Positions 1-47,242 of a stretch of 47,242 nucleotides of DNA are shown in pieces (positions within the stretch are counted from its first letter, which is position 1; the number at the start of each line of letters is the position of its first letter). The notes beneath the pieces were generated by a model. That model ran no database searches. It was not told the origin of the DNA and saw only the letters and a program-made list of their open reading frames with translations. A program made the position numbers and the translations under genes. Source of the stretch: an uncultured Lentisphaerales bacterium (GTDB lineage Bacteria > Verrucomicrobiota > Lentisphaeria > JABSQK01 > UBA12247); assembly GCA_943788985.1 (NCBI GenBank), contig CALSSJ010000033.1:1-47242 (forward strand), in the 5' to 3' direction.

Positions 1-380
1 TTCGGATTCGGCTGCATGCGCCTTCGACCCTTTCACGGGAGCAAGGGCAGGCCGAGAGACAGCGCATTCTTGGCCTTCGAGCCGAGAAGCATCCGAACCT
101 GCAGCGCGATCCCTGTGCCGGTAGCTTTTTCCGCAATATCGAGCCCACATCAGCGGCTGGTCGGCGCCAGGCCGCCGGCCACTTTCTTGAGGAAGTTGGC
201 GCCAAGGAGATGTCCGTAGGCGGTGCCGCAGTCTTTCCGAAACACGCGAACATTTTGATTAAAAAGCGACCTGACTGTACGGCTGAAGATGTCTGGAAGC
301 TATCGGAGCAGATGGCCAATGCGGTCGAAGAGCGCTTTGGCTTCAGGCTGGTGCGTGAGGTGCGGGCAGTCGGCCTGTAA
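1..380 (+). CDS. murB: UDP-N-acetylenolpyruvoylglucosamine reductase, C-terminal part (5' truncated by window)
   Basis: Frame 3 (not in ORF track) reads ...RAEKHPNLQRDPCAGSFFRN...AGHFLEEVGAKEMSVGGAAVFPKHANILI...AEDVWKLSEQMANAVEERFGFRLVREV*. AGSFFRN, KHAN and LxxEV are MurB C-terminal motifs. TAA at 378-380. Confidence 0.88.
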   Translation, partial: RIRLHAPSTLSREQGQAERQRILGLRAEKHPNLQRDPCAGSFFRNIEPTSAAGRRQAAGHFLEEVGAKEMSVGGAAVFPKHANILIKKRPDCTAEDVWKLSEQMANAVEERFGFRLVREVRAVGL

Positions 381-618
381 GGGATTTCGGGGCGCGGACA
401 ACATGCCAGCTTATTGGTGCCAGCCTGGACTGGGGCGACGCCTCGGGAGAAATGTCCCCCGTTGAACGCTGAAAGCGGTGCTCAACAATCTCAGGTATCT
501 TGATCCGGGCACTCTTCCTGAGCGGGGATCATCCGCACGGCCCGGAAAATGGAAACGGTGCCGATTGTCCTCATCCTCCGACACCTTGTATTAGATTGGG
601 TTGTTTGTTCGCTTACGC

Positions 619-647
619 TTGTTGCTGCGGGTTCATCGGGGCATAGT
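619..647 (+). promoter_or_regulatory. putative sigma70-type promoter of slyX (TTGTTG-17-CATAGT), possibly leaderless
   Basis: -35/-10-like hexamers at 619-624 and 642-647. The ATG follows 5 nt later with no Shine-Dalgarno. Confidence 0.3.
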
Positions 648-652
648 TCAGT

Positions 653-847
653 ATGAACAGCCGTCTGATAGACCTAGAAACGAAACTGGCTTTTGCCGAG
701 CACTTACTGGACCAGTTGAACGAAGTGGTCACGGAGCAGAACCGTCGGATTTCCGCCCTTGTTGAGAAGGTGAACCGGCTTGAACGACAGGCAACGTCCC
801 AAGGTAGCGCCGCCGATGCCAGCTTCCAGAAGCCACCTCACTACTGA
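653..847 (+). CDS. slyX: SlyX family protein
   Basis: RLIDLETKLAFAEHLLDQLNEVVTEQ coiled coil and the diagnostic C-terminal KPPHY. Confidence 0.92.
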   Translation: MNSRLIDLETKLAFAEHLLDQLNEVVTEQNRRISALVEKVNRLERQATSQGSAADASFQKPPHY

Positions 848-849
848 GG

Positions 850-1612
850 CAGGGGATCAGCAGTACGTTGCAGGAGACGTGGTCCCTGTTCGAGATGTGA
901 TGAGCGTCTGTCTGATAGACGCGGCATCTTTGGAAGCAGCTGGTAAGGAACTAATGCGGGCCGTCCCATGGGCCTCGGCCAGAATTGTAGGGCGTTAGGC
1001 CGACCGCTGTCGTCCCAATCCTAGTCAGCGAAGTTGTTGTCGATCTGCGAAGCGCCGGTGGCAAATAGTAGTGGAGACCCTCTGCCTAGCGTCCTCGCTC
1101 TTGTTCTTCGTCTTCTGCACCACATCGTTCGTTTACAAAAAAGACTCCGCTTACCGTTTCGCTATGGCTTCACTGAACGCGACCGTCGTCTGGGGGACCA
1201 GCGCGATTAGTGCCTTGGATTTCAACGAGGGTGGGCCGTAAGAGGGGCAGGCTGCTTTCGTTTGGCTGGGTGTCGGCAAGTCCAATAGGCACAGACGAAG
1301 TAGTCGGTCCAGGCTTGGTCATCGGTAAGCAACAGCATGATTTTCGGTTTCTCGGCAGCCTACACCCAGACGCCGATCGTAGTTGCGAGAAGAAGCGCGG
1401 CGGTGAGCAGCGAGCGCATCGTGGAACCGGACTTGTTGGAGGGCAGAATTCATCGTTCGCTCTTGGATGTGGGGGAAGGGCTGGCGAAAGGCCAATCGTG
1501 CTCCTCCTCCGAGCATGACGCACAAAGCAAGGATAAGGATCAGTATGAAAACGGCGAAGCGAGCCAACCGGAGAATGCGCAAGTGACAGCACGGAGGCGT
1601 AGCTTGCGACAT
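850..1612 (-). pseudogene. possible eroded gene for a membrane-anchored/exported protein of unknown function
   Basis: ATG at 1612 is followed by a hydrophobic stretch (FAVFILILILALCVML). Downstream frames are broken by shifts and in-frame stops (RVQ*SHSETVSGVFFV, RGR*AEGLHYYL). Boundaries are approximate. Confidence 0.3.
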
Positions 1613-1782
1613 GGCATTTCGGCCTTGACCGGAGCTTTCCAGAGCATTGGTTGATCTTGCAATTGCAACCCCTGTAAACGGCGCTATTCTGACGAAGTAT
1701 ACGCGTTTGGTGATAAGTCGTAAGGAATGCCCCGGCAACGGCGCCGCCTCTTGATGCAACGATGACCGGAGTTTTTCGCGCA

Positions 1783-2575
1783 ATGAAAAAGAATAGAACA
1801 AGGTTTCCCAGAAAATTGCCCCGGGGCATTTTCCTCTTTTACCTTGATTGAATTACTCGTGGTTATCGCCATCATCGGTATTCTGGCTGCTTTATTGCTA
1901 CCCGCGCTGTCCAGGGCCAAAGGTGAAGGCAGAAGGGTCTTCTGCATAAATAACAATAAACAGCTAGGCCATGCGGTAGCGATGTACACCTCTGAGATGG
2001 ATGATAATTTTCCTACTTCTGTTGGTGGAATCACGAATAGTTGGGATGATAATTTATCCGGGTATGATGGCCGGCCTCCAATGGATTGGCCTACCAGGAT
2101 TGATGACACTCTGTTTTACGTTTCCGATGCTGAGTACGGCGCTGAGCTATATGAATGTCCGCAGGATCCAATTGAAGGGCAAGTGGCGGCTCCAGGCTTT
2201 CAATTCATGAAAAAATCCTACGCGATGAGCGCCTATTTTCCAGGGCTTCCTCAGTTTAAGGGTATTTTTAATCTTGCCCCTTCTGTGGGTGGGCGAAAGG
2301 CAGGTGGCGTCCACGACCCAACCTCCGCCATTGCCGTCACAGAAATATTTTCCTTCCTGAATTCTATGGGGAGACAGCTTTACGCCGCTTATGGTGCCCA
2401 ATCGCATCTAAGTTCAAATTTGCTGGTAAATGGCTACGCCCATACCCGAACCCATAACTATCTGATGGTTGATGGTCATGTTGAGTCATTGGACTATTAT
2501 AAAACCATCGAGGGAGCCGCCAATGGTACGACTGATGTATCGGGTTCCATGTGGGATGCGGGACCTCAGCCCTGA
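1783..2575 (+). CDS. prepilin-type N-terminal cleavage/methylation domain protein with C-terminal H-X9-DG motif (DUF1559-like)
   Basis: [28 protein letters not shown]...C.NN.KQLG, CPQD and [16 protein letters not shown] at 1783 is joined to the 1844 ORF by removing one A from the run at 1786-1790 ([24 protein letters not shown]). Confidence 0.9.
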
Positions 2576-2659
2576 TGGCGAAAAAACGGCTCGAAAGCTA
2601 CTTCTCCCGGATACACGAAGACAGCCCCGAATAATCGCTGCTTACCTGTGCGCGGGTTC

Positions 2660-2900
2660 AGGTCGATGCCTGTTCCTGCTTTCGCTATTGCCTGGGGGAC
2701 ATGTTCAAGTATTTTCCGAAGATGCGTTGAAGACGCAGGGCCGGCCCTAAACTGGTTTTTATCGGCAACGAACTTGACTCGGTAGTTGGTTGCCTTGAGT
2801 AGTTTGAAGGCTTGTTAATGCGGATGTGCAGTAGCTCAGCCGGAGGTCTGCCCAGCTCTTTGCGCAGAGCGTAGGCTGGGCTCAGGGTGAACTTAACATC
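2660..2900 (-). pseudogene. AraC/XylR-type HTH regulator remnant
   Basis: Across two shifts and a stop it reads LRKELGRPPAELLHIRIN/AFKLLKATNYRVKFVADK/TSLGPALRLQRIFGKYLNMSPRQ*RK, the AraC C-terminal double-HTH pattern. The N-terminal domain is absent. Confidence 0.65.
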
Positions 2901-2967
2901 ACAAAACTCCTGAGGCTGACACAGGGCTTTCAGCCGCGCCAAGCTAGCTCAGGTCAAGGGCGGCAGT

Positions 2968-3424
2968 TCAAAAGGCATCGCCTGTATCCTGAAATCCACT
3001 GGCCTTAGCGAGCGTGGCAGCGGGTGCGTGCGGCTGCAAAGGCTGAATCATGCACGTAGTTGGCCTGCTCATACGGATCCTCGCGGAGGTTGCGCAGCAT
3101 GAAATCGTAGCCCGGCGTGCCAAAATACTTTCAGCCATCACGCATGGCCACACCACGCCAGGCCTTGTTGATCGAAGGCGTATGGTACTTGTGTGGAGTC
3201 TGCTGCAGCTAGGCTGAGTCCGGCTCGGTGTGGGCCGCTTTCTCGGCATCAGGGAGTGGATCCAGGCGGTGTGATAGCCCGCTTCTTTGAATGGTGCGGT
3301 ACTGGTAGGGACCGCTGGATCGAGCGGCGAGGGCGTGAGCGTCACGCCCGCGACTACGCGGTCAAAGCGTCTGCGCACGGTGCTGATCCCCAAATATCCA
3401 GATGATATTCGGTCGCCTTAGCAA
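2968..3424 (-). pseudogene. arylsulfatase-family sulfatase remnant with large internal deletions
   Basis: Colinear fragments in different frames: RPNIIWIFGDQHRAQTL*, RFDRVVAG, SPLDPAVPT..PFKEAGYHTAWI, VRDG*KY, MLRNLREDPYEQAN, TGDAF. They span ~450 bp instead of ~1.4 kb, and the CxPxR motif is missing. Confidence 0.75.
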
Positions 3425-3444
3425 TTTTTGTTGCTTGGATCGTC

Positions 3445-4527
3445 TCAGTGATCGCGATCGGGAGCGATGGGGCGTCCAGCGCGAGCGATGCGGTTGGCTG
3501 GCTGAATGAGGAGGTGATGAAGCCAGAATTTTGGGTTGGCTGGCGGCAGGCCGGTCAGGCGCTGGGTGGTGGCGCGGGTGCCGAAGAGCTGAAGCAGCAA
3601 GGTGAATGGCACGGATTGTTTGCGCTTCCAGCAGCGCAGCTGCCAACGGCGCAGAAAGCTGGCCCGAGTTGAGCCTAGATAGCTGGCGAAGATGGTGGCG
3701 CGCCGCGCATCGCGACGGGAAACGGAGCTGAGTAATGGCTCGCAGGCAGTTTCAGGAACGATGCCGCAGGCGGCTGCGATGAGCAGGGCAGGCAGGACTT
3801 GGCGCTGAAGGCCTCGATCGCACCATAGCTGGGCGGCCTCAGCCCAATCCAGCTGATAGTGCGCCTGCAGTAGGGAGAGGTCGCTGAAGTCGTAGGGCAT
3901 GATGCCGTAGTGTTTGTAGACGTGCTGCAAGGTGATCGTGAGGCTGACGAGCGGGTCAGGAGTCACTAGGCCAGGTCCGGGATCAGGCGGTGCGATGTCG
4001 GCAAAGCTTCCCCAGCGGGGATGGCGCCCGACCTTAAAGTGAACCTCGAGTGGCATGCCGATGATATGCTGCCGGCGAATGTGGTCATGGGCCGCACAGG
4101 GTGCCTGGCGTTCGCCTGGAAACACCGCCTCGATTGCAGTGTCGGTCATCAGAATGTCGATATCGGCAGATTGGCGGAGATGCTCCTGCGGGTAGAGCTC
4201 CCGGGCCAGCGCAGCGCCTTTGAACAGGACCGCGGTCTGACAACGATTCTTCAAGGTCATGTCGAGCTGGCGCAGAGCAGCTTTACGCAGGGCCGCGCGA
4301 CCGATCTCCTGTTTCTCGAAGTCCTCCAGTTGCTCACAGAGGCCGGCTGCCTCGGCATGTCTCGCCAGCAGGTGGCGTGTGTAGCCGGCGAGGTGAAAGC
4401 CGGCGACTAGGCGGACTAGCTCGCGCTCGTCGGCCCGATAGCGGCGGATGAGCTCGTCGTGGGCGCCTTGCTGGCGGGTCGCCAGCAACAGCGGCAGCGG
4501 CTGGTGGGACAACGGCGGCGGTTTCAT
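3445..4527 (-). CDS. uncharacterised nucleotidyltransferase family protein (NTP_transf_5-like)
   Basis: LFKGAALARELYPQEHLRQSADIDIL (KG...R...DxD), LEVHF, LQHVYKH, DLSLL..LDW. The start at 4527 overlaps the upstream stop (ATGA). Confidence 0.8.
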   Translation of the reverse strand: MKPPPLSHQPLPLLLATRQQGAHDELIRRYRADERELVRLVAGFHLAGYTRHLLARHAEAAGLCEQLEDFEKQEIGRAALRKAALRQLDMTLKNRCQTAVLFKGAALARELYPQEHLRQSADIDILMTDTAIEAVFPGERQAPCAAHDHIRRQHIIGMPLEVHFKVGRHPRWGSFADIAPPDPGPGLVTPDPLVSLTITLQHVYKHYGIMPYDFSDLSLLQAHYQLDWAEAAQLWCDRGLQRQVLPALLIAAACGIVPETACEPLLSSVSRRDARRATIFASYLGSTRASFLRRWQLRCWKRKQSVPFTLLLQLFGTRATTQRLTGLPPANPKFWLHHLLIQPANRIARAGRPIAPDRDH

Positions 4528-6197
4528 GGCTGCGCGGGCGGCGGGAAGAGAAAGATGCGCTCGCCATGCGGCCCAAAGTGATCGAGCTCCTGGACATCGG
4601 GACTTGCTCTGAGTTGCTCTACGAGGGGGGCTGAACGGGCCTGATAGAGCACGGCGGCGCGCGCGCTGAAGGTGTCGCGAATCACCGAGACTGGATCGGG
4701 GGATTGGCCGAGTCGCGTCTGGTGCCAAAGCTCAAAGCGCTCGCGGGATTGGAGATAGAAGAACATGGGCTCGAGAAACATCATGAAGCGCTGTTCCGGC
4801 GCATGAAACCAGAGCCACGGGGGTTCGGACCAGTTGGCGGTAAAGACGATGTCGCCTGGGGCTAGGTGCTGAGAGAGGAGGGCGCCCGCTTCGGCGTAGG
4901 GTGCGGTTACGGAGTCCGCAGCGGCTCGTTCTTCGACGAAGCCGCGTAGGCCACCGAGCGTGAAGGCTCCGACGGCTAGGGCAAAGCCGACGATCAACGC
5001 GCGGTGCCTTGCTTGTTCCCAGTTGCAGAGTTCGCACGCTGCGAAGATCGCAACGAGCAACGCTGCGACTGGGATGAAGCCGATGATTGCGAAGTAGGCG
5101 CTGAGGGCCGCTGCCAGCAGGCACCGCTGCCAGCGTAGTTCGACATGTTCAGCCCACGCATGCTGGCGAAACCAGCAGGCTAGGAATAGCACAGCGCAGG
5201 GCGCATAGTAGTCAAGAAACCGAGCGCTTTTTATGGTCATGACAGCATAGCCGAGTGCGTAGATGGTCAGGACGCTCAGGTCTTGGTGCCAGCGAAGTTT
5301 GCCGCGCACCGCACGAACGGTGACAGCGAGTAGGCAAAACAGCAGAGGAATGGACACCGCGATCAGAGCCCCACCCAGCGGACGCAGCTCGGCGGGTTTG
5401 ACGGCTGCCAGAGTGGCAGACGCTTGCCAATAGGCCTTCAGAACTAGTACATTCTGGGCGTATAGTCCAGAAAGGTTATTAGGAAAGTGCGGGTGCAGCA
5501 AGGTGGCGATGGCAATGCCGACGACAGAAGCTACAACCAGCGGCAGTTGGCGGAAGCGTTTCTCAGGCTTACGGGGCCAGAGGATGGCGACGCCGTCGAT
5601 GGCGGCGATCATGAACGGGAGCTGCCAGTGTGCGGTATGGCACATGGCGTAGAGAAAGGCCATGATCCCCAAAAGGATGTGCTTGCGCCGTAGTGCTGCT
5701 GCGATTGCGACGAGAAAGATGGGGGCAGCGAGCAGGTGAGGGCGCAGCAGGGTCAAGCGCAGCCAGGCCATGCCGAATACAGAGCAGGGCAGCAGCGCAG
5801 CCCAGAACCAGGCTTTGCGAATTTCGAGCGTTTTGAAGGTGTACCATAGCCCGAGTATCAGCAGGGCGTTCATGACGAGCACGGCAGAATGGCCAGCATT
5901 CAGTTTTCCGCTGCCTAGAAAAGGTACGAGGAAGACGTGAAACAGCCACTCCTTGTCAAAATAGCGATGGGCCCAGATCGACTCTGTTGCGTAGGGGAAG
6001 GTATCGAAGCCAATACCGCGCTCGCGCATCACATCGGCCACCTGAAGGTGGAAGTAGGGGTCTACACCGTAGGGCGCACCGAGGAGGCTAAGGAGCCAGA
6101 TGAGGCCCAGCCAGCCAAGGATTACAGGCACCCAGGGCCAGTCTGCTTCGCGCGGAGCTAGATCCGGGTGCGGTGTTTCGCCGTCAGCCGTAGACAC
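4524..6197 (-). CDS. polytopic membrane protein, putative GT-C-fold glycosyltransferase
   Basis: Many hydrophobic segments, DPYFH after TM1, DKEWLFHVFL, LRPHLL, and a soluble C-terminal domain (GDIVFTANWS). Confidence 0.6.
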   Translation of the reverse strand: MSTADGETPHPDLAPREADWPWVPVILGWLGLIWLLSLLGAPYGVDPYFHLQVADVMRERGIGFDTFPYATESIWAHRYFDKEWLFHVFLVPFLGSGKLNAGHSAVLVMNALLILGLWYTFKTLEIRKAWFWAALLPCSVFGMAWLRLTLLRPHLLAAPIFLVAIAAALRRKHILLGIMAFLYAMCHTAHWQLPFMIAAIDGVAILWPRKPEKRFRQLPLVVASVVGIAIATLLHPHFPNNLSGLYAQNVLVLKAYWQASATLAAVKPAELRPLGGALIAVSIPLLFCLLAVTVRAVRGKLRWHQDLSVLTIYALGYAVMTIKSARFLDYYAPCAVLFLACWFRQHAWAEHVELRWQRCLLAAALSAYFAIIGFIPVAALLVAIFAACELCNWEQARHRALIVGFALAVGAFTLGGLRGFVEERAAADSVTAPYAEAGALLSQHLAPGDIVFTANWSEPPWLWFHAPEQRFMMFLEPMFFYLQSRERFELWHQTRLGQSPDPVSVIRDTFSARAAVLYQARSAPLVEQLRASPDVQELDHFGPHGERIFLFPPPAQP

Positions 6198-6296
6198 GGT
6201 GGTAGCTTAGCCATTTTGCGAACTGCGCAATCATCGGATGGGCTTGCAGGAGGGCGACTACTCGGCCGCTCAGCGCGCAGGCTCGGGCAGCTCCCA

Positions 6297-7010
6297 TCAA
6301 TAATCCTCGGGGTATCTGAAAACATGATGGCCGGTGAAGCGATTGAGCTCCAGGTTGACTTGATTGGCCGAACTTATGTTGGTCGGGGTATCTGCGGCTC
6401 GCTTGATGATCCAGTAGCCGTTGGCAAAGGCCGCCTCGCCGATGGTCACGTGCAAGCCATTGCCGATGATCCGGCCAGTGGATGCGAAAATTATGCAGCG
6501 CACGTTATCGATGCTCGCATTGCCACCCAATGCCGCCGAGAGGTCCACCTTATCGATTGTGGTCGCGCCATTGTCCATGGGATTATTGGAGTATGTCACG
6601 TTATCCTGAATGCCGATGTCCTGGTCTACTTCCATGATCAACGCGCCCACCGGCATGTACAGCCATTTGGAGGCTGGCACCCAGTCGACGAAGTCGTAGG
6701 TGCCAGATGAAGTTTTTTCAATGTAGGCGAGGCGCACTACGCGAAACTTATGCTCCTCGGGAATGCTGGTGCCTTCGTCGCCGGGCATAACGATTGCGAC
6801 AGGCCGACGCTGTGAGATGGCGTACTGGCGCCCGAGCTGGATGAGGGATCCAACCTGGCTCGAGCTGGCTTTCACAGCGTTTCCGGAGATGATGGATTCG
6901 AAAGCAGGCAGCGCGATCAACATGAGCATGCTGGCTAGGACCAGCACCACCATCAATTCCAGAAGTGTAAAATACCGGCGGATGGCTGGCTGCATCTGAG
7001 ATTGTTTCAC
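6297..7010 (-). CDS. GspH/FimT-like minor pseudopilin (orphan)
   Basis: RRY|FTLLELMVVLVLASMLMLIALPAF leader, QLGRQYAISQRRPVAIV helix, IIFASTG; GGAG upstream of the GTG start. Confidence 0.8.
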   Translation of the reverse strand: MKQSQMQPAIRRYFTLLELMVVLVLASMLMLIALPAFESIISGNAVKASSSQVGSLIQLGRQYAISQRRPVAIVMPGDEGTSIPEEHKFRVVRLAYIEKTSSGTYDFVDWVPASKWLYMPVGALIMEVDQDIGIQDNVTYSNNPMDNGATTIDKVDLSAALGGNASIDNVRCIIFASTGRIIGNGLHVTIGEAAFANGYWIIKRAADTPTNISSANQVNLELNRFTGHHVFRYPEDY

Positions 7011-7049
7011 GCTCGTCTCCGCGGTGGCTACTGGGGCACAACGACCGAT

Positions 7050-7078
7050 ACTATACCCGAGAAGGGGGTTGGGACCAA
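7050..7078 (-). promoter_or_regulatory. putative sigma70 promoter (TTGGTC-17-TATAGT) for the orphan pseudopilin
   Basis: Hexamers at 7078-7073 and 7055-7050 with a 17-nt spacer, ~40 nt upstream of the start. Confidence 0.45.
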
Positions 7079-7091
7079 GTCGCGCGCTGGC

Positions 7092-8393
7092 TCACTCTGC
7101 CTGCGCGGCTTTCGTCGCCGCGAAGATATTGGCAAACAAGTCCTCGAGCAGGCCGAACGGAGTCGCGGAAAAGGCGATTCGCAGCAGGCCGGATGCGGCG
7201 ATTGTGCCGGTATCGAAGTCCTTCAGCAGGATTTGGCGGACTCGCTCCGGGTCTGCCTCTAGCTGCAAGCAAAGGAAGTACCCGGAGTTGAATGGTGCCG
7301 GGACAAATGCTTCGCTGTATTCTGGGTGTGCCGCGAGGATTTCTTTGATCCGAGTGTAGCGACGCTGGAGAATCTCGAACTTTGCTTCCTTCTCTACCGC
7401 ATAGGTGTCGGACTGGAGGGCAGCTTTGACTAGGGACTGTGAGAGCTGCGAGGCATTGGAGATATTGCCGCGGACGGCACCGGCGGTTTTGGCTTCCAGG
7501 GCAGAGTAGAGGGCGGCGGTTCCACCGCGTACGGCATAGGTCAGGAAGCCGACGCGTAGGCCCCAGACGTAATCTTCTTTCGTAGCACCGTCGATCTTCA
7601 CGGCCAGCAGACGCTCGTGCGAATCGGCGAGCTTGGCAAACATGGACTCGCGCCCGACACCATCCTCGTAGACCAGACCAAAGTAGGCATCGTCTATCAA
7701 TACGACCAGGTCATTGCCCGCGCTGGCGGCAGCCACCAGGACGTCGCGAAGCGCATCCATTTCAGCTTCCGTAGCCGTGTAGCCGGTGGGATTGTTCGGG
7801 AAGTTTAGCAGGACTACTTTCTTGCCGATTCCGCCTGCTTTCAGCGCTTGGCGGAGGCCATCCACATGGTAGGCACCGTCGACAAAGGTGGTGTGTGTGG
7901 CAAGTTTTGCATCGTAGCCGTTCTTGAAGATGAGATTGTAGTTGCCCCAATAAAGATCGGGCAGGATCAGGGTGTCGCCCGGATCCAGGAAGAGGTAGCC
8001 AGCGATGCTGAGCGCGTGGGTCAGAGCATTCGTGACGACCGGAGTGCTGAGCTGAGTATCGCCCAGAGAGGGATTCTTGCCGCGGATATTCGCCAGCCAG
8101 ACTCTACGCAGTTCGGCATCCCCAAAGCTGGGCGCATAGGGAAATACCGCAGCTGGCGGCAATGAGACAAGCTTCTCGATTGCTGGCAAGCGCATGGGCG
8201 TGCCATCGTCTTCCAGGGCAATGCCGATCGTGGCGTTGATGCGTTTGCCTTTGGCCGCGGCGGTCTGTCCCAGAATGCCCTTTGCGGGGAAAAAGATGCC
8301 TTTTCCTTTGGCCGAAAGCATGGTCGTAACGGAGGCGTTTTCCGCTTCGATGATATCATTCAGTTCACTTGCCTGGGGATTGATCGCGCTCAT
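7092..8393 (-). CDS. PLP-dependent aminotransferase class I/II
   Basis: INATIGIA, LNFPNNPTGY, IDDAYFG, KIDGATKEDYVWGLRVGF (PLP lysine). Start chosen at MSAINPQ. Confidence 0.92.
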   Translation of the reverse strand: MSAINPQASELNDIIEAENASVTTMLSAKGKGIFFPAKGILGQTAAAKGKRINATIGIALEDDGTPMRLPAIEKLVSLPPAAVFPYAPSFGDAELRRVWLANIRGKNPSLGDTQLSTPVVTNALTHALSIAGYLFLDPGDTLILPDLYWGNYNLIFKNGYDAKLATHTTFVDGAYHVDGLRQALKAGGIGKKVVLLNFPNNPTGYTATEAEMDALRDVLVAAASAGNDLVVLIDDAYFGLVYEDGVGRESMFAKLADSHERLLAVKIDGATKEDYVWGLRVGFLTYAVRGGTAALYSALEAKTAGAVRGNISNASQLSQSLVKAALQSDTYAVEKEAKFEILQRRYTRIKEILAAHPEYSEAFVPAPFNSGYFLCLQLEADPERVRQILLKDFDTGTIAASGLLRIAFSATPFGLLEDLFANIFAATKAAQAE

Positions 8394-8500
8394 TGCTGAA
8401 CCCTGTTCGTTAGCGTGCCTGTTTGCGGAGCCGACTGCTGCCGATTGAGAAGCCGCCAATTTAATGCATCGCGCAACAATGTCGTACGCGCTCTTCACGG

Positions 8501-8843
8501 CTAATCTTGGTGGAAGACTTCTTCCCGCGCTGCTGACTGCTCTCGGTCTGCGCAGTCAGCCAGCGGCCCTGACAGGGAATGCACTCTGCCCACCATTTCT
8601 GGGTCAGTGGATCGGCAGCCATTTTATCCATCACCTGCTGGAAGTTCTCGTCTGTGTACTCGAAGTAGCGGAAGAGGTAGAGCTCCCCATCTGGCACCTA
8701 TTGCCAGTAGATGAAGTAGTTTTGAATATTGCACTCCTTGATCCTGGCCAGCACGCCGGGCCAGACCGCGCTGTGCAATCCTTTTTGGTGGCTGAACCGA
8801 TCTTGTTTTACGCCCACGAGCATTGCGCAGCGTTTGATGGCAT
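8501..8843 (-). pseudogene. rhaM: L-rhamnose mutarotase (RhaM-like) pseudogene
   Basis: KRCAMLVGVK...LHSAVWPGVLARIKECNIQNYFIYWQ*VPDGELYLFRYFEY...MAADPLTQKWW..C.PCQ/PL...EEVFHQD*. It has an internal TAG and two frameshifts. Confidence 0.8.
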
Positions 8844-8953
8844 GTCCTCTCGTGCAAAAGAATTCTCGCTAACGACTGAATCATACGGGATCCCACACGT
8901 TAGGCAAGACGAACGGCGATATGGTACAGAACTCGCTTAAATCGGAGGATAGG

Positions 8954-9478
8954 ATGGAAGAGTTGGCCTGGGAAGGGCGCTTTATTCAGGTGAAACTGAA
9001 GAATGGCTATGAATGCGTAGAGCGCGTGAATATTTCGGGGATTGTGGTGCTGGCTGCCGTGACGGATGACGGCGAACTGCTGCTGGTCGAGCAGTTTCGG
9101 CCACCGATCGATGGGCGTATTCTGGAGTTGCCAGCGGGACTCGCGGGGGATTCGGCTGCAGTTGCTGGCGAAGCGATCGAGCGCGCAGCAGTGCGGGAAC
9201 TCGAGGAGGAAACCGGGTATCGCCCGGGCTCGCTCCAGGTGCTGGGAGAATTCGAACCGACCGCGGGTGTGATGCGCGAGACGTATACCATGTATCTCTG
9301 CCGAGATTTGGAGAAAGTCGGCGAAGGCGGCGGGGATGAAAGCGAGGACATCGTGGTGCATGCGGTTCCGCTGGGGCAAGTCCCGGCGTTCATTAGCGCG
9401 AAGCGGGGGGAAGGGTTGGCAATCGATGCCAAGATTCACGCAGCGCTCTGGCACATTCACGTGGCGGGGCTGCTGTGA
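8954..9478 (+). CDS. NUDIX hydrolase (ADP-ribose pyrophosphatase-like)
   Basis: [15 protein letters not shown], Nudix box [26 protein letters not shown] upstream of ATG 8954. Confidence 0.9.
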
Positions 9479-10254
9479 ACGACGTCTTCGAAACACACTT
9501 TCACCTCTATCCGGATGACGACTTGCCGGCAATTCTAGCTCGGGCCACGGACGCTGGCGTCAGCCGCTTGTTAGTGGCGGGGACCAAAGCGGAGACTATG
9601 GCTTGGCTGGTAGAGAAGACTGCGGAGTTCGCAGGGCTATACGCGGCTGTGGGCATTCACCCGCACGATGCCGCTAGCTTCGACGGCGATCTGGCACCTT
9701 ATCGCAACTGGCTGCAGCAGCCACACATTCCCGCGGTGGGTGAGATCGGCATGGACTATCACTATGATTACGGCCCACGGGATGATCAGGTGCGGACCTT
9801 CGAGGCCTTTCTGTCGCTGGCGCAGGAGACCCAGAAACCCAGCATCGTGCATTGTCGCGAGGCAGAGCAGGATTGCTTTGACCGGATGAAGGAGATTTTA
9901 CAGGGGCAACGCTTTGTGGTGCATTGCTACACGGGCAATCGGGAGTGGGCGTACCGCTTTCTCGACATCGGCGGCTATTTGTCCTTCACTGGCATCATCA
10001 CCTTCAAGCGATCGCAGGAGTTGCGTGATCTGGTCGCGGATCTGCCAGCGGATCGGATATTTTTTGAGACCGACTCACCCTATTTGGCTCCGATTCCGCA
10101 CCGGGGCAAGCGTAACGAGCCGGCCTATGTGCCGCTGGTAGTGGCCTGTGCCGCAGAAGCGCGGGGTGTTTCGCCAGAAGATCTGAATGAGCAGGCGACC
10201 GCGAATGCGCTGAGATTTTTCGGGATTGACCCGGCTGCTGCAGTCGCGGGATGA
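9475..10254 (+). CDS. tatD: TatD family deoxyribonuclease (YcfH-like)
   Basis: [58 protein letters not shown]. Confidence 0.95.
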
Positions 10255-11003
10255 AACCCTGGCGGGCACTGACGCGGCAGTTGCTGGACACGCACTGCCA
10301 TGTCTTTGACTATCAGGATCCGGAAGCCGTGTTGGCTGCGGTGTGTGCGGCTGACATGCGTGTGCACGTCATGTCCCAGTCGACTGCGGAGTTCGCAACC
10401 AATGCCGAGCACTGCGATGGTGTACGTGTGCGCCCCGCGCTCGGGCTGTTTCCCACTCTGGTCACGCCTGACACTGTGGAGACCCTAGTTGCGGAGTTTG
10501 CAGCGGCGCTTCCCAGGACGCGGTTGGTAGGCGAGGTTGGCCTGGACTTCGTGACCGACGACCCGGCGTTGCGGAGTTCGCAAATCTTGGCATTTCGCGA
10601 GGTGTTAGCGCTGTGCGATGGTGCTGGGGGCAAGGTGCTGAGCGTGCATTCCCGCCGATCCGCGGCTGAAGCTATCGAGGTGGTGCAGGCTGCTACCAGT
10701 CCGGTGATTCTTCATTGGTTCAGTGGAACTGTAGAGCAGGTGCTGCGGGCTGGCACTTGGTTCTCGGTAAACGCGGCGATGCTGCGGTCTCGAAAGGGGC
10801 GGGAGCGAGTCGCAGCGATGCCACGGGAGCGCGTGTTGCTGGAGACGGATGGTCCGTATGTAACCGTCGGGGGGCGTCCCGGCCAGCCGTTGGACTTGCG
10901 GCATGTGGCGGAAGGCCTGGCCCGGTTGTGGGAAGTGTCGCTGGCGGACGCTGTTGAGCGGCTGGCGGAGAACGGGCGCGAGTTGTTTAGTGCTCAGTCG
11001 TAG
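10251..11003 (+). CDS. TatD family nuclease, QatD-like subfamily
   Basis: DTHCH, ALGLFP, VGEVGLDF, LSVHSRRS, ILHWFSG, WFSVNAAMLRSRKG, ETDGPY; ATGA-coupled to tatD. Confidence 0.85.
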   Translation: MKPWRALTRQLLDTHCHVFDYQDPEAVLAAVCAADMRVHVMSQSTAEFATNAEHCDGVRVRPALGLFPTLVTPDTVETLVAEFAAALPRTRLVGEVGLDFVTDDPALRSSQILAFREVLALCDGAGGKVLSVHSRRSAAEAIEVVQAATSPVILHWFSGTVEQVLRAGTWFSVNAAMLRSRKGRERVAAMPRERVLLETDGPYVTVGGRPGQPLDLRHVAEGLARLWEVSLADAVERLAENGRELFSAQS

Positions 11004-11665
11004 AGTCGGCTCGCCAGGATGGCAGTGGTGCGTGGGCGCTCAGTATGCTCGAGAAAGCTGCGCAGACGGGGCAGGTCGTCGACTGTGTCGATGTCAAAGG
11101 TGTGAGGCAGTACGGCGCTCGTGTGTGTGGCTGCGGCTTGCGTAGCAGCCCAGACCTGTTTGCCCCCCCAAGGAATGTTTCGGAAGAGTTCCGGGGCGGG
11201 TTGGTTCAGGCCTACAAGTACGTAGCCGCCGTCGTCGGCAGGCTGAAAGACCGATGGTGCGTCAGCGAGGCTGTCGAGAGCTTGCTCTAGTAGCTCGGCT
11301 GAAATGGTGATGCAATCGCTGCCAATGACGATCATTCGCGCGCTGTCGGTCAGGCCGGTAGCAAAGGCATGAATCAGGCGATCGCCCAAGTCGTCGCCCT
11401 GCTGGGTACGAAAGATGTCCGGCCTGACGGTGCCCGGGAAATCGTCGGGGCTGAAGCCAGGCGGATACCACAGTTCGACTTGGACGGTCGGACGCCTTGC
11501 CTGCAGGGCCTGGCATTGAGCCAGCAAGTCTGCGAGCATGGCCGCGGAAAGGTCCGCGGCGGCCTGGTCACCGACATCGGCGGCCAGCCGTGACTTGGTC
11601 TGGCCGACGATGGGGGGCTTTGCGAACAGCGCAATGCGCTCGATTGCGCTGCTCGCCACAAGCAC
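10994..11665 (-). CDS. DUF2064 / TIGR04282-family glycosyltransferase-like protein
   Basis: FAKPPIVGQTKSRLA, QQGDDLGDRL, IGSDC, PADDGGYVLVG, F.NIPWG, DIDTVDDL. Confidence 0.88.
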   Translation of the reverse strand: MLVASSAIERIALFAKPPIVGQTKSRLAADVGDQAAADLSAAMLADLLAQCQALQARRPTVQVELWYPPGFSPDDFPGTVRPDIFRTQQGDDLGDRLIHAFATGLTDSARMIVIGSDCITISAELLEQALDSLADAPSVFQPADDGGYVLVGLNQPAPELFRNIPWGGKQVWAATQAAATHTSAVLPHTFDIDTVDDLPRLRSFLEHTERPRTTAILASRLYD

Positions 11666-11669
11666 TTCC

Positions 11670-13913
11670 TTAGCCGAGGCTTTTGACAGCCTTGATCAAG
11701 GTTTCGGTGGTGATGCCGAAGTGATCCCAGAGCTCGTAGTGGCCTTCTGCCGGTGCGATGCGCGGGTCGACGATGCCGACGTGATCAGTCGGGGTATCGG
11801 ATGGGACCGACGCCACGATGTTGGCAAAACCACGGAGCCCGGAGGCTGCGTTTCCGATCAAGCCGTCTTCAACGGTAACAACACCGGCTGGATAGCGCTC
11901 CATGAGTGCTTCGAGCTGGCCTTCGTCGAAGGGCAGGGCATTGACGACGTGAACGTCTACTGGGATGCCGCTGGCCGAGAGGGTCTCACTAGCCTCGACG
12001 GCAATGGCAGCGGGGGCACCAAAGGCGAGAATGGCGAGTCCGGCTTCCTCGCTCTCGCGAACGGCGGTGACGGTCTCGAAGGCGTCGTTTGCTCCCCAAA
12101 CGGCGGTACCATCGCTTTTGGCGAGCGTGGGCAGGTTGTCGCGGGGGATACCGATGATGTGGGCGCCGTAGCAGGCGGCCATGTCGCGGATGGCAATGAA
12201 TGCCGAGGCTGAATCACAGGGTGCGTAGAAGCGATGCAGATAGGGCAAGTAGCCGATGGCCAGGTTGACCCAGTCGAGGGACCAGCCGCTGAAGTGGTCG
12301 CGGCCGGTGCAGGAACCGACATGCGAGAGATGCATGACGGAGTTGAGGCCTTCGTTGATACCATTGAGGTTGCGCTGATAGCGCCACATCTCGAAGGCTT
12401 CACGGGCGATGCCTTCGTAAAAGGCTGCGAAGGTGGAAACCACATTCAGCTGCGGGCGGTCTGAGGCGACAGCAAGACCATTGACCATGATGGCGCTGAC
12501 TTGCTCCTCGATACTCATCTCGTACTGATGGTTTTCGGCGAGAAAGCTGCGGGCCTTGGCGAGCTTGGTGGATGGGTCGAGATCGCACGAGACGACGAAG
12601 ACGTTATCCGGGTGGGCCTTGGCTACGGCAGCATAGGCCGCTTCGACACCAACGCGGGCACTCTTAACCGCGCCGACAGCAGGAAGGGCTGCGCCTGCTT
12701 CGGCTGCCTGCGCCTCGGTCAGCAGCAGATTGGGAGAGCCTGGGGCAGGACGTGCTTTGGTGGTGATCCGAGCTGGTATTGCTGCCTGAAGGTTTTCGAG
12801 CGCAGAGCGTTGCGCGTCGTTCCAGCTCATCATGGCGGTGTTGAGCACGACGTTGGCGTCGCGGCCCTTCATGCTGCCGTCATGGTGGGTCTCGCCGCCC
12901 TCGAGGTTGTTGACCGCGAAGATGCACTCAAGCATGGGAATGACATCACGGTGGCTCATCAGCGCGCCTGGCAGCCAGACTTCGGTGTCTAGGGAGACGC
13001 TGTGCTCGCCAGCGAATGCTGCGAGCTCAGCGGTGATGCCGTTATCTGTGCCAAACTGGCTGAGGGTTGATTTGGTGCCGGTCGGGTAAATGAGGGTCGG
13101 GCGGCCACTCCGCGCGGCTTCGCGTGCTTGGCGGAGAGCTGCGTAGTAGCCATGTGGCTCATGCAGGGATTCGCACTCGATGATCTCTACACCCATGGCG
13201 GCGATCATTGGCCGCGGATCTTTGTCCAGGATGGACGCGTTGGTGCCGGAGAGCTGGATGCCGTTCCGATGCATGATGAAGGTGACAGGGGCGTTATGGA
13301 GGTCTGCGCCGTTGAAGCCGTTTAATGCCTGGCCAGAGATCCAGCCAGCATCGCCTACGTGACAGAGCACCCAAGCGTCGTCGCCGTGGATGGCGCGTTT
13401 GCCGACGGCTTCGCCTACGGCTGCGGGGATCATGACGCCGAGACGGCCGCCGTTCAGCTGCGTGCCACCGGGGACCCAGGAGACATGGCCAGCAATGTCG
13501 ATGCCTTGGCGAAATTCGTTGACGACTGCTTCTTCATCGAGAAAGCCGCGAGCTGCAAGCATGCTGTAGTAGCCGATGCTGGTGTGCGCGTGCTCGATGG
13601 TGAAGGAAACCTTCTCGTAGTCCACCAAGGCAAGCGTAAGATTCAGCGCCGAGATCAGGTCGAGGCCACCGCCGAGATGGTCGACTTCGCCAAGCTTGCC
13701 GAGTTCCACGAGCGATTTGATCGCGGTGCGTGCTGCGAGGATGTCCAATGCCTGGAGTTCATTTACCTGATCAGCTGAGAGAGTTGGCTTGTTGATGTCG
13801 ATGGACAGGGGCACAGTCGACGAGGTGACCTCGTCCCGCATGTAGCGGCTGTTCTCAAGAAGCGTCGTGTTGCGGGCCTGTTGGGCGTCCCATTGGGTGG
13901 CGAAGGTGCTCAT
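11670..13913 (-). CDS. transketolase-like ThDP-dependent enzyme (divergent, single chain)
   Basis: HLGGGL, EHAHTS.GYY, AGH, GDAG...HRNGIQLSG (ThDP motif variant), SCDLDPST, SIEEQ, STFAAF, and C-terminal VVTVEDG...L.DHFGIT. Confidence 0.8.
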   Translation of the reverse strand: MSTFATQWDAQQARNTTLLENSRYMRDEVTSSTVPLSIDINKPTLSADQVNELQALDILAARTAIKSLVELGKLGEVDHLGGGLDLISALNLTLALVDYEKVSFTIEHAHTSIGYYSMLAARGFLDEEAVVNEFRQGIDIAGHVSWVPGGTQLNGGRLGVMIPAAVGEAVGKRAIHGDDAWVLCHVGDAGWISGQALNGFNGADLHNAPVTFIMHRNGIQLSGTNASILDKDPRPMIAAMGVEIIECESLHEPHGYYAALRQAREAARSGRPTLIYPTGTKSTLSQFGTDNGITAELAAFAGEHSVSLDTEVWLPGALMSHRDVIPMLECIFAVNNLEGGETHHDGSMKGRDANVVLNTAMMSWNDAQRSALENLQAAIPARITTKARPAPGSPNLLLTEAQAAEAGAALPAVGAVKSARVGVEAAYAAVAKAHPDNVFVVSCDLDPSTKLAKARSFLAENHQYEMSIEEQVSAIMVNGLAVASDRPQLNVVSTFAAFYEGIAREAFEMWRYQRNLNGINEGLNSVMHLSHVGSCTGRDHFSGWSLDWVNLAIGYLPYLHRFYAPCDSASAFIAIRDMAACYGAHIIGIPRDNLPTLAKSDGTAVWGANDAFETVTAVRESEEAGLAILAFGAPAAIAVEASETLSASGIPVDVHVVNALPFDEGQLEALMERYPAGVVTVEDGLIGNAASGLRGFANIVASVPSDTPTDHVGIVDPRIAPAEGHYELWDHFGITTETLIKAVKSLG

Positions 13914-13956
13914 GTGGTGCCTCTTATGGAAGGGAGAGAAGAAATTGAAGGCGTGT

Positions 13957-13984
13957 AGTTTACGGGAGTCGCGCCAGAAATCAA
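13957..13984 (-). promoter_or_regulatory. putative sigma70 promoter (TTGATT-16-TAAACT) of the transketolase-like gene
   Basis: Hexamers in the 13914-14015 intergenic region, with an AGAGG RBS before ATG 13913. Confidence 0.35.
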
Positions 13985-14015
13985 TTCTACGAGAGTGATT
14001 CAGGGAGGTCTGGTG

Positions 14016-14978
14016 CTACTTGCTCGGCCAGATTCCGACCTCCTTATAGTACCGAATCGCTCCAGCGTGGAATGGTGTGCCGGTGTCGCGCACGACGTTT
14101 GCGGGGTTGATCGCGCGTCCTGCCGGGTGCCGGGCGACGACTTGCTCCGCGTTCTCGTAGATGCGCTTTGTGAACTGGTAGACAACTTCTTCGTCCATCG
14201 AATCTGCGGTCACGAGGTGCATGTTGCCGACATTCAAGCCAGCATATGCTTCGGTTTGGCCTTTGTAGGTGCCCGCCGGAATTTCCTTGTGGGTGAAGAA
14301 GCTGTAGTTCTGGACGAGCTTTTCGCGCGCCTTGGCCGTGAATGGGATGAAGTGGATTTCGCGGGTGGCGCAGGCCTGGACGATGGAGGCGGTCGGTACG
14401 GCACCTCCCAGAAATGCGGCGTCCGCAGATCCGTCAGCCAACAGAGCGACTGCGCCCTGCTGTGACTGATGCAGAGGTGTGAAGTCCTGGTATGACAGGC
14501 CGTGCGCTGTTAGGATAGGGGCGATAAAATGCTCGAACCCTGCGCCATTTGGACCTACCACGACGCGCTTGCCCTTGAGGTCTGCAATCGTCTTGATCCC
14601 TGAATCTGCAGGCGTGACGAACAGCGCCACGTTTGGGGCAAGTGTCATCACGGAACGGACCGAGTGCGGCGTCTTCCAGATGCCTTCACCACGCACTGCG
14701 AAGTAGCTGATGGCCGCGTTGGCCAGAGCAAACTGCAGGTCTCCTTGCTGCAGGCGTCGGATGTTTTCCTGGGTGCCTTTGGTGCCTTGGGCGGAAACTT
14801 GCCAGCTCAGTTCGGCGGCATTGCTCTGCGCGACCTCGGCGATGGCACTGCCGACCACGAAGAACGCGCCGCCTGGAGGCGCGGTGCCGACAGTTAAAAA
14901 CACGCGCTCAGACGCATTCTCCGAAGAGCCGCAGCCGACGAGAAAAAGAAGAACTGCCAACCATGCTGAATTGCGCAT
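14016..14978 (-). CDS. TAXI family TRAP transporter solute receptor (lipoprotein)
   Basis: Lipobox LLFLVGC, VGTAPPGGAFF, TKGTQENI, ADLKGKRV, PFHAGAIRYYKEVG. The start overlaps the cysS stop (TAATG). Confidence 0.93.
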   Translation of the reverse strand: MRNSAWLAVLLFLVGCGSSENASERVFLTVGTAPPGGAFFVVGSAIAEVAQSNAAELSWQVSAQGTKGTQENIRRLQQGDLQFALANAAISYFAVRGEGIWKTPHSVRSVMTLAPNVALFVTPADSGIKTIADLKGKRVVVGPNGAGFEHFIAPILTAHGLSYQDFTPLHQSQQGAVALLADGSADAAFLGGAVPTASIVQACATREIHFIPFTAKAREKLVQNYSFFTHKEIPAGTYKGQTEAYAGLNVGNMHLVTADSMDEEVVYQFTKRIYENAEQVVARHPAGRAINPANVVRDTGTPFHAGAIRYYKEVGIWPSK

Positions 14979-16463
14979 TACGCTTGCTCCTTTGTACATT
15001 TCCAAACTGGCCCATCCGGCCGATCTTCCACGACCACGCCGCAGGCCGCGAGACCATCGCGGACGGCGTCTGCGGTACCCCAATCCTTGCGCTCTCTGGC
15101 TGAGGCGCGCAGCTCGAGCACAAGGCGCATCAAGCCGTCTGCGAGGTCCGCACCGCCCGCAGAATCTGCTTGCGTGTCTTCGCTCAGGATCCCGAGGATA
15201 TCACCGGCAAGCTCTTCGTAAAGAGCCAGCACGGCTGCAGCCGCTGAGCCGCCGAGGGCCCCCTTGCTCAGGGCGCTGTTCACGGTGCGAGTGAGGTCGA
15301 ACAGGTGGCTGATCGCAACGGGCCGTATTGAAGTCATCGTTCATCGCTTCCAGAAAGGCCGCGCGCTTTTTGGTCGCAATGGCCTGCACGCTTTCGCTGT
15401 CGGCATTTGCCTCTTTCGTGCGTTTGCGGAGCTCGCAAAGCGCGGTCTGTAAGCGGTTGAGCCCGGCTTCGGCGGCCTGAAGCTGTTGATCACTGAAGTC
15501 GGTCACGGAGCGGTAGTGGCTCTTCATGATGTAGTAGCGGATCACTGCCCCGGAATAGGCCTTGGAAAGCAAGGGATGATCTCCGATCATGGCAGCTTTG
15601 AGGCCGATGGCGTTGCCGAGCGACTTGCCCATTTTTTGGCCGTCTACCGTGACCATATTGTTGTGGAGCCAGTAGCGGGCAAATTGTGTACCGCAGCAGG
15701 CTTCGCTCTGGGCAATCTCACATTCGTGATGGGGAAACATGTTTTCGAGTCCGCCGCCGTGAATGTCGAAGGGCTGGCCGAGGTATTTAGTAGACATCAC
15801 GGAGCATTCGAGGTGCCAGCCGGGATAGCCCTTGCCCCATGGGCTGTTCCATTGCATGAGATGTTCTGGCTCGGCGCGTTTCCATAAGGCAAAGTCGCCG
15901 GGGTGCTGCTTCTCAACGATGGCATCGACGCGAACGGCATCAAGGAGGTCTTCGATGCGGCGGCCGGACAGCTTGCCGTACTGCTCGAACCTTCTTACAT
16001 CAAAATATACCGAGCCGTTCCGCTCATAGGCAAAGCCGTCGGCGATCAACTTTTGCGTGAGTTCGATCTGCTCGGGGATGTGCCCGGAGGCGCGCGGCGA
16101 AATGTCCGGGCGCAGCACATTGAGGGCGTCCATGTCTTCAAAATAGCTGCGGGTGTATTCCTCGACCACCTGCATGGGATCCGTCTTCTCCAGGCGAGCC
16201 TGGCGGGCAATCTTGTCTTCGCCAGCGTCCGCGTCGTCGGTGAGATGACCGACGTCGGTAATGTTCTGGACGTAACGGACGGTGAGGCCCTGATGGCGTA
16301 GGTAGCGAACCATCAGATCAAAGGAGACGTAGCTCTTCGCGTGTCCGATGTGCGAGTGGCCATAGACCGTGGGACCGCAGACGTACATGCCCACGCGGCC
16401 GGGATGGACCGGGGTAAAGGGTTCTTTAGTGCGTGATAGCGTGTTGTATACGTGCAGTGACAT
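14978..16463 (-). CDS. cysS: cysteine--tRNA ligase (frameshift near 15320, probably sequencing error)
   Basis: YVCGPTVY, HIGH, DFALWK, GYPGWHLECS, DIHGGG, KMGKS, MNDDFNT; the second frame continues to RERKDWGTADAVRDGL. Confidence 0.96.
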
Positions 16464-16688
16464 CTCAAAATCTCTAACGTGGATTGGCAAGCCCCGTACT
16501 ATGCTGGCTCCCGTGGCTGCGTACAGAATCTAAGATTGCGTCTGACGAGGGCGACTGAAACTTATCCCCGTGCCGTGCGTAGTTCGCAGCAGATGCGTCT
16601 CGCTGAGGTAGAGAGGCGGCCGTTTCTCTCCCTATTTCGAAAACGGGGAGTGGTTGACTAGATGGTGGTATCGAAGTACGTTTCTGCA

Positions 16689-17272
16689 ATGAGAACTAAA
16701 CGATTTTATAGACCTGAATTGCGCGCCAGCTATTTTTCTATGATAGAGCTGATGTTGGTGCTTGTCGTGGCCTCAATCGTCCTGGGAATCACTATGAGGC
16801 CGAAGCCCGCCCAGGTGGATGTGGGGGTGCAGATGATCAGCCGGCAAATCAGGCTGGCCCAGCAATATGCGATCACGAAGCGGCAAAGGGTCGCGCTGTT
16901 GCTGCCCCAGGCTCAATATGGGAACTGGGCTGGATGAATCCTTGTACACGAATAAATCGTTCGGGCCTGTCTCGTTACCTTTGATGGTACGGATTACAGC
17001 TTCAGCTCGCATATCGCGGGCACCAAATGGGGTTTTTTACCACCCAAGATGAGCCTCTCTTTGGCTGACTCCGGTGATTTCAAAACGTAGAGAATGTTGA
17101 AAATTCAATTGGCGGATTACGTATTCAGCGAATGTGAAGGCAATTGTTTTCGAGCCACGGGGGCTTAGTCAACGGATCTGATGTCACGCTGTCTGTCACA
17201 GCGGATGCAGAAGCAGACAATCATGTAGACTGCACCATCTCTTGGATCTCCGGGAGGGTGAAGATCCAATGA
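16689..17272 (+). CDS. GspH/FimT-like minor pseudopilin, multiply frameshifted
   Basis: ASY|FSMIELMLVLVV, RLAQQYAITKRQRVALLLP, then other frames GTKWGFLP, NVKAIVFEPRG, CTISWISGRVKIQ* ending in an ATGA overlap at 17269-17272. Paralogous to 6297-7010. Confidence 0.7.
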
Positions 17273-17901
17273 CCGGTCGAACTGTCAGGCGGCATTACTT
17301 CAATCTGATCGAAATCACGGTTGCGCTGGCAGTGCTGGTAACCGGCCTAATTAGCGTGATGGGGCTATTCGCGCATGGGATCAGAGCGAATACTAAAGCC
17401 GCGGCCTCAAATGCGGCTGCGGACAACGGCCACCAGTTGCTGAACTTTCTTGCAGCGGGCGCCAGGAATAACTGGGTGTCGGAGCTCAACAGGTTTCAAG
17501 CCACGCCATGCGCCAATATCGCGGGCGGGCAAGGGGTGTTGAATCCGGTGGATTGGGACGCAGACGACTTGGAGGATGTGTCGGGCGTTCAGGACGTAAT
17601 CCCAACACTGTATTTTCGGGACTTTAGCTCACCTTGCTCGGCTAACACAAAGGTATATCGCATTCATGTTGAATCGACCACGGTCAATGGCGGCAGCGTG
17701 ACGGATTTTGATGCGATTGCCCGGGTGTGGAAGCAACCTGTCACCGTGTGGCAATATGATGGAGCCAATTGGGTGGCTGCGGAGGATAGCAGTTACGCCA
17801 GCCGGGTAAATCTAATCGCAGAGCTGAGCTGGCCAGCGATTCTGCCGATGTCGGCTCGGGATCGTCAGATCTTCTCTATGGAGGTGGCTCGTGAAAACTA
17901 G
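17269..17901 (+). CDS. GspI/PilV-like minor pseudopilin
   Basis: RHY|FNLIEITVALAVLVTGLISVMGLF and C-terminal AELSWPA...R..F. Confidence 0.82.
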   Translation: MTGRTVRRHYFNLIEITVALAVLVTGLISVMGLFAHGIRANTKAAASNAAADNGHQLLNFLAAGARNNWVSELNRFQATPCANIAGGQGVLNPVDWDADDLEDVSGVQDVIPTLYFRDFSSPCSANTKVYRIHVESTTVNGGSVTDFDAIARVWKQPVTVWQYDGANWVAAEDSSYASRVNLIAELSWPAILPMSARDRQIFSMEVAREN

Positions 17902-18547
17902 AGCCATCCGCAGGTATTTTTCGATAGTAGAAATGATGGTAGCTCTGAGTGTGCTGGCAGTGATCATCTACTTATCTGGGCAGTTTGTGATTCGGGTCCA
18001 GCGCCTGTGGGAGACCCACCGAGTAAACAGCAATATCTACATGAATGCTCGGGTTCTGCTGGATGTGGTGACGCGGGATTTGCAGGCACTCGCTGTCGAA
18101 GACAAACCCGGTTCGTCGATTTCCTATGGAAACATCGGGATCGGGGACCTGACGTTTGTCGGCGTGACGGCAAGCGGTTTAGGCGTTCAGCCTGATGACA
18201 TCGCGGTGCTCAGCGAGTTTGGTTACGAGCTTGATTCGGACAGCCAAGTCATTCGCTACATGTCCACGAGCGGGGCGGGGCCGAGCGTCGACTGGAATTT
18301 TTATAACAACGCCCCATCCGTGTATGCGGCAACTTGGGCTGATAGTACGGTGCTGGCAGAAGGCGTGTCCGAATTTTCCCTGACGCTTTTCAATTCTTCA
18401 CTTGGCCTCTACACCACGAGCGATACGATAGTGCGACCGCTATGCATTCAGGTGCATGCGACGCTCTATAATTCATTGGCGGTCACGTATGCGATGGAAG
18501 AGAGGACCAGCCGAGAATATACCAAAACAATTTTCCTGCCGCAATGA
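17891..18547 (+). CDS. GspJ/PilW-like minor pseudopilin
   Basis: RRY|FSIVEMMVALSVLAVII, ARVLLDVVTRDLQ, LAEGVSEF, and C-terminal P..IQV...YTKTIFLP. Confidence 0.82.
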   Translation: MKTRAIRRYFSIVEMMVALSVLAVIIYLSGQFVIRVQRLWETHRVNSNIYMNARVLLDVVTRDLQALAVEDKPGSSISYGNIGIGDLTFVGVTASGLGVQPDDIAVLSEFGYELDSDSQVIRYMSTSGAGPSVDWNFYNNAPSVYAATWADSTVLAEGVSEFSLTLFNSSLGLYTTSDTIVRPLCIQVHATLYNSLAVTYAMEERTSREYTKTIFLPQ

Positions 18548-20993
18548 ATCAGCCCAAACATCAACTCACCAAGTGCAGTAAATGGCAGCGTGAGGACGGC
18601 GTCGCCATTTTGATTGCTCTGGGAATTATTTCGCTGGTCTTGGTCATCGGCATGGGCTACGCGTTTAGTAGTTATGTAGGGGCGAAGCAGTCGTCGCTGG
18701 TGACAAACGTGTTTACTGCCCGGCTGTTGGCGGATTCGGCGGTTGAGAAGGCGGCCAGCTTTATTGAGTTGGAGTTAGCAGGAGTCCCCGCCCCACATCG
18801 CTATTTCAAGGAAGGGGGGGCTGGCACCACCTGGGAAGACCGCTACTACGTGGCTAGCTATAATACTCAGGCCTCGGATTCCGAAGTCAGTCAAGTAGAG
18901 ATTGTCGGTTATGATTACATCCCGGAGGGCACTACCGATGACTCCGTGCACTGGACGTATACAACTGTCGATTCAAATCTCAGCGGAAACGGTACGAGTA
19001 TGTCCACGACAGTCATCGGCCGCCAGGCGTATGCGATCTTCGACAACACAGGGATGATGGATCCCAATGTCTTCGCCGACTCGAGCGTAGTAGACTTAGC
19101 GATGTTACGTACCGCGCTGGGGAGCCCACTGGGAATCACTGCAAATAGCACAGCGTTGGCGGATAGCATGCGTTTAGCTACTGATTTGGGACTGGCTCCC
19201 GCAAACGGCTGGGCGTCGATGTCCATGATGTATCGCACCCATAGACCGACCTATGCCAGCGAGGCCGATTCTATGGCAAAGTGGACGTTCCCCTATGGCG
19301 TAGAGGGATACGAACATAGCTTCTGGAATGATGTAAATGACGACGGTGTCGTGGAGCCCGGCACGGAGATTGTGGCCAAGAGGAACATTGAGCAGGTCAG
19401 CGGAGATAGCGCCGTGGCGCTTTACGATCTGTTTACCGGAGCGAGCAGCAATGCCAGCAGGAGCGATTCTTCCTGGTTCTCGCCCTGGTTGCGGCATGTC
19501 ACCGCACGTTATATATGGAGATAGGGAGGAAGCGCTCGAGACCGCGCGCTATATCGCAGCGCAGACAGCGGCTAATATCGCTGATGCAGCCGACAGTGAT
19601 ACGGTCCCGCAGAGCTACTATCTGAAGCCAGCAAACAACGAGCTTACAAACGTGCCAGGAGCCTACGATCGCCGGATTATTGGGACCGAAAACGTTCATA
19701 TGTTCGCTGCTGCGAGTTTGAATCTGTTTGTGGCTTATGACGCAGCAGGGCGGGACCTTACGATAACCCCACAGGCGAGCGTTGCGGTCTATAACCCATT
19801 TGGGACAGATGCGTTTGACGGAGAAATTACGCTCGAGTACAGCTTTAGTATCCGTAGTGGCCCTACTGGCACCAACATCCCGACCACGGTACCGGGAACA
19901 GTTACGGTGGATGCGAGTTCGATGACGTCTACAACGCTAGCGGGGGGAGACTACTCGGCGAGTAACGTCAGTATTCTTGGAAGCGACGTTTTTGCTCCCG
20001 CAGCCCCGCCTAGGGATGGCAGCTACACCTTGAATCAGCTGGTCATTAAGAGCGTCACGGTAACCGATGGGGGCTCCGTCGTCTACGATGTTGCGCCGGA
20101 CAATCAGGTTGCCGTGGTGTCTACTGACAGCCTCTACAACTGGGCACCGGGTTATACGCATATAGATGGCAGCGACTACAGCCACTACACGGGAATATCC
20201 GTGCAGGCCGTGGACCCGAGACTCAATGGTCTGAATGCGCAACATGCCTATGGCAATACCTATTTGAGCACACAGACAGCTGAGAGGGTGGGCACTGCGC
20301 TCGCGCTTCCCGCGACTGGTGTCCATGATTGGGCTGTCGCTGTGGGGGACTACGACGGAAGCTTGAAGTCCGTGATGCCGCATTTACAAAGCTGGAGCAG
20401 CTCGGGGCTGTCACCAGTGGCTGGTACTACGACGCCCTTCCTGGCTCTCACCCGATCGGGCGGTCGCTGCAATTTTGGTGCCGGACCGATGACGCGTGCG
20501 AGCCACGCACGACGGACAGCTCTTGGACCTGTTCTATGACGGTGAAGAGCTTGAGTATGGGAAGGTCAATGTGAACAGTCCTCACGTTGCGGTTTGGGAG
20601 GGCCTGTTGAGCGGGGTGTCGCCCTCGCCATCCCAGATGGCTGATACACTCGTAAACATGACGGTCACTGCACCGTATGCTGGTGTCGGAGAGATTGTAC
20701 AATTCAATAATCTCTTCCTCAGCACACTACCTGATTCAGTGGCGGAGCAAACCAATCTGGCAACCATTCGACCGCTACTTTCCGTCAAAAACCAGTACTT
20801 TACCGTGTCGGCGACTGCCCAATCGCTGCGCGACCGTGGCGCGGTCGATATCAGCAGTGACGCAGACCAGGTCGAGTGGGGCACTGGGCTTTTCGCGCTG
20901 ATCACCGGTGAACAGAAAGTGTTGGCCGTAATCTACCGGAACCTGTTTACAAACGAGCTGGAGGTGATTCGCTATGAACCTCTCTATGACTGA
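18544..20993 (+). CDS. GspK/PilX-like large pseudopilin (~815 aa; frameshifts near 19520, 20370, 20510)
   Basis: EDG|VAILIALGII (no E5, typical of K/X), ARLLADSAVE, IGRQAYAIFD, GKVNVN, NQYFTV.A.AQS and EQKVLAVIYR across four consecutive ORFs. Confidence 0.78.
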
Positions 20994-21447
20994 GCTCCGG
21001 GCGTTTCTTGCCCTGGCTCTCCTGACTTGCATGGCCGCAGCAGCACAGGCCAACCCAGAAAAAGTGAACATGTCGAAGCTGACGGACCAGACGGTAGCTA
21101 GGGTGAAGCAAGGCAAGCCTGATCGTCATGCCATGATAAAGTTAGCCGCATTCTATCGCGCCCGAGCGGCCAAGATGACGGAGGAAGTCGAACAGGCAAA
21201 GGCATACCGGCAGGAGCGCCGAATTGCCCGGCCCACAGCGGTGGAAGAAAAGTATGAGTATTTCCTCAATATGGCCGATCTGTTTGATGAGGCCTGCGTC
21301 GTTGCGCTGGCGATCGAGCAGGCGCCGTTCGTGCCCAAGCCTCCGACCGAGGAAGAGATGGTCCAGAATCGAGTTTCCTTGCGGCGGATTGCGCTACAAA
21401 TTAGTGCCAGGCATGCAAAATCACCCTTCAAGAAGCGAGCATCATGA
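20974..21447 (+). CDS. hypothetical secreted alpha-helical protein
   Basis: Signal peptide RAFLALALLTCMAAAAQA; GGAGG RBS; overlaps both neighbours. Confidence 0.7.
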   Translation: MNLSMTELRAFLALALLTCMAAAAQANPEKVNMSKLTDQTVARVKQGKPDRHAMIKLAAFYRARAAKMTEEVEQAKAYRQERRIARPTAVEEKYEYFLNMADLFDEACVVALAIEQAPFVPKPPTEEEMVQNRVSLRRIALQISARHAKSPFKKRAS

Positions 21448-21929
21448 AGACCTGTCATTGTCAGAAATTCACACTCATTGAGATTCTTGCGGTGATGTCA
21501 ATTATCGTGATTTTGGTCGGGGCCAGTATGGCGGTGATGCCCAGAGTTAAGAGATTCACTAGTGACAAGGCCACAAATACCTACATCATGAACCTGCAGA
21601 GCGCGCTGCAGCTCTACTTTGATGAGTGGGCTTACTATCCGCAAGCATCGGGGCCTACCCAGCTCAATGACACCTGGTTTGACGGCATCGTAACCGAGAG
21701 CGGGCGTCCCCTGATTGACTGGGACCATTTCAAAACACAGGATGCCTACGGAAGCGTCTATTACTACCAGTGTCCGGGCGTTATGAACACGGAGCTGTTC
21801 GACATCTGGAGCGCAGGGTACGACGGAAAATTCGGCTCTGCTCCAAATGATAACGCAGCCTCGGCACAGCGAGCAGACTCGGCCACGATGAACGCGGATG
21901 ATCTGACCAATTGGAAGGCAAACAATTGA
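21444..21929 (+). CDS. gspG: GspG-like major pseudopilin
   Basis: QK|FTLIEILAVMSII, ALQLYFDEWAYYP, DAYGSVYYYQCPG..N.ELFDIWSAGYDG, DDLTNW. Confidence 0.82.
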   Translation: MKTCHCQKFTLIEILAVMSIIVILVGASMAVMPRVKRFTSDKATNTYIMNLQSALQLYFDEWAYYPQASGPTQLNDTWFDGIVTESGRPLIDWDHFKTQDAYGSVYYYQCPGVMNTELFDIWSAGYDGKFGSAPNDNAASAQRADSATMNADDLTNWKANN

Positions 21930-22005
21930 CAGCTTCTACGGGGCGGATCATGGCCTTCCAAGGGTGTGGTCGTTCCGCTATGGACCATGTAGGCGTATAA
22001 GCCTC

Positions 22006-25000
22006 GTGTACACGTTCTCGTTTTCATTGCGCCGGCCGAGCAGGCTGGCCTTCATGGTCTTCGCGCTGTTGGCCGCTCAGTGCGTGTGCGCTGAGCGCTA
22101 CTACGTTCGTCAGACAGCCCCTGGTGCGAACGATGGCAGCAACTGGTCGCACGCGTTCACCTCGCTGACGCTGGCTCTGGACGTCGCCAGTCCCAGTGAT
22201 GAAATCTGGATGGCAGAAGGGACCTACCGTCCGACCAGTGACGGGGATCGGGGTAAGAGTTTCTCGGTGCCGAATAGTACGCTGATTTTTGGCGGCTTTG
22301 CGGGGACCGAGGATTCACGTCATCAGCGTGACTGGCGCGCACATCCGACGATTCTGACCGGCGATATTGGCGTGCACAACGACAGGACCGATAACAGCTA
22401 TCACGTGGTGCGGACCCAGAATGATGCGACGTTAGACGGCCTGATCATTGAGGGCGGATACGCGGACGGTGCGGATTCTGACGGCTGGGGGGGGGGAGCC
22501 TTTCTGGAGGCAGACTCTGGCGCAACCATCATCAATTGCGTATTCCGCAACAATTACGGCGTACTGGGGGGCGGCTTGTACTCCCGGCAGGCCCCGCCCA
22601 CGGTGTTCCAGAGCATCTTTTACGCGAATGAGGCAGACTCAGGGGCGGCCATCTACGTGGAGGAGAACAATCCGATTCTGCGGTTCTGTAATTTTTACGG
22701 CAACCAGGCCGCGACTCAGGGGGGCGCTGTCACGGGCGGAGCGGGCACGAGACCTCAACTCGCGGGCTGTATCGTCTGGGGAAACACACCAGACTCGTTA
22801 GTCTCGGCTCTTTCCGACGTCCAGCACTCAATTATTGAAGGAGGCTGGTCGGGGACCAACGTCTTGGATGCAGATCCACTTTTTGTTGACCCGGCGGATG
22901 GAGATTTCACGTTGCAGCTCGATAGTCCGGCGATCGACGCCGGGGTCGATTCGAATTTGCTGCGAGACACACTGGACTACGACGGGGATGGGGATGTAGC
23001 TGAGCTGTTTTCGCTGGACTTCCACAAAGGGCCTCGCCGTGTGAATCTGACTGAGCGGGCGAACACAGGCACCGGGGTGCCCGTTGACATCGGTGCGGTC
23101 GAGTTCCCGGGGTATCATGGCTTTGGCGATCGCGTGTGGCTGGATATAAACCGAGATGGCCTGCAGAGTGTCGGCGAGCCCGGGTTAGAGGGCGTTCGGG
23201 TGAACATGTACGATGTCACCGGGCTGGAGCTTCTGGATGTCACAGATACTGACGAGGATGGGCACTACCAGTTTGGCCAAAATCTGAATTTAGGAACCCA
23301 TGTGATTGAGTTTGTCCTGGCAACAAACCGGTTCCTGACGGTCGCCAATGCCGGCGATGACAACTTGGATAGCGATCCGGATCCAGCAACCGGGCGGGCA
23401 TTCGCGCACCGGCTCGAGCACTTCGGGACGGCTAGCGTAGATGCCGGTGTGCTTAGTGGTGTGGTCTACGTCAATCAGGCTGCTGCAGCGGGTGGAGACG
23501 GGACCAGCTGGGAGAACGCCTTCACTACACTCGGTGCAGGGCTGGCAGTGGCTGAGTTTGGGGACGAAATCTGGATTGCGGGCGGCACATATACGCCGGG
23601 CAGTGCGCCCAGCGACACGTTTGTCATACCAGAGCGCGTCATCTTGCTGGGTGGCTTTGCGGGGACAGAGAACACCCGGTTCGACCGGGTGCCCAGCGCC
23701 CAAGCAACGATTCTCAGCGGTAATCTTGGCGGCGCCTCTGCCACCCATCTGCTGGTGGCAAGCGGTGAAGCCTCATTCGACGCGTTGATTTTGGACCGCG
23801 CCTCGGCCCTGGGGGGCGGTGATAACGCGCTTGGGGCCGCAGTTTTTGCCCAGGATGCGGCGCTTACATTTACGGATTGCGTATTCAGCAACCACATTGC
23901 CACTTCAGGCGCAGCCGTGCACAGCACGGACAGTACGCTGACGTTTTTTCAGTGCTATTTCTACGGAAACGGTGCTGTGACTGGCGGCGTCGTCTATCTA
24001 GATGGTGGCTCGGCAACCTTTCTCCAGAGCACGATCACCGGAAACACGTCCGGTGACCAGAGCGCAGCGCTCGCGGCGGTCAGTGGTGGCGCCTTCACCC
24101 TGACCGGAACCGTTCTGCACGGCAATGGCACCGCACTGCAGGCAGCAAATGCCACGGTAAGCTACAGCCTGATCGAGGGCGGTTGGCCAGGTGCCGGGAA
24201 TGTAGATGAACCATACCAGTTCGTAGATCTTGCGGCTCAAAACTTCCGCCCTCTGCCGACCAGTCTGGCGGTTGACTCTGGCGATGCCTCCGCTTTGTTT
24301 TTGGATTTTTACGACCGCGACGGTGACTTCGATTTTGAAGAGCCATGGCCGTTAGACTTGGATGGCAACCCGCGGAGAATTGATCTGCAGGCAGTTCTGG
24401 ATGTGGGCCTGGGCGGGAACCCAGCGATCGACATTGGCGCGTTTGAAGTGCCGGGATTTACGGGCATCGGCGGCCGGATCTGGAGCGATGTAGACGGGGA
24501 TGGCTTTCAGGATCTTGACGAGCCATCCGCTAGCGGCGTGCGGATCAATCTGTTTCAGGATGGGGCAGTGCCCATTGCCACCACTGTGACAGGCTCGGAT
24601 GGGCGCTACGTATTTGAAGGACTCGTGGCGAGTCTTTATGAGGTAGAGCTTCAGCTGCCATCTAATCGTCAGTTGACCGTCATTGACTCGGATCTGGACG
24701 ACCGGTTCGATAGCAATTTTCACGCGGCAACCGGCCGTGTGTCACTGCAACTTCGGGAGAAGCAAGCGAGCCTGAATGTGGATGGTGGTTTGACACCGGG
24801 TGTGTTGTTTGCTGTGGTGGGCGGGAGCGGGCAGGGCACCTCATGGGCCGATGCCGCCGATCTTGCGACAGCGCTTGAACTGGCCGTCGCACAGGACGAA
24901 ATTTGGGTGGCCGCGGGGGAGCACGTGGTGCCGGGGGCACGTGACGAAGGATTTGTGGTTCCAGCAGACGTGAGCCTGTACGGCGGTTTCGCTGGCGACG

Positions 25001-28000
25001 AGTCTGAGCGCCGTAAACGCAATTGGGGTGAACATGCGACCGTGCTGACAGGGGAGCGCGAGGTCGGCGGCCCAGTCGATAATTCGTACCGCATTGTCAC
25101 ACTGGCAGACCGGACTGTTCTAGATGGCTTCCTGATCGAAGATGCGAATAATGGGGATGCGCCCGATGATATGCACGCGGCGATTGTCGTAGCGCAGGCG
25201 GAGAATGTGCGCCTTGCAAATTTGGTTGTCAGACACAACAATGGCGTGACGCCAGCGTTGCGGATTCATGACGCATCTCCTTCCATTTTCCAGTGCGCAT
25301 TTGTCGACAACGCCGGGACGCAGGTGGGGGCGATCGCAATCTCTGGTTCCTCGAGCCCTGAATTCGTGAGCTGTCTACTGGCGAACAATGCGGCGATTGT
25401 GACCGGCGGATTCGTCGCGGCCGGTGACTCGACGCCAGTCTTTCACAATTCGATCATCTGGGGCAATACACCGACGAACCTAAGCGGGCCCACTGCAGAG
25501 ATTCACAACTCTATTGTGGAGGGTGGCTGGAGCGGTGCTGGCTCTTCAATTCTGAGCGACGACCCGCAATTTGCGGACGCTGGTGCCGAGGACTATCAGT
25601 CGGTTTTGGCAAGCCCTGGCATTGATGTCGGAGACATCTCCGTGATCCCGCTAGACGTGGACGATTTAGATGAGGACGGCGATAGCACAGAACCCTACCC
25701 GCTCGACCTGCAGGGGGGGACACGCGTTGTGAACCTGGTCTTTCGCGGGTTGGAGTCGGCTGCAGTGGACATCGGGCCCTACGAGTATGCGGGAGGGGTG
25801 ATTGGGGATTACGTCTGGCTGGATCTCAACGCGAACGGGCAACAGGACCCTGAGGAACCACCAGCGCCTGGAGTTGCCGTATCCATCGTAGACTCGGTGG
25901 GGCAGGAATTGGGCTCAACAGTGACCGATGCACAGGGCGCGTATCTATTTTCAGGCCTGCTGGCTGGCACCTATGGACTGACTTTTACGGCCCCACCGCT
26001 GCGCCGATTCACCGTCCGCAATGTCGGCGATGACAGCAGCGACAGTGATGTGGGAGAAGATGGTACGGTCACCGTGTCACTGGCTGCTGAGCAAAGCCAA
26101 CTGACGATCGACGCTGCTTTGTTGCCCCGGCGCATCCACGTCAAGCCAGACGGCGTGGGGCCGGGTGGCGCGACCTGGGACTTTGCCGTGGATCTTCACA
26201 CCGCACTCAGCCAGGCCGCCAGTGGCGACGAGATCTGGGCTGCTTTCCGGGACCTATCCCACCAGTTCTGGAAGCGATAGGGCGGCGCATTTCAGCGTCC
26301 CAGCAGAGGTCTCGCTAATCGGCGGGTTCGTCGGGACCGAACTCTCGCCGCAGCACCACACCACACCACCTCTGGCCCCTTCTGTCCTGACGGCAGAGCT
26401 GGGAGCGGCAGTCGCTGAAGACAATAGCTATCACGTCCTACGAATGGCGGGCGGATCCAGCGTCGAATGGCTTACCATCGAGGGCGGCTACGCGAATGGA
26501 AGCGGCGATGACCGTGCCGGCGGCGGAATCATCCTGGAAGGCCAGTGCGAGGTGCGCAATTGCGAAATCCGCAACAACTTCGCGGCGACGCACGGTGGGG
26601 GCTTACATGGCGTCGAGACGACACTGACCCTGGATTCAGTGCTGGTGGAAGGCAATGGGGTCGGGAGCACCGGTGGCGGGATCTATCTGCAGGAGGGAAC
26701 CGTGATTCTCACCGATGCGATTCTGCGCGAAAATACCGCAGGAGTCGGCGGGGGGGGCATCTCAATGTCTGGCACGGACCTGACTATTCAGGCGAGTACT
26801 TTCACGCAGAACAGCACGCCGCTGTTTGGGGGGGGCATCTGGGCCACCGATGGAATTCTTGCGCTCACTGAAACAGACTTCAGCGGCAACTCAGCCGGTC
26901 TTAGTGGCGGTGCGCTTGATGTGCGGAGTTCGCAACTGAGCATGAGCAGTTGCGATCTGCGCAGCAACGGCAGCGGATTGCGGGGCGTGAGCTCCGAGAT
27001 TGTGCTCCGATCCTGTGTCGTGGAAGATCATACCGGGCCCGGGATTTCTGCGCAGAATGGCTCTCTGGCGGGAGCGTTGCTGACCGTGACTGGAAACAGC
27101 GGTGGCGGGCTGCGGCTAGACACGGTGGACACCACGCTTGTGAATTGTACGATTGCCCAGAACCAAGCTGGAACTGGTGCGGGAGTCTTCTTGCGAGGGC
27201 AGGGGACCAGCACTCTCACTAACTGTGCGATTGTCGCCAATACTGCCTCAGAGCGAGGCGGCGGGCTGCTCGGTGAGGACGGCCCCGCGCTGACCATGTC
27301 GTTCTGTACCGTGGCTGGGAACGAGGCACCGATCGGCGCGGGGGTGGACACATCAGCCCTTCAAACCCCTCAGTTTACTGCCTGCATTCTGGCGGGAAAT
27401 GTGGGACAGGACTTGGTGGGCCCCGGCGCGACGCTGGTGAATTGCCTGACCCTGCAGAATTGGGAGGGAGCCGGAAGCGCGAATGTCGTCGGTGATCCGC
27501 TGTTTGAAGCACCGCAGACTCTTGAGTTTCGGCTTCAGTTTGAGAGTCCCGGCGTGGATGCGGCGGACAGCGCCTTGCTCCCGAGTGATATCTTTGATCT
27601 TGACGGAGACGAGAACGTGGCGGAATCCATCCCGTGGGATCTCGCGGGGGACGACCGGCGCCAGGACTCCCCGGGCGTGGACACTGGAGTTGGAAGCATA
27701 CCGCGCCCCGATATCGGCGCTTTCGAATCTGGACCGGGTGGCGCGATTGGCGATTTTGTCTGGTTTGACACCAACCGGGATGGTCGTCAGGACGACACTG
27801 AAAAAGGACTGGAAGACGTCACTGTGACCTTGCTTTCTGAAGGCGGCGGTGAGATTGCGAGCGTGCAGTCTGGCGCTAACGGAAGTTACTCGTTTAGCAC
27901 TCTGGCTGGCAATTACATACTCACGGTTACGCCCCCTGCGTTTTTTACGGTTTCGCCCACGTCCAGCGGAAGTTCAGCGGAGAATAACGACCTTGAGGCA

Positions 28001-28507
28001 AGTGGGAGGACTGCGTTGTTTTCGCTGGCTCCCGGTCAGACGCGCACGGACATCGATCTGGGGCTGTCACCGGTCAGCAACGCGGAGGCGTTCGATTTCG
28101 AGTTACATCATGGCTGGAATCTCGTGGCATCGCCGTTGCGCCCGGTTAATGATCCACTGCCGGGGCTCATTAGTCTCGGCGCTTGGGCGTGGGACGGGCT
28201 CGACTGGGCCGCTGTGCAGAGGCTAACTGAACGACAAGGGGTATTTATCTTCAATCCGATTGGACCGCAAGCCGCGACTACGCTCGGGGCCCCCATCTTC
28301 GTTGGTACTGCGTTGCCGACTGGCTGGAACTTGTTCGGGCCGGGTAGCTCGCCGCCATACACCGACGTACCGCTGTCGGAGGTCGTGCTAAATTCCGCGG
28401 CAATCTCCAGCCCAATCTGGTGTTGGACTGGAACCTCATATGAACCTGTGATTGGGCCCCTGCGTCCCGGGCGCGGGTATTGGGCCTATGTCGGAGAACC
28501 AGAATGA
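22006..28507 (+). CDS. giant secreted protein (~2,160 aa): 4 x [parallel beta-helix/Pmp-like + DIGA(F/Y)E motif + SdrD B-like domain] + C-terminal GWNL domain; one frameshift near 26245
   Basis: Signal peptide (..RLAFMVFALLAAQCVCA), GGGA/GGAV and FxxN repeats, four GDxVWxDxNxDG SdrD-B starts. Removing one T at ~26245 restores EIWAASGTY and fuses ORFs 21964-26280 and 26165-28507. The start codon is uncertain (22006 or 22054). Confidence 0.85.
22096..28080 (+). repeat. four tandem intragenic protein modules starting at ~22096, ~23461, ~24802 and ~26131
   Basis: Each begins with G.(S/T)W..A..L..AL..A..GDEIW.A.G, contains GGF.G.E, ends its beta-helix with S.IEGGW.G/ENWEG-type, S..(I/V)D.G, DxDGD and DIG..E motifs, then an SdrD-B domain. 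The period is ~1.33-1.37 kb; the fourth module is longer. Confidence 0.85.
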
Positions 28508-29310
28508 ACGATTGTAGGAAGAGCGCGATACTGGCAGACATGCTTCGAGCGCGTCTGAACGAAGAGCAGTGGCAATGGCTGGAGCAATCGGCGCAGAAAT
28601 CAGGGCGCATGTTTCACTTAGCATTAGCACAGTGCCCACGGCGGCTCGGTAAGCAAGATTTACAGCCCGGCGCGAGTGAATTGGCGGCCGCTGCTAAGGC
28701 CCTCCCGGGGTGGTCCGCTTCCGAGTGGAGCGTGGACCAGTGCGCGCGTGTCTGGCTGATTGCGCAACTGCCCGAGCAAGGCTTTCTTGAGGCTTTCACC
28801 CGGTTGGTGCATACTGGCGATGTGCGCGAGCATATGGCGTACTTCTCTGGGTTGCCGTTCTACCCGGCTCCGAAGGCTTTGGTCGATTTAGCTGCGGATG
28901 GGCTGCGTAGCAACGTGAGCTCGGTTTTCTGCGCGATCGCGCAGCGCAATCCTTTTCCCGCAGCGCATTTCCCGGAACATGCCTGGAATCAGATGATCCT
29001 GAAGGCGGTGTTCATCGGTGCAGAATTGGCTCATGTGGTCGGTGTCGATGCGCGGAATAATGTCACACTTGCTACGATGCTACACAACTATGTCCGAGAG
29101 CGTCGCGCAGCAAACCGGAGCGTACCTGGTGAGCTGTGGCGATGTATCATTCCCTGCGCCCCAGACGAGCTGTTGGAGGAGATTCTTCCTGCGTGGCAGA
29201 CTGCGACTGGGCTGGAAAAAGAGGGGATGGCGCGAGCTTTTAAACAACGAGGCGATACCATTGCGAAGTCCGCACTGGCAATGCCCACTACACTTCTGAA
29301 ATCTGACTGA
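28504..29310 (+). CDS. eboA: EboA domain-containing protein
   Basis: WSVDQCARVWL, GDVRE, DGLRSN...F.AIA.RNPFP, AWNQMILKAVF, ERRAANRSVP.ELW. Confidence 0.88.
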   Translation: MNDCRKSAILADMLRARLNEEQWQWLEQSAQKSGRMFHLALAQCPRRLGKQDLQPGASELAAAAKALPGWSASEWSVDQCARVWLIAQLPEQGFLEAFTRLVHTGDVREHMAYFSGLPFYPAPKALVDLAADGLRSNVSSVFCAIAQRNPFPAAHFPEHAWNQMILKAVFIGAELAHVVGVDARNNVTLATMLHNYVRERRAANRSVPGELWRCIIPCAPDELLEEILPAWQTATGLEKEGMARAFKQRGDTIAKSALAMPTTLLKSD

Positions 29311-29318
29311 GGCCCCTT

Positions 29319-30212
29319 ATGTATATCGACCCACACATTCACTGCAGCGCCCGGACGACAGACGATTATCAGGCAATGGCACATGCGGGCATCGTCGCGG
29401 TAATCGAGCCTGCATTCTGGTTGGGACAGCCGCGCACGCAGATCGGCTCCTATATCGATTACTTCTCCAGCATTGTGGGGTGGGAGCGTTTTCGGGCGGC
29501 GCAATTCGGTATTTGCCACTACTGCACGATTGGGCTGAATGCCAAAGAAGCTAACAATGTGGCGCTGGCTGAAGAGGTGATGGACCTGCTGCCACTTTAT
29601 CTGTGCAAAGAGGGCGTGGTCGCCATGGGCGAGATCGGATACGATGACCAGACCGAAGCCGAGGATCGCTTCTTCCGGCAGCAGCTTGAACTCGCGAAGG
29701 AGTTGGACATGGTTGTGATGGTGCACACACCGCACCGTGATAAGAAGAATGGTGTACTGAAGACCATGGCTGTTTGCCAGGAGCACGGTCTGGACCCGTC
29801 ACGCGTGGTAATCGATCACAATAACGAGGAAACTGTTCAGGACGTACTCGACGCTGGTTTCTGGGCCGCGTTCACGATCTACCCCAAGACCAAGATGGGC
29901 AATGAAAGAATGGTCGAGGTTGTCCGCCGCTTTGGCACCGAACGCATTATCGTCGACTCGAGTGCCGACTGGGGCGTGTCCGATCCGCTTGCTGTGCCTA
30001 AAACTGCCAGAATGATGCTCGACCGTGGCATTTCCAAAGAAGCCGCCCGCAAAACCTGCTACACCAATGCGTTGCTCGCCTACGGGCAATCAGGGCAGAT
30101 GAGCGAGGCGCACTGGTTGGAGCCGGAGCCGATTGATCAGCGTACGCTGTTCAGCGGGAATTCCGTGCTGCGCGGGCAGGAGCCGAAGATCGATCCAGGC
30201 CTGATCGAATAG
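29319..30212 (+). CDS. eboB: TatD-family hydrolase, EboB type
   Basis: DPHIH..ARTTDDY, IEPAFWLGQPRT, GWERFRAAQFGI, HTPHRDK, DHNNEET, TIYPKTKM, DSSADWGVSDPLAVPKT; adjacent to eboA. Confidence 0.88.
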   Translation: MYIDPHIHCSARTTDDYQAMAHAGIVAVIEPAFWLGQPRTQIGSYIDYFSSIVGWERFRAAQFGICHYCTIGLNAKEANNVALAEEVMDLLPLYLCKEGVVAMGEIGYDDQTEAEDRFFRQQLELAKELDMVVMVHTPHRDKKNGVLKTMAVCQEHGLDPSRVVIDHNNEETVQDVLDAGFWAAFTIYPKTKMGNERMVEVVRRFGTERIIVDSSADWGVSDPLAVPKTARMMLDRGISKEAARKTCYTNALLAYGQSGQMSEAHWLEPEPIDQRTLFSGNSVLRGQEPKIDPGLIE

Positions 30213-30217
30213 CCTGA

Positions 30218-31582
30218 TCAGCCCCGGAGGTCTTCTGGACGAAATCCTTCTCGGCCCGGGATACGCAGCAGCGCATTTGCCTCCGGGTTGTTACTGATCT
30301 TGACGTTTTCGGCATCGTACTCGAAGCCTTTTCCGGTGCGAATCGCGAGGGTGCCCAGTACGATCATCTCCGTGAGTGGGCCAGAGTACTCGAAGTTCGC
30401 CCCCGGCGTGGGCCCCTCGCCTTTGCAGGCACGCAGCCACTCGGCGCGGTGTCCGCCCTTGATGCGCGGGTAGACCGCTGGGGGGCGTGAGTCCGGGTTC
30501 GTGCGGAAATTCTGCCACAGCTCTTCGGGGAAGAGTCGAGGGCTGTCGGGGCGCATGTCTGCATGATAGATCACTCCCTTACTGCCAATGATCATCAGGC
30601 CACCTTTGTCCGAGAGCTTTTCAGCACCCATCGCGGCTGGTGCCTTGGGCAGGCTAGGCCCTTCATGCCAGGTGACAGGAATGACCGTTTCGCTTTCCTT
30701 CTGGCGGCAATGGAAAGTGACCACTGATCCTGCGGGCGTGAAGATTGGATTTACATGGTCAACGGTGACCTCGACTTTATGCGGAACATTCAGATTCAGA
30801 GCCCAGAACGGGGAATCCAGAGTATGGCAGCCGATGTCGCCGAGCCCTCCCATGCCAAACTTCCACCAGCCGCGCCAATGCTTTGGGTGGTAGACGCCGG
30901 GCGCGTAGCCAGGCGGATCCTGAACCGGGCCAGTCCAGAGATCCCAGTCTAGCGTATCCGGTGCTAGTTGCGCAGGCGGATAGGCCAGCTGCTCTTTATC
31001 GAGGAAGCCGTACCCAGTCTTCGGTCGGTCGGTCCAGGCAGTTACTTCTGAGACGTCGCCGATGAGCCCGGCCTCGATCCATTCGCGAATCAGTCTAATT
31101 CCTTGGAGCGCATGTCCTTGGTTGCCCATTTGGGTCACTACGTTCTGTTCCTTCGCCTCTGCCATCATCAGGCGCACTTCTTCGACGGTGTGAGCCATGG
31201 GCTTTTGCACGTATAAATGTTTGCCCATCTGCAGCGCCATTATGGAGGCGGGAAAGTGGGTGTGATCTGGCGTCGAGACAGTGACTGCATCAATCTCGTC
31301 CTTGAGTTCACGCAGCATGACGCGGAAGTCAGAGTAGGTTTTCGCGCTGGGATAGGTCCTGCTCGGATTCTTGAGCGCGCGTGGATCGACATCACACAGC
31401 CCCACGACCGTTTCCCCTTGAAGACTCATGACATCTCTATTGCCCATACCACCCACGCCGATGCAGGCAAGCCGGAGCTTTTTCACCGTTGGCTTGGCCC
31501 TGAGAAACCGGGGCATCATGAAGGTTGTGGCGGCTGCAGCTGAGGAGCCGATAAACTTTTTTCTCGTTAGGTCGATGTTCAT
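30218..31582 (-). CDS. Gfo/Idh/MocA family oxidoreductase with Tat-like signal
   Basis: TRKKFIG leader, IGVGGMG, VSTPDHTH, YVQKP, TQMGNQGH, LDWDLWTGP, WRGWWKFGMGGLGDIGCH. Confidence 0.93.
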   Translation of the reverse strand: MNIDLTRKKFIGSSAAAATTFMMPRFLRAKPTVKKLRLACIGVGGMGNRDVMSLQGETVVGLCDVDPRALKNPSRTYPSAKTYSDFRVMLRELKDEIDAVTVSTPDHTHFPASIMALQMGKHLYVQKPMAHTVEEVRLMMAEAKEQNVVTQMGNQGHALQGIRLIREWIEAGLIGDVSEVTAWTDRPKTGYGFLDKEQLAYPPAQLAPDTLDWDLWTGPVQDPPGYAPGVYHPKHWRGWWKFGMGGLGDIGCHTLDSPFWALNLNVPHKVEVTVDHVNPIFTPAGSVVTFHCRQKESETVIPVTWHEGPSLPKAPAAMGAEKLSDKGGLMIIGSKGVIYHADMRPDSPRLFPEELWQNFRTNPDSRPPAVYPRIKGGHRAEWLRACKGEGPTPGANFEYSGPLTEMIVLGTLAIRTGKGFEYDAENVKISNNPEANALLRIPGREGFRPEDLRG

Positions 31583-31707
31583 AATCCCCTCAGGACTCTC
31601 GTTTGAATGCGCGGACGCCCCTGACGCCAGCAACAAGCTAGGCCTTTCCGCACTGCTCACACGCGATCGGGGCCCAAACACAGCAATTTGAATGTCCCGG
31701 CGTAGAC

Positions 31708-33183
31708 CTACTTCTTGGGCTCGGAGCGTTTGATTTGGGACATGATTGTTTCGGCCAATCTGGGGCCAATCCCCGGCACGCGTTTCGCTAGCTCGGCACT
31801 ATCGTGGCGGCGCAGGTTGCGGACCGAGCCAAAGGCGGTCAGGATCTGCTTCTTGCGCTTCTCGCCAATCCCCGAGATTTCATCCAGCAGCGAGTTCAGG
31901 ATTCGATTACGCCGCAAGCTCCGATGAAAGGTGATTGCGAAACGATGCGCTTCGTCTCGCATGGCCTGGACCAGGCGTAAGGCTGGATCGTGCCGCTCCA
32001 GGATGATGGGCTCGCTCGAGAAAATGGTGAAGATTTCTTCATTCCGCTTTGCGAGCCCGATGATCGGCAGGCCATCTAGCTCCAGTTTTACGAGTGCTTC
32101 GTAGGCCGCATGCAACTGGCCCAGCCCGCCGTCTATCACTACCAATTGAGGAAGCTCCTTCTCTTCCCCCAGCAGCCGTGAATACCGTCGGTCCACCATC
32201 TCGGTCATGGTCGCAAAATCATTGGCCCCCACCACTGTTTTCACGCGATAATGCCGGTAGTCGGGCTTTGCTGGTACGCCGTTCTTGAAGCAGACCATCG
32301 AGCTCACTGCGCTCGCTCCCTGCAGATTCGAGTTATCGAAGCACTCGATCGTAGTCGGCAGATCCGCGAGATCCAGCGCCTTCTGCAAGGCCACGACTGC
32401 GTCCATTCCGGCTGGCACCTCCAAGGTGCGCTGTGAAAACGTACGATTCCGGGCACCAAACACGGTCTGGATGTTGTCGATCATGTCCCGTAGTTGTGCC
32501 GCTTTCTCGAAGCGCATGGCCTCAGCCTGACTCCTCATGCGCTCTTCCAGAACCGTGGCAATGCCGCTGGTTTTTCCCTCCAAGACCTGCATCAGGGATT
32601 CAATCTGGAGGCGATACTCCTCCTCCGTGACTTTCTCGAGGCACGGTGCTTTGCAAAAGCGCACCACGTCATTCAGGCAATGCTTATGGTCGTCCACGCC
32701 GGGGCGTTCCGGCGAGCAGGAACGCAGTCCGAAGTGCTGTGTCAGAAAGTCTAGAACCTGGCGCAGAACGCCCGCATGCGGAAACGGACCGTAGTATTTA
32801 CAGCCATCGTCCTTGCGCAAGCGCGCCAGCGTAAGTCGCGGGAACGGTTTGTCCACGTCCAGCTTTACCAACAGGTAACGCTTATCATCACGCAGCACCA
32901 CGTTGTAGCGCGGCGCGTACTTCTTGATCAGCTGCGATTCCAGCAGCATCGCCTCGTTCTCCGTCCGCACCTCGTGCGTCTCAAACCAGGCAATCGAGTT
33001 AATCAACGAGCGTAGTTTGGGGTCGACCGTACGCTGACGAGAGGGCTGAAAGTAGGAGGACAGGCGCTTGCGCAATGATTTTGCCTTGCCCACGTAGATG
33101 ACCTGGCGCAGTTCATCGCGAAAGATGTAGACACCTGGTTGGGCCGTGATATCGCCCACTCGGTACTCACTGCGCTGCTTCAT
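31708..33183 (-). CDS. uvrC: excinuclease ABC subunit C (compact form)
   Basis: GIY-YIG PGVY...IYVGKAKSLRKRLSSYF, PRYN, UVR domain FEKAAQLRD, ECFDNS, IDGGLGQL, RDEAHRFA, HhH GIGEKR. Confidence 0.96.
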   Translation of the reverse strand: MKQRSEYRVGDITAQPGVYIFRDELRQVIYVGKAKSLRKRLSSYFQPSRQRTVDPKLRSLINSIAWFETHEVRTENEAMLLESQLIKKYAPRYNVVLRDDKRYLLVKLDVDKPFPRLTLARLRKDDGCKYYGPFPHAGVLRQVLDFLTQHFGLRSCSPERPGVDDHKHCLNDVVRFCKAPCLEKVTEEEYRLQIESLMQVLEGKTSGIATVLEERMRSQAEAMRFEKAAQLRDMIDNIQTVFGARNRTFSQRTLEVPAGMDAVVALQKALDLADLPTTIECFDNSNLQGASAVSSMVCFKNGVPAKPDYRHYRVKTVVGANDFATMTEMVDRRYSRLLGEEKELPQLVVIDGGLGQLHAAYEALVKLELDGLPIIGLAKRNEEIFTIFSSEPIILERHDPALRLVQAMRDEAHRFAITFHRSLRRNRILNSLLDEISGIGEKRKKQILTAFGSVRNLRRHDSAELAKRVPGIGPRLAETIMSQIKRSEPKK

Positions 33184-33692
33184 GACAGCATCAGCAGTGC
33201 ACCGGTGCCCACGGCGAGCCCGCCATAGAAGCAGCACCAGCTCCACGCACGTTGCCGGATTTGCGGAGTTCGCAAAACCGGAAAGGTCACCATCTGCCTG
33301 GTGTGACGATCCGGGTCGATCAGAAGCACCGAGCGGACGCCGAACAGCGCGCACTGCTCGCGCAACTGCCGGCGAGTGGTGGCGGGCAGGGCAGGGGACA
33401 TCTCCGGCCGAATCGCACGAATTTCCACCAGCGCCTCTTCACCGTCGTGGGCGACAATGAAATCTGCAAGGTCCGCAAATTCATGCCGGGCACCGTCAAG
33501 CGCCACGTATTCCCGTGCATAGCGCCGTCGCTCGTGAATCGCGGGCCCGTCGCTGAGGAGCGCCTGATGCACCTCCGGCTCGCCTGCCTTGGTCCGCGCT
33601 GCCGTGAGGTGGTAGATCCCTCGCAACAGTACAGGGCGCAGGAGCTGGTAGCTCAGGATGGCCAGCGCGCCGACGAATAGTCCGAGAGTCAT
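33180..33692 (-). CDS. membrane-anchored PD-(D/E)XK nuclease-fold protein, catalytically degenerate paralogue
   Basis: N- and C-terminal TM helices; GE...ADFIV...VEIR...TRRQLREQ; ATGA overlaps on both sides. Confidence 0.65.
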   Translation of the reverse strand: MTLGLFVGALAILSYQLLRPVLLRGIYHLTAARTKAGEPEVHQALLSDGPAIHERRRYAREYVALDGARHEFADLADFIVAHDGEEALVEIRAIRPEMSPALPATTRRQLREQCALFGVRSVLLIDPDRHTRQMVTFPVLRTPQIRQRAWSWCCFYGGLAVGTGALLMLS

Positions 33693-34225
33693 CGGACGAG
33701 CAGCCCGATGATTGCTGCAACCACCAGCCCGCCAAAAAAGCATGCCGCCGGGAGCAAGCGCCCGGACAACGCGACCTCCGCGGCTGGACCGGGGAAGTGA
33801 ATCGTGCTGATTGTGCCCTCTTCGGGATTCACCAGCAGGAGGTCATCTGCCTCAAAAACTGCCGCGTACTCACGCAGTTGACGGCGGGTGGCGGCGTGTG
33901 TGGGATTGGAGGCGCGCTCTCGAGTTTTCACCTCCACGACGGCGACGCGCCCGTCTCGCTCTACGAGCAGGTCGGCGATCACCTCGAAATCGGCTGGCTT
34001 GCCATCCACCTCCAGCGTGCCGGTGGCGCGCACCTGCCTGCCTGCGATCGCATAGCCTGATGCCTCCAAAACTGCTTCCGCGGTGACTTCACCATCCCGG
34101 GAAATTTGGAAGCGCTTGGCCAGCCGCTGGCTTCTCAGAGCGCGGGTGAAATGATGCCACAGCGCAGCACCACCCAGAAAGGAGAAGGCCATCAGCACGC
34201 CAACCGCGATGGCAGTTCCGCTCAT
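33689..34225 (-). CDS. membrane-anchored PD-(D/E)XK (YraN/RecB-like) nuclease-fold protein
   Basis: N- and C-terminal TM helices; GEVTAEAVL..SGY, ADLLV, VEVK, TRRQLREY (QxxxY). Confidence 0.75.
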   Translation of the reverse strand: MSGTAIAVGVLMAFSFLGGAALWHHFTRALRSQRLAKRFQISRDGEVTAEAVLEASGYAIAGRQVRATGTLEVDGKPADFEVIADLLVERDGRVAVVEVKTRERASNPTHAATRRQLREYAAVFEADDLLLVNPEEGTISTIHFPGPAAEVALSGRLLPAACFFGGLVVAAIIGLLVR

Positions 34226-34228
34226 CAA

Positions 34229-34633
34229 TCAGCTCCGCAGTGCAGCGGTAATCTCAGTCGGCAGCCGTGTGGGCCGCTGCGTTTCGATCTGCACGCAGGC
34301 ATGGCGCGTATAGCCGGCGGCAAGCAACAGGCCGTCTCTGCGAACTTCGCAGCACGCTTGCAGGCGGGCCCCTTTGGCTTCGCCGACCCAGCCGTGAATC
34401 TCGAGTAAGTCGTCATAGCGGGCAGGCTTTTGGTAGTCGCAATGGGCCTCGACCACCGGCAGGCCGCACCCTTGCGCCTCCATTTGGACATACGGGTGGC
34501 CCAAGCGGCGTAGCATCTCATTGCGGCAACGCTCGAAGTACACCAGATAGTTCGCGTAGTAGACCACGCCCATCTGATCCGTGTCTGCGTAGGGAACGCG
34601 ATATTCCAGAATCGTATGATCGCTGGCGGTCAT
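34229..34633 (-). CDS. acyl-CoA thioesterase (YbgC/4HBT family)
   Basis: RVPYADTDQMGVVYYANYLVYFE..R, PVVEAHCDY.KPARYDD. Confidence 0.93.
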   Translation of the reverse strand: MTASDHTILEYRVPYADTDQMGVVYYANYLVYFERCRNEMLRRLGHPYVQMEAQGCGLPVVEAHCDYQKPARYDDLLEIHGWVGEAKGARLQACCEVRRDGLLLAAGYTRHACVQIETQRPTRLPTEITAALRS

Positions 34634-36341
34634 TGCTCAGCCTTGCGATAGGTGCGAAGTACAACCCAGCTGCCGTGGGCAATGTTTAGGCCTTCCACCC
34701 TTCGCGACCTCATAGCCGGGAGCTTGAATGGTATCCAGATCCGCGCGCCGATCCTTCATCTCCAGCTCCTTGCCGAGATACTTGGCCTGGAACCAGCGAT
34801 CCGGCTTGAGCTCTGTCTCTAGCGTCACGATCAAGTCGTAGGAGCCGCTGTCCAGCAAGTCTTGGACATCCTCGGCGCTGCGCGCCTTCCCGTTCCAGAA
34901 TTTCTTGGAATAGAAGACGATGCTAGGCTCGCTAAACCCCCAGTAGGCACAGCGTGCATTCTCGGGCAACGTGGCAAAGGTGGGCTGCAGGGCGATCACC
35001 GGGTGCTGGACGCGGAGTCCCTTGCCCAGACAGTGCGCGCCTGCGGCCAACAATAGCAGCCCGCCCCAGAACCCGGCACCCAACCGGGACGCTTCTTGGC
35101 CCGCGCAGCGAACAGTAAGCCGGCGGCAATCAGCGCCAGCGCGGCACCGACATAGCGAACGCTGGGAAGCGGTGCGAACATCATGCCCAGGCCGATCACG
35201 CCCACCGTGGTGTACAAGGCGAAGACTGCAGTCTTGAGGCGGTCGCACCAGCGTGGGAACTTCAGTCCCGGGTGTTGGCAAAACTTGCCGAACAGTAAAA
35301 AAGAAAGCTGGCAGGCCTGGAAGCACATAATGTGGCAATTGGGTACGGTAGCAGAGAAAAATTAAGTACGGCGACATCCACCAGGCTACCAGGAAGGCAT
35401 GCTCCCGCGTCCAGTTGCGGCGCAGCCAGATTAGAAAATGCCCGATCCAGGCAGCCCACGGTGCCGCACTGAGGAAGAAGGTGACGAAATAGTAGCCGGG
35501 AATTGGAATGGCGCTTGTTGAACGCGCGCATTCCGCGGTCCACCACGTGCCTTCCCACGCCCACGTCCCAGAACGCGCCCTCGGTCAGAACCAAGGCTCG
35601 AATCCCCCATGGGGCGACCACCGCTAGCGCCACCAGTGCGCCCAAAATAAGATGCAGGCGTCGCCAGAGCGGCGCTTCTGCGAGGGCTTCATCCTGGTCC
35701 TTTCTGCGTGCCCGCCAAGAAAACACGCCATACAGAGCCAGCGCCAGCACCGGAACTAGGATCGCGATCGGTCCCTTGGCTAGAAAACCCAGGCCAAGCG
35801 CCAGATAGGTAATCAGGAAGTTCGCCCGGCGATCTTTTCCTTCGCCAAACAACAGCTGATGGATTCCGAACATTGCGATGGCCACCGCCAGGACCATGGG
35901 CATGTCTGCCACAGCCCCACGGCCGTGGACGAAGAATTGTGCCGAGAGAAGCATGGTAATCGCGCCCCACAGCGCGCCACGGTCGCCCACGAGCCGGCGT
36001 CCAAATACGAACACCGCAAGTGCCAGCAAAATAGTGGAAAGGATGCTGTGCACCCGCGCGCCAAGCTCATTCACGCCAAACGCACGATAGCCCAAGCTCA
36101 TTAACCAGTAGGTCAGAACGGGCTTGTCGAAGCGGTACTCGTTGTTGAAATACGGCACGATCCAATTGCGATTCACCATCATTTCCCGCGTGGCTTCCGA
36201 AAACTTCGGTTCGTCGCGGTCCAGCAGTGGCATGATCGCCGCGCCCGGCACCAACAGCAGCAGCCCGGCTAAGGCCAAGAGCAGGCAATAACTACGGACA
36301 TCCGAAATGGAGAATTTCTGTGCTTTCTTACGCCGCTTCAT
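34630..36341 (-). CDS. arnT: ArnT/GT83-family glycosyltransferase (several frameshifts, ~35500-34700)
   Basis: DRDEPKFSEATREM, W.VPYFN..YRFDKPVLTYW, GFLAKGP, TQLPHYVLP, GFSEPSIVFY. The final frame ends RKAEQ* overlapping the thioesterase ATG. Confidence 0.85.
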
Positions 36342-37803
36342 CGGGTAGCTCCTTGTTGCGCTTTCTGCGGTATATCCGGCGGTAGGCAATGGCGAACGGC
36401 AGGCCGACGGCCAAGCCTAGCGCGCTGGACGTCAACATATCCGATAGGTAATGCGCGCGAATCTCGAAGCAGCTCCAGGTCACCAAGATGCCGTTGGCCA
36501 GCGCCAGCCACCCTACCGACGGGGCCGCGATCACCATGCAGAAGCCATTGCCCATGGCGGTAGCTGTATGCGCGGAGGGAAAACTGTGATAGTCCGCGCT
36601 CAAACGAGGGCCGTGGAACTTGTCTGGCACAGTGGTGCCAGCCATCTCGGCTTTGAGCCAGGTGCGTGGTCGAGGGCGGCCGGAGCTCGAGCGCACGACG
36701 TTACACAGTAGCCCGCTCGCGCTTGCGGCCAGGAACGAAACCAGGGCCAGGCGCCGCAGTTTGGGCGAGTGAAAGAGCCAGCCGATCAGGAAGATCGTGC
36801 CGTTGATTACCATGGTATCCGTAAATGCTCCCCACTTCCGAACTCGTCCCCAGAAGTGATCATAGCCCGGATTGCGGAACTCCAGCCAGGCTCTATGAAA
36901 GCCGCGGTCTTGTGGAAACAGCCAGAGGTCCGCGGCAATTGTGGCAATCGCGAGCAGCAGAATCCAGCCCCAGTTGGCCCGTGCAATTCGTATTGCACGT
37001 CGCAGAAACACTCGCGAGTAGCGCCAAGTCCGCCGGGCGCCCCAGCGCACGTGCGTTTTTACGCTTGCAACAGTGCCACGCCAGAGAGCGCTCGCGCTAG
37101 TCTTGCCGTCACCGGTTGTCACGTCGACACCGCAGGCGGCAAGCAGGTGGGCTGGGCCGAATCGCCAGACCACGAAGAGGACCGCCCCAAATGAAACGAG
37201 TGCCATAAGGATACTTGAGCCCGCTGAATCACTGCGGATCGAACTGCCCAGCAAGGCCATGGGTACACCATGAGGCAAATAGCCCACGAACGTCCCGAGC
37301 AAGAACGAGCCCAGGCCAATGCCCAGTTTTGCCATTCCGACGGTCAGCAGCACGCCTGGAAGCGGCATCAGACGTGCCATAAAGACGAAGCCGACATTCC
37401 CAAATGCCGCAGCGCGCTCGCGCAAGATTCCCAACCCCTTGGGCGCTTCTTCATCGCTGTTGCGCGAGAGCAAGTAGATGACCGCAGATGCACCGCATGA
37501 GGCAAACTGGGCGAGCAGCAGTCCCTGCCAAAAGCCAAAGACCAGGCCAGCGATATTGTAGATGAGCAGGCGCGGGAAGCCAGCCACCAGCAGCGGCACT
37601 AGGATCAGGAATGAGGGCAGGACGCCGAACTCCTTGCACTTCGCAAGCGCACCGGTCAAGTGGAACTCGATAACCTGCCGGGCTTCCTCATAACGGCAGA
37701 ATAGCCCCAAGGAGATCCCAAGTACCACCAGCAGCACCAGAAAAAACAGCCGCCAATCATGAATTCCGTGGCGCGGCGCAGCAGCGCGCTTTGCGTGGGC
37801 CAT
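36328..37803 (-). CDS. VTT/DedA (SNARE-associated) domain + PAP2 phosphatase fusion
   Basis: N-half GFP....IAGLVFGFWQG, FMARLMP.P, FLLGTFVG.LP; C-half GRPRP, SFPSAHT, AHYLSD. Confidence 0.85.
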   Translation of the reverse strand: MAHAKRAAAPRHGIHDWRLFFLVLLVVLGISLGLFCRYEEARQVIEFHLTGALAKCKEFGVLPSFLILVPLLVAGFPRLLIYNIAGLVFGFWQGLLLAQFASCGASAVIYLLSRNSDEEAPKGLGILRERAAAFGNVGFVFMARLMPLPGVLLTVGMAKLGIGLGSFLLGTFVGYLPHGVPMALLGSSIRSDSAGSSILMALVSFGAVLFVVWRFGPAHLLAACGVDVTTGDGKTSASALWRGTVASVKTHVRWGARRTWRYSRVFLRRAIRIARANWGWILLLAIATIAADLWLFPQDRGFHRAWLEFRNPGYDHFWGRVRKWGAFTDTMVINGTIFLIGWLFHSPKLRRLALVSFLAASASGLLCNVVRSSSGRPRPRTWLKAEMAGTTVPDKFHGPRLSADYHSFPSAHTATAMGNGFCMVIAAPSVGWLALANGILVTWSCFEIRAHYLSDMLTSSALGLAVGLPFAIAYRRIYRRKRNKELPDEAA

Positions 37804-37843
37804 TCGGCAGCCTCAACAGTCGTTCTCAGTTACAAAGCGGCTG

Positions 37844-37871
37844 ACTATAAAGGCACGGCTCCGTCACGCAA
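37844..37871 (-). promoter_or_regulatory. putative sigma70 promoter (TTGCGT-16-TATAGT) of the DedA-PAP2...uvrC operon
   Basis: Hexamers ~40 nt upstream of ATG 37803, inside the divergent, AT-rich intergenic region. Confidence 0.4.
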
Positions 37872-38163
37872 GCATGGCGCGCGATCCGGACACAAGAGGC
37901 TCTAGGTTTGAACCAAGTAATGGGACGATGGCAAGGGCTTGCTAACACCTTTCCTTTTTTCTAAGAGGGGGGGCTTGCGTGAGCACTGCGCATTTTGAGA
38001 AATAGCGCTAGACTCAACTTGCGTAGCTATAAAGTTGATATATTGTTTAGATATTGTTATGATTGATCTGTAAAATCCGCAACAAAGTGGGTTGAACGAT
38101 TGTAGAGGTGCGCGATATTGCGTCAAAGCTGTGCCCTGAGAGTGAATGCGGACTGGTGAAGTA

Positions 38164-41100
38164 ATGATGAAGTTAGCATCAAAATTTTGTGCCTCATTTC
38201 TGTTGCTGTGTGTGACAGCGAGCGCCATTGATGAATTTGCAGTGGAAGCAAAACTGTCGAAACGTCTGATCGAGATCGGCATGTTCGATTACGCCACGTT
38301 TCATGTGGAGGGACTTCAGAAAACGGGTGCTGAGCCGGAAGCGGTCTCGATCCTCAACGCGCAACTGCTGGCTGGTCAAGGAAAACGCAGCGCCGCATAC
38401 GATGTTTTGAAGGGCGTGAAGTCGTCCAGCAAATACTACGTACCCGCGCTGCTGATGATTCCGGCCATGACCTCCGACCTTAAGGCGCGAATTACTGCGT
38501 ATCAGGCGTACTTCAAGGCCGTTCCTGAGCCTCCAGCAGGGGCAGAGAATTGCCGTGATTGGCAAGGCGTGGTCATGCGCTATGCAGACTCGCTGAAAAA
38601 GCAGAACAGGCCGGGCGAAGTCGAGAAGACGCTAAAGCTGCTGGAGAAGGGCTGCGGCCCGGGTGAAGGCGGTGCCGTGGACGAAAATATGGTGGCTATG
38701 ATCGGCCTGCGGTTCAAGCTGGAGGCGCTGGAAAAAGAGGCCAAGCCGGCTCCTGCCAAGGTTGACGCCGTGATTAAGGAACTGGAGAAAATGCGCTGGG
38801 GCATGGACTATTTCTCCTCGCTTGCCTACGTGGAGATTGCCCGGGCGATGATTCTGAAGGGGAAATTCCAAGAAGCCATCGAGCTGCTCGCGGAGAACAC
38901 TGAGTTTCTGATGAACATGCACACGGGGGTGGTGAAAGACACCGGTTCCAGCGCCCAGTCGCCGCTAGCGGGTGCTTTCTACTACATCGGCATCGGCTAT
39001 GAGAAAATTGGGGATAGCAAGAAAGAGGGAACTACTGAGCGCAAGAAGCTGCACGCGAAAGCCTACAAGAAGTTCCGCAAAGTAGCGACGGATTTCTCGG
39101 ATGCGTCTATCGCGGTAAAAGCCCTGATGGCCAAAGATCGCGTTGGCCAGAAGCTTGGCGGTGTGCGCGAGTCATCGCAGGGTGCCAGTGCGTTGAAGCA
39201 GCAGGGCATCCAGAAGGAATCGGCTGATGCCCAGTACCGCGACAAGAAGTACGACCGCGCGATTGAGCTATACTTAAAGGCGTTGAATGTCGCGCCCGGT
39301 TCTAAGCTGGCACCTGAGATCATGGCCCTGTGCGTTGCTTGCCTGAAGAAGCAAGACCGCATGCTCGAGGCGGTTGCCTTGACGATGTTCATGGCAGAGT
39401 TCTATCCGGATTCGCCCAAAACTGGCGACTCATTGTACAACCTGGCTGTGTCGATGTGGAAAACGGGTATTGACCTGAACAAGACGGGCAAGGTCGAGCC
39501 AGCAAAAGCAGCCAAGGCTGACGCGATTCGCATGTTTGCCGCCTTTGCCGAAGCCAACCCCACGCATCTGAAAGCAGCGTTTGCCGCCTATACTGTCGCC
39601 AGTGAGAAGTACGCGCAAGGCGATGAATGGAAAAAGAAGAAGGCTGCGGCCAAATCCGTAAAGGAAGGCAACGAAGCAATTCTGGCGATGCGCAAAGCAT
39701 TTCGCGAAGCAATTCCTGCCTTTGAATACGTGGTCGACAACTACGGCAGCTCAAAGTATGCCGCCAAGGCGCTGTATCGCCTGGCCTGGATCTATCGAAT
39801 CCTGACCAACGATGAAGCCACAGAAGAGAACGAAGATCAGCTCTGCGCCGACACATTCCTAAAGTTCTGCGCGCTCGCAACCGAGCCTACGGCTGACCGG
39901 TTGATCGCAAAGTACCAGGCAGCGGACCGTCTCTATGCTCTTGAAGACATGGTGGCTGGCGAGAAGCACTTCTCGGAGCTGGTGGGCTGGATTGATTCGG
40001 GTGCCTTTAAGGGCGTGGACAAGGTCGCCGAGTACCGCAAGAACGCGACAGCCATGAATGCTTGGTGCGTAGATGCTCAGGCTTTGGGCTTGCGTGGCAC
40101 CATGGATGCTGTCCGCGAAGAGATCGAAGCCCTTCCGCCCCAAGAGGGTGGTGAGCCTGTAGTTGTGCCCGCAGAGCTACAAGCAAAGCTGGTCAAGGCA
40201 GAAGGCGAATGGAAGGCTGGTTTGAAACGCGCCATTGATTCCTTTACCCAATTCCTAGGCCAATATGCCAAGGACGAGCAGCAGGCACCGTCAGTGATGG
40301 CCAAGCTTGGCGCCATCTATACTGCGGATCTGGATGATGCGGCGATGGGACAGACCTGGTTTGAGCGCTTATCCAAGACCTTCCCGAACTCCTCTGCTGC
40401 CAAACAGTCTGTCTTCACGCTCGGCCGCGTCTACGTTAAGAACGGGCAGTGGGCGAAGGCCAACGAAACCTATACCAAGGTCAAGGACCAATTCGCCGAA
40501 CACGGCTATGCAAACCTCTACTTTATTTCCCGGCAGCCCATGCAGCCAGCAGGCGAGGAGAAGCAGATCGGCCTGGATCCGTTGATCGCGATCGCTGCCA
40601 ACGAAGCCTTGCTGGCGATTGCGAAAGACAAGAAGCACGAGGACAACGCCGACGCAGTGAAACGCCGCGAGCTTGTGAGCCTGCGGGTTACCGATGGCTA
40701 CGTGGCAATGAAGCGGTTCGAAGATGCGCTCAGCACGTACGACCGTATGATTCGCGAAGAAGAGCAAAAGAAGAGGGCTAGCGGGAAATACAGCTCCTTC
40801 TACTTCAAGGTCATGATGGGCCAGGCCCAGGCATTTCGCGTGCAAGGGGAGACCCAGCAGGCCGTTGATGCCTTGAATACCGTCCTCAGCATGATCAATG
40901 CCACTTCCTTTCCCACGGTCTACTTCAAGGCGGTCTGTGACCTAGGAGATGCCATGGCTGATAGCAAGGACATCAAATTTGTCAAAAAGGCGGCCTACAT
41001 GTATCAGCAGACAGTCGAATTTGCCCCGCGTGACAACGAGGAGATTCTGCCCTATATTGAGCGAGGCTACTTCGGCGCAGCTTGGAACCTATCGCGTCTG

Positions 41101-41217
41101 AACATGACCGATCAGGCCAACGAGATGCGGAAAGCCTATCTCAGCGAGTTTGGTGACGGGAAATTTCGCAAGGAGATTTACAGCTTGCCATCACCCGAAT
41201 TCTTCGACGAAAAATAA
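38164..41217 (+). CDS. large secreted tetratricopeptide-repeat protein
   Basis: Signal peptide (FCASFLLLCVTASA) and many TPR-like helices (KYDRAIELYLKAL, FYPDSPKT..SLYNLA, YGSSKYAAKALYRLAW, FPNSSAAKQSVFTLG). Confidence 0.85.
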   Translation: MMKLASKFCASFLLLCVTASAIDEFAVEAKLSKRLIEIGMFDYATFHVEGLQKTGAEPEAVSILNAQLLAGQGKRSAAYDVLKGVKSSSKYYVPALLMIPAMTSDLKARITAYQAYFKAVPEPPAGAENCRDWQGVVMRYADSLKKQNRPGEVEKTLKLLEKGCGPGEGGAVDENMVAMIGLRFKLEALEKEAKPAPAKVDAVIKELEKMRWGMDYFSSLAYVEIARAMILKGKFQEAIELLAENTEFLMNMHTGVVKDTGSSAQSPLAGAFYYIGIGYEKIGDSKKEGTTERKKLHAKAYKKFRKVATDFSDASIAVKALMAKDRVGQKLGGVRESSQGASALKQQGIQKESADAQYRDKKYDRAIELYLKALNVAPGSKLAPEIMALCVACLKKQDRMLEAVALTMFMAEFYPDSPKTGDSLYNLAVSMWKTGIDLNKTGKVEPAKAAKADAIRMFAAFAEANPTHLKAAFAAYTVASEKYAQGDEWKKKKAAAKSVKEGNEAILAMRKAFREAIPAFEYVVDNYGSSKYAAKALYRLAWIYRILTNDEATEENEDQLCADTFLKFCALATEPTADRLIAKYQAADRLYALEDMVAGEKHFSELVGWIDSGAFKGVDKVAEYRKNATAMNAWCVDAQALGLRGTMDAVREEIEALPPQEGGEPVVVPAELQAKLVKAEGEWKAGLKRAIDSFTQFLGQYAKDEQQAPSVMAKLGAIYTADLDDAAMGQTWFERLSKTFPNSSAAKQSVFTLGRVYVKNGQWAKANETYTKVKDQFAEHGYANLYFISRQPMQPAGEEKQIGLDPLIAIAANEALLAIAKDKKHEDNADAVKRRELVSLRVTDGYVAMKRFEDALSTYDRMIREEEQKKRASGKYSSFYFKVMMGQAQAFRVQGETQQAVDALNTVLSMINATSFPTVYFKAVCDLGDAMADSKDIKFVKKAAYMYQQTVEFAPRDNEEILPYIERGYFGAAWNLSRLNMTDQANEMRKAYLSEFGDGKFRKEIYSLPSPEFFDEK

Positions 41218-41982
41218 TGAGGAGTACCCCTATGATTTCACGCGCACTCGTCCTGCTGCTTTTTGTTGCGCTTGCCGCACAGGCGCAGCGAACGCCCTAT
41301 GTCATTGATTCTAGGAATGCGACCATTAAGGGCGTGAGTATTAAGGCGGAGCCAGGCGGCAAGGTTAAGCTCGAGATTGAGCCCGGATCCTGGCGTACAT
41401 TCTCGGCCAGCCAGTTTAAATATGCCTACTCGCCCCCACCCAAAAGTCTGCGCGATGCCCAGACAGCGATGCGGGGCCAGAGACTGGAAGAAGGCACTGC
41501 CCATTCTTGAAGCAGCCTTCAAATCCCACGGTCAACTGGGCTGGGCTGGCTCAATCGCACGTGTTCGGGCCAAGTGCCATCTCGAACTGGGGCAGACCGC
41601 TGAAGCCAAGGTGGCCGTCGCGGAGGGACTTCGCTACGAGAAGAGCCGCGAAAAGAAGAACCAGCTGAAAATTATGCAGGCGGAGATTGAAGTAGCAGGC
41701 GGAGATCTGGCGAAGGCCGAGAAGACTATCGCCAATCTGCAAGCCTCGCTAGACGACCCGCTTACTGCCACCACGCTGTTGAACGTTCGCGGCAAGTTGC
41801 TTGCCGCAAAGGGACTTAAGAAGGACGCGGTGCTGGAGTACCTCAAAACGGCGCTTGTGTTCAAGCCGGGTAACGATAATCACGAGGAAGCGCTAACACA
41901 GATTGTGGCTCTCCTCAAGGACCTGAAGGATAATCGCCACACCGACTTTCAGGCCATGCTCAAACAACAATACGGAAACTAA
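41217..41982 (+). CDS. secreted TPR protein (frameshift near 41480)
   Basis: Signal peptide ALVLLLFVALAAQAQ; second frame WKKALPIL...AKCHLELGQ...DAVLEYLKTALVF...EEAL; TAATG-coupled to the upstream gene. Confidence 0.75.
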
Positions 41983-42002
41983 TCCCCCACGGAGATGTCA
42001 TT

Positions 42003-42780
42003 ATGAAAAAAGTTCGTCACGTTCTCATTTTTCTAGCGTTTGCCCTGCTCACCACCGCCCCCCTGTTTGCACAAGAGGCCGCGCCCGCCGAAGGCGCTGC
42101 ACCAGTTGCTGAGGAAACTGGTGTCGGTTTCAAACAGATCGTACTCGAGGGTGGAATGGTCAACACCCTGATCTGGGGCCTGATCTTCCTTTCCTCCTTC
42201 GCCATGATCTGGTTTCTTGTAGATGGCGTGATGCAGACCAAGCGCGACAAGATCCTGCCTGCGCACGTTGTCGACGGCGTTCGTACCTCCCTCGACGAGG
42301 GCGACCTGGACGGAGCCATCGCCACCTGCGAGCAAAACCCCGGGCCTCTTTCCACCATCCTGATGGCTGGTTTTGATAATATCGAAGAAGGCTACGAGGT
42401 CGTGCAGGAAAGTGTGGGTGCTGCCACAGACCTGGAGTCTGAGAAGCTGTTCCAGCAGATCAACTACCTGAACCTGTGTGGTCAGATCGCGCCGATGCTT
42501 GGGCCTGTTGGGCACGGTGACTGGTATGGTAAGCGCCTTTGCAGGCTTGGCGAGTGCTTCAGGTGCGGCCAAGGCTGCGATGCTCGCGCAATCCATCTCC
42601 ATCGCCCTGTGGACCACTGTTTCCGGGCTGCTGATCGCTGTGCCAGCTCTACTCGGATACGCCCTCTGCAAGAACCTCGCCACCCGCCTCCTGCTCGAGT
42701 CACAGGCCACTGTTTTGGATCTGATCAAGATTCTTCGTAGTGCCGCAGTCGAGGAAGAGTACGAAGAGGAAGAGGAGTAG
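42003..42780 (+). CDS. exbB: MotA/TolQ/ExbB proton-channel protein (frameshift at ~42502)
   Basis: Removing one G restores APMLGLLGTVTGM; ISIALWTTVSGLLIAVPA; N-terminal signal peptide. Confidence 0.9.
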
Positions 42781-42812
42781 GAAAGCTAAGTCGCCAGCGG
42801 ACGGACTGACTC

Positions 42813-43237
42813 ATGAAAAACTCAAAGACAGAGAATATCGAGACACCAATCACGTCGATGATCGACGTGGTGTTTCTGCTCATCATTTTCTTTGTGGTCA
42901 CCTCGGACATCGATCGTGAATCGGTAGATGACAAGGTCAAGCTGGCAAAGTCCACCTACCTTGAACCGGTCACCAAGCTGCCCAAGAACCGCGCAGTGGT
43001 GAATGTGCGTGCCAGCGGGGAGATCATGTACGGTGCAATACCTCGGAGTATGGCCACGCTGACGGGTGCGTTGAAGCAAGCCCACGCCATCCAGGGAGCT
43101 GGAATGGTGGTCATTGTCCGAGGGCCCACGGCGATGTGCGCTATGAAAAAATCGACGAGGTCGTACAGGCGGTGACCAACGCTGGCCTCAGCCGGATCAA
43201 GATTTCCGCACAGGACACTGGACTGAAGGACAAATAG
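42813..43237 (+). CDS. exbD: ExbD/TolR family protein 1 (frameshift ~43125)
   Basis: TPITSMIDVVFLLIIFFVVT; the second frame ends GDVRYEKIDEVVQAVTNAGLSRIKIS...DK*. Confidence 0.88.
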
Positions 43238-43238
43238 C

Positions 43239-43637
43239 ATGTCAATACGCCGCACAGAAGAGCAGATGGAAACACCGATGTCCGCGATGATTGATGTGGT
43301 TTTTCTGCTGCTCATCTTCTTCATTGTGACCCATAAAGAGGAGCAGGTTGAAGCCCACATGGCGATCAATCTTCCTGCCCCGGGGGCCGCATCCGCCCCA
43401 AGCAACAAGCCAAACCTGCTTGAAGTGCATGTGTACAACACGTTCTACACCCTCAACGGCAAGCAACTCGGCCTTGATACCCTCGAAGAAAAGCTCCTCG
43501 GTTTGGCGATGCTTGACTCAGATCAGACCGTGATCATCAAGGTCTCGCGGGAAGCCTTTCAGCGCGAGTTGGTCGAGTTGCTTGACCGTTGCCAGAAAGC
43601 TGGCTTTAAGAACCTGAACGTTCTAACGCTGAAGTAG
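43239..43637 (+). CDS. exbD: ExbD/TolR family protein 2
   Basis: TPMSAMIDVVFLLLIFFIVT, INLP, VELLDRCQKAGFKNL. Confidence 0.92.
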   Translation: MSIRRTEEQMETPMSAMIDVVFLLLIFFIVTHKEEQVEAHMAINLPAPGAASAPSNKPNLLEVHVYNTFYTLNGKQLGLDTLEEKLLGLAMLDSDQTVIIKVSREAFQRELVELLDRCQKAGFKNLNVLTLK

Positions 43638-43644
43638 CCAAGCT

Positions 43645-44047
43645 ATGATCCAGCGAGTCGATAAGTTCATGGATAAGCCAATGTCGGCGATGATCGACGT
43701 GGTCTTTCTGCTGGTGATCTTCCTTGTCTATACGCACAGTGAGCCCGAATTCGAGGCTCACGCGGCGGTCGTTCTACCGAGCGGCACCTTCCCTCAGACG
43801 CCGGTCGGTACACTGCTCGAAATTTGTGAATATGATGGCGCCTACCAGTTCAATGGCACGAGTGCGGATCTCGCGGAGGTATCGCGGCTGATTCATTATT
43901 TTGGGGCCGTGGACAAGGACATCACGGCCGTCATTCGCGTTTCCAGAGATGCTCCGCATCGCGAGGGCCGTCGCGAGGCTGGACCTCTGCCGCGATGCTG
44001 AGATTGCCAATCTCAGGCGCGTCGCTCTGCCGGCAGGAGATGGCTGA
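43645..44047 (+). CDS. exbD: ExbD/TolR family protein 3 (frameshift ~43965)
   Basis: KPMSAMIDVVFLLVIFLVYT, VIRVSRDAPH; the second frame ends AVARLDLCRDAEIANL...GDG*. Confidence 0.8.
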
Positions 44048-46311
44048 CCCGCGTCACCCCCTGATCTCGAGCCCGGCTGACTTGCCGTTAGCGCAAGAGC
44101 TGAGCGGAACGGGGCAGTACGAAGTCACAGAGTCCGGCTGCCGGTTTACGATCCTCCCCGGTGAAACTACCGCAAAATGGCGCATTCCTTGCCACAGTGA
44201 GATGCAGGTCGATTTTTTCGTTTCGTGCAACGTTCCGGGCTCGACACGCGCTTTTACTGCCCGGGATGAAACACGCGGTCGCCGTCCTGCGCGATCGCGA
44301 CGGCAATGACAGCGAAGTGCCGCTCTACAAAGCTGCGGCAGGAGATGACAGCGCTTTCGTCTCCCGCCAGTTCAGTACGCGAGAGCCGGTTCGCTCGCTG
44401 GTCGGTATCGACATACAACTCGCCGCTGCCGGTGACCAAGGCGCGGCACTGGACATTGAAAATCTGCAGCTTCTCTTCTCTGGCAACTTGCCGCCCGAGA
44501 ACCCAGAGATTGACCACAGCGCCTACGAGGCGCACCAGGTAGCTTGGACGCCGCTTGGCACGCCGTTGGTCCGACGTGCGGGCAAGGGCGTCGCGGAGTT
44601 CGCATTCTTGCGGATCGCCTTTGGCGAAGCAGAGAGCTGCTGGCCGCACGCGGATTACTTCGATTATGCCCGGCTGGATCACGCGCTGGACGCTGTTGCG
44701 GATTCCGCAAAAATTATCGTGTTTGACTTCACTCGACAGCCTCGCTGGTGGCCACACCATCGCTACGGCGATCTGGAAGGTGCGACGCGCGGGTATTGGC
44801 GGACAGCGATGCAGCATGTGCTGCGCCACCTAGCGACCACCGAGCATGCCGCGAGCATCGCAGGTGCGACGGCGCTGGTCAGCGGCGAGGAGAACTGCGC
44901 ACCGCCAGTGTACCGCACCAACAGCCCAGACGCGATCGACGCCTTTCGGACCTGGTTGAAGGAAAAGTATGGCACTGACGAGGCGCTCGCTGCTGCTTGG
45001 AACCGTGAGGTGGTTTTCGAAGCGGCGCGCCCGAATAATCGCTGGCCAGCGGGCTCTTGGGGGCCGATCATTTGGCAGGAGAAAGCCAGCGAAGCGGGCG
45101 ACAACCGCCGGTTCTACGCCGAAAGCTGGGCCGGATCGCTAAACTGGATCGCTGCGCAGATCAAGGAACTGACCGGGAAACGGCTGCTGGCCGGGGTGAG
45201 TGGCGGACCTGCCTACCACCTCTCGCCTCATCTGGCGAATTCCGCAACTGCGCTGACCGCAGCGGCGGGGACGGCGCAGATCACTTCGGCAGACTTTTAC
45301 CACGTGCGCCAGATTCCGGAGGAAAACCAGCCATTGCTGACGTTGCTGGATGGAGAGCCATTGACGATGCGGAGTGCACAGCACGCAGCGGTCGACGGGC
45401 TACGGTTGGCATCACTGGTGGATTTGCGAACTCCGCAAAGCCTGCGACGTATTCTGTCGTCGGTGCGACGTTCGCAATCTGCGGAGATCGCATTGGTGCG
45501 GCCAGCAGGCCTGCCGTTTTCGCTGCACGCACCAGCACGGACTGCATCGGCTACGCTGGCTGGCGAGCTTTTGCGAACTCCGCAACGCCTGCGCGGTTCG
45601 CTCTTGGGGGCACCGGTCGATGTGGTGGAAATTGGCGATTTGATGGAGCGAGACTATCGGATGATTCTGGTGCTGAGCTCGCTGAGTCTGAGCGGGGAGG
45701 AGAGGGCGATTCTGCACAGTCTGGAGAATGGTGGCCGCACGCTGGTGTACGGGTGGTGTACGGGCATGCTCTCGGAGGAGGGCTTGAACCCGGTGGGGGC
45801 CTCGGAGTTGGCGCGGCAGACGATCCGAGTTGTGACAGAGCCACGGCCGGCGCGGCTCTCCTACGGTGGGAAACAGGATTTCATCTGGCGAACAGCGGGG
45901 GGCACGGCGCTGCAGTTGGCACCGGCGCCGGTGGTGATTGAGACGGCAGATGTGGAGGTGATGGCACGCTATGCCGGTACGAATGAGGCAGCGCTTGCGG
46001 TGCGGCACTTTCACGGGTTTAGCACGGTCTACAGCGCGCTGCCTTTTGTGCCGGCGGCGTGGCTGAGGCGACTTGCTGAGGCGAGTGGGGTGCATTTCTA
46101 CGCGGATATTGGCACGGATGTCACGGTGCTGGATGAACTGATTGCGGTCCGAGCACGGGAAGATCGCGTGATCGAACTGAATTTGCCGCAGGCGGAGTCG
46201 CTGTTTGAGCTGGTGAGTCGGCGAGCGCTTCCGCCGGCAAGGCAGCAACGCCTTCAAGGGCGATTGTGGGATGCCTTTCTGTTGCGGCGCGGTATCGTTA
46301 CAGCAGAGTAG
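44040..46311 (+). CDS. GH42-like beta-galactosidase-related protein (divergent; frameshift ~44240)
   Basis: YFDYARLDHAL, PRWW, SGEE, AFRTWLKEKYGTDEALAAAWN, and a trimerisation-like C-terminus (SAEIALV, GAPVDVV, VMARY, WLRRLAEASGVHFY). The ATG at 44040 overlaps exbD3. Confidence 0.6.
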
Positions 46312-46329
46312 TAAGGACGGGGAATTTCT

Positions 46330-47242
46330 GTGGAAAATTTGGATGCTTTGCGACAGGCCGTGGCTGTGTCGCCTGAGAATGTTCCGTTGTTGAACCTGCT
46401 GGCGGCTGCTTGCCTGAAGGCGGGATTGGGCGAGGAGGCACAGACGCATTTTGCGCGTGTGCTGGAACTGGATCCGAGCCAGATCGAGGCGGAGGTCGGG
46501 ACGATCGAAGCGGTGCGTCGCCAGGGCAAGGGTTCGGAGGCAGTCGTGCGAGCCGAGTCTTTGTGCGAACGGCTGCCGGGTGAAGGGCGAGGCTGGTTAC
46601 TGCGCGCAAAGCTGGATCTGGCGGAAGGGGCTGCGGGCGCAGCCCGGCGTTGGTACAGCAAGGCGTTAGAGCTGGATCGGGGGCTTGCGGACATCGCATT
46701 GTCCAATGAGATCGCAGATGCGGGAGCACCGGTGTCGGAGGATGCAAAGCCAGCGCCGATTGCCAGCGGTGGGGCGAATGCGTTCGGGATGCTGCCGCCA
46801 GGGGAGTCGATGCCGCCGACCACAACCTCGGATTTTGGCGAAAGCTATCGCGAGAATGTGGACGTGGACTTCAAGGACGTGGGTGGCATGGAAAGCGTGA
46901 AGGAGGAGATCCGGATGAAGATCCTCTTTCCGTTGCAGAACCGCGAGCTATTCGAGGCATATGGGAAGAAGGCTGGCGGCGGTGTACTGCTCTATGGCCC
47001 ACCAGGGTGCGGGAAGACGCTCATTAGTCGGGCGACTGCGGGCGAGATTGATGCCTCGTTCTTCTCAATCGGCCTGCATCAAGTGATGGACATGTGGATG
47101 GGCCCAGAGCGAGCAAAAGCTTCACGAGATTTTTGAGATGGCGCGGCGACAGCGTCCGGCGGTGTTGTTCTTTGATGAGATCGATGCCTTGGCGGCGGAC
47201 CGGCGCGACCTGCGCACAAGCGCGGGGCGTACTCTGATCAAC
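46330..47242 (+). CDS. TPR-domain AAA+ ATPase (CDC48/Vps4-like; 3' truncated by window; frameshift ~47104)
   Basis: N-terminal TPR, FKDVGGM..VKEEI, Walker A GPPGCGKT, and after the shift GQSEQKLHEIF and Walker B FFDEID. Confidence 0.9.

Follow-up and report, generated by a model that had tools for sequence, protein, structure and literature searches.

A divergent tandem pair of putative membrane-tethered PD-(D/E)XK nucleases next to uvrC in a Lentisphaeria genome

Gene layout around uvrC

The window analyzed here comprises 47,242 nucleotides from an uncultured Lentisphaerales bacterium (contig CALSSJ010000033.1, assembly GCA_943788985.1). It harbors two neighboring nuclease-like genes, named nuc1 and nuc2, flanked by a ybgC-type thioesterase gene and by uvrC (Table 1). 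Both nuclease-like open reading frames were recovered and their products are paralogous, as a preliminary description of this DNA had proposed (34% identity across 129 aa by BLASTP, E 9e-19). The uvrC product is 100% identical to a Lentisphaeria MAG protein, and its ~490 aa is the usual length among relatives. Judged by its sequence, it is a true UvrC.

Table 1. Genes of the nuc1-nuc2 locus, in order of transcription.
Feature	Coordinates	Strand	Description
ybgC-type gene	34229..34633	-	YbgC/FadM-type acyl-CoA thioesterase; Pfam 4HBT_2 5.6e-20; TIGR00051 98.3 bits vs cut-off 68.7
nuc1	33689..34225	-	178 aa, ATG start; canonical member of the putative membrane-tethered YraN/Cas4-like PD-(D/E)XK nuclease family
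nuc2	33180..33692	-	170 aa; divergent tandem paralogue of nuc1, same fold, hydrophobic helices at both termini
uvrC	31708..33183	-	491 aa; TIGR00194 435.9 bits vs cut-off 285; Pfam GIY-YIG, UVR, UvrC_RNaseH_dom, HHH_5

The nuc1 stop codon overlaps the nuc2 start codon in an ATGA at 33692-33689, and the nuc2 stop overlaps the uvrC start in a second ATGA at 33183-33180, so that the three genes are chained as the preliminary description had noted. The stop codon of the ybgC-type gene precedes the nuc1 start codon by 3 nt, and this gene is therefore likely the first of a transcription unit that includes nuc1. Co-transcription of nuc1, nuc2 and uvrC is plausible. The overlaps had also been taken to imply stoichiometric expression. 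Such overlaps are common in the window, however, with two more ATGA junctions at 10251-10254 and 18544-18547; they indicate operon packing and possible translational coupling, and do not demonstrate stoichiometric expression. Scans of positions 30000 to 38500 found 4 sigma-70 promoter sites against 2.7 in shuffled sequences and 11 terminator sites against 8.0, without excess in either case, and the operon boundaries are therefore drawn from gene spacing. An Rfam scan of the whole window gave 0 matches.

Fold, catalytic motifs and relatives of nuc1 and nuc2

The predicted nuc1 protein comprises an N-terminal transmembrane (TM) helix (residues ~4-22), a basic juxtamembrane helix, a nuclease core and a C-terminal TM helix (~159-177). 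Its core carries the catalytic motifs E46, D85, E98-V-K100 and Q116...Y120, including the D...(D/E)xK motif of the PD-(D/E)XK superfamily. In Pfam, nuc1 matches UPF0102 (PF02021, the YraN family; 27.6 bits, gathering score 23.6) and PDDEXK_1 (23.2 bits, gathering score 22), whereas the Pfam scan gave no match for nuc2. AF2 models of both proteins (pLDDT 92.6 for nuc1 and 85.9 for nuc2) have an α-β-β-β-α-β core. The best Foldseek match of each model is Cas4 SSO0001 (PDB 4ic1; E 6.8e-6 for nuc1 and 1.1e-5 for nuc2). The top matches of both also include the AddAB/AdnAB nuclease domains and a DinG-linked nuclease, with XisH, Hjc and RecU among the further ones. Pfam for nuc1, and AF2 and Foldseek for both copies, thus establish the PD-(D/E)XK core fold that had been proposed.

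Hydrophobic segments are found at both ends of the two proteins, in line with the TM helices originally described. With the Kyte-Doolittle scale, a 19-residue window and the usual threshold of 1.6, the N- and C-terminal maxima are 2.0 and 2.39 in nuc1 and 1.78 and 1.44 in nuc2, the last being below threshold. Relative to nuc1, nuc2 also lacks ~11 residues of the basic linker.

The two copies differ at the catalytic site. nuc2 keeps the Glu and has D77, but reads E90-I-R92 and Q...Q where nuc1 has E-V-K and Q...Y; it is a member of the PD-(D/E)XK fold with a degenerate site, lacking the D...(D/E)xK motif. The loss of the catalytic Lys and of the QxxxY Tyr noted at the outset is thus confirmed, and it is exceptional. 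Among 176 sequences, the catalytic signature is EDEKQY in 166, EDDKQY in 6 and DDEKQY in 1, with one partial match to a PAS-domain protein. EDERQQ occurs solely in nuc2 and in P0024, a 99%-identical database copy of nuc2 and the sole nuc2-type protein found. Lys and Tyr are retained in 173 of the 174 other sequences. With Arg in place of Lys, nuc2 might retain some activity, and it is presumed rather than known to be inactive.

At the sequence level, the best relative is YraN/UPF0102, which shares with nuc1 and nuc2 the character of a small, single-domain PD-(D/E)XK protein. Searched against solved structures, the family profile matches the UPF0102 protein RPA0323 (PDB 3fov) with an E-value of 1.4e-4 and Cas4 (4ic1) with 0.008. 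The alignment with 3fov has GE...A..L...GY, the D strand, EVK and T-x-RQ in common. The 3fov chain is however 134 residues long, against 178 and 170 for nuc1 and nuc2, both of which have hydrophobic helices at the two termini, and the alignment lacks a β-hairpin that the nuc1 family has in addition. To our knowledge, YraN has no transmembrane helices. The NCBIfam cut-off for YraN equivalogs is not reached either (best model NF009151, 24.3 bits vs 124). YraN is described in a preprint as an ssDNA endonuclease required for natural transformation that co-occurs, interacts and acts with the ComM helicase (bioRxiv 10.1101/2024.02.06.579203). Within the 47-kb window, to which the scan was confined, none of the 29 large ORFs has a ComM-type Pfam match.

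The best structural matches, for nuc1 and nuc2 alike, are the Cas4/RecB-type domains (SSO0001, AddA/AddB, AdnA). Their motif order, E...D...ExK...QxxxY, is also that of nuc1, whereas nuc2 with its Q...Q lacks QxxxY. The four-Cys Fe-S cluster of Cas4 is absent from the family: the median number of Cys in residues 31-150 is 0, and at least 4 are found in 1 of 156 proteins. The one Cys of nuc1, at position 162, is within the C-terminal TM helix. Moreover, the score with the Cas4 model TIGR00372 is 13 bits (cut-off 65), the Pfam matches include no fused helicase or Cas-type domain, and both proteins are predicted to be membrane-anchored, unlike Cas4/RecB-type nuclease domains.

We collected 1692 representatives of the family at E<=1e-3, 934 of them at E<=1e-30, and 373 confirmed family loci in GTDB species genomes, mostly from Myxococcota. 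From its sequence, nuc1 appears to be an ordinary member of this large, uncharacterized family of small nucleases of ~175 aa. Of the 156 family members with 160 aa or more, a hydrophobic segment (19-residue hydropathy of at least 1.6) was scored at the N-terminus in 136, at the C-terminus in 121 and at both ends in 106. In family proteins of this length, the median net charge over the 15 residues after the first TM helix is +6. A GxxxG motif lies within the C-terminal TM helix of 79 of the 121 members, where shuffled sequences would give 29. For the whole family, activity, substrate and topology are predicted. We found in the literature no functional study of a membrane-anchored YraN/Cas4-like nuclease family. 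The earlier statement that no described system is recognizable should nevertheless be qualified, as the single-gene family is large and carries the machine label PD-(D/E)XK/UPF0102-like.

Could the family be something other than a DNA nuclease? It might process RNA as a membrane-bound enzyme, or keep the fold without being an enzyme at all, as a nucleic-acid-binding or membrane protein. We consider such a role highly improbable. The complete E-D-(E/D)xK-QxxxY set in 173 of the 174 sequences besides nuc2 and P0024 indicates an enzyme, and the closest relatives in structure and sequence, Cas4, AddAB, AdnAB and YraN, are DNA nucleases. In its favor, no DNA-metabolism neighbor is conserved across the 79 loci compared below, and the PD-(D/E)XK fold is noted in one article to be present in RNA-processing proteins as well (PMC3424549).

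Origin of nuc2 and constraint on its sequence

In the family tree, nuc2, P0024, nuc1 and P0002, the nuc1-like protein of the nearest relative, form a clade with support 98/99. The stem branch of nuc2 (3.72) is ~7.6 times longer than that of nuc1 (0.49), and a quick tree agrees. nuc1 and nuc2 also share departures from the family consensus. Our reading is that nuc2 arose as a lineage-specific tandem duplicate of the nuc1 gene in this Lentisphaeria genome.

Substitutions between the two genes are saturated at synonymous sites (pS 0.76; pN 0.52), which makes their pairwise dN/dS uninformative. Other signs of constraint are present. The 170-codon frame of nuc2 has stayed open, whereas only 234 of 20000 nucleotide shuffles (1.2%) keep it open. 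Its GC1/GC2/GC3 values of 0.71/0.48/0.73 resemble those of the neighboring genes, and it has the consensus residue at 22 of the 37 strongly conserved columns, compared with 20 of the 91 variable columns (Fisher p 7e-5). The frame kept open despite saturation, the coding GC periodicity and the conserved columns suggest that nuc2 still looks like a maintained gene.

The alternative is that nuc2 is a duplicate in decay that contributes no separate function, its frame open by chance or through its translationally coupled neighbors, and that nuc1 alone matters. Relaxed selection would also be expected to produce the long stem branch, the loss of a Lys and a Tyr retained in nearly all other members, the weaker TM hydropathy and the deletion in the basic linker, and the failure to match Pfam or to detect an orthologue beyond the 99%-identical copy fits it as well. 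Decay is nevertheless unlikely in our view, given a frame intact at such synonymous divergence, the maintained codon-position GC pattern, the preference for conserved columns, a confident AF2 model with the family fold and exact ATGA junctions on either side.

Genomic neighborhoods and proposed role

We compared the neighborhoods of the 79 best-scoring of the 373 loci, which are mostly from Myxococcota and of which none is titled Lentisphaerota. Neither uvrC nor a ybgC-type thioesterase gene was found within the flanks of any of these 79 loci, the downstream flank measuring at least 1.5 kb in 69 of them. A diverged tandem second copy was likewise found in 0 of 79, and the family gene is single-copy there. 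Two candidates were rejected: the second family match at one locus (L015) is a truncated near-identical repeat, and an HSDR_N_2 protein downstream of the family gene at another (L063) shows no similarity to either protein by BLASTP or with the family HMM and is present at 1 of 79 loci. The family thus normally acts as a single gene product without UvrC. The conserved system put forward in the preliminary description does not hold at these related loci. As the 99%-identical copy is the only nuc2-type protein found, the pairing is, within the data covered, confined to this genome, an outcome that the preliminary description had named as counting against its proposal.

Antisense ORFs aside, clustering of the neighbors at the 79 loci found no partner in more than 13. 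Among the largest remaining clusters are spurious high-GC frames. The family gene lies among housekeeping genes at these loci, no family match was obtained in phage and plasmid collections, and PADLOC models gave no match for nuc2 and weak partial ones for nuc1 (DruK, 21.2 bits; Cas4 models, E>=0.002). The pair thus does not qualify as an anti-phage defense system by the PADLOC models, and the lack of phage and plasmid matches and the housekeeping neighbors argue against a defense-island role.

At 4 of the 79 loci, from Thermoanaerobacterales, other Bacillota and Margulisiibacteriota, the family gene is localized upstream of nadK-argR-recN. This second, independent adjacency to a repair gene still allows for a genuine link to DNA repair. 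For the nearest relative found, the records of P0002 (48% identity to nuc1) and of the UvrC P0176 (78% identity) each name a contig of 24,729 bp from one source, and the two probably share it; a nuclease-uvrC neighborhood may therefore extend beyond one genome. Overall, the uvrC link of nuc1 and nuc2 looks like local operon packing and not like a conserved functional coupling.

Nuclease pairs made of an active and an inactive paralogue include XPF-ERCC1, Mus81-Eme1 and the catalytic and structural subunits of the tRNA-splicing endonuclease, and XPF-ERCC1 acts in nucleotide excision repair. As in those pairs, nuc1 and nuc2 combine a nuclease subunit with an intact site and a duplicated paralogue with degenerate catalytic residues, and the role of XPF-ERCC1 in excision repair echoes the uvrC neighborhood. 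The likeness is one of logic alone, within the broad fold class, and the pair is confined to one lineage. The preliminary description had proposed a membrane-tethered heterodimer of this kind. In this model the complex would be obligate and would cooperate with UvrC, its task being DNA uptake, excision repair or defense, and co-translation would set its stoichiometry. The tandem arrangement of a presumably active and a degenerate copy, chained to one another and to uvrC by ATGA overlaps, the apparent maintenance of nuc2, the enrichment of GxxxG, a helix-packing motif, in the C-terminal TM helices of the family, the probable joint contig in the nearest relative and the recN-containing gene string are all consistent with such a complex. 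It is quite unlikely all the same, since neither uvrC nor a diverged partner accompanies the gene at any of the 79 other loci, UvrC already contains both incision nucleases (in its GIY-YIG and RNase H-like domains) and ATGA overlaps are frequent in the window.

We instead favor, as on balance probable, tandem duplication giving a membrane nuclease, nuc1, and a non-catalytic or altered nuc2, with the uvrC link as mere packing. In the family to which nuc1 belongs, the YraN/Cas4-like domain would face the cytoplasm, anchored to the inner membrane through a single TM helix at either terminus. This orientation follows from the positive-inside rule, there being no basic N-terminal tail and a strongly basic stretch after the first TM helix. 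With its intact E-D-ExK-QxxxY motif, nuc1 is predicted to be a metal-dependent nuclease acting on membrane-located DNA (or RNA). nuc2 would have arisen by tandem duplication of the nuc1 gene in the Lentisphaeria lineage of the window and then evolved ~7-8 times faster, the catalytic Lys becoming Arg and the QxxxY Tyr becoming Gln. We propose that it stays expressed, folded and membrane-associated and most likely partners nuc1, either without catalysis or with a changed specificity; it could act as an accessory or regulatory subunit. The two proteins might pair through the nuclease core, the GxxxG-bearing C-terminal helices or both. Finally, the ATGA chain to uvrC would reflect compact operon organization in this genome.

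A bolder proposal is that the family constitutes an unrecognized class of DNA nucleases related to YraN and tethered to the inner membrane, which would process DNA at its cytoplasmic face, such as damaged or incoming ssDNA, with nuc1 and nuc2 as a newly evolved nuclease/pseudonuclease heterodimer, a bacterial membrane-bound analogue of XPF-ERCC1. We regard it as very doubtful. Two hints of a repair tie for the membrane-tethered class come from unrelated phyla, where family genes are in operon linkage with uvrC (Lentisphaeria) or with nadK-argR-recN.

The nuc1-nuc2 pair reflects a local event in evolution whose reach is limited, and the family behind it is of more interest: a small putative PD-(D/E)XK nuclease with a predicted membrane helix at each end, present in hundreds of species. 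For working out the role of this family, the pair offers a natural comparison of a presumably active and a degenerate copy. YraN, its nearest characterized relative, is described as an endonuclease of the transformation D-loop (bioRxiv 10.1101/2024.02.06.579203), and a membrane-tethered version could therefore matter for the handling of DNA at bacterial membranes.

Fold and predicted membrane anchoring of the tandem proteins

The window carries four ORFs arranged head to tail on the minus strand, in the order thioesterase, nuc1, nuc2 and uvrC, with 3 nt between the thioesterase stop and the nuc1 ATG and, as had been described, an ATGA overlap at both the nuc1/nuc2 and nuc2/uvrC junctions. From these overlaps, co-transcription of nuc1, nuc2 and uvrC appears likely. 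The same type of overlap joins genes at two other points of the window; such junctions are thus a habit of this genome and carry little information on the stoichiometric expression proposed earlier. The neighbours are chromosomal housekeeping genes, including cysS, three TatD genes within 47 kb, a Gfo/Idh/MocA oxidoreductase, a PMT_2 glycosyltransferase and a PAP2/VTT membrane protein. Two of the TatD genes are ATGA-joined and form a second tandem paralogue pair. The PMT_2/ArnT-like ORF shares 116 nt, in a different frame, with a 246-aa ORF lacking any Pfam match; the two may reflect a frameshift, a gene split in two or a fault in the assembly. Two adjacent, very large ORFs with right-handed beta-helix and SdrD B-like repeats probably encode surface or adhesin-like proteins, and a further ORF matches at its N-terminus DUF1559 (SBP_bac_10), which is typical of PVC-group pilin-like proteins and would thus be in keeping with the Lentisphaeria attribution of the UvrC match.

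Coordinates of features in the window and in family loci from other genomes
Feature	Coordinates	Strand	Length
YbgC/FadM-type thioesterase	34229-34633	minus	
nuc1	33689-34225	minus	178 aa
nuc2	33180-33692	minus	170 aa
uvrC	31708-33183	minus	491 aa
TatD-family gene	9475-10254	plus	
TatD-family gene	10251-11003	plus	
TatD-family gene	29319-30212	plus	
Further ATGA overlap	10251-10254		
Further ATGA overlap	18544-18547		
PMT_2/ArnT-like ORF	35262-36389	minus	375 aa
ORF without Pfam match	34637-35377	minus	246 aa
Repeat-containing ORF	21964-26280	plus	1438 aa
Repeat-containing ORF	26165-28507	plus	780 aa
DUF1559 ORF	1844-2575	plus	
Family gene next to nadK	L018:1317-1829		
Family gene next to nadK	L030:1133-1651		
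Family gene next to nadK	L048:4968-5522		
Family gene next to nadK	L068:4992-5513		
Family copies, Microvenator MAG	L015:4854-5312 and L015:8145-8378		
Chlamydiae MAG locus with HSDR_N_2 gene	L063:5522-5980		

The nuc1 and nuc2 products are paralogues (34% identity over 129 residues, E 9e-19). Nuc1 scores above the Pfam gathering thresholds of UPF0102 (27.6 vs 23.6) and PDDEXK_1 (23.2 vs 22), whereas nuc2 matched no Pfam family; in NCBIfam and PADLOC, nuc1 gave weak YraN, Cas4 and DruK matches, all far under the cut-offs. Confident AlphaFold2 models of nuc1 (pLDDT 92.6, 23-row alignment) and nuc2 (85.9, 80 rows) have a common layout, in which a long N-terminal helix leads into three long strands and a helix, and the chain ends with two further strands and a C-terminal helix. 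A Foldseek search against the PDB returned Cas4 SSO0001 (4ic1) as the top match for both (E 6.8e-6 and 1.1e-5, respectively), followed by the AddAB and AdnAB nuclease domains, a DinG-linked nuclease, XisH and the Cas4-family ACE1, and a search of solved structures with the family profile picked up UPF0102 RPA0323 (3fov, E 1.4e-4) as well as Cas4 (E 0.008). Together, the models and these matches indicate a PD-(D/E)XK fold of the type seen in YraN, RecB and Cas4, QxxxY helix included, in agreement with the preliminary description.

Anchoring at both ends, proposed at the same time, is likewise supported by Kyte-Doolittle hydropathy in 19-residue windows. The N- and C-terminal segments reach 2.0 and 2.39 in nuc1, and 1.78 and 1.44 in nuc2, with no internal segment above 0.74. 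In the 156 family proteins that are 160 aa or longer, segments of at least 1.6 are found at the N-terminus in 136, at the C-terminus in 121 and at both ends in 106. The 15 residues past the first segment have a median net charge of +6, and the N-tails of nuc1 and nuc2 are short and uncharged; the positive-inside rule thus predicts a cytoplasmic nuclease domain with both termini outside. The C-terminal helix contains GxxxG in 79 of the 121 members (29 expected from shuffles), which suggests that it packs against a partner helix of the same or of another molecule.

Divergence of nuc2

We compared the signature columns (nuc1 E46, D85, E98, K100, Q116 and Y120) across 176 sequences. EDEKQY is present in 166, EDDKQY in six and DDEKQY in one, and another is a partial hit to a PAS-domain protein. 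EDERQQ, without the catalytic Lys and the QxxxY Tyr as first noticed, is confined to nuc2 and its 99% identical database copy P0024, in a sample drawn from the best-scoring family members, where degenerate forms from elsewhere may be under-represented. A database search with nuc2 returned P0024 and four weak, canonical family members, and nothing else. XPF-ERCC1-type pairs resemble this active/degenerate pairing in logic alone.

In a 50-row IQ-TREE analysis, nuc2 and P0024 group with nuc1 and its database relative P0002 (support 98/99, the bootstrap not having fully converged and nuc2 being a long branch), nuc1 being the nearest row, and a quick tree agrees. The stem leading to nuc2 measures 3.72 changes per column and that of nuc1 0.49, and both copies share departures from the family consensus. 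This picture fits a scenario in which the gene was duplicated in tandem in this lineage, after which nuc2 evolved at a strongly increased rate. Whether the second copy is decaying under relaxed selection, a doubt raised at the outset, receives a divided answer. Its long branch, the absence of the Lys and Tyr, the weaker hydrophobic ends, a basic linker shortened by a deletion of about 11 residues and the failure of the database search to find orthologues, P0024 aside, are all expected of a decaying duplicate; yet the 170-codon frame is open although the two copies have reached saturation at synonymous sites (pS 0.76, pN 0.52), and it stays open in just 234 of 20000 nucleotide shuffles. GC1/GC2/GC3 values (0.71/0.48/0.73) are as in neighbouring genes, and nuc2 keeps the consensus at 22 of 37 strongly conserved columns versus 20 of 91 variable ones (p 7e-5), including the invariant TRRQ and acidic residues. 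We consider that nuc2 is probably being maintained as a protein whose active site is impaired or altered, and that decay takes the main share of the remaining probability.

Genomic contexts of the family and the link to uvrC

A word-based search with nuc1 found 23 relatives, and exhaustive searching with a profile yielded 1692 representatives at E<=1e-3 (934 at E<=1e-30). With each GTDB species represented by a single genome, a scan confirmed 373 loci, the best 79 of which were used for context analysis; these are mostly from Myxococcota, and also from Gemmatimonadota, Planctomycetota, Chlamydiae, Bacillota, Margulisiibacteriota and Bacteroidota-type MAGs. Atlas clusters of the family bear machine names such as 'putative PD-(D/E)XK endonuclease-like'. 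The window UvrC and thioesterase were found by tblastn in none of these 79 loci; flanking sequence of 1.5 kb or more was available downstream in 69 of them and upstream in 66. A second family copy occurs in one of the 79, L015, where it is truncated, near-identical, devoid of the N-terminal part and 3 kb downstream; this copy represents a repeat or assembly duplication and was rejected as a diverged partner.

All-against-all clustering of flanking ORFs from the same 79 loci gave no neighbour in more than 13, antisense ORFs aside, and Pfam analysis of 64 neighbours from 20 diverse loci revealed ordinary housekeeping genes. In four loci, from Thermoanaerobacterales, other Bacillota and Margulisiibacteriota, the family gene lies directly upstream of nadK, abutting or overlapping its start, with argR and recN after nadK in L018, L030 and L068 and tlyA (FtsJ/S4) upstream in L018, L048 and L068. 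This string is a second, independent placement among genes that include a DNA-repair gene. In a Chlamydiae MAG, an HSDR_N_2 gene, encoding another PD-(D/E)XK-type domain, directly follows the family member with a 10-nt overlap; its product has no similarity to nuc1 or nuc2. No match to nuc1 was found by tblastn in plasmid and phage collections.

The uvrC gene is genuine (TIGR00194, 435.9 bits; Pfam GIY-YIG, UVR, RNase H-like and HhH domains), and its product has both incision domains, a length of ~490 aa that is normal among UvrC relatives, and 100% identity to a protein attributed to a Lentisphaeria MAG. The closest relatives of nuc1 and UvrC, P0002 (48% identity) and P0176 (78%), are each listed, under one source, from a contig 24,729 bp long and thus probably lie on one contig, so that some nuclease-uvrC neighbourhood may be common to a sister lineage. 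The nuc2 database search returned no nuc2-like protein from that contig, although a very divergent orthologue could fall outside its E-value threshold.

Relation to known nucleases

By sequence, the nearest relative of the family is YraN/UPF0102; YraN is described in a preprint (10.1101/2024.02.06.579203) as an endonuclease of ssDNA which, together with ComM, resolves the D-loops of transformation. Family members nevertheless fall under the YraN equivalog cut-offs and depart from its soluble architecture. Cas4 and RecB-type domains are nearest by structure, but the Fe-S cysteine cluster of Cas4 is absent. Among the papers listed by searches of a paper library, none deals with a membrane-anchored YraN/Cas4-like nuclease family. 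We regard the family as a branch of its own that is tethered to the membrane. Of the preliminary description, the observation itself stands and the interpretation is partly supported: the fold, the anchoring and the motif loss hold, whereas the coupling to uvrC is not conserved in the 79 other loci. The supposed system is, as judged from sequence comparison, a lineage-specific duplication within a widespread, uncharacterised single-gene family.
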